From a virus, in the IMG/VR virus record IMGVR_UViG_3300042946_001661, positions 19,589 through 83,588 of that record: 64,000 nucleotides of DNA. One strand, 5' to 3'. Shown in pieces: positions 1 to 64,000 of the stretch. Position numbers and translations under genes: made by a program. Position 1 is the stretch's first letter; each line of letters starts with the position of its first letter. The notes beneath the pieces are model-generated. The model had not been told where the DNA came from and ran no database searches. It saw nothing but the letters and a program-made list of their open reading frames with translations.

Positions 1-42
1 CTCCATTAATTTGTCTTGCAACATTAACAATAATATAAGCTT

Positions 43-342
43 TCATTCTGGGAACTCCAATTCGTCTTTTTTGTTTAGAGCAATATCTTTTTTATTCTCT
101 TTGGTTATAGTTTTATCTAAGTTAATCAAAAACATATTTAAAGCTTGATGTGGATAGTTTTTAGCTTTTTCTTTAATTTTATTTTTTAAATCATCAGATA
201 TTGTTTTCTTGTCAATTGCTTCAAAAACATTTTTTAATGTTATTTTCCTAAAACTATTTCTTGATGCATTTTGTTGTCCATAAGATAAACTCATATTCAA
301 ATTTTGAGCTTCATTCATTATTTGTTGATTCCTTTTCTTCAT
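43..342 (-). CDS. hypothetical protein
   Basis: 99 aa ORF overlapping the upstream gene; no motif recognised. Confidence 0.55.
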   Translation of the reverse strand: MKKRNQQIMNEAQNLNMSLSYGQQNASRNSFRKITLKNVFEAIDKKTISDDLKNKIKEKAKNYPHQALNMFLINLDKTITKENKKDIALNKKDELEFPE

Positions 343-628
343 CTTTATTTACATCAAATTTATTATATTTTTTAATAAAATTATTATTATTAATATCTCT
401 AAGTATAGAAGAAACACTACTGTTTATAGTTACATCTCCTTGAAAATCTTTAACTGCTGAGGTGTCAACTTTTCTTAATATTTCTTTTTCCAACTTTATT
501 TTTAACTCTGCATCGTCGGGCTCATTTAAAAAATATAGATTACCTGACCCGTAGTCCACCATACAAAAATAATTTTTATTATTAAAAACAACAAGTAATG
601 GTACTAAATATTTAACGGACATTTCCAT
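311..628 (-). CDS. hypothetical protein
   Basis: 105 aa ORF divergent from 652. Confidence 0.6.
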   Translation of the reverse strand: MEMSVKYLVPLLVVFNNKNYFCMVDYGSGNLYFLNEPDDAELKIKLEKEILRKVDTSAVKDFQGDVTINSSVSSILRDINNNNFIKKYNKFDVNKDEEKESTNNE

Positions 629-651
629 ATAGCTATTAAAGTAATATCAAT

Positions 652-918
652 ATGAATTTTAAAAATTTTTTAAACTTACCAGAAATAGAAAAAGAAGGAG
701 TAATAAAAAAAATAGAAAGGAACAAAAATCCTATATCAATAAAGATTGATGACTCAACAGTTGAAGGAACAGAAGTATTTCTATCTCCTTCAGAGTACAG
801 AAGATATAAAAAAACAGGAAGATTAGAAATTGGATCAAAAGTTAAAATCTATTTACAAAAGCATCCATTAGATCAAGGAAAGGGACCCTTTCAGATATCA
901 AGGGTAAAATTTATATGA
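652..918 (+). CDS. hypothetical protein with capsid-targeting-like N-terminus (MNFKNFLN)
   Basis: 88 aa ORF; N-terminal motif shared with about 10 other ORFs. Confidence 0.6.
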   Translation: MNFKNFLNLPEIEKEGVIKKIERNKNPISIKIDDSTVEGTEVFLSPSEYRRYKKTGRLEIGSKVKIYLQKHPLDQGKGPFQISRVKFI

Positions 919-1652
919 AAATATTTTTATTGATATTTATAGTATTACTTAATACTACAGCTACTTTTGGAGGAACAAGAGATCCAAACACCCCAGATTC
1001 TAAATATCTTGAGTATGGAAAAAAACATAAATGTGTAATTAAAATTACAACTATAACAAAAGAAGATAAAAAAGCATACGGCTCTGCTGTGGCGATAGAT
1101 CCATATTGGGTGCTAACAGCGGCACATCTTGTTAAAGATTCAATTAATGCAAAAATTATTTTAGACAACAAAGAAATAGCTATAGATGAAATATTTATTC
1201 CAGATGAATATGATGAAAAAAAAATAGGACTGTCTGATATAGCTTTATGCAAACTAAATGAAGGTTTAGATTTAAACTTTTATCCAGAATTATATGAAAA
1301 AGAAGATGAAGTTGGAAAAGTTTGCAGCATATCTGGATTTGGTGTTACCGGAACATTTTCTTCAAAAGAAAGAATTGATGATGGAATTAGAAGGGCAGGA
1401 TCTAATCAAATAGATAATATAGAAAAACACCTACTAATATGTACTCCAGGAATAAAAAATAAAACAGAATTAGAATTTTCAATATCTCATGGTGATAGCG
1501 GAGGAGGACTATTTATAGACAGAAAGCTTGCTGGTATAAATTCTTGTGTAATGGCTGCAGATAAAAACCCAAACTCTAGCTATGGTGATGAATGTGGACA
1601 CACAAGAGTCTCAATACACAGGAATTGGATTATAAATATAATTAAAAAATAA
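915..1652 (+). CDS. secreted trypsin-like (S1) serine protease
   Basis: Hydrophobic signal peptide; catalytic triad motifs LTAAH, DIAL, GDSGG. Confidence 0.9.
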   Translation: MKIFLLIFIVLLNTTATFGGTRDPNTPDSKYLEYGKKHKCVIKITTITKEDKKAYGSAVAIDPYWVLTAAHLVKDSINAKIILDNKEIAIDEIFIPDEYDEKKIGLSDIALCKLNEGLDLNFYPELYEKEDEVGKVCSISGFGVTGTFSSKERIDDGIRRAGSNQIDNIEKHLLICTPGIKNKTELEFSISHGDSGGGLFIDRKLAGINSCVMAADKNPNSSYGDECGHTRVSIHRNWIINIIKK

Positions 1653-1733
1653 ATTATGGAGCACTGTTTGGTATTGATCAGCCAAATTACCAAGGTATAA
1701 AATGCTCAATAACCAAAAAAATAAAAAACTAAG

Positions 1734-1815
1734 CACAAGAGATAGGACTCGAACCTATAGTTGCTTTTGGCGGAAGATTAACAATCTTCTGGGTCTACCA
1801 TTCCCCCACTCTTGT
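1734..1815 (-). tRNA. tRNA-Asn(GUU) with long variable arm, CCA not encoded
   Basis: Acceptor ACAAGAG/CTCTTGT, D stem GGG/CCC, anticodon arm GAAGA-TTGTTAA-TCTTC, 14-nt variable region, T arm ATAGG-TTCGAGT-CCTAT, discriminator G. Confidence 0.88.
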
Positions 1816-1888
1816 GTGATTGTAAACTATTAATACTTTCAAAAGCGTCTGAATTTAAAGCTCAAAAAAGCCTGGAAATTTATTTAAA

Positions 1889-2164
1889 TCACTTAGCTCT
1901 ATATTCTCCCCAGACTGCTTCCCATTCATCTGTTTTGGGCATTAACATAGCATCTATGTCAACTTTATCTGGATCTATGCCTGGTCCGTATGGGCTTGGT
2001 GAGTATTCCTTTTGTAGTTTTTTGATCATAGCATCTGCTATGTTGTCGTAATGATTTTGAATTGCAAGATTTATAATCTTATTTGAAAACATCAATGTAA
2101 AAAATATCAAAAAACTAAGAATCAATATAACCCAAACTAATTTTTTATCTAATAAGTCTTTCAT
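1889..2164 (-). CDS. membrane-anchored hypothetical protein
   Basis: N-terminal TM helix; AGGAG SD. Confidence 0.7.
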   Translation of the reverse strand: MKDLLDKKLVWVILILSFLIFFTLMFSNKIINLAIQNHYDNIADAMIKKLQKEYSPSPYGPGIDPDKVDIDAMLMPKTDEWEAVWGEYRAK

Positions 2165-2196
2165 TTTTTCTCCTTAATAATATTATAGTAGAATGT

Positions 2197-2754
2197 TTAG
2201 TTTTTAGGACAAAGTTTACAAATTATTTGATTTGAGGTAATAAATGGTTTTTTCTCAATTAAAAAAATATCTTCTCCAAGTTTATCTATAAACTTGTTCA
2301 TCAACTCAAATCCTTTTTCTTTATTTGATAATTCTCTATTTGATTTAAATTTTAAAGTTATTTGTAGTTTTTTACCATTTTTTAAAAATTCTTTAGCATG
2401 ATTTATTTTTGTGTTTAAATCGTGTTCTTCTATGCATGATTTAAATCTTATTTCTTTTGATTCTAGTGCTTTTGAATTTTTTTTCTTATCTTTTTCTTTT
2501 ATTTTTTCTTGATATGAGTACTTTTGATAGTCTAGAATATGGCAGACAGGGGGTTTTGCATTAGGTACAATTTCAACTAAATCTAAGCTTTTTTCTTGAG
2601 CAACACGAACAGCAGAATCAAGGCTCATAACTCCAAGTTGCTGTCCCTCAAAAATTACCCTTATAGGGCTGATTTTAATAGCATAATTGATTCTATGCTT
2701 AGGAAGAGGTTTGTTGGAAGAAAACCCAAATTTATTTCTGTACTTGTAACTCAT
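2197..2754 (-). CDS. infC: translation initiation factor IF-3
   Basis: RIN.AI, QLGVM, LDLVEI.PNA.PPVC.I.DY.KY.Y, KEIRF, HDL.TK, NRE motifs; both domains present. Confidence 0.93.
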   Translation of the reverse strand: MSYKYRNKFGFSSNKPLPKHRINYAIKISPIRVIFEGQQLGVMSLDSAVRVAQEKSLDLVEIVPNAKPPVCHILDYQKYSYQEKIKEKDKKKNSKALESKEIRFKSCIEEHDLNTKINHAKEFLKNGKKLQITLKFKSNRELSNKEKGFELMNKFIDKLGEDIFLIEKKPFITSNQIICKLCPKN

Positions 2755-2799
2755 TTATAATAATAAAAGTGTGTTGTTAAAATTATTATAGAGTAAAAG

Positions 2800-3435
2800 C
2801 TAGTAAGTTTCAAGGTTGTTATCCAAAATATTGATAAATATTCCTTCTTTCTCTTCAGGATATTTTCTACTAGAGATGATCTCATCATCTTCGTTTTTTT
2901 CTATAACTTTAAATTCAAGATAATACTCTCCTGGAACCCGTGTGTCATCCAAGAACCAATTGTAAACCAAATAGCTTTCTACTAAAACGTTTTGTTCGAC
3001 CGTTCCATTTAGCTTTATAACATCTTCACGAACTAAGTCGTAAGTCGCACTAGAGTTCATTATTTTTATAATTTTTATATTAGTTCCTTTTTTCCAACTA
3101 GCCGGCGTAGTGCTGAAATAACCTCTAGTTACCATAATGCTGTTGTTTATTATTGTGGAAACCTGCATTAATTCATGATTGGTGCTATTTTTAAACAGAA
3201 TAATATCATCTGGAACAACGGAGCTAAGACCTACGTTATCTGCTAGAAGTATTTCAAACTCACTATCGTCTATATCTTTTTTAAGCTTTGCGTCCGCCCA
3301 CATACTGGCTGTTATTTCTTTACCTGTTAAGTCTATTGGGCTCATATCACAATCATATATTTTAAGCCTAACAGAGGGTTGTGTGCTATTTCTTTTTATA
3401 ATGAAATCATATTCATATTTTTTGCAGTTTGCCAT
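2800..3435 (-). CDS. BppU-like (baseplate upper protein-type) virion protein
   Basis: FIIKRNST.P ... PIDLTG ... Y.W...DT..PG.Y..EF pattern; late box upstream. Confidence 0.55.
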   Translation of the reverse strand: MANCKKYEYDFIIKRNSTQPSVRLKIYDCDMSPIDLTGKEITASMWADAKLKKDIDDSEFEILLADNVGLSSVVPDDIILFKNSTNHELMQVSTIINNSIMVTRGYFSTTPASWKKGTNIKIIKIMNSSATYDLVREDVIKLNGTVEQNVLVESYLVYNWFLDDTRVPGEYYLEFKVIEKNEDDEIISSRKYPEEKEGIFINILDNNLETY

Positions 3436-3449
3436 AATAATATATATTA

Positions 3450-3794
3450 TTATCTATTAACATTTATTTTTCTAATATCTCCAGATATTTTAATCTTACC
3501 AGATTCTAGTTCGGCAAGCATTTCTAAATTTATATTTTTCTTATAAAGAGAATGTAGGAATATCAAATCTTTATATTTTTTTTCAAGTTGCTTGAGCCAC
3601 CTGTTTTGACAACACAAACCTGTGTGGTCTACAAAATTTTTATATTCACCAAAAAATATAAAATATCTTAAAAAACACCTTTGAATTTTTCCTTTAAAGT
3701 ATTTTAAAAGAAACTTTTTATCTTTAGGTATTTCTAAGAATAAAAATCTCATTCCTATAAACAAACAATCATGATCCAAAATAAATTCCCTCAC
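3450..3794 (-). CDS. hypothetical protein
   Basis: 114 aa ORF in operon. Confidence 0.6.
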   Translation of the reverse strand: MREFILDHDCLFIGMRFLFLEIPKDKKFLLKYFKGKIQRCFLRYFIFFGEYKNFVDHTGLCCQNRWLKQLEKKYKDLIFLHSLYKKNINLEMLAELESGKIKISGDIRKINVNR

Positions 3795-4269
3795 AAAACT
3801 CTAAACACAAAATCATCATTCCGCCTGCAAACTGTTGTGGAACCCCAGCTTTGTATAAACTTTTTAATGTTTCATTAACCATTTTAATCTCTTTTGTTAC
3901 ATCTCCGTCTTTTTTTGCTTTATTTATATCTTCTTGAGTTATAACAATGCATTTTTCAAGAGCTTCATATGCTTTTTGAACACCTAATATTATATTAGTA
4001 TTTACAACTGTATAAATTTTATCTTTATTAAATAAACTAGATTTATCTATATTTGTATTAGGATGTGCAGATTTTTCTTCAAAAAATAATTTTATATAGT
4101 ATTCTGCCAGTCCCATAGCATCTTTTCTAAAATCATCAATAGATGATATTTCTATATTTTTTAGCAAATTAATTGCTATTAGTTCTTCTGGTTCGTCTTC
4201 TATTTCATCAAAATCATCAAAATCATCATAATAATCATCTTCGTATTTTTCCATAATTTGTTTTTTCAT
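3769..4269 (-). CDS. hypothetical protein, acidic N-terminus
   Basis: 166 aa ORF; AGGAG upstream. Confidence 0.65.
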   Translation of the reverse strand: MKKQIMEKYEDDYYDDFDDFDEIEDEPEELIAINLLKNIEISSIDDFRKDAMGLAEYYIKLFFEEKSAHPNTNIDKSSLFNKDKIYTVVNTNIILGVQKAYEALEKCIVITQEDINKAKKDGDVTKEIKMVNETLKSLYKAGVPQQFAGGMMILCLEFCEGIYFGS

Positions 4270-4298
4270 TTTTGAAATGCTCCTTAATACATAACTGT

Positions 4299-4760
4299 AT
4301 GTTTAAAAAATTCTTTTTGGTTTTTTTGTTTTTAACTTTATTTTCTGGTTGTGGTGGAAATCTAAGTCCACGAAACAAACAGAATATAAATAATCCTAAC
4401 GGAGATGTTCAGAATAATCAACAAGGGTTTTTGTTGGAATTAGGAAAAATGAGACAAGAAGTCGACATTATAGGAAGCAGATTAAGAGAAGTCCAAGAAG
4501 GTTTGATTAACATAAATTCTGCTATCTCTAGGAATGAAAATTCAGGAATTCAAATTCTACAAGGAGACGGGGCTCTTTTTCTTGTGTTTAGTTGTGTTGC
4601 TCTTGTTTTTATTTTCTATTACAAAAATAGAGAGAACGAAAAACTTCTTAAAACAGTTACAAACAAAATTGCTGAGATTAATGATGAAAATCTAACAAAC
4701 AAAGTAATAGATTCTGTCGAGCCTGCTCAAGCAAGAAAACTTATTAAGATGTTAAAATAG
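4299..4760 (+). CDS. lipoprotein with coiled coil and C-proximal TM helix (unimolecular spanin candidate)
   Basis: MFKKFFLVFLFLTLFSG-C lipobox; TM GALFLVFSCVALVFIFYY; TACATA 5 nt before ATG 4299. Confidence 0.6.
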   Translation: MFKKFFLVFLFLTLFSGCGGNLSPRNKQNINNPNGDVQNNQQGFLLELGKMRQEVDIIGSRLREVQEGLININSAISRNENSGIQILQGDGALFLVFSCVALVFIFYYKNRENEKLLKTVTNKIAEINDENLTNKVIDSVEPAQARKLIKMLK

Positions 4761-4774
4761 GCGGCGTCTGGAAT

Positions 4775-4960
4775 TTATTCTGAGGGTTTATTTCTTCTTT
4801 GCAATTCTTTTTTTAGTAGAGACGTTAATCCAGGTTCATTAACTATTTCCATTTCTGGCTTAACTTCTTTGAAGATTGATTCTACTTCTTCTGTGGGTAA
4901 TCCAGCTCTCTTGCTGACTTCTTCTAAATCTTCTTTGGACATTTTCATTTTGAGCCTCAC
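4775..4960 (-). CDS. hypothetical protein
   Basis: 61 aa ORF; GGAGG upstream. Confidence 0.55.
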   Translation of the reverse strand: MRLKMKMSKEDLEEVSKRAGLPTEEVESIFKEVKPEMEIVNEPGLTSLLKKELQRRNKPSE

Positions 4961-4979
4961 CTCCTGGGGTCACTCGACT

Positions 4980-5213
4980 CTATCTCAGATAAAAGCCTTC
5001 ACAGTTATCTGCAGTTGGAAGACACAACCTATCCGGTTCTATTTTATTTTTTTCACAAAAATGAAAAAAATCTTTAACTTCTTGGTCTATTAATTGTTTT
5101 TTTAAAGTTTTTTTTAAACAATAATAATTATTATTGTTCTCGCCCAAATATCTGCATGTTTTTGAGTTGTGTCCAGCCAAACAAACTTCATCTATTTGTT
5201 TTTTTGTTAACAT
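4980..5213 (-). CDS. Cys-rich hypothetical protein
   Basis: 77 aa with spaced Cys; sigma70-type promoter upstream (TTGACA...TAAAAT). Confidence 0.6.
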   Translation of the reverse strand: MLTKKQIDEVCLAGHNSKTCRYLGENNNNYYCLKKTLKKQLIDQEVKDFFHFCEKNKIEPDRLCLPTADNCEGFYLR

Positions 5214-5268
5214 TTTTAATAGTCTTATTTGATGAAGCGAATTTTATCAAGGCGTAAGAATTTGTCAA

Positions 5269-5499
5269 TCAAAAATTTTCAGGTTTTGAATTTTTCTTTC
5301 TTATTAAATTCATCTCTTTTTTCTTTCTTCTTCTTTTTTCTCCAGGACTTTCATAAAATTCTCTTTTTTTAACTTCCTGAAGAACTCCGCTATCTGATAT
5401 TACTTTCTTAAAAATATTCAAACCTCTTTTGAACAAATCTTCCTTTTCTCTTTGAGAAAGATTGTGATGACCATCTTCTTTTAATATTCTAATTTTCAT
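5269..5499 (-). CDS. rpsU: ribosomal protein bS21
   Basis: FKK....SGVLQEVKKREFYESPGEKRRRK matches the bS21 signature. Confidence 0.88.
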   Translation of the reverse strand: MKIRILKEDGHHNLSQREKEDLFKRGLNIFKKVISDSGVLQEVKKREFYESPGEKRRRKKKEMNLIRKKNSKPENF

Positions 5500-5526
5500 T
5501 TAAAGTCTCCTTCTAATAATAGAGTT

Positions 5527-6669
5527 TCATTCTTTTGGAATTTTTATAAATCTTGTTCCAAATTTTTTATTTTTGATTTTTCTAACATCTTCTATAATTA
5601 CTTTTTTATTAAACTCAGATGTTGTGTTCCAAGTATCTCTGTCTAAGTACGGTAAAAAATTCATTAAATTATTTTTAATATTAACAAAAATGTCATTTTT
5701 CCAAGAACTCAAATTTCCATTAACTATACTGTTTGTGAAGTAGAATTGAATTTTATTCGGTGTTTCTATTGCTGTGTAGTTGTATAATTCATTTTCCTTT
5801 GTATTAAAGTATCTTGTTCTCTCATCAAAAATCAAAGATGGTGTTCTTGATAATTTTGATAGCCAAGATAAATCATTAAACAAGTCTAGGGTGCATCCCG
5901 TTAGTCTTATAGAAGATAAAACTTTAGATATATCATATTCATTTACAAATATACAATCTGTTTTATTTGTAAATTCATTTGTTAAATCAAACCCTGTTGG
6001 GTGATTCCATATAACAGGAAAAATATTTTCACTCTTCAAATATTTTATTAATTCTATATAAAAATCCTTATTAGATCTAACTTTTATATTTCTTCCATCC
6101 GCCCAAGAGTTCAAATAAATAGAAGGATGAAGAAAAACCTTATACCCAGAATTTTCATTTATTGACCTGAGGGTGTCTTTTCCTAAGATTGCAGAACTTG
6201 GAATCATAGGAAAGTTTAATATAATATCTTCGTATTCTTTCCAAAATTTTTCTTTAAAACCATTTTTATAATACAAATTAAAAGTGCTCGAATTAATTAC
6301 GTTTCTATAATTTTCATTGAAGCTTCTTAATAATTCTAAATATGTTTTTGATTTATTTTCAAATTCATTTGAATTTTCATAAATATTTTTAAAAAATTTG
6401 AAATCAGATAAACTCCAATACTCGTCTGCCTCTTTAAACAAGTGTGAGAATCCTGGGTAGGAACAGACTATAATATATTTTGAATTTTTTGTTTTATTTT
6501 TATAGTGATCAAATAGTATTGATGAAAAAATAAAAGAATGTTTAAAATCACAAAATATAGGTATAAAAAGAAGATTGTCTAAGTCTGTTGGAACTTTTGA
6601 ATCAAAAAAAACTTCTCTTTTAAAGCCTATTCTTTCTGAGGAAACATTCAAGAAATTAATAGTGTTCAT
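5527..6669 (-). CDS. glycosyltransferase family 9-like (heptosyltransferase-like) protein
   Basis: GT-B layout; IIVCSYPG.SHLF.EADEYW and VFLHP...S...R...FY.ELI.YL; paralog of the neighbour. Confidence 0.5.
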   Translation of the reverse strand: MNTINFLNVSSERIGFKREVFFDSKVPTDLDNLLFIPIFCDFKHSFIFSSILFDHYKNKTKNSKYIIVCSYPGFSHLFKEADEYWSLSDFKFFKNIYENSNEFENKSKTYLELLRSFNENYRNVINSSTFNLYYKNGFKEKFWKEYEDIILNFPMIPSSAILGKDTLRSINENSGYKVFLHPSIYLNSWADGRNIKVRSNKDFYIELIKYLKSENIFPVIWNHPTGFDLTNEFTNKTDCIFVNEYDISKVLSSIRLTGCTLDLFNDLSWLSKLSRTPSLIFDERTRYFNTKENELYNYTAIETPNKIQFYFTNSIVNGNLSSWKNDIFVNIKNNLMNFLPYLDRDTWNTTSEFNKKVIIEDVRKIKNKKFGTRFIKIPKE

Positions 6670-6672
6670 AAA

Positions 6673-7791
6673 TCACCAGTTCAACAATCCCTTTTTATCT
6701 AAAGCGTGTTTTACCATATTTTTATCTTCAGTTAAATCTAAAACATAGTCCCAATTATCTTTTTTTATTTCATGTATAGACTTTTCTATAGATAACAAGC
6801 CTTTTTCTGTATCATTTAAAAATGATACATAATTAGATATTATTATCTTTTTTTTGTTAAAATCAGAACTAGCTGCTATTCTACTTCCTTCTTGTCCTCT
6901 AAGAGCCAACTGATCTGCGGATTCTACGAGTATAAAAGGAGTTTTTACAATTGAACTCAATCTTGTCGATGCTGTCCAGAGTTGAATGCTAAACTCTACA
7001 CAACTTAATACAGCCAATGTAAATTCTAAATTTTTTACCATAGCAGTGTTAGAAAAATCAATACAATTTTCCATTTTTAAACTTGATACATTTTCTCCAA
7101 GATAAACAGGAGTAAAATCATTAGAAACCAAAATTTTATTTAATTTATAATAAAAATCTTTAGGTAAATTTCTACCATATGTTTTTCTGTTTCTTGCAAA
7201 AACAGCAACTGCTTTATTTGGAACTATTTTTTTAATTTCATTTAAATAATCTTCTTTTGGTTTTGGAATACTTCTTGAAAATTTTTTATTTTGTATATCT
7301 CCTAATAAAGGAGGGGAGATATTTTTATTACCACATCTTGGACATAAATCAAAAAAAGCATAGCTCGAATGAAAACATTTTTTACAAACATATGTGATTA
7401 AAAAATTGCCAAGATATTGACTTTTAAAAAGTATGCCTATTTTTTTTAGTTCTTTCTCTAATAAATCTATGTTTTTAGACCTAGTCCAAAAAGCATTACA
7501 AGAATCTTTTAACCAATAATCATCTTCTTTTAATTCCCAAAACTCATCAACTAAATGTCTATAAAAATATTCCCTTCCAGTCCATCCAACTAATATTATA
7601 TAATATCCATTAAAAATATTTAATAATTGTGGTATAGAATAATTACAAGCTAAAGTTTCTACTCCCAATTCACAAAAATTAGTAATAATTAAAATCTTAT
7701 CTAGTTTTTTCTTTTTTGTAAATTTATAGACATTAAAACAAAAATTATCTATTTTTTTTTCTTTGATATGCTTGTTTTTAATAAAAAGCAT
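6673..7791 (-). CDS. glycosyltransferase family 9-like protein with CxxC/CxxC insert
   Basis: ELG.E, GREYFYRHLVDEFW, AVFARNRK...RNLP..FY..L, CIDFS, TA..RL...V.TP. Confidence 0.55.
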   Translation of the reverse strand: MLFIKNKHIKEKKIDNFCFNVYKFTKKKKLDKILIITNFCELGVETLACNYSIPQLLNIFNGYYIILVGWTGREYFYRHLVDEFWELKEDDYWLKDSCNAFWTRSKNIDLLEKELKKIGILFKSQYLGNFLITYVCKKCFHSSYAFFDLCPRCGNKNISPPLLGDIQNKKFSRSIPKPKEDYLNEIKKIVPNKAVAVFARNRKTYGRNLPKDFYYKLNKILVSNDFTPVYLGENVSSLKMENCIDFSNTAMVKNLEFTLAVLSCVEFSIQLWTASTRLSSIVKTPFILVESADQLALRGQEGSRIAASSDFNKKKIIISNYVSFLNDTEKGLLSIEKSIHEIKKDNWDYVLDLTEDKNMVKHALDKKGLLNW

Positions 7792-7797
7792 TTTATA

Positions 7798-8325
7798 TCA
7801 TTTAGGTTCCGGTGTGAATCTTAGTGCACCTATCTGATCGCTAATTTTGTCAATCATAGATGCTACTTTTCCCATCTCTTTTTTAATAGAGTCTAATTCT
7901 TTTTCTTTAACACCCATCGCATGTTTAGATAAAAATTGAACCTCTAAGTCGTATAGTTTTTTCTTCAATTCATTAAGTTTATCTAAACTTTCACCTTCAG
8001 TCCAATCGTCTGTTGGTTTATTTTTTGCATCTCTACCCAAATTTGAATAATCTACTGGGTTGCTACTTTTTGCTACCTTAGATGTTTTATTTTCATTTAA
8101 TAGTTGAGCTTCTGAATAATTTGCAATATCATTCCAATAAGAGACACCATCTTGTTCTGGATCTAATTCTGAATCTTTGATATTAATCTGTCCGAAGAAA
8201 TTAGATTTTCCGTCCTCTATTTCTTTGGGTTTTAGGTCAGACTTTGGAAATAAACCATCTTTTAATGCTTTATCCCATTGTTGTGTCCACTTATCGAACT
8301 GATCTTCCATGTTATTGTTGCTCAT
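7798..8325 (-). CDS. late hypothetical protein with C-terminal coiled coil
   Basis: 175 aa; TATATATA 6 nt before ATG. Confidence 0.7.
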   Translation of the reverse strand: MSNNNMEDQFDKWTQQWDKALKDGLFPKSDLKPKEIEDGKSNFFGQINIKDSELDPEQDGVSYWNDIANYSEAQLLNENKTSKVAKSSNPVDYSNLGRDAKNKPTDDWTEGESLDKLNELKKKLYDLEVQFLSKHAMGVKEKELDSIKKEMGKVASMIDKISDQIGALRFTPEPK

Positions 8326-8354
8326 AATAATTATATATACTTAAGTTTTTAATT

Positions 8355-8792
8355 TTAGCAACCTAAAACTATTCTTAATGTTAAGCTAATCGCTTGTAAA
8401 CTTGAAATTAATACAGGATTTGGGAATTTATAATACCATATTACAGAATCAGAATTATTAACAATATAATATCCATATATTGTACTTTCTACAATATCGC
8501 TGCATCCCCAGACCAGAACTTCATCGTAATAAGAAACAACATCCCCTGATTCTACTGTTGCTGCACTCCAGTTATTCTTATCCAGTTCTTTAGAGGAATA
8601 TCCATCAAAAGTACATTCGGTAAACGACAAATTGTTTTCATTCAAGTTGTTCTTAAACAACTTTATCACATAATCATTACAAGAAAGTAGGCTGTCTAAA
8701 TAGTCCGGCTTTGAACTTGGAACAGGCTGTGCGACTCCTAATATTGGCGTTGGCGTTGGAGTTGGAGTTGGAGTTGGGGTTGGAGTTGACAT
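8355..8792 (-). CDS. putative virion protein with N-terminal (Thr-Pro)7; paralog of 58259..58666
   Basis: KLFKN, F.GY, W, IYGYY.V, W...F shared with 58259; TATAAATA 6 nt before ATG. Confidence 0.7.
   Translation of the reverse strand: MSTPTPTPTPTPTPTPILGVAQPVPSSKPDYLDSLLSCNDYVIKLFKNNLNENNLSFTECTFDGYSSKELDKNNWSAATVESGDVVSYYDEVLVWGCSDIVESTIYGYYIVNNSDSVIWYYKFPNPVLISSLQAISLTLRIVLGC
8745..8786 (-). repeat. hexanucleotide ACNCCN repeat encoding (TP)7
   Basis: Directly visible. Confidence 0.85.
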
Positions 8793-8798
8793 ATAGTT

Positions 8799-8806
8799 TA
8801 TTTATA
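8799..8806 (-). promoter_or_regulatory. T4-type late promoter TATAAATA, leaderless position
   Basis: Exact T4 late consensus 6 nt upstream of ATG 8792. Confidence 0.7.
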
Positions 8807-9254
8807 CATTTTCAATAATTTTAGATTTTATTAAAATGTTTTTTTCTTTATCTACAAGATCTTCAGAGTTATATGTTTTTAGAGTTGACCAATGAGGGTC
8901 ATCTTTTGGAATATATTCTTTTTTAGTATAATAAAAAAATTCTGCTATGTATTCGTATTCTTTATTTTCAACTTCATCAACACTCATACCTGAAAGGCGA
9001 TCATGCAAAATTTCTTTTAATACTTTTACCGAATCAATCCATCTGGCTTTTGCCATCTTTTGAATAATAGCAAGAGCTGAATACGCATTGTTTTCTAATG
9101 CATTTATTACATCTTTTTTAAGATCTCCTGGTCCGAATTTTGCTTTTGTTGTATAACATGCAATTACTTCATCTTTGCTAGGTTTATATTTTAAAGAAAC
9201 ATCTTTGAAGTATTCTGAAAAATTACTTTCATCAATTATCAACTCTTTGCTCAT
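8802..9254 (-). CDS. hypothetical protein
   Basis: 150 aa ORF overlapping the end of the dnaE C-piece. Confidence 0.65.
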   Translation of the reverse strand: MSKELIIDESNFSEYFKDVSLKYKPSKDEVIACYTTKAKFGPGDLKKDVINALENNAYSALAIIQKMAKARWIDSVKVLKEILHDRLSGMSVDEVENKEYEYIAEFFYYTKKEYIPKDDPHWSTLKTYNSEDLVDKEKNILIKSKIIENV

Positions 9255-10929
9255 CTTTTTCCTTTTTTCTAAGAACTACTATTCTGTAGTCGTCTTCTTT
9301 ATTAACAGTACTTTTTTTGAAAAAATTTCTTGGTCCAGTGCTAGCTATTGTGTATGTCTTGAAGCCTTTGCTTGGGGCACTTAATCTTACTCTAAGCAAA
9401 CTTCCAGGAACTAATTCATTTTGAAAATTAGCATAATCATCTTTCCATACATTTATAAGACCTTCATCACAATTACAATCTTCTGCTTTTACCTGATAGT
9501 ATTCTGCCTTTTTACCTTTCTTTTTACTACAAGATATTACCTCTATTTCCACAGGAAGAGTATCTCCAGAATCAGGCTCTAGTGTGTCGAAGGTTAATCC
9601 TCCCCTATAATCCGGACTGTCCTTTACATTACTGTGCCAAGCAAATCCATAATACTTCTTTTCACAGGCTACTAAATCATCAAATTCTTTTTTCAAGTTT
9701 TTATCAATTTTAGAATCATCAATAACAAAACCTTCTAGTCTAGGTTTCTCCAAATCTTCTTTATCTTCATATCTTTTTTTGGCAGTCTGTATCTTGTTAA
9801 TCATTTTACATATGTTTTTCCAAGCATCTTTGTTATTAATAATAAGTTTTAAATATCTCTTTTTCCAATCATCACATGATTTACTGCCAATTTTCAAAGA
9901 ATCTAAATCAATATAGTCTATCTCCCCACTAACTACTTTATTTTTAATAAAATCAGTATTCTCTGCCTCCTTGATCATTGAATAAAGAATCTCTTTATTT
10001 TTTTTTGCTGTATTTGCATACCTTTTTTTTCTATCTTGATTTTTCTTTATATAATCTTTATATTTTTCAGAGAACATAAAAAGAGTGTAAGGATCCGAAT
10101 CGGAGAAGCACCTAAGAGAAAGTAATGGCTTTAATACACTAGAATCTGTTCCGAATCTTTCAACAAAATCTTCAAAGTTTTTATATGGCTGTCTCTTTAC
10201 TATTTCTTTTGCTATAGGCTCTCCTATTCCTTTTATATTAGAAAAACCAAAATAAATATCATCTCCTATAAGGCTGAAGTTTTCTTTAGACAAATTAATA
10301 TCAACAGGCTTTAAATCTATTTTATGCTTAGTTATTTCTTTTCTATATTCTTTAATTTTATCGGCATCATTTTCACATGTTAAAATTGCAGTATAAAACT
10401 CATGAGGAAAATGAGACTTTAAATATAAAAGTCTTGAACTAATATGAGTATAACATACTGCATGACTTTTATTGAAGCCATATTCTGCAAAACTTTCAAT
10501 AAGTTTCCATAAATTTTCTAATTCTTCTTCAGAAGAATCCAAGTTCTTTTTTCCATTATTAATAAATGTTTCTTTGTATTTAATAAACTGTTCTACTTTT
10601 TTCTTACTAATAGCCTTTCTTACAGCTTCAACATCTCTCATTGGAATATTTCCAACCATGTTCAATATTTTCATTACTTGTTCTTGGTATACAATTACCC
10701 CATAAGTATCTTTTAATATTTCGTTTAAAATAGGATGTAATTTATATTCTTCTCTGCCTCTTTTTCTTTCTATGAATCTTTCATGCATTTTACAGTTATG
10801 AACAACAATATCTTGAGCAATAAAATTAGGCTCATCGATATAAAGATCATCTTCAATGATTAAAGAAATATCATAACATTCATCTTCGTCAACTTTTTCT
10901 ATAGAAATTATTTCATCATAATCAATCAT
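9232..10929 (-). CDS. dnaE: DNA polymerase III alpha, C-terminal piece (fingers/HhH/OB) preceded by split intein C-fragment
   Basis: IntC ends VVHN|C; then TYGVIVYQEQVM, FAEYGFNKSHA, GFSNIKGIG, EKKYYGF, OB-like tail. Confidence 0.92.
   Translation of the reverse strand: MIDYDEIISIEKVDEDECYDISLIIEDDLYIDEPNFIAQDIVVHNCKMHERFIERKRGREEYKLHPILNEILKDTYGVIVYQEQVMKILNMVGNIPMRDVEAVRKAISKKKVEQFIKYKETFINNGKKNLDSSEEELENLWKLIESFAEYGFNKSHAVCYTHISSRLLYLKSHFPHEFYTAILTCENDADKIKEYRKEITKHKIDLKPVDINLSKENFSLIGDDIYFGFSNIKGIGEPIAKEIVKRQPYKNFEDFVERFGTDSSVLKPLLSLRCFSDSDPYTLFMFSEKYKDYIKKNQDRKKRYANTAKKNKEILYSMIKEAENTDFIKNKVVSGEIDYIDLDSLKIGSKSCDDWKKRYLKLIINNKDAWKNICKMINKIQTAKKRYEDKEDLEKPRLEGFVIDDSKIDKNLKKEFDDLVACEKKYYGFAWHSNVKDSPDYRGGLTFDTLEPDSGDTLPVEIEVISCSKKKGKKAEYYQVKAEDCNCDEGLINVWKDDYANFQNELVPGSLLRVRLSAPSKGFKTYTIASTGPRNFFKKSTVNKEDDYRIVVLRKKEKDEQRVDN
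10795..10929 (-). mobile_element. split intein C-fragment (IntC, 45 aa)
   Basis: DEIISIE...CYDI...PNFIAQDIVVHN followed by +1 Cys (10794-10792). Confidence 0.9.
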
Positions 10930-11935
10930 TTTTTATACTTTCAAAAAAATTAATAACCCTTTTGTCGTTGCGAAACTTTTTTCTACTCATGTTACAATCA
11001 TTGAACTGCCAGTAATGAAAAAGAAAATTATTTTCTATCGCATAACTTTCACCAGCCTTTAATTTTGCTTCAGATTTTTCGGCATCAATTTGATAAACAT
11101 ATCCTGATTTTAACTCTACTAAAAATTTTTCATTAATTAAAAAATCCGGAAAATATTTTTTATTTTTGCCGCAATAATTATAAGCAATACAACAAGGTGT
11201 TGCAAACCAAGATTTAACATATGGGGAATCATCTAGTAGTTCGGAGAGCCATAATTCAAGTCTCGATCTAAGAAAAAAATCACAATTCATTTTTTTTGAA
11301 TAGAATGACTTGCCTGTGCTACTAAATACATAGTCAGGATGAACTTTTCGATAATTATTATTACAGTCTTTAGAGCAAAATTTAATTTTAGGTCTTGGCT
11401 TTCCTCCAACCCATATAATAATTTGTTTATCACAAAATGCACAATTACTATATTTGGCTTTGCCTTTAGCCAAAGGGTATAATCTCTGGTAGTCTTCGGG
11501 TGTCCGCTTTTCTCTCAATTGTTTAAGCTTTTCATTCCCGGCAGATGTGAAAGCAAATAATAATTTTTTTCTTTCTTCGGGAGAAACAGATTTAACCTTA
11601 CTAACCCAAGCGTCTGACGCCATTTTAACAACTTTTTTTCTAGTCTCTGGTTTGAGGATATCTCCTTTTTCATATGCTTTTTTCATACGCTCAGATCTAT
11701 TTTTTTTAACATGTGCTTGATTGCTATAATCTTTGACTTTTTTAGCAATTGAAAATACAGTCTCATTAGATTCTTTGGTTTCACCTTTATTCCAAACATC
11801 GGGTATTTGATTTTTATATTCTTCTGTTTGCTCGGGAAACATTTGCAAATACTTCGTTTTTTTAATTTTATGAGACGAGTTTAAATGTCTGTAAAATTTG
11901 TCTGAAATTTCTCTATTGCATAATTTACATATCAT
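10922..11935 (-). CDS. free-standing putative homing endonuclease (Zn finger/NUMOD-like arm plus TnsA-N-like PD-(D/E)XK domain)
   Basis: CxxC..H...H, WNKG, CAFC..FCSKDC, RSRLE...YFPDF...VELK; lies between the intein halves. Confidence 0.72.
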   Translation of the reverse strand: MICKLCNREISDKFYRHLNSSHKIKKTKYLQMFPEQTEEYKNQIPDVWNKGETKESNETVFSIAKKVKDYSNQAHVKKNRSERMKKAYEKGDILKPETRKKVVKMASDAWVSKVKSVSPEERKKLLFAFTSAGNEKLKQLREKRTPEDYQRLYPLAKGKAKYSNCAFCDKQIIIWVGGKPRPKIKFCSKDCNNNYRKVHPDYVFSSTGKSFYSKKMNCDFFLRSRLELWLSELLDDSPYVKSWFATPCCIAYNYCGKNKKYFPDFLINEKFLVELKSGYVYQIDAEKSEAKLKAGESYAIENNFLFHYWQFNDCNMSRKKFRNDKRVINFFESIKND

Positions 11936-11973
11936 TGTAGCCTCCAGGACTATTCAATAATATGTAGGAGATT

Positions 11974-13287
11974 TTATTTTAATTTTTTAGCAATTTTTTG
12001 CCCAACAGATAATTTTTCGGCTTCAATAAATTCATCTTTATCGGTAAGGATTTTATGTTCATTTGAACACAAAATTACTTTTCCAGATTTAGTTTTAATT
12101 TTTAATAATTTTTTATAACCAGTTTTTATTAAAATAAATTTTTCAGTATATTTAATTTTCTTTTTTTTACTTAAATAGGCAATTTTATCTAACCCAGGCT
12201 TCAAATCTTTTATTTTTTTATATCCAAGATTTGTATTAACTTTTACATCTTTTTGAAGACAATTCAAAGGACCTGGACGATATAATGATGAGTAGGCAAC
12301 AAGATCTTCAAATCTTGTAACACCACCAGCTTTAGCTAATGATCTAATACCTGGGCTATCAAACTGAAAGATACATTTAAGGTCTCCTTCATTAGCCATT
12401 TCTAGGGATTTTAAATCATTCCTATACTCATCTATGTTGCTCCAATTGCCTTGACCAGGAAATGCACATATTTTATCAATACCTTTTCTATCTTTTATAA
12501 GCTTACAACACTTTGCAATCTGAAGAAGATTACTGATCACAAGCAAATCAAATTTAACAAGTCCTACTGGCTGTAGATCTTGTCCATGAAGACCTTCTAC
12601 CCAAGCACTTGCCTGAGGGCTATCTTTTCTTTTTATAAGAGGAACAAGATCGGTTAAAGGAATAGAGCTTACAATCAAACCTCCAGCATGTATACCTGTC
12701 CCTCTGTTTCTATTAATTAGTTTTTGAGCAGCCTTTGCTATATCTGGGTGTTCTTCGCAGTATTTCTTAAGCATAGGATCAGTTTTCATAGCTGAATCCC
12801 ATGTGAGAACTTTTCCTTCATCATCTTTTGTTTGAAGATTTGTTGTTAAAGCGAGTATTTCTCCTCTTTCTTCTCCGTGAACTCTAACCATATCGATAAG
12901 AGAGGATTTAATACCAAAAGTAGTATAGTTTCCTATATTACAGACATATTGCTCTCCAAATGTTTTAGGAGCCCATTCATTCTTTAAAAAATCACGAACA
13001 GCAGGAATAAAATCCACATCGATATCCGGAGAATCACCTTGTACATAATTTGGATCTTTTTCTATATCAAAATTTGGTACTATTTCTAGTAGCCAACACA
13101 CCAAAAGATTATTTTCATTATCTGGATAATTTACATTTCTGGTCACCATATCTAGAAAGTAATTTTCCTTATTTTGAGAAATTATCTCTTGTTTTTCCCA
13201 TTCTAATCTTTTTTGATATCTTTTATCTTCATACAATCCTTTTTCTTTTAATTTTTCTTCACAAATTTTAAATATGTTTGATTTCAT
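11974..13287 (-). CDS. dnaE: DNA polymerase III alpha, middle piece (palm Asp residues, thumb) fused to split intein N-fragment
   Basis: PDIDVDF, GIHAGG, VKFDLL, IFQF, LYRPGPLN|CL... Confidence 0.92.
   Translation of the reverse strand: MKSNIFKICEEKLKEKGLYEDKRYQKRLEWEKQEIISQNKENYFLDMVTRNVNYPDNENNLLVCWLLEIVPNFDIEKDPNYVQGDSPDIDVDFIPAVRDFLKNEWAPKTFGEQYVCNIGNYTTFGIKSSLIDMVRVHGEERGEILALTTNLQTKDDEGKVLTWDSAMKTDPMLKKYCEEHPDIAKAAQKLINRNRGTGIHAGGLIVSSIPLTDLVPLIKRKDSPQASAWVEGLHGQDLQPVGLVKFDLLVISNLLQIAKCCKLIKDRKGIDKICAFPGQGNWSNIDEYRNDLKSLEMANEGDLKCIFQFDSPGIRSLAKAGGVTRFEDLVAYSSLYRPGPLNCLQKDVKVNTNLGYKKIKDLKPGLDKIAYLSKKKKIKYTEKFILIKTGYKKLLKIKTKSGKVILCSNEHKILTDKDEFIEAEKLSVGQKIAKKLK
11977..12261 (-). mobile_element. 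split intein N-fragment (IntN, 95 aa)
   Basis: Block A CLQKDVKVNT..G...IKDL; block B ILCSNEHKILT; ends L..G.KI then stop. Confidence 0.9.
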
Positions 13288-13311
13288 AAAAATATTTTTA
13301 TTACTCTATAT

Positions 13312-13319
13312 TATATATA
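13312..13319. promoter_or_regulatory. palindromic TATATATA box between divergent dnaE-middle and LAGLIDADG genes
   Basis: Same box as other late sites, but in a very AT-rich context. Confidence 0.4.
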
Positions 13320-13346
13320 GATTATCTACTCACATCAAGGACATAT

Positions 13347-14441
13347 ATGAAAAAATCAATGAAAAAAGCAATTCTTATTTACAAAGAAGGAAAATCAATA
13401 GAAAAGTCCGCAGCTGAAGCGGAAGTATCTTTTCAAGGACTTCAATATCAACTTAAAAAACTTGGTTTAACAAGAAGTGCCGAAGAAGCCGCTCACAAGA
13501 GCTATACATCAGAGAGTTTAAAAGAAGCATTGAGTCTTTACGAAAATGGAAAAAGTTTAAATGAAGTTAATAAAATAACAAAGGTTTCTCTACACACATT
13601 GAGAAAAGAAATAAAAAGATTAAAAATATCAAAAAAGAAAATTATTAAATATGATCATATATTAGAAAAATCAATAGATTTATACTTATCAGGATTATCC
13701 ACCATAAAGGTAAAAAATATAACTGGTATAGGGCTTGGCAAGTTAACAAAAAATCTTAAAAAAAGAGGGCTTATTCGTAGTAATAAAATAAATTCAAGAA
13801 AATATCATGTAAATTATGATTTTTTTAAAAATATAGATAATGAACACAAAGCGTATTGGCTTGGTTTTATTTATGCTGACGGTTACATTAGCCGAATAAA
13901 TAAAAATAAAAAAATTGGAATATCATTAAACATAAAAGATATGGATCATCTAGAGGTTTTTAAAAAACAAATTAATGCTACATATCCAATAAATATTTAT
14001 AAGTCGAAGTCTTTTGGAGGAGTAGAAATAGAATATTGCAGACTACTTATTACTTCAGATCAATTGTTTGATGATTTAATTGACAAAGGAGTTTTCGAAA
14101 AAAAGACATTAATATTAAAATTTCCAAATGAATCTATAGTTCCAAAAAACTTACAACATCATTTTATAAGAGGATATTTTGATGGTGATGGATCTTTCAA
14201 AAAAAGTAATGGTAAATATTATGTTTTTAATCTATGTGGTACAAAAGAATTTCTACTAAAATGTCAAGAAATACTTCATAAAAATACAAAACTAGAAAAA
14301 AGGCACAAGGATAATAAAAACAACTATAGTTTTTCGATAGGAGGCAGATTACAAGCCAAAAAAATAGGTGATTACTTATACAAGAATGCTACTGTATACT
14401 TAGAAAGAAAATATAACAGATATAAAGAAATGTGTTTTTAA
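13347..14441 (+). CDS. LAGLIDADG homing endonuclease with N-terminal HTH repeats
   Basis: AYWLGFIYADG and FIRGYFDGDG motifs; three HTH-like repeats. Confidence 0.9.
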   Translation: MKKSMKKAILIYKEGKSIEKSAAEAEVSFQGLQYQLKKLGLTRSAEEAAHKSYTSESLKEALSLYENGKSLNEVNKITKVSLHTLRKEIKRLKISKKKIIKYDHILEKSIDLYLSGLSTIKVKNITGIGLGKLTKNLKKRGLIRSNKINSRKYHVNYDFFKNIDNEHKAYWLGFIYADGYISRINKNKKIGISLNIKDMDHLEVFKKQINATYPINIYKSKSFGGVEIEYCRLLITSDQLFDDLIDKGVFEKKTLILKFPNESIVPKNLQHHFIRGYFDGDGSFKKSNGKYYVFNLCGTKEFLLKCQEILHKNTKLEKRHKDNKNNYSFSIGGRLQAKKIGDYLYKNATVYLERKYNRYKEMCF

Positions 14442-14465
14442 TTAAATAAAATTTTAGTACAGATG

Positions 14466-14473
14466 TATAAATA
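14466..14473 (+). promoter_or_regulatory. T4-type late promoter TATAAATA
   Basis: Exact consensus followed by AGGAG and ATG 14490. Confidence 0.65.
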
Positions 14474-14489
14474 TAATCAAAGGAGTAAA

Positions 14490-14663
14490 ATGAAAGTAGA
14501 CAAGAAAAACGCCATGATTGGCGGAGTCTGTGCTGGTTTGTCGGATTCAACTGGGATACCGACTGCGGTTTTTAGGCTTGCTTTTCTATTTGCATTTTTA
14601 CTTGCTGGGATGGGTCCTATAATTTATATCATTTTATGGATCATGATGCAAACAAAAGAATAA
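14490..14663 (+). CDS. PspC-domain membrane protein
   Basis: MIGGVCAGL....GI....RL.F ... YIILWI.M signature. Confidence 0.88.
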   Translation: MKVDKKNAMIGGVCAGLSDSTGIPTAVFRLAFLFAFLLAGMGPIIYIILWIMMQTKE

Positions 14664-14673
14664 TGGAGAAAAA

Positions 14674-15621
14674 ATGCCTTTCAAAAAATTTAATGAATTC
14701 TTAAACGAACAAAAGAAAAATAAGAAGACTAAAAAAAGTGATAAAAAGGCATTAGGAATTAGTGGCGATAAGTCTCTTGTTTATAAACCAAAAGTTCATA
14801 AATATGATAAAATTAAAGACAAGGGACTCGGAAATATTGGAGATGAAAAAAACATCTACGAACCAGACACAGGTCCAGAGCTACAGAAAAAAGCTCCAGA
14901 ATGGCATAAAACAAACATTAAAGAATGGTTAAACAAAACAAAAAAATTATCTGTTTCTGAATTTGCAAAAAAAATTCAAGAAGAAAAAAGTGTAAAAGTA
15001 AATATTAATAAAATAAAAAATGCTGAAGATCTTATTGGCAATTTTGTAGAAACATTAAAAAGCAATCCAAAATTAATAGAGGTTGCATCAAGAGAGTTTA
15101 ACAGATCCGGATTACTTGAAGGTTTTATTGTAGAGCTCAGTAAAATAAAAAGATCAAAAAGAATACACGAATCAATTAGTGAGCCTGTTGGGTTTGAAGA
15201 CGAAGAAGGCATGGAAGGCATGGAAGATGAAGAAGGCATGGAAGGCATGGAAGATGAAGAAGGCATGGAAGATGAAGAAGGCATGGAAGATGAAGAAGGC
15301 ATGGAAGACGAAGAAGGCATGGAAGACGAAGAAGGCATGGAAGACGAAGAAGGCATGGAAGACGAAGAAGGCATGGAAGACGAAGAAGGCATGGAAGACG
15401 AAGAAGAAGGTTATAGACGCCATCGTCATCGTCACCATCATCATGACGAAGAAGATGATGAGTTTGGGGACGAAGAAATGGAAGATGAAGATGATAGCGA
15501 AAATTTAGATAGCGATGATCTTGAGGATCATGGTTATAATAAAAACCAAGATATGGAAGATGATTCGCCCCTAGGGAGAAGATCTGGCATGCGTAGGGAT
15601 TATTTTTCAGACGAAATTTAA
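14674..15621 (+). CDS. acidic repeat protein with capsid-targeting-like N-terminus (putative internal head/scaffold protein)
   Basis: MPFKKFNEFLNE start, EDEEGM repeats, His/Arg patch. Confidence 0.7.
   Translation: MPFKKFNEFLNEQKKNKKTKKSDKKALGISGDKSLVYKPKVHKYDKIKDKGLGNIGDEKNIYEPDTGPELQKKAPEWHKTNIKEWLNKTKKLSVSEFAKKIQEEKSVKVNINKIKNAEDLIGNFVETLKSNPKLIEVASREFNRSGLLEGFIVELSKIKRSKRIHESISEPVGFEDEEGMEGMEDEEGMEGMEDEEGMEDEEGMEDEEGMEDEEGMEDEEGMEDEEGMEDEEGMEDEEGMEDEEEGYRRHRHRHHHHDEEDDEFGDEEMEDEDDSENLDSDDLEDHGYNKNQDMEDDSPLGRRSGMRRDYFSDEI
15196..15408 (+). repeat. 18-nt coding tandem repeat GAAGAYGAAGAAGGCATG x10 plus two 9-nt half units
   Basis: Directly visible; encodes EDEEGM. Confidence 0.95.
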
Positions 15622-15655
15622 AAAATAAACAATTAACAATTAACAATTATAATTT

Positions 15656-15835
15656 ATGAAAAGTTTTAAACAATTCAAAGAAGAAAAAGAAAAAGAAGAA
15701 CTAAAAAATAATGATAGGGTAGCAAAAGCTATAAAAATGGGAAATGCCGCGGGCAGTCTTCCACTTAGCTCTCATAAAGAACGAAACGAACGAAGAAAAG
15801 ACAACATCCCGTCGAAGTACTACAAAGGAAAGTGA
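15656..15835 (+). CDS. 59 aa protein MKSFKQFKEE... (not in ORF track)
   Basis: Translated by hand; has the shared capsid-targeting-like start. Confidence 0.7.
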   Translation: MKSFKQFKEEKEKEELKNNDRVAKAIKMGNAAGSLPLSSHKERNERRKDNIPSKYYKGK

Positions 15836-15849
15836 AATAATTTACTAAA

Positions 15850-17238
15850 TTAATCCTTAAATTCTAAAATCATACTTCTCCCACCTCTAGATTCTGAAAG
15901 AAATCTAGAGAATAGTAAGTCTTCTTTTATAGGATCAACATCCGTTATTCCTAGACAGTAGCATACGAGAGAACCTCCAGCACTCCCTCGACCCGGTCCT
16001 ACTGCATCGCTTCCATCGCCCCATCCTAATATTTCAGGACAAACTCGTCGGGCTTCATCTGTCATCATTTTTTGAATAAGAAAATAACTACTAAATCCTT
16101 TTCTCTTGATTAATGATATCTCTTCTTTTATTCTTGAAGAATATACTTTTGTTTTTGGTAAATTTCTTTTATTAAAACCTTGTACGACCAAATCTCTTAA
16201 TTTGTCATCAGAATTTTCAATATTAGGCAGCTTTAAACTTCTATCGAAGGTCACACCTTTTGCCATTTCGCATATTTTAACTGTATTCTTTTTAGCTTCT
16301 TGAAACAATTCATATGGAATAATATCTTTGTAATCACTTAACCATTTTTCATTAAGCTCTTCTTCACTCTTCATCCAAAGATTAGCATCTTGAAGCTCAA
16401 AAAAATCAACCATTGCATCTTTTTGTTTTGCTTCTTCTATCTCCTTTAAAGTTCTATTTGTTTGAATCATCAACATTAATCTTTGATAATGACTATCTTC
16501 TTTTTTGCAATAATGAACATCACAACTTACGATCAAAGGTAATTTATATCTTTCATGACACTTGATTATAAAAGCGTCATAAGCAAACTGTTTTTTAAAG
16601 TCTAGTAGCATTAATTCTAAATAATAATGCTCTCTACCAAACATTTCCAAATGCTTTTCAAGCATTTGGAATCCAGCTTCTTCTCCACCCTTGTCAAAAG
16701 CTCTACCTATCTCGCTATTATAGCAACAGCTTGTAAAAATAAGACCTTCTCTATGCTTTTTTAATTGTTCGTAATTGACTCTAGGCTTTCTATAGAAGCC
16801 TTTAGTCCAACCCCAACTAGTTAAACGTACTAAATTTTTATAGCCCTCTAAATTGTACGCTATAGCCAGCAAGTGAGGACTAGCTTTAAAAACATCCATC
16901 TCATCTGGAGATAATTCTTTTGTAAAATCTTGAAGATCCTCAAGACCAGAACTTTCTGGTTGTAATGAATTTATATATAATTCTGAAGCAAATATTGGGG
17001 ATAATTTATTTTTATCTTTATGTTTATCACATATCTTATCGCATATTTTAATTTGTCTGGGTACAGCTCCTAACATTCCGTGATCTGAAACTGTTAAGAA
17101 TTTTTGATTAATTTCAACGGCGCGATTACCTGCTTCCTCAACGGTTTGAAAACCATCAAGCAAAGAATAGTCTGTATGGAGGTGAAGATGTTCAAATCCA
17201 ACAATTTCTACCTTATCTTTCATGCAACAACTTTCCAT
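15850..17238 (-). CDS. dnaE: DNA polymerase III alpha, N-terminal piece (PHP domain plus first half of palm)
   Basis: HLHLHTDYSLLDG, SDHG, GFY.KPR, DVHY, GPGRGSAGGSLVCY.LGIT.VDP, LLF.RFL...R; stops before PDxD. Confidence 0.93.
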   Translation of the reverse strand: MESCCMKDKVEIVGFEHLHLHTDYSLLDGFQTVEEAGNRAVEINQKFLTVSDHGMLGAVPRQIKICDKICDKHKDKNKLSPIFASELYINSLQPESSGLEDLQDFTKELSPDEMDVFKASPHLLAIAYNLEGYKNLVRLTSWGWTKGFYRKPRVNYEQLKKHREGLIFTSCCYNSEIGRAFDKGGEEAGFQMLEKHLEMFGREHYYLELMLLDFKKQFAYDAFIIKCHERYKLPLIVSCDVHYCKKEDSHYQRLMLMIQTNRTLKEIEEAKQKDAMVDFFELQDANLWMKSEEELNEKWLSDYKDIIPYELFQEAKKNTVKICEMAKGVTFDRSLKLPNIENSDDKLRDLVVQGFNKRNLPKTKVYSSRIKEEISLIKRKGFSSYFLIQKMMTDEARRVCPEILGWGDGSDAVGPGRGSAGGSLVCYCLGITDVDPIKEDLLFSRFLSESRGGRSMILEFKD

Positions 17239-17405
17239 TCTTTACCAGTAAAAATGTATAACACGTTAAGATTATTGTTAAAATAAAGATCCCCAACTTT
17301 TAAATTTTTTGGAGGTAATCCTACATACACCCCACTATACTGTTTTTTCGAAGTTTTATTTATAAAAGATTCAAATAATTTATTTTTTTCTTTTTTTATA
17401 GCCAT
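17220..17405 (-). CDS. small hypothetical protein
   Basis: GDLYFN...LYIFTG.EW; TGC-TAGAAT 7 nt before ATG 17405. Confidence 0.55.
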   Translation of the reverse strand: MAIKKEKNKLFESFINKTSKKQYSGVYVGLPPKNLKVGDLYFNNNLNVLYIFTGKEWKVVA

Positions 17406-17445
17406 GAATATAATTCTAGCAGAAGGCTGCTGATTTAGCAATCTA

Positions 17446-17473
17446 TTGACTTTTTTAAAAATTTTTGTATCAT
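17446..17473 (+). promoter_or_regulatory. sigma70-type promoter TTGACT-N16-TATCAT, leaderless position
   Basis: -10 box ends 7 nt before ATG 17481. Confidence 0.6.
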
Positions 17474-17480
17474 AAATTAC

Positions 17481-18014
17481 ATGAACAGATTAAAAAATCA
17501 AAGAGCTTATCTTGCAGGAGCTATAGATCGTTGTCCAAATTTAGGAATTGCCTGGAGAGAATCCATAACTCCTTTTTTAAAAGAAAAAGGAGTTACTGTT
17601 TTAAATCCAATGAAAAAATCTATAAATCTTGGCAATGAAACAGGTGAATCTAGAGATCATAGGCTTAAACTTAAAGAGTCTGAAAACTATGATCAACTAA
17701 GTGTTATGATGAAAGAAATAAGAAATATTGATCTTAGAATGGTTGATATAAGTGATTTTTTGATAGTTAATATAGATTTAGATATACACCCATGCGGCAC
17801 CTACGAGGAAATTTTTATAGCAAACAGATCAAAAAAACCAATAATAATTCACATGGAACAAGGAAAAATCAAAACTCCAGACTGGTTATTTGGAACATTA
17901 CCTCATAGCATGTTTTTTTCTACATGGGAAGATATTAAAAAATATTTAACACATGTAGATAGCGAAGAATTTATAGAAACTAAAAACAGATGGAAATTTT
18001 TTAATTTATGTTAG
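17481..18014 (+). CDS. nucleoside 2-deoxyribosyltransferase-like protein
   Basis: YLAGAI, WR, LNP, DL..V..SD, GT.EE motifs. Confidence 0.75.
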   Translation: MNRLKNQRAYLAGAIDRCPNLGIAWRESITPFLKEKGVTVLNPMKKSINLGNETGESRDHRLKLKESENYDQLSVMMKEIRNIDLRMVDISDFLIVNIDLDIHPCGTYEEIFIANRSKKPIIIHMEQGKIKTPDWLFGTLPHSMFFSTWEDIKKYLTHVDSEEFIETKNRWKFFNLC

Positions 18015-18280
18015 AATACAGAATAAGTTGTGGACATATTCAAGGAGGTTGGTGTTCAAGCTGTATAGAGCTTTGGAGAGAAGCATATGATAAAGGAAAA
18101 AAAGATGCGTCTATTGCTAAAAAAGGCTATATGTGCAAAACAGAATATGAATGTGAATTAGGAATTGCTTCTGGTGGTTGTAGAGTTTTTTCTAGTATCG
18201 AGGATATCAAGAATCATAAATCGTGTTGGAAAGACTGTGGCATAGTAGAGGTAGAAATCAATTATAAAGGCATATTATAA
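18008..18280 (+). CDS. Cys-rich hypothetical protein
   Basis: 90 aa; H..C...CGIVEVEI. Confidence 0.6.
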   Translation: MLEYRISCGHIQGGWCSSCIELWREAYDKGKKDASIAKKGYMCKTEYECELGIASGGCRVFSSIEDIKNHKSCWKDCGIVEVEINYKGIL

Positions 18281-18287
18281 TTTTAAT

Positions 18288-18324
18288 AAAAAAAAGCACC
18301 CAAAGTTATTTTGGGTGCTTTTTT
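18288..18324. terminator. bidirectional intrinsic terminator
   Basis: A-tract, GCACCCAAA/TTTGGGTGC stem, T-tract, between convergent genes. Confidence 0.85.
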
Positions 18325-18431
18325 ATTTTTTCTAATCTAAGTTATTATACAATCAAATTTTTTCTATCACCCCCTTTCTGTGTATTAACTTAAGATTTTT
18401 TCTATTATTATTCATAAATAAACTAAGCTTT

Positions 18432-19064
18432 TTAGCTCCTGTTGGGTTCACATAAAAAATACATACATTCTATCTGACTAGAACAATGAAAACCTGCTAC
18501 CTTAGAAAAGGTGGCATTTAGATAGTTTTCAAATTCTTTAAAATCCCATTCTCTAACGTGAGCGGGATTAATTGGCGGTCCTTGCCAAGACTTTTCTCCA
18601 TAATTCATGAATCTACTTCTTAATATTTCTCTGTCTGGTGTGGATATTACTAAATAATTATAGTCAAAAGAATTAATATATTCAATAAGATTATCTGGAT
18701 CTATTATATGTTCAATTACATCTGCACAGATTATTATATCACATTTCTTATTAAAATTTGGAAAACTTTCTTCTGATTTTCCGCTATTAATCCACTCTCT
18801 ATCTGGATAGTTGTTCTTGAGAAAAGAGAAACATGGTTCAGTTTCAATTCCAATTGTCCAGTTTTTTTCAAAATATTTTATTAATTTATATCCAGAACCA
18901 CAACCTATATCAATTACTGTGTTCAGGCTATTTTCATCTAAAAAACTTTTTGCAAATCTATATACCTCATCTTGAGCTTCATCAGAATAACTTCTATCAT
19001 CATGATGTGTGGGATTAGGATTTATTTTATAATCTTTGTAAATAAAATAATTTTGTTTATTCAT
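18432..19064 (-). CDS. class I SAM-dependent methyltransferase
   Basis: VIDIGCGSG, DVIEH, ISTP, HVREW. Confidence 0.88.
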   Translation of the reverse strand: MNKQNYFIYKDYKINPNPTHHDDRSYSDEAQDEVYRFAKSFLDENSLNTVIDIGCGSGYKLIKYFEKNWTIGIETEPCFSFLKNNYPDREWINSGKSEESFPNFNKKCDIIICADVIEHIIDPDNLIEYINSFDYNYLVISTPDREILRSRFMNYGEKSWQGPPINPAHVREWDFKEFENYLNATFSKVAGFHCSSQIECMYFLCEPNRS

Positions 19065-19702
19065 AATGGAAAAAAGTTTGGATTGGTAAAAAAAACATTA
19101 ATTTCATTGAAATTAGAAACATCTATTGGCTCCCAAGTTTCTGGTCTTGGTCCCCAATCACTCGGTGCCATTTTTTCTATAATAAACCCTTTGTCAAACA
19201 TCCATTTTTTAACATCTTCAAGAGTATATTGATCTTTGTATAAGGTATTATTTTTGTAGTTTACAGTCTCCAAGACACCAGCTTTAACAATTTTATAAAA
19301 ATTATTGAGACCAATTAAAACATTTAAATCATGACCTTGTGCATCACAATGAAGCCAATCTATTCTTTTTATATTATTTTCAATTATAAAGTTTTCTAGG
19401 GTTATTACATCTACCTCTATTTTATCTATATTATCTAATTTAACATTATTCCAATTATTTTTTTCATTAATATCTGACAGAGAACTACAATCTTCAGATT
19501 TTAAAATATTAAATGAATGTCTCCCAGAAAAATCACTTACTGCTTTACATGTTAAAGTATAATTAGGCAAATTTTTTATTTTTGAATTAATTATATTACA
19601 AAATCCTGGGTGTGGTTCAAAAGCAAAAACAAAATCGCCATTCATGGCTCTCCATATAGAATCTTCCCCATCATTTGCACCTATATCAAATACTATATTC
19701 AT
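19061..19702 (-). CDS. FkbM-family methyltransferase
   Basis: DIGAN.G, FEP, AVSD, ID.LHCDAQG.D..VL.G. Confidence 0.88.
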   Translation of the reverse strand: MNIVFDIGANDGEDSIWRAMNGDFVFAFEPHPGFCNIINSKIKNLPNYTLTCKAVSDFSGRHSFNILKSEDCSSLSDINEKNNWNNVKLDNIDKIEVDVITLENFIIENNIKRIDWLHCDAQGHDLNVLIGLNNFYKIVKAGVLETVNYKNNTLYKDQYTLEDVKKWMFDKGFIIEKMAPSDWGPRPETWEPIDVSNFNEINVFFTNPNFFPL

Positions 19703-19707
19703 ATTAA

Positions 19708-19971
19708 TTAAATTTGATCTTCGCCCAACTTCTGTGTACTGGCTTGGGATTTTTTCCATTGCTCAAATTCTTCATAGATACTCTTAGCTTGATTATCAAG
19801 CTGTTTTAGTTCTTGTTGAGTTTTTTCATAAACTTGCTTAAAAGCTTCTTTTTTCTTTTTCTTTTCAGTATGTATTTCTGCAATTTTTTCAGAAAATTCT
19901 TGAAAATTATCAGTCAAAAGAAATTCTAGTTGCTTGTCAACTTCATCTTTCTTCTTTGGAAGATCTGTCAT
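19708..19971 (-). CDS. coiled-coil hypothetical protein
   Basis: 87 aa; AGGAG SD. Confidence 0.65.
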   Translation of the reverse strand: MTDLPKKKDEVDKQLEFLLTDNFQEFSEKIAEIHTEKKKKKEAFKQVYEKTQQELKQLDNQAKSIYEEFEQWKKSQASTQKLGEDQI

Positions 19972-19993
19972 AGCCTACTCCTGAGTATAGTTG

Positions 19994-20242
19994 TTAGAAA
20001 ATAAAAATTCTACGAACATTAGAATTGTTTATATCATTTATTTTTGGAATCTTCAATGATATATTCATTACTTTGTCTGTTATATCTAATCCAGAATCAA
20101 CTAGTTTTAGTTTGTAAAATATTTTTAATTCATCATCAGACAACATTGACATTAAATCTCCAAACGTTTTATCTTCAGTCCATGTTTCTACTACTTTATT
20201 GTCAATACTATTAAATATATTTATTAAATTTTCAATTTTCAT
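19994..20242 (-). CDS. hypothetical protein (start moved to MKIENL)
   Basis: Upstream part of the tracked ORF overlaps the FmdB-like gene. Confidence 0.5.
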   Translation of the reverse strand: MKIENLINIFNSIDNKVVETWTEDKTFGDLMSMLSDDELKIFYKLKLVDSGLDITDKVMNISLKIPKINDINNSNVRRIFIF

Positions 20243-20246
20243 AAAA

Positions 20247-20543
20247 TCAATCTGCTTCTCCATATATGTCTTTAGCAGTTCCCATTTTTGAATTTCTTTC
20301 TGCGATTCTTCGCTCTGTTTTTGCTTTTTCCATATTGTAGCCCGCCCTGTAACTAAAACTATCCCATTTGCTAGTGTCTCCGGGCGATGTAAAAGTTGTT
20401 CCAAAACTTGATGGAATCTTTTCTTTAGATTTACTTCCACAAAATTCACATGCCACACCCTTATATTGATTTTTCGGATCATGACTCGTTAGGACTTCAT
20501 ATCTTTTTTTACATTTCTTACAAGAAAATTCGTAAATTGGAAT
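20247..20543 (-). CDS. FmdB-family zinc-ribbon protein with ATT start codon
   Basis: (ATT)-PIYEFSCKKC...CEFCGS; in-frame TGA two codons upstream; AGGTG SD-like sequence. Confidence 0.75.
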   Translation of the reverse strand: MPIYEFSCKKCKKRYEVLTSHDPKNQYKGVACEFCGSKSKEKIPSSFGTTFTSPGDTSKWDSFSYRAGYNMEKAKTERRIAERNSKMGTAKDIYGEAD

Positions 20544-20550
20544 AATTCAC

Positions 20551-20826
20551 CTACTCTTTCATCTCTAGTGTTTCTATTAAAAACTTATATGTGTTTTTAA
20601 TTTTATTTAATTTATATTCTTCTGAATAAAAAAACCAGAAAATATTACTTTTACAAAATTTAAAACATTCAAATAATATTTTTGATTTTAAATTTTGTTC
20701 TAAAATATGAAGATGAAAACCATCAATTGCAGTCTGTTGAGAAAGTATGCTTTCATATTCTCCTTCATCTATAAATCGATCATCATCTTCATATTCATCA
20801 TCATCGTTATCGTCTATAAATCTCAT
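20551..20826 (-). CDS. hypothetical protein
   Basis: 91 aa, ATGA-coupled to the upstream gene. Confidence 0.6.
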   Translation of the reverse strand: MRFIDDNDDDEYEDDDRFIDEGEYESILSQQTAIDGFHLHILEQNLKSKILFECFKFCKSNIFWFFYSEEYKLNKIKNTYKFLIETLEMKE

Positions 20827-21338
20827 TTTTTTTTCCTTGTAAAATCGGAATGATCTTTCAGTTTTAAATGTTTTTTAGCAAGAAAGTAAACATGTTTTAA
20901 AAATTGTTTAGGAGTTTTGATGTTTGAATCCAAATACTCTGGAGATATCTGGAATGCAAAGTTTTCTACACTTTCGTCCCAAATTACACAAACAATATCT
21001 TTTTTAGATAATTCTTGTAAAACATTAGAACAAACTCTTATGCTTAAATCTCTAACTATTTGAGAAAATTCTTCAAACTTTATAACTTGTCCTACGTGGG
21101 TTTCATGTATAAAACCTTTAAAAATAACATCCGATTCTTTTTCTGGAAGGAGGTATTTTAACTCATCTTTAAATTTTTTAGTAGCTTTAAACTTATCGTT
21201 ATCTAGATTTGGAAGTTTTTTATTGTTATTAGTGTATATAAAATGCCAATAAGCTATATGTCTTATTTTTTCGTGAACTAAATCGTAGTCGTCTATAACT
21301 ATGACTTTTTCATCTTCCTCATCCTCTTCGTCAAACAT
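20823..21338 (-). CDS. hypothetical protein (start MFDEED)
   Basis: AAGGA SD before 21338. Confidence 0.6.
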   Translation of the reverse strand: MFDEEDEEDEKVIVIDDYDLVHEKIRHIAYWHFIYTNNNKKLPNLDNDKFKATKKFKDELKYLLPEKESDVIFKGFIHETHVGQVIKFEEFSQIVRDLSIRVCSNVLQELSKKDIVCVIWDESVENFAFQISPEYLDSNIKTPKQFLKHVYFLAKKHLKLKDHSDFTRKKK

Positions 21339-21354
21339 AAAATTTATTTCCTTA

Positions 21355-22011
21355 TCAATTATTAGAGATAATTTTATTAAAATTTTCAGATAATTCTTTA
21401 TAAGGAGCAAAAATTTTATTTTTGTCCAATCCTTTATAAAAAGGTCCATAAATAAAATCAGAAATCAAATAAGCTTGAATTTCATCTTTTAATACTTTTT
21501 TACAATATCCCATTGATAATAAATTTTTACACATATTATTAAATGTTTTTTTATCTATTTTTGATATAATTTTATTTACTTCTTTTTTATAAGAAGAATT
21601 TAAATAATAAAAAGCATGACACATTTCATGTTTATAATCACACTTTTTACTTTCATCTATTCCTATTATGTAAGCTTTTTTATCTTTTATTGTATCTTTA
21701 ATATTATTAATTATTTCTTTAAAAACTTCATCATAAACATTTTCTACTTTGTTCAATTCATAGCAGTTCTCAGCAACCTCTAGAGGAAAGTTGTAACCAG
21801 ACCAATCAAATGGATATGTAAATCCATTATACTCTCTGCTATACCATTCGATGTAGTCCCATATACTAAATATTTTATTTCTAAACTTAAAGTTAGGAGA
21901 TTCATAATATTCTTGAACTCTACAAAATAACATTCCTCTATCATATCTATCTTTTACAGATATCATGAACACACAAGGCTTAACTTGTTTTATTTTAAAT
22001 TTAATTGTCAT
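21355..22011 (-). CDS. phage protein with HExxH motif
   Basis: F.R.QEYYES, W.G.N.P, HEMCHA, DEIQAY. Confidence 0.6.
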   Translation of the reverse strand: MTIKFKIKQVKPCVFMISVKDRYDRGMLFCRVQEYYESPNFKFRNKIFSIWDYIEWYSREYNGFTYPFDWSGYNFPLEVAENCYELNKVENVYDEVFKEIINNIKDTIKDKKAYIIGIDESKKCDYKHEMCHAFYYLNSSYKKEVNKIISKIDKKTFNNMCKNLLSMGYCKKVLKDEIQAYLISDFIYGPFYKGLDKNKIFAPYKELSENFNKIISNN

Positions 22012-23366
22012 AGTAGTTTTATTTTTTCAGTTGTTGATATACATTCTTTTGTAGGACATATAACAACTTCTGAAATTCCATATCCAACAACGTCTTCTGG
22101 TTTATAGTCTCCACCCTTAACTATAGTATCAGGTTTTATTGATTTAATCAAATCTATTGGTGTTTCTTCTTTAAAGCTTAAAATAAAATCTACACATTCT
22201 ATTGATGACAAAATGTCTATCCTGTCATCTAGGCGTAGTATTGGTCTATTTTCACCTTTTAAATTTCTAACACTCTCATCACTATTCAAAGCAACTACAA
22301 GTTTATCTCCTTGAGATTTTGCAAATTTTAAACACTCTATATGTCCGGCTGTTAATCCTGCATCGAAGCAGCCATTTGTAAAAACAAGTTTAAAATCTCT
22401 TTGAGATAACAAATCTTTATCAACAACTTTAGTGTTTAAAATTTTATAAAAATCTAAATATGATAAATTAGAATTATTGTTTTTTGTTACATAAAAATAG
22501 CTTATGTTAAAACTTATTTCTGCTGCTTGGTGTATAGTAAATCCTAAAAGGAGTCCAAGTGTTAAATAGCTTATAAAACAATCTCCTCCTCCAATTACGC
22601 TAACTTTTGATTCTTTTTTTCCACTTTCATATTTAAAAAAATTATTTTCATGATCCATTCCATAAAAACCATTATAGGAATCTGTTATCAGTACATTTTT
22701 ACAGTATAAATTTTCTTTAAAATATTTACATTGTAAAAATGGATCTTTTTGTTTACTTAAACTTAACGCCTCACTTCTATTTGGCTTAAATACATCGCAA
22801 TTTATCCATTTTTCTAGTGGTCCGTGTTTAGGATCTACAATTGATAGTGCATATTTATAATTAATATTATTTGAAAAAACTCCTTTAGAATAATCAGAAA
22901 AAATGCAAGCATCTGCCCCACTATTTTTCAATCTCTTCAATAGTTTGTCTTGATAAAAACCTATATTCTCTATTCCGAAATTATTTTGTTCTACATCCCA
23001 TCTAAACAAAGGAAATGAATTGTTATAAAATCTTTTTTTTCTTGGAATTTTATTTGGATGAGGTATGACTATGCAGCTTTCAACATCTATTTTATTTTTT
23101 ACATATTGTTCGTATGCAAAACCATCAAGAAGACTATAGAACAATACTTTTATATTATTAAAATTTAATAATTGTCTACAAACATTTCCTGCTCCTCCTG
23201 GTAGTATTGTTTCTGGATCATCACTTGCTGTTAAACTTACTGGGATAGGAAACTCTGGGCTGATTCTATTACTCACCACATTATAGTATTCATCAAGAAT
23301 ACTATCTCCGAAAACAGCTATTTTAAGATTAGATTTTCTAAGTTTATTAAAAAATTCTTGAATCAT
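22008..23366 (-). CDS. hldE: bifunctional ADP-heptose synthase (PfkB kinase plus adenylyltransferase)
   Basis: GD.ILDEY, RISPE.P.PV, GGAGNV, SDY.KG, KPN..E, GGGD; FTNGCFD, ALNSD.SV..LKG..RP, VKGGDY. Confidence 0.9.
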   Translation of the reverse strand: MIQEFFNKLRKSNLKIAVFGDSILDEYYNVVSNRISPEFPIPVSLTASDDPETILPGGAGNVCRQLLNFNNIKVLFYSLLDGFAYEQYVKNKIDVESCIVIPHPNKIPRKKRFYNNSFPLFRWDVEQNNFGIENIGFYQDKLLKRLKNSGADACIFSDYSKGVFSNNINYKYALSIVDPKHGPLEKWINCDVFKPNRSEALSLSKQKDPFLQCKYFKENLYCKNVLITDSYNGFYGMDHENNFFKYESGKKESKVSVIGGGDCFISYLTLGLLLGFTIHQAAEISFNISYFYVTKNNNSNLSYLDFYKILNTKVVDKDLLSQRDFKLVFTNGCFDAGLTAGHIECLKFAKSQGDKLVVALNSDESVRNLKGENRPILRLDDRIDILSSIECVDFILSFKEETPIDLIKSIKPDTIVKGGDYKPEDVVGYGISEVVICPTKECISTTEKIKLL

Positions 23367-24016
23367 ATATTCCAGTCTTGATCAAAGCCTCCTAATGCTT
23401 CAGCAACTGTTGGTAGTTGTTCGCAAAAAATTTGCTTACACTCTTTTGCAATAACCATGTGTTCTTTTTGAGTTCCATTTTTTTCTCTAAGCGAGATGTA
23501 TGTTATCCAACTACGAATAGTAGCGTTTGCATAAAGCCTTGTTGGTGTTGCTAAAGGTAAAACAAATCTAGCACACTCTTTGGCTATTCCGTCTTCTATC
23601 ATCCCGTCATATATTGCTTTAGATTTAGCTAGATGTTCTCTGATTTTTGTATTCCATTTTGATTTAATCTCGTCACTTACATCATCTATACTATTTTGAC
23701 GGTTTTTATTATCTTGACTACGTAATTCAAAAAGTGGAATATCATCACACAATAATGTTGTGTCCGAATATCTTTGGCTAAATTCTTGGAAATTCATGCT
23801 TCTATGTCTTAGAATTTGAGCAGCTAATCCTCTTGTTGTGTTAATTTCTAAACACATGTTAGCCATTTCAAATATACTCCAATGTCTATTTTTTATACAA
23901 TAAGATAATAGTTTAGAATAATTTTCATTATCTTGGTTGTTTGGATTGCTTACCCTCGCACAATAAGCCATTATTTTTTCAGCATCGGGAGTTATTGTTT
24001 TAAATTTTACAATCAT
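23363..24016 (-). CDS. thyX: flavin-dependent thymidylate synthase
   Basis: ARVS, HWS.FE, QILRHRS...QEFSQRY, E.AR.VLP, Q.EH. Confidence 0.93.
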   Translation of the reverse strand: MIVKFKTITPDAEKIMAYCARVSNPNNQDNENYSKLLSYCIKNRHWSIFEMANMCLEINTTRGLAAQILRHRSMNFQEFSQRYSDTTLLCDDIPLFELRSQDNKNRQNSIDDVSDEIKSKWNTKIREHLAKSKAIYDGMIEDGIAKECARFVLPLATPTRLYANATIRSWITYISLREKNGTQKEHMVIAKECKQIFCEQLPTVAEALGGFDQDWNI

Positions 24017-24053
24017 TTTTTGCTCCATTGTTAAATGCAATTGTAGCAAAAAA

Positions 24054-24581
24054 TTATATTACGTTCAAAGTTCTTGATCCATCTCCAGCCATAGGTGGGG
24101 CGTTGTAATTATCTACTCCTGTTTCCATTCCTGGATTTACTGGGTCCGCCTCTTTCATATTGGAAGATTGCTTTTTTAAATCATTGTTTATTGAATCTTC
24201 TGGTTTGGGTAGTCCATCTTCTTGCTTTTGGTTAACCTTATTTAAGGTTGATCCCTTTCCAGAAACTAAACTTTCTAGCTCTTTAATACAACTCATTATT
24301 AAAGCTTTTGTGTCTATGTTAAAAGTTGGAGTTTGAGGATCTAAATATTTCATTAGATTTATAGCAATTTTTTGAACAGTTTTTAAATATACAGGATTTG
24401 CTTTTGTTTTTAACAAAGGTCTCATTCTATTTACAACATTCATTAAATAATCATCGGTATCTTTTTTACTCATAACTCCAGAATCTTCATATATTGTTTG
24501 AAGAGCTGTAAGTATGTCTCCAACCTTAACAATAAAATAATTTTCATTATTTTCTTTTAATAAAAATTCTTTAAATCTCAT
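24054..24581 (-). CDS. late protein with capsid-targeting-like N-terminus (MRFKEFLLKE)
   Basis: TATATATA 5 nt before ATG. Confidence 0.7.
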   Translation of the reverse strand: MRFKEFLLKENNENYFIVKVGDILTALQTIYEDSGVMSKKDTDDYLMNVVNRMRPLLKTKANPVYLKTVQKIAINLMKYLDPQTPTFNIDTKALIMSCIKELESLVSGKGSTLNKVNQKQEDGLPKPEDSINNDLKKQSSNMKEADPVNPGMETGVDNYNAPPMAGDGSRTLNVI

Positions 24582-24622
24582 AAAAATATATATACCTACA
24601 GGAATATTTCCTGCCAGGATTT

Positions 24623-25042
24623 TTATTTGCCTGTTGATCCAAAACCACCAGAACCTCTATTTGTTTCTTGTAATTTATCCGATAATTCAAATTCAAAATT
24701 ATAATGTGCTTCAATTATTAATTGAGCTATTTTATCTCCAATATTGACAACATATTCTTTATTATCTGTATTAAATAGTATCACTCCTAATTCTCCTCTA
24801 TAGGAGCTATCGATTACTCCAGCAAGAACATCAATTCCATTTTTAAAAGCAAGTCCAGATCTAGGAGCTATTCTTCCATAATAATTTTCTGGAATTTCTA
24901 TGGATACCCCAGTTTTTACCAATGCTCTTGATAAAGATGGAATTAAAACTTTTTCTACCGAATATAAATCTGCCCCCGCATCTGTTGCGTTTGCCCGACT
25001 TGGAATCTTAGCCAGTTCATGTAGTTTTTTAACTTTTATCAT
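24623..25042 (-). CDS. dut: trimeric dUTPase
   Basis: AGADL, PRSG, GVIDSSYRGE, IAQL, RG.GGFGSTG. Confidence 0.96.
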   Translation of the reverse strand: MIKVKKLHELAKIPSRANATDAGADLYSVEKVLIPSLSRALVKTGVSIEIPENYYGRIAPRSGLAFKNGIDVLAGVIDSSYRGELGVILFNTDNKEYVVNIGDKIAQLIIEAHYNFEFELSDKLQETNRGSGGFGSTGK

Positions 25043-25048
25043 TTTAAA

Positions 25049-25261
25049 TTACTCCTTGTTTAATTTCCGAATCTCTATTGTTTTTTTAAAATCAATTTCA
25101 TGCTTAGCTAAAAGCGAATTAACAACAACGTGATAATTATTTGCAAATGCATACCCTAGTCTATAGCCTTCTATGTGGGCTTGTTTTAATAAATTTTCAA
25201 TTTCTTCTTTATTCACTTTTTTTATTCCTACTCCCTCGTTTCCGGTAGCTCCTTTTATCAT
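25049..25261 (-). CDS. hypothetical protein
   Basis: 70 aa ORF in operon. Confidence 0.45.
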   Translation of the reverse strand: MIKGATGNEGVGIKKVNKEEIENLLKQAHIEGYRLGYAFANNYHVVVNSLLAKHEIDFKKTIEIRKLNKE

Positions 25262-25538
25262 TTAACTTTTTATCTAGAAGCATGGTTATATTATACAAAC
25301 CTATACCTGCAAATAAAAATAAAATAGGAATTGTTATCTTCCAAAATATTAAAATATAAATAAAAATCCAAGCTAGTAGTGGGAATTCATCAAGATTTCC
25401 AGCAGCGTCTAGTGTTAGGGCTATAATAGGAAACAAAATAATAAAAGGAAGAACAATATAATTAAAAATTTTTATTAAAAATTTAAAAAACAACCTCAAC
25501 ATTGAAGCTAGATCGGCTATAAAATCAGATAGTTTCAT
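25209..25538 (-). CDS. membrane protein (2-3 TM)
   Basis: Long hydrophobic stretches, basic tail. Confidence 0.6.
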   Translation of the reverse strand: MKLSDFIADLASMLRLFFKFLIKIFNYIVLPFIILFPIIALTLDAAGNLDEFPLLAWIFIYILIFWKITIPILFLFAGIGLYNITMLLDKKLNDKRSYRKRGSRNKKSE

Positions 25539-26022
25539 TAAAAATTTTCCATTCTTTTAATTTTTGTTTTTTTAATATGTAGTTTAAAGGTCCTCCATGC
25601 CTTAAAAATCTTTTTTCAGCTTGTTTTACCTTATCTTTTGAAGCCCAACCTACAATCTCTACCAATCTTAAATTAATTTCAGGATTATAAGCACAAAGAA
25701 CATAGCCTTGAGCATTCTCATTAAAGTGATGGACTTCCACTCTTAGATAAGGATCATTAAGATATGTGGTAGTTTTTACACTCCATTTTCCATCAGGCAA
25801 ATCAATTCCATCATCTCCATGATTATCAAATATTCTAGTGTCTATTTCAACACCAATACTTTTAGCCACAGCATATTCGCCAGCTAAGCCAATAAAATGA
25901 GCTCTTGCACTTCCTTGCTTTCCTCCATATGTCATAGATCCAAATCTATGTTTTTTTTCATTTCTTTGCTTTGTGATATCTCTAAGAAAATAGAGATCAT
26001 AATTTTTAAGATTAATAATCAT
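25525..26022 (-). CDS. putative PD-(D/E)XK-fold nuclease
   Basis: G..GE.AVA, D.G.D, .VKT, .VGW pattern. Confidence 0.45.
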   Translation of the reverse strand: MIINLKNYDLYFLRDITKQRNEKKHRFGSMTYGGKQGSARAHFIGLAGEYAVAKSIGVEIDTRIFDNHGDDGIDLPDGKWSVKTTTYLNDPYLRVEVHHFNENAQGYVLCAYNPEINLRLVEIVGWASKDKVKQAEKRFLRHGGPLNYILKKQKLKEWKIFNETI

Positions 26023-26024
26023 AA

Positions 26025-27680
26025 TTATGATTCACAACTTGAACAGGTTAAAATAGATCTGGCTAATTCTTGGGCTGGGTTTGCACTTCTTTGATAGTAG
26101 AAAGTTTTAATCCCCATCTCCCAACCCTCTATTAATAGGGAATTAACTTCCTTTGGAGGTGTGTTAGGAGGAATCATTAAGTTTAAAGATTGAGACTGGT
26201 CGATGTATTTTTGTCTTTGAGAAGCTTGGATGACTATTTCTTTTTGACTAATTTCTCCAAAAGTCTTAAAAACATCTTTTTCTTCTTGGGTAAGAAAATC
26301 TAAATGTTGTACTGATCCACCTCTAATCAAGATAGTCTTCCATGTATCATCATTATGTTGATCATATTTTTTAAGAATTTCTTTCAAATATGGATTTTTA
26401 TAAGTAAACTTTCCTTTTGCAAGATTTTTAACAAAATAGTTACTATTTAAAGGCTCTATACTGGGGCTTACCTGCCCTAGTATAAAGCTACTTGAAGTTG
26501 TAGGGGCAACAGCCAAAGTGGTCACATTTCGTCTACCATAGCCTTTAAGAAGATCTGGTTCTCCGTATTCCTTAGCCATATCTTCTGTAGCCTTATCTGC
26601 TCTTTGTCTAATAGTTTTCCAAATTTCAACATTAAGAAGCTTGGCTTGCATCGACTCGAATGCAATCATTTTAGATTGCAAAAATGAATGCCAACCTAAA
26701 ACGCCCATCCCTAATGCTCTTTGGTTTTTTGCGAAATTATGGGCAGCCTCCATATATTTCACACCTTCAGTTTTTTGAACAAATTCCTCATTAACAGCAT
26801 CAAGAAAATAAACCAATGTTTCTACAGCATCGGTATCTTTGATTTCATCCCAATGAAGTAAATTAAGACTGGATAAAACACATACAAAAGAGTTGTTTTC
26901 ATCAGATACAAGACTTATTTCAGAGCACAAATTACTACTTTTTATCTTTAGTTTATTATCTTTATAAACTTTTGGTGCTGCTTTGTTTACATTATCAGTA
27001 AACATTATATAAGGATAACCTGTTTCAAATCTTTTCTGTATTACTTTAGCCCAAATTTTTCTTTTGTCTTTGTCTCCATCAACAAGATCTTTCATGAATT
27101 TATCAGTAACAGTAACACCAATACTCATATTTTGAATAGAATGTCCTTCAGATCTAATCTGGAGGAACTCTTCGATATCGGTGTGCTCTACAGGAAGATA
27201 AGCTGCAAAACTTCCTCTGCGTGCTGACCCTTGACTAACTACATTTGCAACCTTGTCAAATATTTCCATAAAATGAACAGCACCACTAGATTCTCCGCCA
27301 ACACTAATAGGAGTCCCTCTGGCTCTTAGATCTCCGAAATATCCGCTGGTTCCTCCTCCTAATTTAGACATCATTCCCACTTCAGCAGTTTTAGTGAGAA
27401 TAGACTCCATAGTATCAGATACATGCGAGTTAAAACAACTTACAGGCAATCCTCTTTTATTTCCAAAATTGGTCCATATTGGTGTTGCAAGACTATAAAA
27501 GCCTTTTGACATATAGTTTTGGAATTTTTCAGAAAATCCTTTTATTTTAAGTATTTTCTCTGCATTGTCTGCTATTTGTTTGATTCTTTCTTCAGGTGAT
27601 ACACCTTCTTCCAGGTAACCTCTTTCGAGAAATAATCGACTATGGGAATTGAGCCAATAATAATCTTTGTTTGCTGTCAT
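26025..27680 (-). CDS. nrdA: class I ribonucleotide reductase alpha, short, without ATP cone
   Basis: PVSCF, GGG, SNLCSEI, CVLSS, APT, FYY, C-terminal CxxC. Confidence 0.95.
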   Translation of the reverse strand: MTANKDYYWLNSHSRLFLERGYLEEGVSPEERIKQIADNAEKILKIKGFSEKFQNYMSKGFYSLATPIWTNFGNKRGLPVSCFNSHVSDTMESILTKTAEVGMMSKLGGGTSGYFGDLRARGTPISVGGESSGAVHFMEIFDKVANVVSQGSARRGSFAAYLPVEHTDIEEFLQIRSEGHSIQNMSIGVTVTDKFMKDLVDGDKDKRKIWAKVIQKRFETGYPYIMFTDNVNKAAPKVYKDNKLKIKSSNLCSEISLVSDENNSFVCVLSSLNLLHWDEIKDTDAVETLVYFLDAVNEEFVQKTEGVKYMEAAHNFAKNQRALGMGVLGWHSFLQSKMIAFESMQAKLLNVEIWKTIRQRADKATEDMAKEYGEPDLLKGYGRRNVTTLAVAPTTSSSFILGQVSPSIEPLNSNYFVKNLAKGKFTYKNPYLKEILKKYDQHNDDTWKTILIRGGSVQHLDFLTQEEKDVFKTFGEISQKEIVIQASQRQKYIDQSQSLNLMIPPNTPPKEVNSLLIEGWEMGIKTFYYQRSANPAQELARSILTCSSCES

Positions 27681-27725
27681 TTTTGTGCTTTCTGGGTGTT
27701 TTATTATACCGTAGATTATTTAAAA

Positions 27726-28697
27726 TTAAAACAGATCTTCTTCAGAAAAACTTTGAGATTTTTTAGAGTACTCTGTCACTCTTGAATGAAAAAAATCTGT
27801 GGAGTTGTTTCCTAAAACCTGCTCTTCAAACCAAGTTGTTTTTGAAAGCACTTCTTTATCAACATCAAATATTTTATTATAACCAATTTGTTTTAAAGAA
27901 TCATTCATTCTATTTTTCACAAACTCTTTTAATATATTTGAATTTAATTTTTCAGAAACATATCCATTCACAATCCACTCTATTATTTGCATTTCATATT
28001 TTACAGCTTCTTTAGATTCACTTAATATTTTTTCTTCAAGCTCTTTATCAAATAATTCTGGGTGTTCTTTTCTTATTACATTGATGATCTTCATTCCTAT
28101 CATTGCATGAAGATTTTCTTCTCTTGAAGTATATTCTACTTGTTTATTAGTATCCTTTAATAAATTTTTATACCTACCGAACCAACTTATAGTATAAAAC
28201 TGGGAGAAAAGAGCTATATTCTCAACAAATAAAGTGAAAAGTATTAAAGAATAAATAAATTGTTTTTTATTATCTGAGTGGAATCTACGCAGATGTTTTC
28301 TTAGATAATTAACTCTTCCTTTAATAATATCTAATTCTAAAATATTATCAAAAGCATCATCTATTCCAAGAACTTCAAGAAGACGCTCATAAGCATCTCC
28401 ATGAATTACCTCTGTGTTTGCCATAACGTAACCCATATCGTTAATGCTGGGGTGGGGTAGGTTATCACCTAATTTAGCCCAAAACTTCTTAACGCTTATT
28501 TCAAGTTGTCCAATTGTAGCCAAGGCTCTTGTGATTATTTCTCTTTCTTGTTCAGTAAGAGAAACCTTAAAATCTTGTATGTCGCTTTGAAAATTAAATT
28601 CTTTATCTGTCCAGAACCCATTATGCATACTAGCAATAAAATCTTGTGTCCATGGATAATGATCTGGCTTCCTGCTAATTTGTTCGTCGAATATCAT
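27726..28697 (-). CDS. nrdB: class I ribonucleotide reductase beta (class Id-like)
   Basis: FW, QLEISVK, EVIH..AY, VE...LF, EE.LH, DFF. Confidence 0.93.
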   Translation of the reverse strand: MIFDEQISRKPDHYPWTQDFIASMHNGFWTDKEFNFQSDIQDFKVSLTEQEREIITRALATIGQLEISVKKFWAKLGDNLPHPSINDMGYVMANTEVIHGDAYERLLEVLGIDDAFDNILELDIIKGRVNYLRKHLRRFHSDNKKQFIYSLILFTLFVENIALFSQFYTISWFGRYKNLLKDTNKQVEYTSREENLHAMIGMKIINVIRKEHPELFDKELEEKILSESKEAVKYEMQIIEWIVNGYVSEKLNSNILKEFVKNRMNDSLKQIGYNKIFDVDKEVLSKTTWFEEQVLGNNSTDFFHSRVTEYSKKSQSFSEEDLF

Positions 28698-28829
28698 AAT
28701 AAAAATCTCCTAGTTTTTCTCTTAGCAGTTATCTAATGTTCTAAGTGTTAAAAATTTTTTTTATTAATTTTTGCCTTAAAAATAGATATTTTTAACGGTT
28801 CAGGATTATACAATTTTATAAGATTCTGA

Positions 28830-30836
28830 TCAATCGGATGATTTATTTTCATCGACTTCTAGTTTTGATATTCCGTTTTCCATTTTTAATTTAATAGTAT
28901 CACAACCAGAAAGCATGTTTAATAGATCTATATCATGGGTGGTTATAAAAATTTGTCTTTGTTCCGATAGTTCGCAAATCATATTGTATATTCCTTGAAC
29001 TCCCACTGGATCTATGTTAGTCGTAACCTCATCTAAAAAACATAAACTTGGACAAGTGTTGTTGACCAACATCATTATGTGTGCAAAACTTTGACTAACA
29101 GCTAGATTTAGCCTTCTTTTTTGACCCGCACTCATTGTGTAGTAGAAAAATTCTACATTTTCTTCTAAGTTTTTGTGTATGGTTTCTTCTAGTTCGTTAT
29201 TAAATTCAATTTTAATTCTATTGTCGTCCAACACTTGCATCCAGTATTCTAGCCTACTGTTTAATGCTGGAATAATGCTGTCTACGACCCATTTTCTGAT
29301 TCCGGAGTCTCCAAAAGCTTCTGTCCAGAATTCGTAATATGGAATATGCTTTTCTATATCTTTTATGTTTTTTTGTTTTTTTTCTAAATTATCTTTAGAT
29401 TTGTCTAAGTCGTTTTTCAATTCATTTATTATATCTTTGTAGGGACTATTTTCATAAATTTCTTTATACTTTTTAGCTTCCTCTTTCATCAATTCTATTT
29501 CTTTTTCTATTACATTTTTAGAATTATTGGACTCAGGTTCTTTTACAGAACTTAATTTTATAAATTCACTTCTAAGTTTTGATATAGAAGATTCAAGATC
29601 CTTTTCTTTTTTACAAATATCTTTAAAAGAAGTTTCTTTTTCTTTTAAAGATTCGCTTTCCTTAGAAAAATCTAATTCTAAAATATCTTTCAATATTTTA
29701 TCAATTTCAGATTGAATAGACTCATTTGATTTTTCATATTTTTTAATTACACCCTTATAATTTTCTGGGTTTATTTCACCATAACAGTTTTTACAAACTT
29801 GACCTGTCTTGTTGCTTTTTAACAATAATATTTCTTTATTATTTTTTTCAACTTCTGTTGTTTTTACACGCTTATCAAATTCAAGATTTTTTATATTTTC
29901 TTTGTTAGAATTTATTTTTTTATTAAGAGAGTCAATATCAATTTTTAAATTATTCTTTTGCTCAGATATTTTTTTAAACTCTAAACTTTCTGTTTCTATT
30001 TTTTTATTTACTTCTACAGATTTGGACCTAGATACTTGATAATTTTTTAACTCTTCATCATCATTTAAATTTTCAAGTAATTTTTCTTTTTCTTTTATTT
30101 TAGATATTATGTTTTTGATTTCGTTTTGTCTATCTAATTTCCACTTTTTTTCAGTCTGTAAAGAGTTTTCTATTTTATTTTCAATAGATTTATTGTTATT
30201 TAATATTAGTTCATATTCATTAGAAAGTTGTTTTAAATTAGATTTATTTTCTTTTAATAATATCTTACTGTTTTCAAATCTTTGTTTATAAACAGAAAGA
30301 GAAAGTAAATCTTCAATTATTTCTCTTTTTTCGGGAACCGTTGCCTCTAGAAAACAATTTACTTGATCATCGGTAAACACTGAAGTGCTTAAAAATGATT
30401 CATAAGATAAACCTATTATCTCTTCTATTCTTTGTTGTGTGTCCTGACTTTTCCCTTGTGTGTATTCATCCCATTTATCACCATCAAATTCCCATAATTT
30501 AAGATAATCTGGTGATCTTCCTCTTTGAATTTTATATTTATCAAAGACAACTTCGGTCTTGCAACCTTTTTTATAAATGTTGTGAATTACATCATTTTTA
30601 TTAAGTTTTTTTGGATTTTTAATAGTTTTTCCATACAAAGTCCAAACTATTATTTCTTGGATACTACTTTTACCAGAACCATTGCTACTTTCTTTGGTGT
30701 TGGCATCTTTGTAGTCTATATTTTCTCCCTTAATCAATATTATATTTCCTAGTGACTCAAAATCTATTTTTATTCCCTCTGGTCCGAATGGGAGGAAGTT
30801 TTGAGCCGATGCACTTTTAAATTTTAAATTTTTCAT
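28830..30836 (-). CDS. SbcC/Rad50-like recombination ATPase (T4 gp46)
   Basis: NGSGKSS, coiled coil with CKNC hook, MSAGQ, FLDE, ITTH. Confidence 0.93.
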   Translation of the reverse strand: MKNLKFKSASAQNFLPFGPEGIKIDFESLGNIILIKGENIDYKDANTKESSNGSGKSSIQEIIVWTLYGKTIKNPKKLNKNDVIHNIYKKGCKTEVVFDKYKIQRGRSPDYLKLWEFDGDKWDEYTQGKSQDTQQRIEEIIGLSYESFLSTSVFTDDQVNCFLEATVPEKREIIEDLLSLSVYKQRFENSKILLKENKSNLKQLSNEYELILNNNKSIENKIENSLQTEKKWKLDRQNEIKNIISKIKEKEKLLENLNDDEELKNYQVSRSKSVEVNKKIETESLEFKKISEQKNNLKIDIDSLNKKINSNKENIKNLEFDKRVKTTEVEKNNKEILLLKSNKTGQVCKNCYGEINPENYKGVIKKYEKSNESIQSEIDKILKDILELDFSKESESLKEKETSFKDICKKEKDLESSISKLRSEFIKLSSVKEPESNNSKNVIEKEIELMKEEAKKYKEIYENSPYKDIINELKNDLDKSKDNLEKKQKNIKDIEKHIPYYEFWTEAFGDSGIRKWVVDSIIPALNSRLEYWMQVLDDNRIKIEFNNELEETIHKNLEENVEFFYYTMSAGQKRRLNLAVSQSFAHIMMLVNNTCPSLCFLDEVTTNIDPVGVQGIYNMICELSEQRQIFITTHDIDLLNMLSGCDTIKLKMENGISKLEVDENKSSD

Positions 30837-31888
30837 TGAACCTTATACTCACAGATTTTTTTACCAATTTTAACAAGCAAGTCTTTGTCTAAACTTACTT
30901 TAGATTGACTAACATATTTCTCAAGCATTTCTTTTTCATCATACACAACATCTTTAATATCTTCTGTAGGTTTGTTTTTCTTGGAAATATTTTGTTTTAT
31001 TTTAAAATCAACTATTTTATTTTCGTTTAACAAATCTTTCTTCAACTTTATTATATCAACATTAGACATATCATCAACGAGAAGGTGTACAAAATTTCCG
31101 TTTAAGTCATACTTTTTAACATCTTCTTTTGTTAATATAAAATGCTTTGGACTAAAATCATTTTTGATATATTTTTTCTTTCTTGTTTTAGAGTCTAACA
31201 ATATTAGATGCTTATCCTCAAAAGCTTCTCCAAAACTTAATTGTAATGGGGAGCCAATATATTCTACTTTAGCATTAACTTTTTGTTCAGAATGAAAATG
31301 TCCTAAAAATACTTGTTCATATTCCATGAAAAGATCAGTGTCTACTGAAACCATATCTCCTTCATGCTCAACAACAATATCGCTAGAATATTTACCTACA
31401 TGCATTTTTGCTTGATTTAAAGCAATATGTCCAATTAAACATTGTTTTTCACCTTCAAGTGAATTTAATGTTTTCAAACTACTTACTGGATTTTGGGTAA
31501 AAGGAAGAAAATCCCAATTTAAACCATCTATTTCGAACCTAGAGGGTTTTGAGATTACTTTAACACCTTTGATTGATGAAAATGGATGGACGCTACTTAT
31601 ATCTGTGTTTTCATAAAACCAAAGATCATGATTTCCAAGTAAAAACCAAATATTAATATTGGTATCTTTTATGCTATTTTTAAGAGTATCATAAGCTCTG
31701 TGGTATGTGTAGATATCAATTTTCTGACGATCATGAAAAAAATCTCCACCAAATAATATATTTTTTACATTATTTTCTTTAGCTACATTAAAGACCCAGG
31801 GTATTATTTTTAAACAATCCTCAAGTCTTTCTAAGCTTTTTTTATGAGGATGAATATGAAGATCGCTAAACAACAATATATTTGCCAT
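30833..31888 (-). CDS. SbcD/Mre11-like nuclease (T4 gp47)
   Basis: SDLH, GGDFF, GNHD, GH, LGHFH, YIGSP. Confidence 0.93.
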   Translation of the reverse strand: MANILLFSDLHIHPHKKSLERLEDCLKIIPWVFNVAKENNVKNILFGGDFFHDRQKIDIYTYHRAYDTLKNSIKDTNINIWFLLGNHDLWFYENTDISSVHPFSSIKGVKVISKPSRFEIDGLNWDFLPFTQNPVSSLKTLNSLEGEKQCLIGHIALNQAKMHVGKYSSDIVVEHEGDMVSVDTDLFMEYEQVFLGHFHSEQKVNAKVEYIGSPLQLSFGEAFEDKHLILLDSKTRKKKYIKNDFSPKHFILTKEDVKKYDLNGNFVHLLVDDMSNVDIIKLKKDLLNENKIVDFKIKQNISKKNKPTEDIKDVVYDEKEMLEKYVSQSKVSLDKDLLVKIGKKICEYKVQ

Positions 31889-31939
31889 GAAATTTTTATA
31901 TCATGTTTCAAACTTAAATTCCAGTATTATTTTTGATCA

Positions 31940-32071
31940 TCATTCTGAAAACATCTTCTCAGCCAACTTGACCCAAAGACAGATCAAATACAGCATTAAC
32001 GGCACCCAAATAGGGACGAGCAATAAAATAACAAACCACCACGGAACACCGAACACAAGAATTGGCATCAT
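31940..32071 (-). CDS. 43 aa membrane peptide (not in ORF track)
   Basis: MMPILVFGVPWWFVILLLVPIWVPLMLYLICLWVK...; ATGA overlap with upstream stop, GGAGG nearby. Confidence 0.55.
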   Translation of the reverse strand: MMPILVFGVPWWFVILLLVPIWVPLMLYLICLWVKLAEKMFSE

Positions 32072-32445
32072 CCCTCCTCATATTCTTTTTGTTTTTGATC
32101 TTTTTGATCTTTTTTATCCTCTTCTTTTGATCCTCCTAAAATTCTTTCTAATACATCCCAAATATTGTTACTTTTCAAACCTTGTGGTTTCATACCAGCA
32201 GCACCAGTTGCACCAGGTCCACCTAAACCACCTAAATCCATTGAAGGTCCACCGGGAGGTCCGCCCATTCCCATAGGTGGTCCTCCACTAAAACCTGGGG
32301 GCGGTCCTCCAGCACCTAAATCAGGAATTGAACCTAAATCTCCTGCGGGAGCGGCTGGGGCTGATCCTCCGGGTGATCCTCCAGATGGAGGAGGTGGAGC
32401 AGCATCTGCTTCTTTTAAAAGTTTGTATTTTGAATATGAAATCAT
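32068..32445 (-). CDS. Pro/Gly-rich late protein (MISYSKYKLLKEA)
   Basis: Start reassigned using the TATATA box 5 nt upstream; LKE site. Confidence 0.7.
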   Translation of the reverse strand: MISYSKYKLLKEADAAPPPPSGGSPGGSAPAAPAGDLGSIPDLGAGGPPPGFSGGPPMGMGGPPGGPSMDLGGLGGPGATGAAGMKPQGLKSNNIWDVLERILGGSKEEDKKDQKDQKQKEYEEG

Positions 32446-32450
32446 AATAA

Positions 32451-32456
32451 TATATA
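32451..32456. promoter_or_regulatory. bidirectional TATATA late box
   Basis: 5 nt from CAT 32445 and 7 nt from ATG 32464; only 18 nt separate the divergent starts. Confidence 0.7.
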
Positions 32457-32463
32457 TTATATT

Positions 32464-32871
32464 ATGAAAAGTTTTAAAACTTGGCTTGAAGAAGAACAAC
32501 CAATATCAATTCAACCTGGACTTGTCGGTGGTCCTCTTGACACTCCAAAAAAATCTTGGAGTGGAAAGAAAAAAGAAATAATAAATTTTTGGAAAGCACT
32601 GCCAGAAATGCCATTGTTGGTTACTCCTATTCCTAATATTCATAAAGGATCTACATTCGCTGAGGACGGCATCAGAATTACTGGAAGTCCTAACTATATT
32701 TATAGCGTTTTAACTCGTTTAAAAGATTTTTTACCATTGGAGTCCGATACAACCAAGCTTCAACTTTTGTTTAGAGAATCAGATAAAATTAATCCAAACC
32801 GTCCAAATAAAAAATCTTATGCTTTTTATATACAAGTAAAACAAAGAGGCGGAAAAACCCAGCAATCTTAG
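32464..32871 (+). CDS. late protein with capsid-targeting-like N-terminus (MKSFKTWLEE)
   Basis: 135 aa ORF. Confidence 0.7.
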   Translation: MKSFKTWLEEEQPISIQPGLVGGPLDTPKKSWSGKKKEIINFWKALPEMPLLVTPIPNIHKGSTFAEDGIRITGSPNYIYSVLTRLKDFLPLESDTTKLQLLFRESDKINPNRPNKKSYAFYIQVKQRGGKTQQS

Positions 32872-32925
32872 TATTTCTATTTTACTCTCAAGAGGCTATA
32901 ATGAGTTTTTTGAGAAAATATTTTT

Positions 32926-33987
32926 ATGATAGAAATAACCAATGAGCAAAAAGATGTCATTAGAGGAGTTTTAAAAGATTTAAAAAACAAACAATACGTC
33001 ACACTGGGTGGTTATGCTGGGACTGGTAAAAGCACAATAATAAACATACTTAAAAACAAATTAAGTAATTTTGCAGTAGGAGCATACACAGGAAAAGCTG
33101 CAAATGTTTTGCGTCTTAAAGGAATGGGTGATGCCAGAACAATTCACAATTTAATTTATTATCCTGTAAAAGAGGAAGAAGAAACCATTTGGCTAAAATG
33201 TCCTTATGTAGAATTTGATGGATTCATAATTGACGAAGCAAGCATGGTCAGCAGAGAGATTCATGAAGATTTAATGAGTTATAGAAAACCAATTATTTAT
33301 ATTGGAGATCATGGACAACTAGAGCCTATCGGAAGCAAATTTAATTTAATGCAAAATCCAGATTATAGACTGGAAACAATCCATAGAAATGCTGGAGATA
33401 TAGCCTATTTTGCCGATCATCTTAGGCAAGGAAACTGTCCTAAGAAATTTGAATCTTCAAATAAAGTTAAAATAATTAATAAATCTATCATAGAAGATGA
33501 TCATTTATTAAAAGCAGAGCAAGTAATATGTGCTTTTAATAAAACAAGAGTTTCAATAAATAATAGGGTTAGAAATTCTCTAAATCTACAAGAAGTAATA
33601 AATATAGGCGAAAAAATAATTTGCCTTAGAAATAATAGAAAGCTACAACTTTTTAATGGAATGCAAGGCATAGTCACAGAGCTTCACAAATTTCATAGAT
33701 TTAGTTTTATATCTGGCGATGCTCTGTACTCTAACATGCTTTATGATTATAATCAATTTGGTAAAGAAAAGAATGAGTTTGAATTTTTAAGTGATGAAAA
33801 TCCTTTTGATTATGCTTATGCTATCACAACACACAAGAGTCAAGGCGATAGCTTTAATTCAGTGATAGTTTTTGAAGAAAAATGCGACAAATGGTGCCAT
33901 AAAAGATGGAGTTATACGGCAGCAAGCAGAGCGAAAAAATTACTTATTTGGGCAATTTCAGAAAGATATAAACCGAGTTATTTATGA
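32926..33987 (+). CDS. Dda/RecD-like SF1B helicase
   Basis: GYAGTGKS, TGKAA, TIH, DEASM, GD..QL, YAITTHKSQG, YTA.SRA. Confidence 0.93.
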   Translation: MIEITNEQKDVIRGVLKDLKNKQYVTLGGYAGTGKSTIINILKNKLSNFAVGAYTGKAANVLRLKGMGDARTIHNLIYYPVKEEEETIWLKCPYVEFDGFIIDEASMVSREIHEDLMSYRKPIIYIGDHGQLEPIGSKFNLMQNPDYRLETIHRNAGDIAYFADHLRQGNCPKKFESSNKVKIINKSIIEDDHLLKAEQVICAFNKTRVSINNRVRNSLNLQEVINIGEKIICLRNNRKLQLFNGMQGIVTELHKFHRFSFISGDALYSNMLYDYNQFGKEKNEFEFLSDENPFDYAYAITTHKSQGDSFNSVIVFEEKCDKWCHKRWSYTAASRAKKLLIWAISERYKPSYL

Positions 33988-35399
33988 CAAAACTTATTTT
34001 ACAAAATGATTTTAGCTACCTAGTTTCAGAAGACAATAGTTTAAAAAGTTTGCTATCTAGTAGTTTGAAATTTAGAGAAAAAAATTATTTTCATAACAGA
34101 AGATATAAAATGAAAATATGGGATGGATATGTAGATTTCTTTCAAAAAGAAAATGGAAAGTTTCTTACTGGGTTGCTTCCAGAAATTAAAGCAGTTCTTA
34201 AAAAGAAAGATATAAACTATGAAATAGAAGACAAAAGAACAAAAATAAATTTTTTATATGACTCTGTTGATAATAAGTTCGGCAGTAGGTGGGTTAAAAA
34301 TAAAAAAATAGATTTATATGATTATCAAGTCGATTTTATAAATCAAGTTATAAAACATAATAGAGGAGTAATATTTGCTCCTACGAGCAGTGGCAAGTCT
34401 GCCACTATGGTTGGAATACTTAAAACAATAATACCCGGAACTAAAATTTTAGTTTTGCAAAACAGACTTAGTCTAGCTGTACAAAACTATGAAGAGATAT
34501 GTAATTGGGGCTTTGAAAATGTTGGAAGATTGTGGTCAGGAAAAAATGAACCCAATATAATAACAGTGGCTAATGTTCAGAGTATAATAAAAATAGAAAA
34601 ACAACTTTCTGATGTTGAAGTTTTAATTGTTGATGAAATTCACGATATGATGAGTAAACTTCCAAAGGCGGTCTATAGGCGATTAAAAAATTGTTCTGTT
34701 CGTGTTGCGATGAGTGCAACTCCATTCAAATTTGGAGAAACAGATAAAGTCCAAAAATATTATGTTAAGGGATTTTTTGGACCTGTTTTAAAAACAACAA
34801 CAACAGAAAACGGTATTCTTACTACTCAAGAATTGCAAAATAGAAATATTTTATCAAAAAGTAAATGTATATTTTATGAAATAAATGATCCTAAAGATAT
34901 ACAATACGATATATATATCGATGCTGTTACTCGTGGAATAGCTGAAAATCACAACTTCCACAAAATTGTTAAAAATTTAGTTAGTTCTTTAAGTGGAAGA
35001 ACGTTAGTTCTTGTCGATAGAATTGCCCATGGAGATATGTTAAAAACTTTAATGCCCGACAGTATTTGGGTTCAAGGTAAAGATAATATAAAAACAAGAA
35101 AAGAAGCAATAGAAATATTAAAAAAGAGTAAAACCGACGTAACCATTTTAGCAACACAACAAATTTTTAATACTGGCGTTAGTTTCTTTTGTCATAATTT
35201 AATCAATGCTGCTGGTGGTCAAGCAGATCACATGATAGTTCAAAGAATGGGAAGAGGACTAAGAACAGCAGATGATAAAGAAATATTGAATTACTTCGAC
35301 TTTTTATTTAGAACAAATAAATATTTGGAAAAACACAGCGAAAAAAGAATAAAAATTCTAAGAAAAGAAGGACATGAGGTAGAGATTAAAAGCTTATGA
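33984..35399 (+). CDS. UvsW-like SF2 helicase
   Basis: YQ, PTSSGKS, DEIH, SAT, QRMGRGLR. Confidence 0.9.
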   Translation: MTKLILQNDFSYLVSEDNSLKSLLSSSLKFREKNYFHNRRYKMKIWDGYVDFFQKENGKFLTGLLPEIKAVLKKKDINYEIEDKRTKINFLYDSVDNKFGSRWVKNKKIDLYDYQVDFINQVIKHNRGVIFAPTSSGKSATMVGILKTIIPGTKILVLQNRLSLAVQNYEEICNWGFENVGRLWSGKNEPNIITVANVQSIIKIEKQLSDVEVLIVDEIHDMMSKLPKAVYRRLKNCSVRVAMSATPFKFGETDKVQKYYVKGFFGPVLKTTTTENGILTTQELQNRNILSKSKCIFYEINDPKDIQYDIYIDAVTRGIAENHNFHKIVKNLVSSLSGRTLVLVDRIAHGDMLKTLMPDSIWVQGKDNIKTRKEAIEILKKSKTDVTILATQQIFNTGVSFFCHNLINAAGGQADHMIVQRMGRGLRTADDKEILNYFDFLFRTNKYLEKHSEKRIKILRKEGHEVEIKSL

Positions 35400-35791
35400 A
35401 ACTCGACACAACATCAAGAGATAGTGATGAAAAGCTCCCAGAATGGGCAGTAATGTATTTTAACCAAGAAAGAGTTGTAGAATACCTTATAATACCTTGT
35501 ATTGATGGTCTTGGAAATGAATTTTTTGCAGCTGGAGCTACTATGAGAATAGGAAGAAAAGAAAGAAGTCGTACTGATTACGATACCATGCCAGGCAGTG
35601 ATTCCATCAAGTTTTTAAGCAAATTAAGACATAAGTCAAAAGAGAATGCAATATTAGAAATTGAAGAACATATAATATCTTACAGAGAAAAAGATGTTAA
35701 GCCTAAAACAAAAGAAATAGAAAAAGTTTCAATATCTGATTTTAAATCAAAAAAATTAAAACTTTTAACTTTTGAAAATCAATCTAGCTAA
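35396..35791 (+). CDS. hypothetical protein
   Basis: 131 aa, coupled to the helicase. Confidence 0.6.
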   Translation: MKLDTTSRDSDEKLPEWAVMYFNQERVVEYLIIPCIDGLGNEFFAAGATMRIGRKERSRTDYDTMPGSDSIKFLSKLRHKSKENAILEIEEHIISYREKDVKPKTKEIEKVSISDFKSKKLKLLTFENQSS

Positions 35792-36038
35792 CAGCTCTAA
35801 CTAAATCCCCCACAGTTTGATTGTTAGATAATATTACTTTTTCTAAACTATCTTTTGCTATATCAGATAACTCATCATAAAAATTACTATCTTTTATTTT
35901 TCTTAATAAACTTTTCTTGTTAAAGGTGTCTAGAGCCATCGATAATCCTTGATTTTTATCTAGATCTAGGTAGCTTATAAAAAAATCTTTATTTTTATCA
36001 AATTCTTTGTCTTCCACCCATAATTTAAATCTTTTCAT
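35784..36038 (-). CDS. late protein with capsid-targeting-like N-terminus (MKRFKLWVE)
   Basis: Start reassigned; box 5 nt upstream. Confidence 0.7.
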   Translation of the reverse strand: MKRFKLWVEDKEFDKNKDFFISYLDLDKNQGLSMALDTFNKKSLLRKIKDSNFYDELSDIAKDSLEKVILSNNQTVGDLVRAVS

Positions 36039-36043
36039 ATTAA

Positions 36044-36051
36044 TATATATA
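36044..36051. promoter_or_regulatory. bidirectional TATATATA late box
   Basis: 5 nt from CAT 36038 and 6 nt from ATG 36058. Confidence 0.75.
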
Positions 36052-36057
36052 AAATAT

Positions 36058-36864
36058 ATGGAAAATAAATTAGAGTTTAACAATTGGTATAAATTACAAG
36101 AATATGCAGACTATGGATTCTCGGATATTTCAACGAGAATAATAGAAAAAGATACAAATTTTAAACCTAAGATTACAAATGTAATGTTTAAAGTTGACGA
36201 ATTCTTAGATAGACTAACTCAAATATTGAACGGAGAAAGTAAAAAAATAGTAAGAAAATGGGCTGAAGAGATAATTTGGACAGATAATAATCATTTAATG
36301 GAAACAAATGTAAACCCATTTGGATCTCTTAGGATAACAACAAGAAAGTATATCAAAGATTTAAATGGAGATGTTACACCAATTTGTAAAGATGTTTTTG
36401 ATATAGATGAAAAACATAACGGAAAAGAATATGATATAGCAGAAGTTCTTTATGAACGAATTAAAAAAATAAGACAACAAAATTTTGACTATCCATTGAA
36501 AGAATATAAAGATATTGAAAATTTAGCAGTAAACTTATATAAAGCATGTTTAAATGAATATCCTTCATATATTATGTTTCCAAAAGGTCTTAAAAAAATA
36601 AAAGAAAATTATTATAAAGTATTTTTTGAATTTAAAGGATCTGGTGCCGGAGCACCCGGTAGTATTAGGGCAGAGCAGTTTAATATAGATTTAGCATTTG
36701 ATGAAAATAAAGGTTTACTGAAGTGCTGGGGCTATAACATAGATAGCCCGATGAAACAAAGATTGTTTATAGCACAGCCTAGTGAATGGTATGAATATTT
36801 TTCTCCAAAAGAAGATAAAAATAAAATCATAAAATGCATAATCAAAACACTGATGACATATTAA
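36058..36864 (+). CDS. late protein (MENKLEFNNWYKLQE)
   Basis: Start reassigned; degenerate targeting motif. Confidence 0.7.
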   Translation: MENKLEFNNWYKLQEYADYGFSDISTRIIEKDTNFKPKITNVMFKVDEFLDRLTQILNGESKKIVRKWAEEIIWTDNNHLMETNVNPFGSLRITTRKYIKDLNGDVTPICKDVFDIDEKHNGKEYDIAEVLYERIKKIRQQNFDYPLKEYKDIENLAVNLYKACLNEYPSYIMFPKGLKKIKENYYKVFFEFKGSGAGAPGSIRAEQFNIDLAFDENKGLLKCWGYNIDSPMKQRLFIAQPSEWYEYFSPKEDKNKIIKCIIKTLMTY

Positions 36865-36865
36865 T

Positions 36866-37342
36866 ATGAAAAATTATTTAAATAAATTTTTTCCGATAGT
36901 TGTTGTTATTTTACTCATCGCTATTCAAAATAAACAAAATTATTATAAAATAGAGAATAAAAAAGAAAATCAAAATATAAACATAAGTGAAACATATTTG
37001 AGCTTAGAAGAAGCCAAAGTTGCATCAAAAGAACTTAAAAAAGATATACTTATAATATTTGAAACAGAATGGTGTGGAACTTGTAGAAAATTTAAAGAAA
37101 GTGTTTTTGATACAAAAGAATTAGAAAAATATATTGTATGTTTTTTAGATATAGATAAAGAAAAAGAATTAGCGGATTCTTATATAGTTAAAAGTTTACC
37201 TTATTATGTAATTGTTAATAGTGATGGCATTGTAAAAAAAAGAGGTAGTGGATATAAGTCAAAAATTATATTTTTAAATTGGCTAAATAATAAGACTTTT
37301 AAAAACAACTTCTCTACTAGGAGCCATATCAATGGAAAATGA
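36866..37342 (+). CDS. membrane-anchored thioredoxin-family protein
   Basis: N-terminal hydrophobic segment; F.TEWCGTC; V.SLP. Confidence 0.85.
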   Translation: MKNYLNKFFPIVVVILLIAIQNKQNYYKIENKKENQNINISETYLSLEEAKVASKELKKDILIIFETEWCGTCRKFKESVFDTKELEKYIVCFLDIDKEKELADSYIVKSLPYYVIVNSDGIVKKRGSGYKSKIIFLNWLNNKTFKNNFSTRSHINGK

Positions 37343-37429
37343 ATAATTTTCTATTGATATTGTTTTTATTATTTCAAAACTCAACTCTATGTTTAGCTGA
37401 TAGTCGCAGCTTGAAACTATTTCAATCAT
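37283..37429 (-). CDS. possible 48 aa protein
   Basis: AGGAG-N7-ATG coupled to the upstream stop; overlaps the thioredoxin 3' end on the other strand. Confidence 0.35.
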   Translation of the reverse strand: MIEIVSSCDYQLNIELSFEIIKTISIENYSFSIDMAPSREVVFKSLII

Positions 37430-38135
37430 TTTTTTCTCCTGTAAATGGTGATTCTTTAAATATTTTAAAATACAACTCTTTAATTCTATCATTGGTTCTT
37501 TCTAAATACAAGATAGGATCTATTTTAAAATTTTTTCTAATGTATTCATAGTCATAATTGTTGTTAATATTTTTATTTAATATTATAAAATATGGATTTA
37601 TTTTTCTAAGATTAAACCAAACGATAATACTTTCTATATTTGCTTTTAAACTTTCTTCATCTATATTTTCAATATTATCTTTTAAAAAGTCTTTAGTATT
37701 ATTTAATTCTTTTTCTAGTTTATATAAATTTGGAAAAGAAACATAAGTATTGACACTATCATTTTTAGTTTTTATTAACCTAATCTTGTATGCCTGCCAT
37801 CTTTTCCAAGCTTTATCCCCACATATACAATTTGCATCAACTACTAATTCTCTATTGTATTTTTGAGATAAATATTTTAATATTATAAGCTGTGCTCTTA
37901 TGTAGTTTTCATAGTTTTTTTCTTCTAGCGGATTTTCTCTTTGTAATTTGTAACAATACCGGAAAATTGTAAGACTTCTTGGATCTTTATTTTCATTAAA
38001 TTTACCATGACGCATATCAGGAAATATTTTTCTTATATTTATAATCCAATAATAATAAAGAGTCAACGCTCTTATTTCTTGTTTATCTTCTATATTATAT
38101 TTTTTAATTATATTAAAAATATAGTTTTCAGACAT
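37422..38135 (-). CDS. hypothetical protein (weak resemblance to gp59 helicase loader)
   Basis: 237 aa, helical and basic, in replication cluster; function is a guess. Confidence 0.55.
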   Translation of the reverse strand: MSENYIFNIIKKYNIEDKQEIRALTLYYYWIINIRKIFPDMRHGKFNENKDPRSLTIFRYCYKLQRENPLEEKNYENYIRAQLIILKYLSQKYNRELVVDANCICGDKAWKRWQAYKIRLIKTKNDSVNTYVSFPNLYKLEKELNNTKDFLKDNIENIDEESLKANIESIIVWFNLRKINPYFIILNKNINNNYDYEYIRKNFKIDPILYLERTNDRIKELYFKIFKESPFTGEKND

Positions 38136-38140
38136 AAACT

Positions 38141-38169
38141 ATCATAGCAAAGAAAAAAACTTTTTACAA
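38141..38169 (-). promoter_or_regulatory. sigma70-type promoter TTGTAA-N17-TATGAT with TGn, leaderless position
   Basis: -10 box ends 5 nt before ATG 38135. Confidence 0.65.
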
Positions 38170-38209
38170 TATTGCTGAAAGTTGAAAAATTCACTATATT
38201 AGTAGCAAC

Positions 38210-39493
38210 ATGCCTAAAAAAGAATCAGTAGAAATAATTTGGCTTAAAGAAAGAATAAGCCGAATAGCCTATGGAGAAAAAACAGACGTAGGCATAAGAC
38301 CAAACATTTCAAAAAAATTATTAATAAAAAATAATAAACTTCTAATTAGAAGACTTCCAAATAAAAAAATTCTAGAGCATGTGGAGAATAAAAACACAGT
38401 ATATTATTATGGGAATGGAAAAACTAATAGCGAAGAAACATTAGTGATGATAGATGTAGATGTTCAAAAAAAGAATAATTTAGGAAGTACTCAAGGTGCT
38501 TTAGATTTCATAAATCACTTAAAAACAAAGTTTCCAAAATTATATTATGAATCATCAACAAATGGAAAAGGTATTCATGCATATTTTATACTAAAAAAAC
38601 CAAACATCAGTGCAAGAACAGTCAATAAAACACTTAAAAATTTTGAAAATTGGCTTAAAAAAGAAGCGGAAGAGACGAAAGCAGATATTGAAATAGTAGA
38701 AATAAAAGGATTGTGTCCCGAAATATTATATAAAGAAAATAAAATAACAAATATAAAATATGGAACTCTTGCAAAAATTCCAAGAAATCTTAATGTATTA
38801 TCTTCTATGGATAATCAATTTTTATCTATAAAAGATATAGAAAAAGAATACAGTGTTGAAATAAAGATTAAAAATAAAAAAGAAGGAAGCATATCAAACA
38901 AACTATTTTCGGAAGAAGATATTAAAAAATTAGATAAATATAAAGAGATATTCAAAGATCTTACCGATAATCATAAATTAAAAGCAAGGAATCATGTAGT
39001 TACAGAAGATGATTTTGCTATAGCACTATTAATACTTCTTTTTATAAATAAAAATCCTAATAAAGATGGATCTATACCTACAGAAAGAGTTAAACAATTA
39101 TGGATAAGTTTATTTAAATTTAATAATGTTAAAAGAAACTGGAATCATCATAGATGGAAGGTAATTAGAGATTTATTATCTATGAAAAACTTAATTGATT
39201 GGACTGATAACAAGTATGAATTTGGTAACAAATTAAACAATCAAAAAGGAGTAGCATGTAAATGGAGTTTATCAAATAAATTGCTTAGAAAAGTAAATAA
39301 CCTAGTGTCAGACGCCCATGATGCCCAAAAGACAGAGAGAGCATCCTTGATGGACACTAATATTACAATAATAGATAAAACAAAAGAAGATAATAGGTAT
39401 TTAACACCTATTTTGAGATTTTTAAGAACAATTAATTATGAAGATATGCTTACAAGGATGTTTTCTAGAATGGAAACACTGTGTACAGTTTAA
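38210..39493 (+). CDS. archaeo-eukaryotic primase (AEP/prim-pol)-like protein
   Basis: Motif I VMIDVD, motif II SSTNGKGIHAY, acidic motif DIEIVE. Confidence 0.6.
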   Translation: MPKKESVEIIWLKERISRIAYGEKTDVGIRPNISKKLLIKNNKLLIRRLPNKKILEHVENKNTVYYYGNGKTNSEETLVMIDVDVQKKNNLGSTQGALDFINHLKTKFPKLYYESSTNGKGIHAYFILKKPNISARTVNKTLKNFENWLKKEAEETKADIEIVEIKGLCPEILYKENKITNIKYGTLAKIPRNLNVLSSMDNQFLSIKDIEKEYSVEIKIKNKKEGSISNKLFSEEDIKKLDKYKEIFKDLTDNHKLKARNHVVTEDDFAIALLILLFINKNPNKDGSIPTERVKQLWISLFKFNNVKRNWNHHRWKVIRDLLSMKNLIDWTDNKYEFGNKLNNQKGVACKWSLSNKLLRKVNNLVSDAHDAQKTERASLMDTNITIIDKTKEDNRYLTPILRFLRTINYEDMLTRMFSRMETLCTV

Positions 39494-39544
39494 TTTTAAC
39501 AGAACAATTTGTTTCAGACCGAAAATCTTGTATAGTTTAAAACA

Positions 39545-40837
39545 ATGTTAGAAGAAGAACTATTAAAGTATTTATCCGAGATATCCTCAGATAACACTAT
39601 TTATATAAAAACAGACCCAGAATACATAGACTTTACAGATAAAAATTTTCAATTTAATATAGAAATATATTCAAGAAGTAAAAAGCTTACAAAACTAGTG
39701 GACAACAGTAATTTCGATACACTTAACAGCATTTTGAAAGTTGCGTTATTTTTAAATAATAAAAAAATAATAACTTGGAATATAAAAAATTACTTTAGTT
39801 ACTATAAAAACAAAACAGGTAAAGATTTAGACACTGAGTGTCAGATATTGGATTTAAAAATACTGGAAAGATTATGTGGTATTTATTCTGAAAAGGCTCC
39901 CATCTCTTTTAAAGAGGCTATAGAGAGGTTTTCTGTGATATACCCATCTAAGTGGAGTAGAATAAGCAATTTGTATAAAGAAATTTACTGTCCTTTATTT
40001 TTAAAAGTTATTCCATCGATAGAAAACAAAGGAATAGTAGACATAGAAGAAAGAAATATAAAATACTGTTACTACGAGATAGAAGGGCAAGAGAACGGTA
40101 GGTTAAGTTCTTTTAATTGTTTTAAAAATGGATTTATGCCATTAAATTTAAAAAAAGAAGATAAACAAAAATATAGACCGTTAAATCAAGATGATTTATT
40201 TTTACTTTTCGATTACAAAAATATGGAAGTCAGTGTTTTAGAATATTTAACTAAAGACAAGGCTTTGAAAGATGTTTTAAATGAAGGGGATGATTTTTAT
40301 GAATCTTTGTATAAAAAGATAATAAACCCTAATAATTTCGATCAAGAAAAAAGAAAAAAAATGAAAATGATTTTTTTACCTTTCATATATGGAGCTGGAA
40401 TTAAAAAAATCAGCGAATCATGTAAAATAGAATCTTCTAAGGTTGAAGTTATTACAAAAAGAATAAAAGAAACATTCCCAAAAACTTTTACATGGTTGGA
40501 TAATTTTTCTAAAAATAATCAAGATGGGTATTATATAAATACTTTTGGAAAAATAAGAAAAATTGATCAATCCTACAAAAGTATTAATTTTATAGTACAG
40601 TCTACTGCAAGCATATTCTGCTTAGATAAACTCATAGATTTATATTATGTTTATAAAAAGTCTATGTGTTTTTATGTTCACGATGCTTATTGTTTATATT
40701 CAAGTAAAAAAGAACTTGAATCAAACATAGAAATGATTAAAAATATCCTTTTACAAGATAGCAAGTTTTTGAATAATATTCATTTAAGTGTTAGTTGTAA
40801 ATACGGAGAAAATTTGAATGAAATGAAAGAATTTTAA
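39545..40837 (+). CDS. divergent family A DNA polymerase-like protein
   Basis: GRLSS, motif A FDYKNMEV, motif B RKKMK...L..IYG, N..VQSTA, motif C VHDA. Confidence 0.8.
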   Translation: MLEEELLKYLSEISSDNTIYIKTDPEYIDFTDKNFQFNIEIYSRSKKLTKLVDNSNFDTLNSILKVALFLNNKKIITWNIKNYFSYYKNKTGKDLDTECQILDLKILERLCGIYSEKAPISFKEAIERFSVIYPSKWSRISNLYKEIYCPLFLKVIPSIENKGIVDIEERNIKYCYYEIEGQENGRLSSFNCFKNGFMPLNLKKEDKQKYRPLNQDDLFLLFDYKNMEVSVLEYLTKDKALKDVLNEGDDFYESLYKKIINPNNFDQEKRKKMKMIFLPFIYGAGIKKISESCKIESSKVEVITKRIKETFPKTFTWLDNFSKNNQDGYYINTFGKIRKIDQSYKSINFIVQSTASIFCLDKLIDLYYVYKKSMCFYVHDAYCLYSSKKELESNIEMIKNILLQDSKFLNNIHLSVSCKYGENLNEMKEF

Positions 40838-40848
40838 AAGGAGAAAAA

Positions 40849-41406
40849 ATGAAAGATATTTGCAATAACTTCCCAATAACAAACATAGAGTATTATGAAT
40901 TAAATAAGAAGTTTGGAAAATTATGTTACTACGCAGCACATCAATTAAAGAAAAAAAATTCTAGGAACAACGTAGCAGAAGATATTGAAGATATTAATCA
41001 AGAATTACAAATGTCAATTATAAGAGCTGGATCATATTATAAAAGACAAGTCTATATAGAAAAATGTATTAAATTAAGTAAAATTTATGTTAAAAGTTTA
41101 TTCGCTAGTAAGGTCGTGGAAAGCTTAGATACTTTGTGGGAAAATAGAACCAAGCATGGAGCGAATAGACAGAAATTCGGTGATTATCAAGAATTTATAT
41201 TAGAAAAAATAGTAAAAGACTGCATCCCAGAAGAAAACAGACCTAATAAAGAAGATGTTTTAAAAATTGACTGTAAATTTTCCACATACTGTAAAGCTAT
41301 TGTTTGGAATGGTCAAAAATCTATGGGTAAAAAAATAACTAAAGAAAAAAACATAAGATCCGGTCTATGTAGCTTGAGTGAGTATGATTATTTGGTTACT
41401 GGTTGA
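40849..41406 (+). CDS. sigma70 region-2-like protein (candidate gp55-like late sigma factor)
   Basis: EDINQELQMSIIRA and KFSTYCKAIVWN resemble regions 2.2 and 2.3; no region 4. Confidence 0.5.
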   Translation: MKDICNNFPITNIEYYELNKKFGKLCYYAAHQLKKKNSRNNVAEDIEDINQELQMSIIRAGSYYKRQVYIEKCIKLSKIYVKSLFASKVVESLDTLWENRTKHGANRQKFGDYQEFILEKIVKDCIPEENRPNKEDVLKIDCKFSTYCKAIVWNGQKSMGKKITKEKNIRSGLCSLSEYDYLVTG

Positions 41407-41457
41407 TAAAAATTCCTTTTTGCTATAGAATAGCCTAAACACTTAAAATAAAGCAAA

Positions 41458-43026
41458 ATGACAGAACTCACAAAAGATGAACAAAATCGCTTGGCTCAGA
41501 TTATTTCTGAAGAAGATAATAATCAAATATCAAAGTTTAGTTGGGACGACAGCTTCCAAACCAGATTAGTTGGAATGCTTTTGACGGATAGATATTTTTT
41601 AGTTCAATCTCTTGATAAAGTAAAACCAAATTACTTTTCTAAAGAAATACATGTTCAAATAGTTAACTTTCTTTATTCATATTTTGATAAGTATAAAACT
41701 TTACCTGAAAAATGGTTCTTAAAGGAAGAAATTTCCAAAGAATATAAAGACAGAGCAGCAGAAATTCAAATAGCGTCACTTGCTGAAATTGAAAAAGTGT
41801 ACGACTTCTATATCCCAGGAGTAGACACGAGAGAAGCACTAATAGATAAAATAACTTATTTTGCAAAGGTTCAATCTGTTAAAATCGCATTTCATAAATG
41901 TTTGGATAAAATGACTAAAGCCCCTGAAGATGAGGCTACTTGGAATTATATTTATGATCAAATGAGACAGACAATGCTCATAGATAGAAATTATGAGCCT
42001 GGATTTGAATATTTTAAAAATATCGAAGAAATGTTTGAAAGGATGAAAAAAACATATGAAGGTGTGGATACCTTCACAACAGGCTTTGCTGGCATAGATG
42101 ATGCTTTAACTGGAGGTGGCTTACAAATAGGAAATATCGGAGCTTGGATAGCACTCCCAGGTACAGGTAAATCTCTTGCTATGTGTCGAGCTTCTGTTGA
42201 AAATGTAAAAAGGGGAAAAAAGGTTCTCTACATAACAATGGAGATGGACGAGCTAGGAATAAGCCAGAGATTTACAAGCCAATGGGTTAAATGTGATATT
42301 AATGATTTAATGAGCAACAAGCAAAGAATTATAAGTCATGTAGAAGCTTTTAAAGAAGATAAATTAGATTCTAATATGCTTATAGTAAAACAATTTCCAG
42401 GCGGAACAATGGACGTCAATGGAATCAAAGCATACTATGCTCAATTAGTAATGAGAGGATTCAAACCAGATTTACTTGTTGTTGATTATGTTGGCGAAAT
42501 GAAAGATGACCCTAGCTTACAAAAATATGAAAGTGCATATAGAATATTAAGAGATTTAAGAGCATTTGGTATAGAACAAAAACACTGCACAATAACATGT
42601 GTTCAGCCAAACTCAAGTGCGAGCAAGCTTGACCAAGGGCAATATATTGATGAAAGTAACATAGGAACAAGCTTTGATCAGTTTAAACCTTTAGATTGTT
42701 TCTGGAGCATCAATCAACAACCAATTGAAAAAGATGCAGGTGTAGCTAGATTGTTTGTTATAAAACATAGAAATGGAAAAAGCCGTTTTCCATTATATGT
42801 TAATTTTGATTATGAAATGGGAACTCTGGATATAAATGAAATAAGCCACGAGTCATATAAACAAAAAATGAACCTTGTAAATCAAAAGAAATCTGATACA
42901 ATAATGGACAACAAAGATTCTATTACAAAAGATTCAAATAGTAAAGGTAAAGGTAAAGGTAAAAAAGGAAAAAGTAAAATTCTTTTTGACCCAACAGATG
43001 AATCTAACATTGACACATTTGAATAA
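41458..43026 (+). CDS. replicative DnaB/gp41-like helicase
   Basis: TTGF..ID..L.GG, PGTGKS, YITMEM, VVDY, Q, KHRNG. Confidence 0.92.
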   Translation: MTELTKDEQNRLAQIISEEDNNQISKFSWDDSFQTRLVGMLLTDRYFLVQSLDKVKPNYFSKEIHVQIVNFLYSYFDKYKTLPEKWFLKEEISKEYKDRAAEIQIASLAEIEKVYDFYIPGVDTREALIDKITYFAKVQSVKIAFHKCLDKMTKAPEDEATWNYIYDQMRQTMLIDRNYEPGFEYFKNIEEMFERMKKTYEGVDTFTTGFAGIDDALTGGGLQIGNIGAWIALPGTGKSLAMCRASVENVKRGKKVLYITMEMDELGISQRFTSQWVKCDINDLMSNKQRIISHVEAFKEDKLDSNMLIVKQFPGGTMDVNGIKAYYAQLVMRGFKPDLLVVDYVGEMKDDPSLQKYESAYRILRDLRAFGIEQKHCTITCVQPNSSASKLDQGQYIDESNIGTSFDQFKPLDCFWSINQQPIEKDAGVARLFVIKHRNGKSRFPLYVNFDYEMGTLDINEISHESYKQKMNLVNQKKSDTIMDNKDSITKDSNSKGKGKGKKGKSKILFDPTDESNIDTFE

Positions 43027-43038
43027 AAAGGAAAAACT

Positions 43039-43509
43039 ATGAACGCACCAATTGATGTTGTTAAAGTTAATGTTAATGGTAAAGAGGTAACTCTTGATGC
43101 AAAAAATATGGAATTTTCAGATAATACTCTTAATGAGTATATGGAAAATGAGTACGGATGGGTAGATTATTTTGGAAAACAATTAGAACACGCTCAGAAA
43201 GAAAGATTAGATGCGGAAATAGATGCAGAAGCTATTTTTAGTCAAAAATATATAGAGGCTAAAGACGAGGGCGGAACAGAGCAATATGCAAAAGCAAAAG
43301 CTAATGCTAATCCAGATGTTATTTCTGCAAAGAAAAAAGTTGTTGAACTGATAGAAGTTGTAGGACAAATAAAAGCTCATCTAAAGGCGTGGGATAGAAA
43401 TCATGATAATGCTCAAAATCGTGGTTATACCCTAAGAAAAGAAATAGATAAGCTTAACAAAGATGTTTATAAAATGTCTGATATTGATCGTTTTGTATCT
43501 GAGGCATGA
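43039..43509 (+). CDS. UvsY-like recombination mediator
   Basis: Coiled-coil protein ending KAW....DNA.NRG..LRKE; gene context. Confidence 0.5.
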   Translation: MNAPIDVVKVNVNGKEVTLDAKNMEFSDNTLNEYMENEYGWVDYFGKQLEHAQKERLDAEIDAEAIFSQKYIEAKDEGGTEQYAKAKANANPDVISAKKKVVELIEVVGQIKAHLKAWDRNHDNAQNRGYTLRKEIDKLNKDVYKMSDIDRFVSEA

Positions 43510-44087
43510 CCATGATCTATAAGATAGACCCAGACAATTGTACAGATTTCAGTCTAGATAAAAATGGATTAGAGCTCCATATTTTATTCTGGATATTTGC
43601 AGCTGGAAAGAATGGACACACAGCATCAAGGTGCTTAAACAACATTCTTCAAGAGTATAGTAGAAAAACAAATTTAGAAAGTCCGTTTGATATTTTTAAA
43701 AATATAGAAGATTTGCCTCAAGAGTTAAAGAAATTTGGAGTAGGTTGCTTTAACAATAAAAGTAAGTGTGTAAAAAATTTAATAAGTAAAAATTTTGATT
43801 TATCAAAATGTACTATCGAAGATTTAGAAAGTGTTTGGGGGCTTGGACCAAAAAGTGTTAGGTGCTTCTTGATACACACGAGAAAAAATCAACAGCTTGC
43901 CGGTCTAGATAGACATGTTTTAAGATATCTATCAGAACTAGGTTATAAAGTTCCTAAGTCTACTCCCAATAAAAAACAATATTTAGAAATTGAAAAAATA
44001 TTTATTGAATTGGCAAAAAGTGTCGGTAAGACCATAAGTGAATTTGATTTAGAAATATGGACGAAATACAGAAAAAAGACCGCATGA
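43506..44087 (+). CDS. HhH-GPD DNA glycosylase (OGG2-like)
   Basis: L..V.GLGPK, LDRHVLR.L, Y.EIE..F, D..IW. Confidence 0.75.
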   Translation: MTMIYKIDPDNCTDFSLDKNGLELHILFWIFAAGKNGHTASRCLNNILQEYSRKTNLESPFDIFKNIEDLPQELKKFGVGCFNNKSKCVKNLISKNFDLSKCTIEDLESVWGLGPKSVRCFLIHTRKNQQLAGLDRHVLRYLSELGYKVPKSTPNKKQYLEIEKIFIELAKSVGKTISEFDLEIWTKYRKKTA

Positions 44088-44524
44088 AACCCAGAGATGT
44101 TCCAAGCTGGGACGAATATTTTTTAGATTTATGTAAAGTAGTAAGTACTAGAAGTAAAGATCCATCTACACAACATGGATCTGTAATAGTGGATAATCAA
44201 AACAGAATTGTAAGTACCGGATACAACGGATCCTCTAGATATATAGATGATAATTATATTGATTGGTCCCGCCCTGCAAAATACCACTTACTCATACACG
44301 CAGAGGAAAATAGCTTGTGGTCAGCAGAAAAAAGAAATTTAGAAGGTTGTATTATTTATGTTACTGGAAAGCCTTGCAGTGGTTGTATGTTGAGGATCTC
44401 ACACAGTGGAATAAAAAGAGTTGTTTACGGAAATAGATCTAGTGTATGTGTTGATGAAAAAGATTGGGAAAGAAGTTTGTATATTGCGAATATCTCAAAT
44501 ATAAAGTTAGAAGAAAGATGTTAG
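44084..44524 (+). CDS. dCMP deaminase
   Basis: WDEYF, RSKDP, TGYNG, HAEEN, PCSGC. Confidence 0.93.
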   Translation: MKPRDVPSWDEYFLDLCKVVSTRSKDPSTQHGSVIVDNQNRIVSTGYNGSSRYIDDNYIDWSRPAKYHLLIHAEENSLWSAEKRNLEGCIIYVTGKPCSGCMLRISHSGIKRVVYGNRSSVCVDEKDWERSLYIANISNIKLEERC

Positions 44525-45120
44525 ACTTACTAGAAAATGATCTAAAAAAATCTTTAATTACAACTAAAGTATTAACAAGTAATTTTAAATTTATTGATGA
44601 GGCGAGCAAAAAAAGCCACGCTTATAACGATAGTTTATATATACCTTTTTATTACCATCTTGGAAAATATTTAACACCCACTTCACTAATAGAAATTGGT
44701 GTTGATTTAGGTTTTATAAGTAGTTGTTTTTTAAAATCTTGTAAAACTGTAGAATATTGTTTTGGGTTTCAATCCAAAACAGAAATAAATTGGGATAAAA
44801 GTTTATATTTTTCAAATATTAAAAAAAATTATAAAAAGAAGATAGAAACATATTATGGAGATTTTCTTGATAAGTCTTTTTTAGAAAATGTAGAAAATAA
44901 AAAATTTGATATTGCTATTATAAGCATAAAAGACAATTACGATAAACTTTTTGCTCTTTGTGATTTTATATATTTAAATTTAAACAAAAATGGATATATG
45001 GTTTTTGATCACATAAAAAACAATAAAAGTAAAGAAATATTTTTTAATATTGCAAATGGATATAAAAAAGAATATAAAGTGTTTGAAACAAGAAACGGAA
45101 CAGGAGTTATAAAAAAATAA
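44518..45120 (+). CDS. SAM methyltransferase-like protein
   Basis: LIEIGVDLG, FD.AII, L...GYMVFD, RNGTG. Confidence 0.55.
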   Translation: MLDLLENDLKKSLITTKVLTSNFKFIDEASKKSHAYNDSLYIPFYYHLGKYLTPTSLIEIGVDLGFISSCFLKSCKTVEYCFGFQSKTEINWDKSLYFSNIKKNYKKKIETYYGDFLDKSFLENVENKKFDIAIISIKDNYDKLFALCDFIYLNLNKNGYMVFDHIKNNKSKEIFFNIANGYKKEYKVFETRNGTGVIKK

Positions 45121-45773
45121 TGGGATATGAAATAACTTTTTACTACAAGGAAAAAGACAAGGAAACCGGAGAATACAACGAATCAGGAACTTTTAAGAAA
45201 AGGGTTGGAGATCCTTATGAAGATACTCCAATTGAAAATTTAGCAAGTGTTATTTTACGACAATTAGCAAGAAGAGATGTTTTCGTAGAAAATGTTGAAA
45301 TATTTGAAATAACAAAGAAAAAAATAAATTTTAAAGAATCAAAAAGCGGAATAGTAATAAAAAATAAAAAATTTGGATTAGATGATTCTTTTGAAGTAAA
45401 GGCAGAAAGTGAGGATGCTCCTACTATTAATAATGTTGTTGAAATAGAAACTTTTACCAATAATGCTCCCCGCATACCTATTAGGAAAATGGCATATGTC
45501 CCAGAGCCTCAACAACATATAAAATTATTGAAATCTGGAGTTAAATTAACACCAAATAAGTCTTATGATATATTTAAAATTCAAAAACATCCAACCATTG
45601 ATACAATGGAAGTTTATCGTATAGTAGATGATAATGGAAAAGAAAAAGACGTTTCAGATGAGTGTTTTGTTCCAAATGCTCAATTGGAAGCTGACACAAA
45701 CGATTTTGGACTAAGCGATGATGGCTTAAATTGGAACGGTGCCATAAACACGAACATTCCTTCAATAAGGTGA
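45120..45773 (+). CDS. hypothetical protein
   Basis: 217 aa coupled ORF. Confidence 0.65.
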   Translation: MGYEITFYYKEKDKETGEYNESGTFKKRVGDPYEDTPIENLASVILRQLARRDVFVENVEIFEITKKKINFKESKSGIVIKNKKFGLDDSFEVKAESEDAPTINNVVEIETFTNNAPRIPIRKMAYVPEPQQHIKLLKSGVKLTPNKSYDIFKIQKHPTIDTMEVYRIVDDNGKEKDVSDECFVPNAQLEADTNDFGLSDDGLNWNGAINTNIPSIR

Positions 45774-45778
45774 TAAAA

Positions 45779-46153
45779 ATGACAACCAAAAAACAAAAAG
45801 ATAGAAAAAAACAAAAAAGAAAAAATATTGCAAAAATTAGAGTTTTAGCAAGAAGAAAACAGTTGAGAGAAACTCTTAAAAAAGAAAGACAAGATCAATT
45901 AAGATTTGAAACTGAATATGAATTAAAAAATGGTAAAGAACAGCCTTTTGTTAAAAATATAGACCCAGAGAAAGAGAGAATTAAAAATGAAAACATAAAG
46001 AAAAAACTAGAGCATAACATGAAGATTGTCGAAGCTCTCGAACAGGAATATTTAGCCGAGGAGCAAAAAAGACTTGAGGCTCAAGAAAAATTAAACAAAA
46101 AAGAAGAAAATTTGGAAAAAAAATCAGAAAACGATATTGATTCAGAAAAATAG
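45779..46153 (+). CDS. basic coiled-coil hypothetical protein
   Basis: AGGTG SD before 45779. Confidence 0.6.
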   Translation: MTTKKQKDRKKQKRKNIAKIRVLARRKQLRETLKKERQDQLRFETEYELKNGKEQPFVKNIDPEKERIKNENIKKKLEHNMKIVEALEQEYLAEEQKRLEAQEKLNKKEENLEKKSENDIDSEK

Positions 46154-46164
46154 TTTTGTATAAT
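46137..46164 (+). promoter_or_regulatory. sigma70-type promoter TTGATT-N16-TATAAT
   Basis: Upstream of the SSB gene. Confidence 0.6.
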
Positions 46165-46206
46165 GTAAGTATTAGGGTGTTACCAGCTAAACTAGGAGAT
46201 TTAAAA

Positions 46207-47190
46207 ATGGCAAATTACGAAGCCTTGGATATTAGTGAACTTGAGCTTGAGAGTGCAAGAGTTAATTCAAAGAACACAGGACAGGAAAATTCTACAAACT
46301 ATGTCCGTATGCCTAGCGGACAAGGTACTGGCGAAGGAAATTCTTTTCTAACAATTAGACTTCTTCCTCGCCGTAAGGGGCAACCATTATTTTGTGCTGT
46401 TAAGTATCACATGCTGAAAGATGGCAATGGCAACAAGCGTGTGTTCTTTAGTCCAAAAGAATTGGTTAAAGATGAGAAGGGTCGCCCAAAGTGGGTAGGA
46501 GAAAATACAATAATAGATAAATATTTAAGAGATCTTTGGGCAAAGAGTGAAAAAGCTCCAGAAAAAGAAAGACAAGAACTACAGGCTCAGTACAGAGAGT
46601 TAAAGGGTATTGAAAGATACTATTACAACGCCTTAGTTCGTCAAGAAAAAGATCCCAAGACTGGCGAGATAATTAAAAACGTTGGTCCAAAGATTTTTAG
46701 TTGTGGAAAAACTATTCATTCTATGATTGTGAGAGCAATTGTAGGCGATAAAGCTGCTGGAGAGGAACCACTTGGAGACGTTACTAATCCCAAGAACGGC
46801 AGAGACTTTAGAGTAGTCAAAAAGTTAAATGGAGAATATCCTAACTACGATCTTTCTAAGTTTCTTGATTCATCACCTTTGGGTGATCCCGAAGAAATCA
46901 ATGGTTGGCTTGACAATCTAAACGATCTGCAGGCAATCAGAGTTGTTAAAAGCGAAGATGAGCTTAAGCATGCTCTTAAAGTTCATCTTGGAATTATTCA
47001 AGAAATGAATCAAGAGGATGATGGATATGACTCAAGCGAGTTTTCATCTCCATCTAAAACGACCTCTAAACCTGCCCAAAAATCTGCTCCAAAAGATCTA
47101 GGACTTGACTCTGTATCTTCTTCAACTGTTGTTGATGAAGAAGAGGTTATGGCTGATGATGAATTCTTAAAAGAAATTGATGATCTATAA
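46207..47190 (+). CDS. gp32-like single-stranded DNA-binding protein
   Basis: IRLLP, RYYYN.LV, KIF..GK.I, D.T....G.DF, YP.YD.S.F, acidic tail; AGGAG SD. Confidence 0.85.
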   Translation: MANYEALDISELELESARVNSKNTGQENSTNYVRMPSGQGTGEGNSFLTIRLLPRRKGQPLFCAVKYHMLKDGNGNKRVFFSPKELVKDEKGRPKWVGENTIIDKYLRDLWAKSEKAPEKERQELQAQYRELKGIERYYYNALVRQEKDPKTGEIIKNVGPKIFSCGKTIHSMIVRAIVGDKAAGEEPLGDVTNPKNGRDFRVVKKLNGEYPNYDLSKFLDSSPLGDPEEINGWLDNLNDLQAIRVVKSEDELKHALKVHLGIIQEMNQEDDGYDSSEFSSPSKTTSKPAQKSAPKDLGLDSVSSSTVVDEEEVMADDEFLKEIDDL

Positions 47191-47214
47191 TTTTGTGTGG
47201 TGATGCCCCGTGAC

Positions 47215-47258
47215 AACCCTGCAGCTCAATTTAAAAAGTTGGGCTGCAGGGTTTTTTT
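47215..47258 (+). terminator. intrinsic terminator
   Basis: CCCTGCAGCTCAA/TTGGGCTGCAGGG stem then T7. Confidence 0.85.
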
Positions 47259-47279
47259 AAAAAAAAAGGAAATTTAAAC

Positions 47280-48503
47280 ATGGCAAGAAAAAAAATATCA
47301 GTATCAAACGACTCGCTTGATGATCTTTTTAAGGAAATAGCCGAAGAAACTGGCGGAGATGTATTGGATAAAATAGATAGTGTAAACTATTTTGTAGACA
47401 CAGGAAGCCTAGCATTAAATTATATTTGTAGCGGTAAGTTTATTGATGGTGGAATACCTGGCGGAAAATTAACAGAGATTTATGGACCATCAAGTTCTGC
47501 CAAAAGCTTATTTGGCAATAACATTCTTTATGGTTGCCAAAAGATGGGAGGCATACCCGTTCTTCTTGATTGTGAAAATAGTGCAAATAAAGAATTTATT
47601 AAAAAAGCAAGTCATTGTGACTTAAACAGGGTCTTAAGATATACTCCTCAATCTCTTGAAGAAGTTTTTTCTAAGATGTACTCTCTCATAGAAAAAATTA
47701 GAAAGAAAGACCCAGACAGACCAATTGTTATAGTCTACGATAGCATTGGAGTTTCTCCAAGTGCAAGAGAATTAAGAGAAGTTGATCTCCCAGAGAATTA
47801 TGACAAAGCTACATACAAAAGAATTGTAGGTGGCAATGAGCAGCCCGGTGAAAGAGCTAAAATATGTTCTCGTGAATTAAGAAAGCTTAATAGTGTTATG
47901 GAAAAGACCGGAGCAACTGTAATAATTCTAAATCAAACAAGAGAAAAGATAGGAATAATGTTCGGCAATCCAGAAACGACTGCCGGAGGAGGAAATGCTC
48001 TCCCATTCTATGCCAGTTGTAGAATTAGACCACAGACTCAAAAGAAAATAGAGAAGAAGATAACTGCAAAGAAAAGCAAGATTCTTGGAGTTAACATTAA
48101 ATTGAAGAATGTTAAAAACAAGACTCACAGACCGTTTGTTGAGTCAGAGGGAATTCAACTTCTTTTTGAAAAAGGAATAAACCCCCTTAGCGGTCTACTT
48201 AGCTGTCTTATGGAAGATGATAGATTAGAAGCTAAAGGGGCAGGAAACTTTATTATCAAAGAAAAATATTTGGGAGAAGACAAAGAAGATAATAAGTTTA
48301 AAGCTAGCCTAGATAGAAATGAAATGCCACTAGAAGTCCTACTTAACCATCCAGCATTAATTAACGCAGAAAGTAGAGAGCAGGTTGAAAATTATTTTGC
48401 TCCATACATGGACGCAATTAATTTTGAGATATCTGGAGATGTTGTGGAAGTAGAGTCATCAGAAGAAGACGATGATTTAATTGATGCTGAAATAAACGGT
48501 TAA
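47280..48503 (+). CDS. RecA/UvsX recombinase
   Basis: TGS.ALN, GG.P.G..TEIYG, D.E, YDS, NQ.R, GG.AL.FYAS.R, VKNK..P. Confidence 0.93.
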   Translation: MARKKISVSNDSLDDLFKEIAEETGGDVLDKIDSVNYFVDTGSLALNYICSGKFIDGGIPGGKLTEIYGPSSSAKSLFGNNILYGCQKMGGIPVLLDCENSANKEFIKKASHCDLNRVLRYTPQSLEEVFSKMYSLIEKIRKKDPDRPIVIVYDSIGVSPSARELREVDLPENYDKATYKRIVGGNEQPGERAKICSRELRKLNSVMEKTGATVIILNQTREKIGIMFGNPETTAGGGNALPFYASCRIRPQTQKKIEKKITAKKSKILGVNIKLKNVKNKTHRPFVESEGIQLLFEKGINPLSGLLSCLMEDDRLEAKGAGNFIIKEKYLGEDKEDNKFKASLDRNEMPLEVLLNHPALINAESREQVENYFAPYMDAINFEISGDVVEVESSEEDDDLIDAEING

Positions 48504-48515
48504 ATAACTAATAAG

Positions 48516-48569
48516 TTTATAAAAAAAATACAGCCTTGTTTTTTAAGCAAGGCTGTATTTTTTTATAAA
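48516..48569. terminator. bidirectional intrinsic terminator
   Basis: AAAAAAATACAGCCTTG/CAAGGCTGTATTTTTTT between convergent genes. Confidence 0.88.
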
Positions 48570-48570
48570 T

Positions 48571-48765
48571 TCACTTTTTCCCGCCTTTTAGCTTAAATAA
48601 AGCATCAGCGGCAATTGGTAAGAAGTAAGAATCTGGATACTGTGTTCTTACGTAAGCATCAGGGTAAGCCCATGTTGCTATTCCGCCTCTTTTTGTTTTT
48701 TCATCAATAACAAAAACAGGTAGTTCTTTTTTGTTGTTCGAGCAATAATCAATAAAACTCTTCAT
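48571..48765 (-). CDS. small late protein (MKSFIDYC)
   Basis: GAGGT SD, TATATA box upstream at about 48811. Confidence 0.65.
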   Translation of the reverse strand: MKSFIDYCSNNKKELPVFVIDEKTKRGGIATWAYPDAYVRTQYPDSYFLPIAADALFKLKGGKK

Positions 48766-48849
48766 AGTTTTGTTACCTCTTTATTTGCAGGTCTGCAAAA
48801 TATCTATTCTTATATATTAAAAAATGTGTAAAAATAATCTAGAATTTTG

Positions 48850-48877
48850 TTGAATGAACAAATTTTATTGCTATAAT
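48850..48877 (+). promoter_or_regulatory. sigma70-type promoter TTGAAT-N16-TATAAT with TGn
   Basis: Upstream of 48978. Confidence 0.6.
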
Positions 48878-48977
48878 ACATCTTATCAAACGAGCAATAA
48901 AAATAAAAAGTAATTAAAAATAAGTGTATTTTTTTAATTCTTTTTAAAAATAAAAACTCAAAAACAAAGGATTTGTC

Positions 48978-49271
48978 ATGACTAATCTTAATGTTCAGGT
49001 CACAAATAAGAAGAGCAGCAATATTAATTATTTTGAGGCAACTGTAGGCGTAGACGGTCTTCGTCCAACTAAGTTGGAGAGAAAGGCTGATGGTAGCACG
49101 TTATTTACAACAAGATCTGCACTGATCACGGCAGCCAAGAATATAGCTAAGAAGCTAGGATACACAAACGTTAAAATCACAGAAGATGGAACATCTATGG
49201 TTAAGCGTGCAAGCAAGTCTATTCCACCAAAAATGACCAAAAAGAAGTCTTTAACACTTTGCAAGAGTTGA
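48978..49271 (+). CDS. basic hypothetical protein
   Basis: Own promoter, AAGGA SD and terminator. Confidence 0.7.
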   Translation: MTNLNVQVTNKKSSNINYFEATVGVDGLRPTKLERKADGSTLFTTRSALITAAKNIAKKLGYTNVKITEDGTSMVKRASKSIPPKMTKKKSLTLCKS

Positions 49272-49295
49272 ATCTAAAACTAAATAGTTAGTTTT

Positions 49296-49327
49296 AAAAC
49301 CCTCCTGATTTTCAGGAGGGTTTTTTT
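49296..49327 (+). terminator. intrinsic terminator
   Basis: CCCTCCTGA/TCAGGAGGG stem then T7. Confidence 0.88.
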
Positions 49328-49380
49328 ATTTACACACATATATAATATAGGTAATTTTATTTTAATTAAAGGAGTTAAAC

Positions 49381-49587
49381 ATGGGATGCGGATGTGGAAA
49401 AAACGCCAGTAGACCAACACGAGCAGTAGCAAAAACCCCAGGTGTAATTAGGGCTAATGTGCCTCCAAGAACACAACAAGCCAATGTAACACCCAGAAAA
49501 CCTCCAAGTATTTCTGGTCTATCTGTTAACCGAGCGGCAGTCAATAAACAAAGACAAGAGGCTATTAAAAAGTCTTTGGGTAAATAA
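49381..49587 (+). CDS. small basic protein starting MGCGCGK
   Basis: AAGGAG SD; TATATA at about 49339. Confidence 0.7.
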   Translation: MGCGCGKNASRPTRAVAKTPGVIRANVPPRTQQANVTPRKPPSISGLSVNRAAVNKQRQEAIKKSLGK

Positions 49588-49593
49588 TTTTGT

Positions 49594-50193
49594 TTATTTT
49601 GGAGTCATTTTATTTAAAACTCTATAGTGATTAGGAATTTTAAAAATGCTTTCATCAAAATCTTTGATGAAAGCATTTTTTATTTTAAAAACTATTGTTA
49701 ATTTTTCTTCAATAAATTGAAATTTAATAGTATTGTTGGGTAAAATTGTAGCTGTTGATATTAATTTGCTCCCTCTGTGTAGGCTATAAACTTCTCCTTT
49801 TTTATCTATATTTTTAAAAACACTCAACATCCAACTTGGATTATAACAATCCTTCATAACTAAATTCATATCAGACACATCAGAATAAAAAAGAGTGTTT
49901 TCTTCTTCTTTTTTGGACCAATACCAGAAGTATTTTTCATTACATCCTACATCTATTTTTTTTTCTGAAACAATATAAAGAAATATTCTAAATTTATTAT
50001 TTTCTAAAAACATACGACCATCTAGGTTTTTTTTAAATAATCCTAAGCTTATTTCACAATTTATTGATAGTTCTTTTTTGTCTTTAGAATTAATTAAAAT
50101 TTGATTTTTAGATGTTTCTATTTCTTTTTTTATATTATTTGTTAAATAAAATAAGAAAAATATTATTAAAAATAAACAAATTTTTTTAATCAT
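49594..50193 (-). CDS. membrane-anchored hypothetical protein
   Basis: N-terminal TM; TATATATA 6 nt before ATG 50193. Confidence 0.65.
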   Translation of the reverse strand: MIKKICLFLIIFFLFYLTNNIKKEIETSKNQILINSKDKKELSINCEISLGLFKKNLDGRMFLENNKFRIFLYIVSEKKIDVGCNEKYFWYWSKKEEENTLFYSDVSDMNLVMKDCYNPSWMLSVFKNIDKKGEVYSLHRGSKLISTATILPNNTIKFQFIEEKLTIVFKIKNAFIKDFDESIFKIPNHYRVLNKMTPK

Positions 50194-50199
50194 TGATGA

Positions 50200-50207
50200 T
50201 ATATATA
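50200..50207. promoter_or_regulatory. bidirectional TATATATA late box
   Basis: Leaderless position for 50193(-); leadered (AAGAGG) for 50241(+). Confidence 0.65.
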
Positions 50208-50240
50208 ATATCAAACTTTAACTTTTAAAAGAGGTTTAAT

Positions 50241-51320
50241 ATGCTTAGTTATAAAGATTGGAAATCATTAAACGAGTCGGTTTTTAGTTCTTTTTCTTTA
50301 GGTTTATCTCAACCTCAATCTTTAGGAGTTTCTTCAAATGGTGTTGAAGGAATAGATCTTGAAGAAGCAAGAAGAAAGAAAAAAGTTAAAGTAGACGTTA
50401 CAGGTGACGGTGAAACAGTCCCACCAGCTAGCAAAGCAGATGAACCAGGTTCAAAAAAAGAATGTGGCTGCAGTAAGAGTTGCAAAGCATGCAAATCATG
50501 CAAAGGAATGTTTTCTGATGAAGATGATGTAGATTTAGAAAAAGTTAAGGCTAAAAAAGACGAAGAAGATGAAGACGAAGACATGGAAGATGAGGATAAT
50601 GAAGACGAAGAAGACATGGAAGATGAAGACGATGAAGACGATGAAGACGAAGATGAAGACATGGAAGATGAAGACGATGAAGACGAAGACGAAGACATGG
50701 AAGATGAGGACAATGAAGATGAGGACGAAGGGGATATGAAAGAAAAGCCTAAATTTTTAAAAGGCGGGCAGAAAAAGCTAGACGTTGATGGCGATGGTAA
50801 AATAACTGGAAAAGATTTTAAAATATTAAGAAAAAAATCTGATAAAAAGAAAAAGAAAAAGAAAAAGAATGAGTCAACAGACTCTATTGAAGTTTCTGCT
50901 GAAAAAGAGTGGATGGGAAGCATAATTGGACAAATGGGAAATCCAACCGTCAAACACTTTAGTGGATTATCAGATGAGCCCGGTCCAGGTGAAGTTGGGT
51001 TTGCTCCAAACAGCAGAATATCTGATAACTTTACTTCTTATGAAGAATTATTTGAATCTAAAAAATCTAAAAAAGAAGATTCTGATGATGACTCCGATGA
51101 AGAAAAGGACTCAGATTCTGATGATTCAAGCGACGATTCAGATGATATGAAGTCAATGGCTGAAAAATGCATGAAAGAATGCTTTGGAAAAAAACCAAAT
51201 GCTTCTTTTAAAGACTGCAAAGATCATTTAAAGAAAAACAAAGAAACATCAAAATACAAACTTTCATTAAAAGAATATTTAGTTTGCAAAAAGAAATATA
51301 GCAAAAAGAAAAGTAAATGA
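50241..51320 (+). CDS. low-complexity protein with targeting-like N-terminus, Cys cluster, acidic tract and EF-hand-like loop (putative prohead core/internal protein)
   Basis: MLSYKDWKSLNE; CGCSKSCKACKSC; D/E tract; DVDGDGKITGKD. Confidence 0.7.
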   Translation: MLSYKDWKSLNESVFSSFSLGLSQPQSLGVSSNGVEGIDLEEARRKKKVKVDVTGDGETVPPASKADEPGSKKECGCSKSCKACKSCKGMFSDEDDVDLEKVKAKKDEEDEDEDMEDEDNEDEEDMEDEDDEDDEDEDEDMEDEDDEDEDEDMEDEDNEDEDEGDMKEKPKFLKGGQKKLDVDGDGKITGKDFKILRKKSDKKKKKKKKNESTDSIEVSAEKEWMGSIIGQMGNPTVKHFSGLSDEPGPGEVGFAPNSRISDNFTSYEELFESKKSKKEDSDDDSDEEKDSDSDDSSDDSDDMKSMAEKCMKECFGKKPNASFKDCKDHLKKNKETSKYKLSLKEYLVCKKKYSKKKSK

Positions 51321-51514
51321 TAAGTTTTAAGAAATGGTTAGAAGTTGTTGCCGCTGCACCCGCTGTAGCTTCAGCGGCAACAACTTCTGCTTCAGTTTCA
51401 GGTAGCCCTGGAGCTACAACCTCAAAAGATATAGCACCATTTTTACGTCCAGTAGGATCTAATGTTGTAAGAAGACAATATCCTTTTAGAAAAAAGCGTA
51501 AAAAAAATAAATAA
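51317..51514 (+). CDS. small protein with targeting-like N-terminus (MISFKKWLE)
   Basis: ATGA-coupled; T.DIA.F.RP. Confidence 0.7.
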   Translation: MISFKKWLEVVAAAPAVASAATTSASVSGSPGATTSKDIAPFLRPVGSNVVRRQYPFRKKRKKNK

Positions 51515-51564
51515 TCAGACAAAGAAAATGATAATTTTTTAGTTGCTATAAAATAAAATAAAAT

Positions 51565-51798
51565 TTAATTTTCCATCTCTTTTTTAAGTATTTCCCTACA
51601 CTTTTGCATAGTTTCCTCCAGCTCCTTAGGTTTACAATTTAATAATCTGCACGCACCAGACTTATTTAATCTTCCTTTTTTAGTATATACTTTATTTTCA
51701 TTTAATAATAAAGCATCTATTACTTTTCCAAACCCACTATCTATTAATTTTTGAAGCAATTCTTGTCTTTCTATTAATTCCAAAAAACTAGATTTCAT
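51565..51798 (-). CDS. small HTH-like protein
   Basis: NKSGACRLLNCKPKEL; sigma70 promoter upstream. Confidence 0.6.
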   Translation of the reverse strand: MKSSFLELIERQELLQKLIDSGFGKVIDALLLNENKVYTKKGRLNKSGACRLLNCKPKELEETMQKCREILKKEMEN

Positions 51799-51828
51799 TA
51801 ATAACTTCCTTTTGTTTGTGTAATTTTA

Positions 51829-51857
51829 ATTATAACAAATTATTTTTATTAAGTCAA
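51829..51857 (-). promoter_or_regulatory. sigma70-type promoter TTGACT-N17-TATAAT
   Basis: Near-consensus. Confidence 0.7.
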
Positions 51858-51858
51858 A

Positions 51859-52482
51859 TTAAGGCAATTCATAAGGCTTGGTATCAGAGGTAAGCTCTCG
51901 TGTTTTTACTTCAGATTTTTCACATGGATGTTCTATAAAATAAGCCCTATCATATCTTAACTGTAATTCTATAGTTAGGATATCGCTACTGCCAAAGTCC
52001 AGATCTCCAAAATCAATAGATATTGGCCATACATTTTCTAGTTTCCATTCTTCAACGATATTTCCTATTCCATCGTATAAATCTATTGAACATCCTCTCT
52101 TGAAAGCTGCTGCATCTCTATTATTGATTACACTAGGGTTCCAATAAACTTCGTTTTCACTAACTTGATATATTTTTTTAACCCATTGAATTACAGGATT
52201 AAATCTTGTTTTAATATCATATAAAGTTAAGCTTATTGGTTTCCACTCAGGTTTTCCTGGAAAATATATTGTTTCTGTAACGTGCTGTGCATCTATTTCT
52301 TTAAAAGACAAGCTAGGTCTTCCGCTTTTTCCAGGAGGTAATATAGGGGAAGTCGAGTCTGAGCCTCCACAAACACCTTTAATATTAAACATCCATCTAT
52401 ATTTTCTTTTGAAAAAAATGTCGCTACCGAGCAGATTTTTATTTCCATAATTAAAACCCATTCCGACTTCTGATCTATTCAT
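51859..52482 (-). CDS. tail tube protein gp19-like, copy 2
   Basis: KRKYRW, RP, PGK.EW, LYD, W.L..VWP....GDL, L.YD; CTAAATA 5 nt before ATG. Confidence 0.85.
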   Translation of the reverse strand: MNRSEVGMGFNYGNKNLLGSDIFFKRKYRWMFNIKGVCGGSDSTSPILPPGKSGRPSLSFKEIDAQHVTETIYFPGKPEWKPISLTLYDIKTRFNPVIQWVKKIYQVSENEVYWNPSVINNRDAAAFKRGCSIDLYDGIGNIVEEWKLENVWPISIDFGDLDFGSSDILTIELQLRYDRAYFIEHPCEKSEVKTRELTSDTKPYELP

Positions 52483-52505
52483 ATACTTATTTAGTAAATA
52501 AATAT

Positions 52506-52543
52506 AAAAAAAAACGCAGAACCTTTCGATTCTGCGTTTTTTT
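52506..52543 (-). terminator. intrinsic terminator after the major tail tube gene
   Basis: CGCAGAA/TTCTGCG stem flanked by A/T tracts. Confidence 0.85.
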
Positions 52544-52564
52544 AATTAGACTTTTTTTTAAATA

Positions 52565-53149
52565 TCAACCACCACAACCAGCAATTGGACATGCACCTAT
52601 TGGATTCATGCATGATCCAGGTACGTATTGAGCAGTTGAATATCTTAATGTCATTTCAATCTCAACAATATCACTGCTATCGTAACCTAAATCTCCAAAG
52701 TTAATACTGGTTGGCCAAACCATACCAAGATTCCAAGTTTCTGCTATCTGTCCAATGCCATCGTATAAGTTTAAAACAGCATTTGCTCCCCATCCACTGC
52801 CTCCTCTTTGACCGGTTCCTCTAATAGATGACTGTCTTAAAAGGACTGGATTATCAAATTCATAAATTGTTCTTAACCAAGAATACAATATAGAGATATC
52901 TTCACCTCCAGAAACCATATCATAATAGTTTACTGTCATGGTTTCCCAGTTACCCTTGCCTGGTATCCACATTCTACCATGCATAAAGTCTATCTGGGTT
53001 TCTTCTATGTTTAGTTGAGGTCTGCTTGATATCTTAACTAAGTTTTCTGGAACATTTCCACATGGAGTTTGTAGAGAAAATGTCCATCTATATTTTCTTT
53101 TATAAAATGAGTTGCTATTAGCATGTATTCCTAAGCCCATTGGTACCAT
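52565..53149 (-). CDS. tail tube protein gp19-like
   Basis: Follows the sheath; KRKYRW, PGK..W, VWPTSINFGDL.Y. Confidence 0.88.
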   Translation of the reverse strand: MVPMGLGIHANSNSFYKRKYRWTFSLQTPCGNVPENLVKISSRPQLNIEETQIDFMHGRMWIPGKGNWETMTVNYYDMVSGGEDISILYSWLRTIYEFDNPVLLRQSSIRGTGQRGGSGWGANAVLNLYDGIGQIAETWNLGMVWPTSINFGDLGYDSSDIVEIEMTLRYSTAQYVPGSCMNPIGACPIAGCGG

Positions 53150-53182
53150 TTTAAATTCTCCTTAAAAATTATTTATTTATCA

Positions 53183-55606
53183 TCAAAGTGTATCTGCGTT
53201 TTCTGAAAAGCTTCCAGTTCTATGGATGCTAAATTCAATAAATATAAATTCTGCTGCACGGGTAGGTTGTATTCCTATTCTTGCTCTAAATTCATTTCTA
53301 TCAATAACATCTGGAGTGTTCAATTCAGCATCAGCTTTTATTACAAAGTCTGTAATTCCTCTGCCAACTTGAACCTCTTGTAATATTCCACCAGCAACAG
53401 AAATAAATCTATTTCTGAATACTTCATCGTTAGGTTCAAATAACAAGTTTCTACTAGCAACTTTAATTCTTTTCTCTACATAAAGCATCATTCTTCTTAC
53501 GTTGACTCTATCTAAAGCAGTAGGTCTTCTTTGAAGTGTCTTTTGACCAAATATTAAGAAACCTTGTGTGTCTACAAACTGAATAATAGGATTTACACAA
53601 TTTCTGTTTCCATACATCTGATCTCGCTCTTCAAGTGTTGGTCTGTCATAAACATCAAGAACATTAGATACAACGCCTCTGGTTGTTCCGGCAGGAGCAA
53701 ACCAAGGAGCAGATATATTGTCGCTATTTGCTATTGTTGCAAGAACTGATCCGCTTGGCGGAACCCAGACATCAAGCTTGTTGAATGTGTCCCTAATCTT
53801 CAACCATGGCCAATACAGTGCCGCAAAATCACTATCAAATCTATTGCTGTTTAGTGGATGAACACCATTTTGCCACTGAACTATTTCTTTTACTGTAAGT
53901 CCAAAAGGAGGATCTATTATAGCCATGCAATCTGTTCTAACATTTTGACAAAGATTAATTAAAGCTTCAACAACATCTGTGCTACCATGACCAGGAACAG
54001 CAATTAAGTCGATATCTACTTGCTCTGGTTCACTTAAGGAATAAATTCCGGTATATCCTATGTCATTTCCAATTAAAAGTTCATCTTGTCTCTCAGGATC
54101 AGAGGGTATTCCATCTGATCCTCCACTAAGACTGTAAACTCCATTTAATGGAGAATATGTCAAAGAATCTAGAGGAGGAGAGTCCACATCTGTCATATCG
54201 CTAACTCGTATGTAGTCAGAAACCTGAGATATATAAGATTCTACATAAAATCTACTAGCAGGATCTTTTGTTAGACTTCCCCAAGATTCTACTTGAACTC
54301 CATTGTTATAAACTTGTAATGAAAAGTTGTTTTCTTCTGTATTGTTTATTACTTTGACTTGGGTTCTGTTACCTTCAATTCCAGTACTATCAGCATAAAC
54401 TCTAAAGGTTATTTGAGACATATTAGTGTTGTCTAATCCTACAACTATTCCACCTACATCAGCATCGGTAGCGGCAGGATTTCCATCAATATCAACAGCA
54501 CTAGATTTAACAGGACTGACTCCAGATTTTGTACTTGTATCTATTGCAAATACTTCAAGAGCTGCTGTTCCATTTGACTTAACTCTTAATCTAGCATTTC
54601 TTCCATAGCTGTCAGTTCTTATGGATAGATAATCTAATCCACTAATGTTAACGCTTTCTGCTGTCCAACCTCCTGGCAACTCGCCAGTTCCACCTTCATC
54701 TGGTATTTTTTGATCATTAAGACTTGTAACTATGCTGGTTAGAGTTACTGCTGAAGTGTTATCAAACTCAGATAAATCTAAAACTTGAACAATACCATCT
54801 ATAGATGCAACCCCTGACCCGTCTACTATTAACTGCATTGTTAATCCTGAAAGTCCTGTGAAATCAAAAGTTTCATTAGCCCCAGAACCATACTTTACAT
54901 TTGAAGCAACAGCCGATGCTTGAGTCATGCCTGTGCCTAAACCTGTAATTGAAGACGCTCCGCCATAGATAGAATCTTTTACAGAAACTAATTCAAGGCT
55001 TGCATCTGGACCATAAGCCCAAACTGTTTTTACAGAAATATAGTTGTCTGTACCATCATTGCTTGCGAAGAAAATAATTCCATCGACAACAGTATCTAGC
55101 TGATCATTTAAGACTGTTGCAAGTTCATTTGCGGTATAAGTATCAGCAGGAACTACAAGTGTTTTAGAGGCAAGCGTACCGTTTAATCTCCATTTAAAGA
55201 AACCATCGTTAGCAAAAACATAATTTTCTTCAACTTTTGATACTATTTCGACAACACTTCCTGCACTTGGAATATCAACATAAGCAGTTTCTGCTATCTC
55301 ATCACTAACAGCATTATCTTCTGCAACTCTAACTACATAAAGTTGGTTAGAAACATTAAGATACTGTTCAGCAGCATAAATTAAAAATGGATCACTAACA
55401 TCTGGATGAGGATATCCAAAAATTGTATGTAACTGCCTTACACTGGTAACCAGAGTAGGAGTGTTTATAGGACCTTTACTAGCAAAACCTACAAGAGCTC
55501 CCCTGTGAGTTGAAGGTGTAGATGCAATATAACTTAAATCTTTTTCAGCTATTCTTACACTAGGACTGATTGTGTTGGAAGGTGGAAATCCCCGTAAAAT
55601 TGCCAT
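53183..55606 (-). CDS. contractile tail sheath protein gp18-like
   Basis: SP.V...E.D, G.A.KGP, PPSG, WFAPAG..RG, NPI, GQKT, DRVNVRR, FEPND. Confidence 0.95.
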   Translation of the reverse strand: MAILRGFPPSNTISPSVRIAEKDLSYIASTPSTHRGALVGFASKGPINTPTLVTSVRQLHTIFGYPHPDVSDPFLIYAAEQYLNVSNQLYVVRVAEDNAVSDEIAETAYVDIPSAGSVVEIVSKVEENYVFANDGFFKWRLNGTLASKTLVVPADTYTANELATVLNDQLDTVVDGIIFFASNDGTDNYISVKTVWAYGPDASLELVSVKDSIYGGASSITGLGTGMTQASAVASNVKYGSGANETFDFTGLSGLTMQLIVDGSGVASIDGIVQVLDLSEFDNTSAVTLTSIVTSLNDQKIPDEGGTGELPGGWTAESVNISGLDYLSIRTDSYGRNARLRVKSNGTAALEVFAIDTSTKSGVSPVKSSAVDIDGNPAATDADVGGIVVGLDNTNMSQITFRVYADSTGIEGNRTQVKVINNTEENNFSLQVYNNGVQVESWGSLTKDPASRFYVESYISQVSDYIRVSDMTDVDSPPLDSLTYSPLNGVYSLSGGSDGIPSDPERQDELLIGNDIGYTGIYSLSEPEQVDIDLIAVPGHGSTDVVEALINLCQNVRTDCMAIIDPPFGLTVKEIVQWQNGVHPLNSNRFDSDFAALYWPWLKIRDTFNKLDVWVPPSGSVLATIANSDNISAPWFAPAGTTRGVVSNVLDVYDRPTLEERDQMYGNRNCVNPIIQFVDTQGFLIFGQKTLQRRPTALDRVNVRRMMLYVEKRIKVASRNLLFEPNDEVFRNRFISVAGGILQEVQVGRGITDFVIKADAELNTPDVIDRNEFRARIGIQPTRAAEFIFIEFSIHRTGSFSENADTL

Positions 55607-55608
55607 TT

Positions 55609-55821
55609 TTATGCTCCCTTTATATCTAAAATTTTTGTAGTGATGAACCCTTGTTTCTCTGCTCTAAGTATATAGTCTGTTGACCTCTCTTCTTCGAGCA
55701 AGAAAATATTTTTTCCTGAACCAATTCCGGGTATGTTTAAAACTGTAAACGAACCGGGAGCCTTCCTTGCCTTAACAACTAGTTGCATTGGAAATTTTTT
55801 TCTATTTGTTATTTCTAACAC
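55609..55821 (-). CDS. hypothetical protein in tail operon
   Basis: 70 aa; AGGAG SD. Confidence 0.65.
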   Translation of the reverse strand: MLEITNRKKFPMQLVVKARKAPGSFTVLNIPGIGSGKNIFLLEEERSTDYILRAEKQGFITTKILDIKGA

Positions 55822-56762
55822 TTATTCTCCTTAACCGTTTCTTCTATTCTGTTTATTATCTCTTTTATATCTTCTTCTTTTAATCCTTCTGTCAACTCTA
55901 CTCTCGTTGTTAGAATTGATTTTTTTCTTACAATTGGTTGAGGTATAAACGATTCGGCTGTTAAATTAAATTGAAACTTAACAACTCTAATCGCTTGATT
56001 GCCAGGTTCTATCTCAAGATTATTAGCAATTGAATCTAATTTTACTTGAATTTCCCAAACAACACCTCTAACCTTTATATATGCAAAAGGGCTAAATTTT
56101 AAAATTATTTGCTCTAATATTTGGTTCATATCTTCTATATACATGGTCCAAGCATATAGAGAATAACTTATATCTACTGGTATTCCTTTCGCAACTCCAA
56201 GTATTGTATCTCTTTCGTGCTTTTCTTTAATTGTTCTTCCTGGTTTTCCATCTAATCTTAAATCTCTTGCATAATCTAAAGCTTTGTGATAAACATATCT
56301 TCCTTGATTAAATTGATAGTCTTGACTATGTATTGCTAATATAGGAAGTCTAATTCTGTCAACAACTAATGAATTGTCTTTTCTTACATTATCTTGAACT
56401 ATAGCAGCCACTGCTTTTTCTTGTGATCCCCAAATTATAGGAACTCTGTGAGCTTTTCCATCTTCATCTAAAACAACTATATCTTTAAATAAATCCATAA
56501 CAGCTTCATCTGTTCCTCTTAAGGACTTACTATATCTGTATATTGTATTGAAGTTTGTTCCATCATTTAAAATATGACCCGTTTGCATAGGATCACCAAG
56601 ATTGCTTTTTCCAAGATTTGTTTTTTCATTTCTAAAACTGTCTTCTAAAAAATCAAGACTATCTGGTGATGTATTACAACCTTCTGGTGTTGTTTTATTT
56701 TCTTGAAAATTAAATCCTTTTTCGTTACAATCTACAAGGCTTTTTTCAGGATGATTTTTCAT
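55815..56762 (-). CDS. tail terminator/sheath stabiliser gp15-like
   Basis: LF.DI.V, VPI..G..EK, LP, P.DI.Y.L, DM.QI.EQI...F.P; start reassigned to 56762. Confidence 0.8.
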   Translation of the reverse strand: MKNHPEKSLVDCNEKGFNFQENKTTPEGCNTSPDSLDFLEDSFRNEKTNLGKSNLGDPMQTGHILNDGTNFNTIYRYSKSLRGTDEAVMDLFKDIVVLDEDGKAHRVPIIWGSQEKAVAAIVQDNVRKDNSLVVDRIRLPILAIHSQDYQFNQGRYVYHKALDYARDLRLDGKPGRTIKEKHERDTILGVAKGIPVDISYSLYAWTMYIEDMNQILEQIILKFSPFAYIKVRGVVWEIQVKLDSIANNLEIEPGNQAIRVVKFQFNLTAESFIPQPIVRKKSILTTRVELTEGLKEEDIKEIINRIEETVKENKC

Positions 56763-56772
56763 AATATTATAT

Positions 56773-57609
56773 ATGAGTAACTTTGAATTAAAGTGGAGAA
56801 GTTTTTTTAATGGAAAAGAATTTCCACCTTCAAGAACAAAATTGCAAATACCAGGCTGGGCTGGAACTAGTGACCGTGGAAACGGATCTTCTCCACAACC
56901 TTGGCACTGTCTTCCTTTTGTAGAAGCAAGCACATATGGAGTGGAGCTGTTATATCCATTTGAAACTGAATGCATTGTCAGAACTATAAATGGAGAGACA
57001 GTTTTTGAAGGAGATTTTAGCGAAGAAGAAAAAAAATATAATCATCCTATGCCTCCTTTTATGTCTTTTTCTAAAGGGCATTTTGGATTTACTTCAAGCT
57101 TTGATTTACAACCTCCTCCAAATCATATTATAAGAATTGAGCCGCATCCTAAGTATTACACCGATGAAACTTGGACAACGCCTTTGCCTGTTGCTGGGCA
57201 CATTCAAGGTGAGTGGTGGTCAAAAATATTTTTCATTGTATTCAAACAACCCCCAGCAGGAGGTTTCTATAGGTTTAAAAAAGGTGAACCATATGCTCAA
57301 ATTTTAATTTTACCTAAAAAAGTTAATTATGAAATAACAGAAATGACAGAATTAGAAAAAGAAAAAAGATCATCTTTAGAATCTAATATTTCAAAATACA
57401 AAAAATATTTTTGTAAAAAATGGAAAGATGATAAAGATAATACATTTGATAATAAATATAAAGTTTTAAGCAAAATGTTTAACAAAGAAGGAATAAAAGG
57501 TATAAATAGTATTGTCGAGAATTGTTCGGACAGAGAAAGCCGAAATAAAAAAAATATAAAATTATTTAAATATAAGAAGCATGAAACTAATAAAAATAGA
57601 AAAAAATAA
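56773..57609 (+). CDS. DUF6065-like protein
   Basis: WHCLPF..A..YG.EL..P, G.I..EW, F.KGEP..Q. Confidence 0.5.
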   Translation: MSNFELKWRSFFNGKEFPPSRTKLQIPGWAGTSDRGNGSSPQPWHCLPFVEASTYGVELLYPFETECIVRTINGETVFEGDFSEEEKKYNHPMPPFMSFSKGHFGFTSSFDLQPPPNHIIRIEPHPKYYTDETWTTPLPVAGHIQGEWWSKIFFIVFKQPPAGGFYRFKKGEPYAQILILPKKVNYEITEMTELEKEKRSSLESNISKYKKYFCKKWKDDKDNTFDNKYKVLSKMFNKEGIKGINSIVENCSDRESRNKKNIKLFKYKKHETNKNRKK

Positions 57610-57695
57610 AACTAAAAGAAAAGTGCAAGTAGTAATATTTGAGCCTACTTTATTTAAAAAGCCAAAATTTCCTTTTATTCTAATTAAAAATAAAA

Positions 57696-58229
57696 TTAAA
57701 TAATTTTAAAATCTTGTTTTGGTTGAGGAATTTTTCCTTCATTTGTAGTAACACTTTCTTGAAACTTCTGTGATACTAATTGAATGTGAAGAACGCCCCA
57801 TTGTTTAAATTCTGCAAGATTTCTTTGGATGATAACCCAGTTTTCTTGTAAGTGAGGAGTATACAACCTAGACCCTATTTTCGGAGCATGTCCAATTGCT
57901 TTTAAAACTGCCTGGTAATTCATTTCAAAAATTTGCTCATCTGGAGCATCTATCCCAAACTGATTCACATAATTCTGACTGGCTGCCGGCTCATAATATC
58001 CCCAAAGTTGTACCGGGGTTGGGGAAAATATCTTGCCTCTGTCTTCGAGATAAAGTGGATCAACTGTAGCCGATTGAATAAACACTTCATAATAAAATAT
58101 TGGAATTCCTCCTCTTTGAATTGCTTCTTGATCCCAGCTATCATAAAGAGTGAATTGAGGATCCGCAGGATCAAATAACTGATAACTTCCTGATACGCAA
58201 AAAGGAGTTCCATCTGATTTTTTTATCAT
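57696..58229 (-). CDS. neck protein gp14-like (head closure)
   Basis: E.I...G..I.Y, DPLY.ED, QFGI, P..G..LY; TATATA 5 nt before ATG. Confidence 0.8.
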   Translation of the reverse strand: MIKKSDGTPFCVSGSYQLFDPADPQFTLYDSWDQEAIQRGGIPIFYYEVFIQSATVDPLYLEDRGKIFSPTPVQLWGYYEPAASQNYVNQFGIDAPDEQIFEMNYQAVLKAIGHAPKIGSRLYTPHLQENWVIIQRNLAEFKQWGVLHIQLVSQKFQESVTTNEGKIPQPKQDFKII

Positions 58230-58258
58230 ACTATTATATATTAATTATATTTAATCTT

Positions 58259-58666
58259 TTAAAAAACTCCAAGATTAGCCGTTATAGCAACACTGCCACC
58301 GGCAGGAGGAAGTTCATAAGGACCGTCAGAAAATCTTTCAAGCCAATACAAGTATTCTACCGAATCTATTTCCACGGTAACATAATAACCATAGATTACA
58401 GCAAGTTCTTCTATTACAAATACTTGTTCAGGACAACTTGCAGAGGTCACACCAGACAAAGTATCCACAGTCCAGTCTGAGTTTGATAAAATGATTTCAT
58501 GGTATCCTCCAAAATCTGCTTCTTCTAAATCATCTAGTATAGAGTTTTTTGTTGGAACAAAATCATTTTTAAAAAGCTTTAATTTTTGAGTAACAGAACT
58601 TGTTTTTTTTCCAAAAATAAGTTCTAAGAACAATCTATTTGATATTGTCGGTATTACAATAGCCAT
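58259..58666 (-). CDS. putative virion protein, paralog of 8355..8792
   Basis: LKLFKND, EADF.GY, W, IYGYYV, W.ERF. Confidence 0.7.
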   Translation of the reverse strand: MAIVIPTISNRLFLELIFGKKTSSVTQKLKLFKNDFVPTKNSILDDLEEADFGGYHEIILSNSDWTVDTLSGVTSASCPEQVFVIEELAVIYGYYVTVEIDSVEYLYWLERFSDGPYELPPAGGSVAITANLGVF

Positions 58667-58706
58667 ATTTCTCTTTCAATATAATTTACACTAATATATA
58701 TTGATT

Positions 58707-59273
58707 ATGGTAATAAAAAAGAAAGACGGCAGCTTTTATAAAATATCAGGACCAAATCCGCTAATGAATGATCAAGATTTATGGAAAGACTATAAAAAAC
58801 ATAATTTCGATTGGTTGCCTGAAGTTGTTAAAGATGGAACATTTTTAAATGTAATAAAAGAGCAAAATATTATAAAAGAAAAAAAGTATGACGAAAAACA
58901 AGAAGAAAAAGCTATTGAATTAGAAAAATCTGTAGAATTAGAACAAAAGCCAATCAAAAATGAAAATATTAAAAAATACAATTCAATTCCCTGCTTCTGC
59001 CTACCAGCAAAAACTACTGAAAAAAAAGATGATTTATACGATGAGTCTTTTAAAAGAACACAATATTTAGAAAAATTTTTAACAGAAATAGTAATCTTGG
59101 ATAAAGATGATCTATATATAAAAATTTGGTGCAATGATCAGCTAACTGAAAAATCTATAATATTTCCTAAAAATAAAGATAAAAGATGGTGGAAAATTAT
59201 AGAGGTTTCATCTGCCCCAACAGGTTACTATTATCTAGGATCAACTTCAGACTATACCCCATCTTTTGAGTGA
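58707..59273 (+). CDS. late hypothetical protein
   Basis: TATATA 6 nt before ATG 58707. Confidence 0.7.
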   Translation: MVIKKKDGSFYKISGPNPLMNDQDLWKDYKKHNFDWLPEVVKDGTFLNVIKEQNIIKEKKYDEKQEEKAIELEKSVELEQKPIKNENIKKYNSIPCFCLPAKTTEKKDDLYDESFKRTQYLEKFLTEIVILDKDDLYIKIWCNDQLTEKSIIFPKNKDKRWWKIIEVSSAPTGYYYLGSTSDYTPSFE

Positions 59274-59518
59274 TCTGCTGTTACCTTAACCTGATAGCCT
59301 AATTCTTCAAACTTTTTTTTATGGTCATCTACACACTTAAGATATGCAACTTCATAAATATCAGCTACAAATTGATTTAAATCTTTAATATCTTTTTCTG
59401 TTACTGTATAATGAAGTATTCGATCCAGCAGATTCTCATTTCTACTAAATCTTTCTTTTAATATTTCAAATATATTTTTTTTAATATAGTGGTTTCTTTG
59501 ATTTTGTAAAAAATCCAT
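59252..59518 (-). CDS. hypothetical protein
   Basis: 88 aa downstream of the large gene. Confidence 0.6.
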   Translation of the reverse strand: MDFLQNQRNHYIKKNIFEILKERFSRNENLLDRILHYTVTEKDIKDLNQFVADIYEVAYLKCVDDHKKKFEELGYQVKVTADHSKDGV

Positions 59519-59521
59519 AAA

Positions 59522-62500
59522 TTAACCTTGCATACTCTTAAATAACGCAGCTTTTAGACTTGGTATAGCTCTAGAAAATATTGTTATATTCTTTTCTATA
59601 TCTTCTTTTTCTTTTTCCGAAAGACTTAATTTATCTTTATTTTCAATGAAAACTTTGCTAAGGTCTTTTATATTTTTATCTATTCTATCGAAAAAAGAAT
59701 GTACTGGGAATTTAAGATCCTTAGATAATCTTGAAACGCCACCTAGTTTTATTGCAATAAATTTTTGAATTGTTAGTTGATCTTTATTTGTATGATGACT
59801 AAGATATACAAGCAACTCTCTGATTAATCTAGCCCAATAAACTATAGGTTTCTCCATTGCGGTTTTCTTAACAGGCATTATAGGTGCCACATAACTAGTT
59901 TTTTGAAACCAATTTTTTCTTCTTTCTTTATATTCTTCATCGGTTTCATCTTTACTGACCCCAGGACCTCTGCCTTTTGCAGTAAAAGGTCTTGGAGTTA
60001 TTTTTACCTGTGGGTCTTCTTTTATAATATCATTTATTTGATTGAAGATTATTTTTAAATCTTCTATTTTTGTTAATATCACGTTTTCGATAGTTTCTTT
60101 TGTGTCAAAAGAAACAGAAGTTACAATTATATTTTCTTTTTCTAACAATTGTTTTTTTGCATTGTCATATAGACTCGATACTTTTTCACGAGTTGCTTCA
60201 TTTGATTTATTGAAATAATATAGAATTGTTTTATAGCTATCAGTAGACTTGTCGCTAGTAGAGTTATTAAAACTATTCAGAGCTAGATCATAAAAATCTC
60301 CCCAAAATGAAAGTAGATTATTTTTTTCATCTTCAAGATTATCTTCAATTGCATCAAAGACTTTTTTGTTTGTCTTAATGGATCCTGATAAAAGATTGCT
60401 CACAGAATCTAAAAGTTTAGAATATTTATAAATATAATGTTCTATGCTATCTTCTTGTTCTATCCCTTCTGAAGGATTTGCTCTCCACCCAAATCTTAAT
60501 AAGGCAACCCTAGAGCCATCTTGGGCACGTCTTATAAAAGGATTTTTCTTATCTATAAATATTAGTTTTAGTATGTCTTTACTATTAGAATCTAGAGGAT
60601 CGATATCTAGTTCATTGGATTTTTGGGCACTAACGACACCTTGTCCTGTTCTCTTTTTTCTAAATACTTGTTTTATTTCATCTTCTTCATCTTCATATTC
60701 ATCGGACGATAGACCACTTCGGTTGACTGTTCCTTTTTGTGCTATTTTCCCAAGAATTCCAGCGGCAGCAATTCTTCTGGCTTCTGGGGACCATAGTGTT
60801 GGACTTGATGCTTCCTTAACAAACTCAGCAGCAATTTCATCATGTATGTCTTGAAACTTTTTAGGTTTTAGGTATTTTGCTTTAATTCCTTCGTCCAATT
60901 CATTTCCACCATACATTTTTCTTAGAAGAAACAATTTCATTCCTTCTACAATATCATCCCATCCTTCTATTTGATCTCTTGCTCTGCTATCATCTTTTGA
61001 TTTCTCTATCTCATAGTAGGCTTCTTTTGCTTCATTTATTTTAAATTCTTTTATTAGTATAAAATTGTTTAAGTTAATAGACTCTAACTGTTTTTTACCG
61101 TCTAAATCTAACTCAGCTTTATTAAAAATATCATATACATAAAACTTCATCGGATTTACTGTTTCTTTTTCTGGTTTTTTTTCTGGATTTTTTTCAAATA
61201 TTTTATCTATTATTTGCCAGGTACTGGCATCTATTAATGTTCCCCCTCTTGGATTAATAATAGTAGTTGGCTGACTACCTCTTTGATTCCTTGAGAATAT
61301 TTTATAATATCCTATCATTGTTCTTATTTCTTGAGGAGAACTAGGCATAGACATAGATGATCTTGGTCTGTGTCCTGGGACTACTGATCCTTTTTCTCTT
61401 GTATACCTGTCTGCTTTGTGATATTGAACAACGGGGGCAGCATCTCCTTTTTCTCCCAAAATACTACTGCTCCTAGAAGTTGTAGTCTTTCTACTTTCTG
61501 CTTCTTTTTGGCTCTTTATTATTTTAATTAATTTAATTAACTTTTGTTTAAAATCTCCAATATCTAGATTTTTATATTTAGGATCTTTTTCTATTGTGTT
61601 CAATAAAGACTCTAGCTCTTCATCATCTTCTAAGTTAACAGCTCTTAATTCTTCGTATGAACTTACACTATCTTGTATATCTTTTTTTGTTTTATCTATA
61701 TCTTCTAACTCTTCTGGACTTAGTATTTTTATAGGCATGACAAAAGATCCCGGATTTAGTAGAGGGAAAGAACGAGTTCCATTTTCATCCGTAACAGTCA
61801 CATGCGGAAGTATTATAGGAGGATTTTCTCCTCCTACTAAAATTTCTTTTGTATCTTTATCTACTTTATAGGGCAATCTTCCAGTTTTTATAAATCTTTC
61901 CCAATCTTCTTCACCAATAATAGTTTTTAGTTCATCTCTATCTTTATCATCGAGTAAAGACAGCTCTTTTTTTCTGAGTTCAGCATCTTTCTCAGGATCC
62001 CCAGTTTCTATGTGGGATAGTATTTTAGGACCAGACACGTCAAGTTTTTCTATTGCATCTGTAGCTCTTAATTTCGAAAAATAACTAGAAAACATATCTT
62101 TTAATCTTCTTATTTTTCTTACGTTTTCAAATTTGGTAATATTTCTAAGTGTTGCTACTCCTATTTTATTGTCTTCTTTTTTTGCATAGTCTTTAACTTC
62201 TTTATCATATAGTTTTTTGTCAGATGCACCATAAACTGTTCCATGAAATATTTTTTTAAGATCCTTCTCTATCTTATTCGCATCCTCCACTCTAGCATCA
62301 GGATTGTTTAGAATGCTTTTAACTAACCAAACCCCACTATTAATTTCTTCCATTTCTTTTTCTGGATCTAAACTACCTTCAAGTATTTCTTTTGCTTTAT
62401 CATCATACCAATTTATATCAGAATTATTTGATATAAATTTTGCTATTTGGTTGTAAAACTTTCTTTGAAATACATCAAAAATAAAAGTATCTTTGTATCT

Positions 62501-63517
62501 TTTTATTTTTCCCATTTTAGATCTTATTACTTTATATTTTACTTCATGCGAATGATCAGGAGCATCAGAGGGCAAATCTCCAGAACCAGCCTCGTTTGGA
62601 AGGTGTCTTTGATAATTTAAAGACATAAGTCTAGTTAATGAATCTCTTATTCCAGTGCTTTTAGGAAAATAGTATCCGCTACTATCGAAACCATATGTAG
62701 TTTCTTTTTCTGGTTTTCCCTCTTCGTTTTTTGTTATTATCGTTTTTCTACGAGGAAGTGATAGATCAAATCCATATTTTCCTTTATTTTCAAAACTCAT
62801 ATCTTTTTTATAAACTTTACTTAGATTAACTAGTTTTGTTTTTAGATTATGTGTTTCACCCTCGGTTGTCTCTAGTTTTTGTATTAGTCTATTAATATAG
62901 AATTTTATATTACCACCGCCAACCACAGGATATTTTTCTTCATCTCCGCCCTTTACATAGATTACTACTCTTTTAATAATATCAAATATTAAATTTCTTA
63001 TAGTTTTGTAATTATCTTTACTGCCACCAGGAGTAACGCTTTCTATATCATATCTTTCAAAAAAATCATTAATCCAACGTTTTCTTTCTAAAGATTCTTT
63101 TTCATCTACAGAACCAACTGGATTTCCATAAGAGTCATACTTATTACTTAGTTTTAATAAAAATTCTTTAAACTGATTAACGTTATTTTCATCTATGTTG
63201 AACTTTGTAGATTTCTTAAAACCCCTAACATTTTTAGTAGGAGTTTTTACTACTTTCAAAAAACCACTCTCCTTAGAAGCATCTATCATCTCTCTTATTA
63301 TTTTATTTCTGATATTTTCTCTATTTTTAAGAAGCTCCCATGTTTTCATATATCTTGCTTTTAATGCATCTTCCCAATATTTTTGGTCTATTTGATACAA
63401 GAAGTCTAAATCTTCGTAATCATAGAGAATTGGTTTTTCTGAGTGCCATCCACGATACGCCTCTAGCAACATTTTAAAATTACAATTTTTATCAAAGAAT
63501 TCTTTAAAGTTATACAT
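59522..63517 (-). CDS. 1331 aa protein with targeting-like N-terminus (MYNFKEFF...LLEA); putative internal virion protein
   Basis: Long ORF, AAGGA SD, no recognised catalytic motif. Confidence 0.75.
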   Translation of the reverse strand: MYNFKEFFDKNCNFKMLLEAYRGWHSEKPILYDYEDLDFLYQIDQKYWEDALKARYMKTWELLKNRENIRNKIIREMIDASKESGFLKVVKTPTKNVRGFKKSTKFNIDENNVNQFKEFLLKLSNKYDSYGNPVGSVDEKESLERKRWINDFFERYDIESVTPGGSKDNYKTIRNLIFDIIKRVVIYVKGGDEEKYPVVGGGNIKFYINRLIQKLETTEGETHNLKTKLVNLSKVYKKDMSFENKGKYGFDLSLPRRKTIITKNEEGKPEKETTYGFDSSGYYFPKSTGIRDSLTRLMSLNYQRHLPNEAGSGDLPSDAPDHSHEVKYKVIRSKMGKIKRYKDTFIFDVFQRKFYNQIAKFISNNSDINWYDDKAKEILEGSLDPEKEMEEINSGVWLVKSILNNPDARVEDANKIEKDLKKIFHGTVYGASDKKLYDKEVKDYAKKEDNKIGVATLRNITKFENVRKIRRLKDMFSSYFSKLRATDAIEKLDVSGPKILSHIETGDPEKDAELRKKELSLLDDKDRDELKTIIGEEDWERFIKTGRLPYKVDKDTKEILVGGENPPIILPHVTVTDENGTRSFPLLNPGSFVMPIKILSPEELEDIDKTKKDIQDSVSSYEELRAVNLEDDEELESLLNTIEKDPKYKNLDIGDFKQKLIKLIKIIKSQKEAESRKTTTSRSSSILGEKGDAAPVVQYHKADRYTREKGSVVPGHRPRSSMSMPSSPQEIRTMIGYYKIFSRNQRGSQPTTIINPRGGTLIDASTWQIIDKIFEKNPEKKPEKETVNPMKFYVYDIFNKAELDLDGKKQLESINLNNFILIKEFKINEAKEAYYEIEKSKDDSRARDQIEGWDDIVEGMKLFLLRKMYGGNELDEGIKAKYLKPKKFQDIHDEIAAEFVKEASSPTLWSPEARRIAAAGILGKIAQKGTVNRSGLSSDEYEDEEDEIKQVFRKKRTGQGVVSAQKSNELDIDPLDSNSKDILKLIFIDKKNPFIRRAQDGSRVALLRFGWRANPSEGIEQEDSIEHYIYKYSKLLDSVSNLLSGSIKTNKKVFDAIEDNLEDEKNNLLSFWGDFYDLALNSFNNSTSDKSTDSYKTILYYFNKSNEATREKVSSLYDNAKKQLLEKENIIVTSVSFDTKETIENVILTKIEDLKIIFNQINDIIKEDPQVKITPRPFTAKGRGPGVSKDETDEEYKERRKNWFQKTSYVAPIMPVKKTAMEKPIVYWARLIRELLVYLSHHTNKDQLTIQKFIAIKLGGVSRLSKDLKFPVHSFFDRIDKNIKDLSKVFIENKDKLSLSEKEKEDIEKNITIFSRAIPSLKAALFKSMQG

Positions 63518-63538
63518 TTTGAATTTATCCTTGTATTT

Positions 63539-63550
63539 TATATATATATA
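63539..63550. promoter_or_regulatory. (TA)6 bidirectional late box
   Basis: Between divergent 63517(-) and 63555(+); 4-6 nt before the gp13 ATG. Confidence 0.65.
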
Positions 63551-63554
63551 TTAT

Positions 63555-64000
63555 ATGGCTAATATTTTAGAAATACCGAGACCTTCACAAAATGCAAATT
63601 GTCAAAGTAGTGCACCATGCGGACAATTGCTTGGACCTACGGATCCGTTGTGTAAAATAGCACCAAGAAAAAACCGAGAAAAAGTCAGAGAACAGATAAA
63701 AGATTATGTCCTTCTAATGCTAGGAGCCCCAGTAGTATCAATAGAGCTAGATGAACAGCAGTTAGATGGAGCTATTGATTTTGCTTTACAAATATTTGAA
63801 GATTACGCACCCAGAGAGTATTATCAATGGTATGTTTTTAATACAGTTCCAGGTCAAACAATATATGAAATGCCTTGTGACATAGGAATGATAAGAGAAG
63901 TAGCATACAAGCAAACAGCTCAATATGCATTTAGTGCATCTGATTTGGGAGGAGTAATACCTCTTGAATATATGGGAGCAGGTGCATATGGTAGTATTGC
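63555..64000 (+). CDS. neck protein gp13-like (partial, runs off window)
   Basis: Hand translation: MANILEIPRP...IKDYVLLMLGAPVVSIELDEQQLDGAIDFALQIFEDY matches the gp13 LGAP..VEL..Q pattern. Confidence 0.85.
   Translation, partial: MANILEIPRPSQNANCQSSAPCGQLLGPTDPLCKIAPRKNREKVREQIKDYVLLMLGAPVVSIELDEQQLDGAIDFALQIFEDYAPREYYQWYVFNTVPGQTIYEMPCDIGMIREVAYKQTAQYAFSASDLGGVIPLEYMGAGAYGSI

Follow-up and report, generated by a model that had tools for sequence, protein, structure and literature searches.

The DnaE of a large freshwater phage is encoded in three genes, with a break inside the palm that is common to related phages

Replicative polymerases are textbook single-chain catalytic subunits. How, then, is a replicative DnaE to be read when its parts lie in three separate genes, and by what routes might these parts come together? 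The locus that raises this question belongs to a large freshwater phage and lies in a metagenome-derived viral contig (IMG/VR record IMGVR_UViG_3300042946_001661), of which the stretch from 19,589 to 83,588 was analysed (64,000 nt; hereafter the window). Here we show the anatomy, homology, conservation and distribution of the three genes and propose how their products may form one enzyme.

Three genes in DnaE order

The three genes, denoted P1, P2 and P3, all lie on the minus strand and encode consecutive parts of DnaE, with Pfam coverage in the canonical order PHP, palm (PF07733), fingers and HhH. The initial annotation had reported ordered DnaE motifs in three minus-strand ORFs, and these are present: GPGRGS, SRFL and R in P1; PDIDVD, VKFD and RPGP in P2; VVHN/C, YQEQ and FNKSH in P3. 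We refer to the interruption between P1 and P2 as break 1 and to that between P2 and P3 as break 2. The features are listed below in window positions.

15850..17238, minus strand: P1, the DnaE N-terminal gene (462 aa), with PHP and first palm module
15656..15835, plus strand: 59-aa ORF convergent with P1, its end 14 bp from the P1 stop; no Pfam or PHROG match
14674..15621, plus strand: acidic repeat protein of family 'c0' (315 aa; tblastn, clustering of gap ORFs)
14463..14663, plus strand: small membrane protein with a PspC domain (Pfam PspC, E 4e-17)
13347..14441, plus strand: gene of a free-standing LAGLIDADG homing endonuclease (HTH repeats at its N-terminus), oriented divergently from P2
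13288..13346, no strand: divergent intergenic spacer of 59 bp containing a promoter-like site (consensus scan)
11974-13287, minus strand: P2 ORF (extension, extein core and IntN)
13036..13287, minus strand: P2 N-terminal extension, residues 1-84 (profile alignment, hhalign)
12262..13035, minus strand: P2 extein core, residues 85-342 (PF07733 positions 100-259, finger domain)
11977..12261, minus strand: IntN of a split intein, 95 aa (Pfam Intein_splicing, below cutoff)
11926..11966, minus strand: predicted RNA hairpin over the GGAGG SD and the ATG of the nuclease gene (MFE, shuffled z)
10922..11935, minus strand: free-standing nuclease of 337 aa, encoded between IntN and IntC (Pfam)
9232-10929, minus strand: P3 ORF (IntC and P3 extein)
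10795..10929, minus strand: IntC, 45 aa, ending in VVHN ahead of Cys+1 (ORF, Pfam)
9232..10794, minus strand: P3 extein, residues 46-565 (Pfam finger, HHH_6)

No single polypeptide carries the whole palm, as P1 stops after residue 462 and P2 lies 2.5 kb away; the same is true of the 26 relatives. The roughly 2.5 kb at break 1 are filled by opposite-strand genes, as had been noted, namely the four plus-strand ORFs (LAGLIDADG, PspC, acidic repeat and 59-aa).

As the window is a metagenome-derived viral contig, the layout could be an assembly artefact of a chimeric contig, and one weak joint (13258 to 15614) was indeed seen, in one run only and with 21 letters on one side. Against this, a check for misassembly yielded contig pieces with 0 differences across every junction, from four independent lake or freshwater metagenomes of different studies. 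The P3/nuclease/P2 junction is bridged by an identical piece at 10912-12535, the P2/LAGLIDADG junction by identical pieces at 12546-13762 and 12897-14232, the interior of the island of genes at break 1 by 13748-15231, and the junction of this island with P1 by 15377-17238. Because of these bridging pieces, and with the same layout independently assembled in dozens of IMG/VR contigs, we regard an artefact as a negligible prospect.

A palm divided between P1 and P2

The PHP domain of P1 (Pfam E 8e-31) keeps all nine metal-ligand positions (H19, H21, D28, H53, E86, H122, C172, D240 and H242). P1 also covers positions 2-98 of the DNA_pol3_alpha profile (PF07733) with a first palm module, which consists of GPGRGS at residues 414-419, SRFL..R..RGGR and a degenerate strand tail, SMILEFKD. 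The C-terminus is a degenerate copy of the DxD strand, while the GRGS and Arg residues are kept; G414, R417, G418, S419, R445 and R451 are invariant in the alignment of 27 orthologues. The AF2 model of P1 (pLDDT 79) found its top fold matches in Taq, Mtb and E. coli Pol III alpha, with the PHP domain predicted confidently in the monomer and the GS loop and tail below pLDDT 50. Elsewhere in the P1 gene, relatives carry a recoding-like site that is unexplained.

In P2, PF07733 positions 100-259 are matched by residues 85-249, followed by the finger domain and the N-part of an intein (Pfam). The core comprises the DxD strand (D88, D90, D92), the thumb, VKFD (K245, F246, D247) and the first part of the fingers, as far as RPGPLN, with D88, D90, D92, K245 and D247 invariant in the orthologue alignment. 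P3 continues with the C-part of the intein, the rest of the finger domain (YQEQ, FNKSH; E 1e-20), HhH (HHH_6, E 1e-14) and the C-terminal region, and is collinear with the intact 1179-aa DnaE of LR756511. The catalytic set of DnaE is complete but divided, with the GS motif and phosphate-binding arginines in P1 and DxD plus the third Asp in P2 (D88, D90, D247). That break 1 parts GRGS and Arg from the DxD aspartates had been claimed from motifs, and this is borne out by the motif positions and by the two ranges of the PF07733 profile (2-98 against 100-259).

The fracture is not clean, however. When aligned with bacterial DnaE, the P2 profile gave matches to the alpha subunits of E. coli, Taq and Mtb (E 1e-32 to 1e-23), and it covers E. 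coli alpha 313-644 in one unbroken stretch with a 10-residue gap over VPVGPGRGSG. Residues 1-84 of P2 repeat the palm module at the P1 end as a conserved copy, in which NENN replaces the GPGRGS loop and RFL..R is missing; hhalign matched this extension to the P1 tail (91%, E 1e-6). The initial reading as a fracture thus stands for the split between GRGS/Arg and DxD, and fails in that part of P2 duplicates the P1 end. The extension has its own invariant residues (R27, E31, Y43, N57, N60, L61, L66 and L67), with an invariant motif, N57, N59 and N60, where the GS loop would be. Its dN/dS of 0.12-0.35 points to purifying selection, with 0.03-0.14 in the P2 core, dS values being near saturation. 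In the AF2 monomer of P2 the extension is confident (pLDDT 78-95) and the DxD strand falls below pLDDT 50. P2 has its own SD in relatives, and a candidate promoter, TTGATG-17-TATAAT, lies at 13338-13310 on the minus strand, in a region where such sites are no more numerous than in shuffled sequences.

Break 1 is not confined to this phage. In 26/26 relatives with both halves in reach, which are 50-90% identical in P1, it falls at an identical Pfam position (98/100), and the break point recurs in five related contigs of 188-343 kb. A protein search limited to 254-809 aa and E<=1e-10 found 1532 proteins, the best 120 of which all combine PHP with a partial PF07733; the P2 extension stands at the N-terminus in 106 of the best 150 representatives (50% identity clusters). 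Judging from these sequences, break 1 is more than a local accident.

The halves could still be decaying remnants, with replication carried out by an intact dnaE elsewhere or by the host polymerase. The record represents only about 17% of the genome by CheckV, so an intact dnaE elsewhere in the same phage may exist, and the closest catalogued phage does have an intact gene. Decay is nevertheless hard to reconcile with the lack of internal stops, the invariant catalytic residues, the low dN/dS of the P2 core and a two-gene layout that holds across >100 clusters. Moreover, these five contigs (up to 69% complete) each contain exactly two PF07733 half-matches and no third match. We therefore consider decay very unlikely.

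The gap between P1 and P2 is a variable gene island of 1-13 kb, antisense to the DnaE halves here and in 22/26 loci. The acidic 'c0' protein is the only gene found there in all 26 relatives examined; it belongs to no Pfam family, gave no lead in Atlas and has only a weak PHROG match to a tail fiber protein (E 4e-4). A PspC gene recurs at five loci, and the island genes across loci also include an AAA ATPase, a glycosyltransferase/methyltransferase and a carbamoyltransferase. The LAGLIDADG gene (Pfam LAGLIDADG_3, E 7e-11; phrog_4645 endonuclease, E 1e-65) was found in 2/26 loci only, the window and L004.

Could break 1 be healed covalently, by RNA trans-splicing, an unrecognised intron, ribosomal bypass or a very short split intein? 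The recoding-like site in P1 relatives suggests that unusual decoding may exist in this phage group. On the other side, an Rfam scan of 8500-18000 gave no significant intron or other RNA family, and the orthologue alignments show P1 tails and P2 heads that vary in length and are devoid of conserved Cys/Ser/Thr or HN junction residues, in agreement with the initial description of a break with neither intein nor intron. The gap is 1-13 kb long, variable in content and mostly filled with antisense genes, and a P1-P2 join would give a tandem repeat, since the two sides overlap by the duplicated module. A covalent join thus seems extremely unlikely.

The split intein between P2 and P3

Break 2 had been ascribed to a split intein, and its parts are in place, with IntN in P2, IntC in P3, HN and Cys+1. 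IntN (95 aa, 11977-12261), the start of which the initial annotation had missed, begins with Cys1 (CLQKD) and has block B as CSNEH; this Cys is P2 residue 343, so that the P2 extein is residues 1-342. IntN is Lys-rich and IntC acidic, and IntN weakly matches the gp41-1 split intein (E 0.08). The intein sits between N342 and a Cys that takes the place of Met in contiguous relatives, where the site is uninterrupted (RPGPLN-MKMHER). The nuclease encoded between the halves has a Cys/His finger at its N-terminus and a PD-(D/E)xK-type domain at its C-terminus (Pfam DUF7487, E 2e-7; TnsA-like N, E 3e-4), and a comparison with PDB sequences, Vsr included, gave no match. The hairpin over its SD and ATG has an MFE of -15.4 kcal/mol (z -3.7), and the nuclease stop and the P3 start share 8 nt (ATGATTGA). 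Break 2 is common to only 2 of about 26 relatives, and an orthologue of the nuclease (55% identity) occupies the same place in L025/L026.

The following hallmarks of a fractured gene are present: Cys1 and the block B His in IntN, HN and a nucleophile in IntC, and a same-strand nuclease gene between the halves with a start hairpin and a stop that overlaps the IntC start. By its sequence features break 2 is of this known kind, and P2 and P3 are predicted to undergo trans-splicing. It adds another natural split intein, at a DnaE site unlike the cyanobacterial one, which may be useful as a tool and is not new in kind. We found no earlier description in the literature of an intein-less cut through the DnaE catalytic palm, such as is shared here by a large phage group. 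As break 1 is fixed across related phages, the 'double fracture' is better described as an old two-gene DnaE with a sporadic intein fracture of known type.

A possible composite active site and known systems

As both halves are under purifying selection and the five larger related contigs hold no intact copy, we favour a heteromer of P1 with P2-P3 as the best reading, with binding of the two predicted. P2 and P3 would be joined covalently by protein trans-splicing through the split intein, a recent and sporadic addition that would have arisen when a free-standing nuclease gene invaded an intein. Break 1 would be an old, fixed gene fission, in which foreign DNA, minimally the acidic-protein gene, interrupted an ancestral dnaE and about 90-150 codons of the first palm module (helices, GS loop, helix and DxD strand) became duplicated on both sides. 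Complementary loss would then have left GPGRGS and the phosphate-binding arginines, without the terminal-strand aspartates, in the P1 copy, and the DxD strand, without GS loop and arginines, in the P2 copy. From P1 would come a PHP domain resembling an active proofreader and the palm half that binds dNTP; P2-P3 would supply the half that binds metal, together with the thumb, fingers and DNA-binding domains. Translated apart, the two would associate non-covalently into a composite active site and dock through their redundant but conserved parts, the tail strand of P1 and the extension of P2. The space between the halves would have become the 1-13 kb insertion island for accessory genes, here also for LAGLIDADG. 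This whole account seems to us fairly probable.

Which module lines the active site could be otherwise. The invariant N57, N59 and N60 suggest that the P2 extension may hold the canonical position and the P1 GS loop lie outside the site. P2-P3 would then be a self-sufficient, PHP-less polymerase with the NENN module in a canonical palm, and P1 a separate PHP exonuclease or pyrophosphatase whose palm vestige is a docking handle. The conserved extension with its confident predicted fold, its covalent adjacency to the DxD strand, which matches the canonical fold, and the complete metal-ligand set of the P1 PHP would all fit. Yet GPGRGS and the SRF and RGG(R/K) arginines of P1 are invariant in 27 sequences at 56-89% identity, an invariance not readily expected of a mere handle. 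In the DnaE ternary complex structure the incoming triphosphate is bound by the GS motif together with these arginines, and no active C-family polymerase is known to dispense with the GS motif. A self-sufficient P2-P3 is thus a serious but rather unlikely alternative to the composite site.

The fission scenario is likewise provisional. Intact forms are interspersed among split ones on a quick tree, which suggests a history more complicated than one simple fission; a rooted tree of smaller size gives no decision. More tentatively, this freshwater huge-phage group may have an obligate two-subunit C-family polymerase with the duplicated, reciprocally degenerated palm as a 'zipper' interface, the split allele and its island having been exchanged or converted with intact ones more than once, and about half of the relatives' P1 being recoded. 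The recoding in this joint reading, which we hold as a whole to be possible but doubtful, would be of an undescribed type, with a stop-initiated insertion of 5-8 nt or with a hairpin of about 40 nt inserted directly behind the PHP HxH motif.

If the heteromer is real, it would be a widespread DnaE with the dNTP-binding GS/Arg half and the metal-binding DxD half on separate polypeptides. It would provide a ready-made system for the assembly of a Pol-beta-like palm in C-family polymerases, for the tolerance of gene fission (partial duplication, reciprocal loss) in an essential enzyme and for the engineering of split polymerases. The locus also shows that an accessory-gene island of 1-13 kb can persist inside a polymerase gene over long evolutionary periods, and automated annotation of huge phages will systematically miscall such halves as truncated "DNA polymerase III alpha".

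Among known systems, break 2 is closest to fractured genes, in which a split intein is combined with a free-standing endonuclease gene and which include three metagenomic DnaE loci (Dassa et al., 2009; PMC2677866). Shared are the two same-strand ORFs, the first ending in IntN and the second beginning with IntC, the nuclease of restriction-endonuclease-like fold between them with its SD/ATG hairpin and its stop overlapping the IntC start, and the weak similarity of IntN to gp41-1. The nucleases of that set are Vsr-like (or GIY-YIG); the present one matched DUF7487/TnsA-like in Pfam and no PDB sequence. The cyanobacterial DnaE of Ssp/Npu is likewise made from two genes, whose products a naturally split intein joins, but its site, AEY/CFNKSH, is uninterrupted here, its halves are at distant loci and no endonuclease gene lies between them.

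For break 1 the initial annotation had invoked nrdA of phage Aeh1, which mobE splits without an intein and whose products together form a composite active site (Friedrich et al., 2007; Gibb and Edgell, 2007; both as summarised in PMC2677866). Both are intein-less splits of an essential enzyme gene, in the window also with a homing endonuclease gene between the halves, and at break 1 too the halves would have to reassemble non-covalently. The precedent fits poorly, however. In Aeh1, according to that summary, the endonuclease gene shares strand and operon with the two halves and brought about the split, and no duplication is reported; at break 1 most of the 1-13 kb island runs antisense, a duplicated module is present in both halves, and the split has become fixed in a large phage group. 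Homing-endonuclease insertion is not supported as the origin of break 1, because LAGLIDADG occurs only in the window and L004 and the constant insert is an acidic protein not recognisable as an endonuclease. Co-transcription of the halves with the insert in one operon also seems unlikely, given the antisense island, the promoter-like site of P2 and its own SD in relatives.

Several T4-like phages, Aeromonas phage 25 among them, divide their family B polymerase, gp43, between two genes (Petrov and Karam, cited in PMC2677866). This too is a phage replicative polymerase in two genes, with a 2-3 kb insert that sometimes contains a homing endonuclease gene and with assembly at the protein level; it differs in family (B versus C), and it is not known to have an overlapping duplication or a cut between GS and DxD of a Pol-beta-like palm. 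The closest catalogued relative, the uncultured 595-kb phage LR756511, is collinear (51% identity to P1, 44% to P2), and its downstream genes are syntenic with window 6673-8325. It differs in having a single 1179-aa DnaE ORF with one palm module, no island and no intein, and its genome has no homologue of the acidic protein.

Three DnaE genes and the DNA that carries them

The initial annotation placed the replicative polymerase DnaE (Pol III alpha) in three minus-strand genes, and both the ORF listing and Pfam coverage that runs consecutively from P1 through P2 to P3 bear this out. PF07733 is the DNA_pol3_alpha profile.

P1, 15850-17238, minus strand: 462 aa; Pfam PHP and DNA_pol3_alpha profile positions 2-98
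P2, 11974-13287, minus strand: 437 aa; Pfam DNA_pol3_alpha positions 100-259, finger domain and intein N-part (IntN)
P3, 9232-10929, minus strand: 565 aa; Pfam intein C-part (IntC), remaining finger domain and HHH_6

In P1 the PHP domain retains every metal-ligand position (9/9), with a spacing that we take to be that of DnaE enzymes with an active PHP exonuclease. In orthologue alignments the invariant catalytic residues are divided between P1 (G414, R417, G418, S419, R445 and R451) and P2 (D88, D90, D92, K245 and D247).

The IMG/VR virus record from which the window was taken measures 83.6 kb and is only about 17% complete according to CheckV, so the window represents just part of a very large phage genome; the G+C content is about 29%. 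Near-identical DNA was found in public runs of more than 20 lake and freshwater metagenomes from different studies (2016-2024); none of the runs listed as containing it was of RNA. Contig pieces from four independent runs, with zero differences, cross P3/nuclease/P2, P2/LAGLIDADG, the island between P1 and P2, and island/P1, which excludes misassembly, the possibility left open initially. One joint, 13258->15614 in run X2, had just 21 letters on one flank and was set aside. The three-gene layout of DnaE is a real feature.

Downstream of the window DnaE, 6673-8325 encodes two proteins, one of 372 aa bearing a CxxC..CxxC motif and one of 175 aa. This region is syntenic with positions 1563-3825 of the corresponding locus (L003) of LR756511, a 595-kb phage and the nearest one catalogued, where it adjoins an intact 1179-aa dnaE, and the synteny supports a kinship with published huge phages. 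The sole tRNA of the window is tRNA-Asn (GTT) at 1733-1815, and the tRNA search saw no suppressor tRNA there.

The split intein at break 2 and other interruptions in relatives

The proposal that break 2, between P2 and P3, carries a split intein held up well. The intein starts at P2 Cys343 (CLQKD; block B CSNEH) and ends with VVHN ahead of P3 Cys46, and in intein-less relatives RPGPLN-MKMHER runs uninterrupted over the site. A 337-aa gene separates the intein halves; its C-terminal domain is of the PD-(D/E)xK type (Pfam DUF7487/TnsA-like), its GGAGG and ATG are buried in a hairpin (z -3.7), and there is an 8-nt overlap between its stop and the start of P3. Among relatives, only loci L025 and L026 share both split intein and nuclease. 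Dassa et al. (PMC2677866) described "fractured genes", among them three metagenomic DnaE loci, one of which came from a freshwater lake, and the intein halves, intervening nuclease gene, hairpin and stop/start overlap of break 2 all match their description; IntN itself bears a weak resemblance to their gp41-1 intein. Break 2 is a new case in this already described class and is ordinary for its kind.

Inteins are frequent in the DnaE of these phages, with at least five sites including the split intein between RPGPLN and C. The in-frame sites in relatives are as follows.

P1: between IFA and CELY (residue 85); between ND and C (about residue 240); in the GS motif, between GPGRG and S
P3: between FNK and SH, the region of the cyanobacterial site
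Intein-bearing loci: L037:6863-8001; L060:6860-8001; L030:9218-10404; L025:16422-17089; L017:11643-13233

About 30 of 60 relatives also carry a stop (TAG, rarely TGA) right after the PHP motif EHLHLH of P1, a site that is uninterrupted in the window. The stop opens an insertion of 5, 6, 7 or 8 nt, behind which the remaining P1 lies in +1, in -1 or in frame.

Examples among the P1 genes of relatives: L009:7979-8040; L023:2607-2670; L041:712-775; L039:8022-8085; L017:7949-8010; L022:7939-8000

Three loci have instead, five codons downstream, an insertion of 6 nt (TAACTW), and four have a G+C hairpin insertion of 40-41 nt at the EHLHLH place. Conservation extends to the upstream mini-ORF and to the new-frame codons (e.g., AGY TAY = SY), in both of which all changes are synonymous. 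The pattern resembles programmed recoding, by frameshift or by bypass, that recalls T4 gene 60, or else a separately made peptide of 14-20 aa.

The palm module and the island at break 1

Break 1, the intein-less split between P1 and P2 inside the palm, had initially been read as a fracture; profiles show that the cut is not clean, as P2 residues 1-84 (the P2 extension) duplicate the module that ends P1. The tblastn matches of P1 and P2 on intact genes overlap by about 94 codons. The profile of P2 orthologues aligns unbroken to E. coli alpha 313-644, so that residues 1-84 correspond to the helices, the GS loop and the helix before the catalytic DxD strand; a 10-residue deletion falls precisely at VPVGPGRGSG. 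BLASTP of P1 against P2 gave no significant similarity, and the homology of the overlap is therefore seen through profiles: the P2 extension matches the P1 tail with a probability of 91% (E 1e-6). P1 contains GPGRGS, SRFL and the arginines, and terminates in a short conserved strand (..L.F) at the DxD place. Both redundant pieces, this terminal strand and the P2 extension, are conserved, the latter with invariant R27, E31, Y43, N57, N60, L61, L66 and L67; dN/dS is 0.12-0.35 in the extension versus 0.03-0.14 in the P2 core; the dS values are close to saturation. Remoter groups also have an N-terminal extension lacking GRGS, with N.NG in one and TNKS.S in another.

Nor is break 1 a peculiarity of the window phage. 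Scanning IMG/VR with P1 yielded 60 loci at 50-90% identity. At all 26 loci with both halves in reach P1 ends just past SRF(L/M)S..RGG(R/K)..L.F and a P2-type gene begins 1-8 kb downstream. Five larger contigs (188-343 kb, at most 69% complete) have exactly two PF07733 matches each, which stop at profile position 98 and resume at 98/100. There were 1532 matches to P1 (E<=1e-10) among proteins of 254-809 aa, and the best 120 of these all have PHP and a partial palm, most being 408-490 aa long. Among the best 150 P2 representatives (50% identity), 106 have an N-terminus of the P2 type and just nine are intact proteins with PHP. Break 1 is fixed in this large set of related phages. The DnaE halves of one record (L013, G004:C1:40254-53394) lie about 13 kb apart. 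An IMG/VR search with P0228, a deep split-type representative, returned no related loci.

Clustering of the gap ORFs gave a single family present at 26/26 loci, an acidic protein encoded at 14674-15621 in the window, mostly antisense to the DnaE halves. Its homologues at these loci always sit between the halves, and in the smallest gap (L017, 1 kb) its gene is alone. It combines an F.EY motif at the N-terminus with GLG..GD..L.Y.P, a middle part that is helical, and a long tail of acidic repeats; the repeat length differs between metagenomes (joints at about 15381-15698 in three runs). Searches turned up neither a Pfam family nor a useful Atlas lead, and PHROG gave a single weak match (tail fiber protein, E 4e-4); LR756511 yielded no homologue, although an empty answer there shows little. 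A role as assembly or accessory factor would be pure speculation. Other recurrent island genes encode PspC, an AAA ATPase, a glycosyltransferase/methyltransferase (GT2/methyltransferase fusion) and a carbamoyltransferase. A homing-endonuclease-type insertion, suggested by the earlier precedent, fits poorly, as the LAGLIDADG endonuclease beside P2 is confined to the window and to L004, its 90% relative. The gap is a variable accessory-gene island inside the polymerase gene, not a homing-endonuclease cassette.

The simplest origin of break 1 would be an insertion with partial duplication of about 90-150 codons, followed by reciprocal loss in the two copies. In a rapid ML tree with 124 rows, built from the P2 core, intact forms appear at three or more positions among the split ones (starred branches); a smaller tree, with distant intact forms as its root, is compatible with a single origin of the split. 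Either the split is very old and later underwent re-fusion or recombinational allele exchange, or a split cassette moved.

Joining of the halves and comparison with known systems

The Rfam scan of 8500-18000 detected no intron or other RNA family, and only a chance U6atac match at E<=1, in agreement with the lack of an intron signature noted initially at break 1. A short atypical split intein was also rejected there, as the P1 tail starts without Cys/Ser, P2 lacks HN with a nucleophile, and the P2 head is derived from DnaE. Across relatives the P1 tails and P2 heads differ in length and have no junction nucleophiles, the island between them is variable and antisense, and P2 has its own SD (in the window, a promoter-like site); joining the halves at the RNA or protein level would yield a tandem palm module. 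From these features we infer that the P1 and P2-P3 products probably associate non-covalently, with the redundant but conserved pieces as good interface candidates.

That GS and Arg are invariant in P1, and DxD in P2, speaks for a composite active site. The main alternative, to which the invariant Asn motif of the P2 extension at the GS position lends some weight and which we consider rather unlikely, is that this extension fills the canonical palm place and P1 is merely a tethered proofreader. In AF2 monomers the PHP domain and the P2 extension fold well, and pLDDT is below 50 for the P1 GS loop and tail and for the P2 DxD strand, a pattern that gives weak support to non-covalent assembly into a composite site. 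Against Pol III alpha the P1 model has TM ~0.53 and rmsd ~12 A, and the P2 model (pTM 0.31) rmsd ~27 A; the inter-domain arrangement is too loose to place the duplicated modules.

Two other interruptions are distinct from break 1. In Bacillus phage Edson (L064, PV796108.1, 234 kb) DnaE lies at 5920-9027 in two ORFs annotated 'hypothetical'. It was rejected as a cultured example, since its break follows the DxD strand (PF07733 positions 111/108) with a gap of ~750 nt; it is probably an intron or another insertion. The 873-aa library representative P0270 is a PHP-less DnaE that opens with an intein C-part (..VHN, then S), followed by AGGSLV..LLFERFL and then DxD; it represents a different fracture, located precisely at the GS motif, the point at which L030 carries a contiguous intein.

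We found no description of split phage DnaE beyond the intein cases in the searchable literature, whose coverage is limited. Intein-less "genes in pieces" are known from Aeh1 NrdA and T4-like gp43 (summarised in PMC2677866). Break 1 differs from these in its enzyme family (DnaE), in a cut within the minimal nucleotidyltransferase fold, in the duplicated module that overlaps both halves, in an antisense variable island with no constant endonuclease, and in being fixed across a large related-phage group. Break 1 is a new variation on the genes-in-pieces theme, the mechanism of which we infer.
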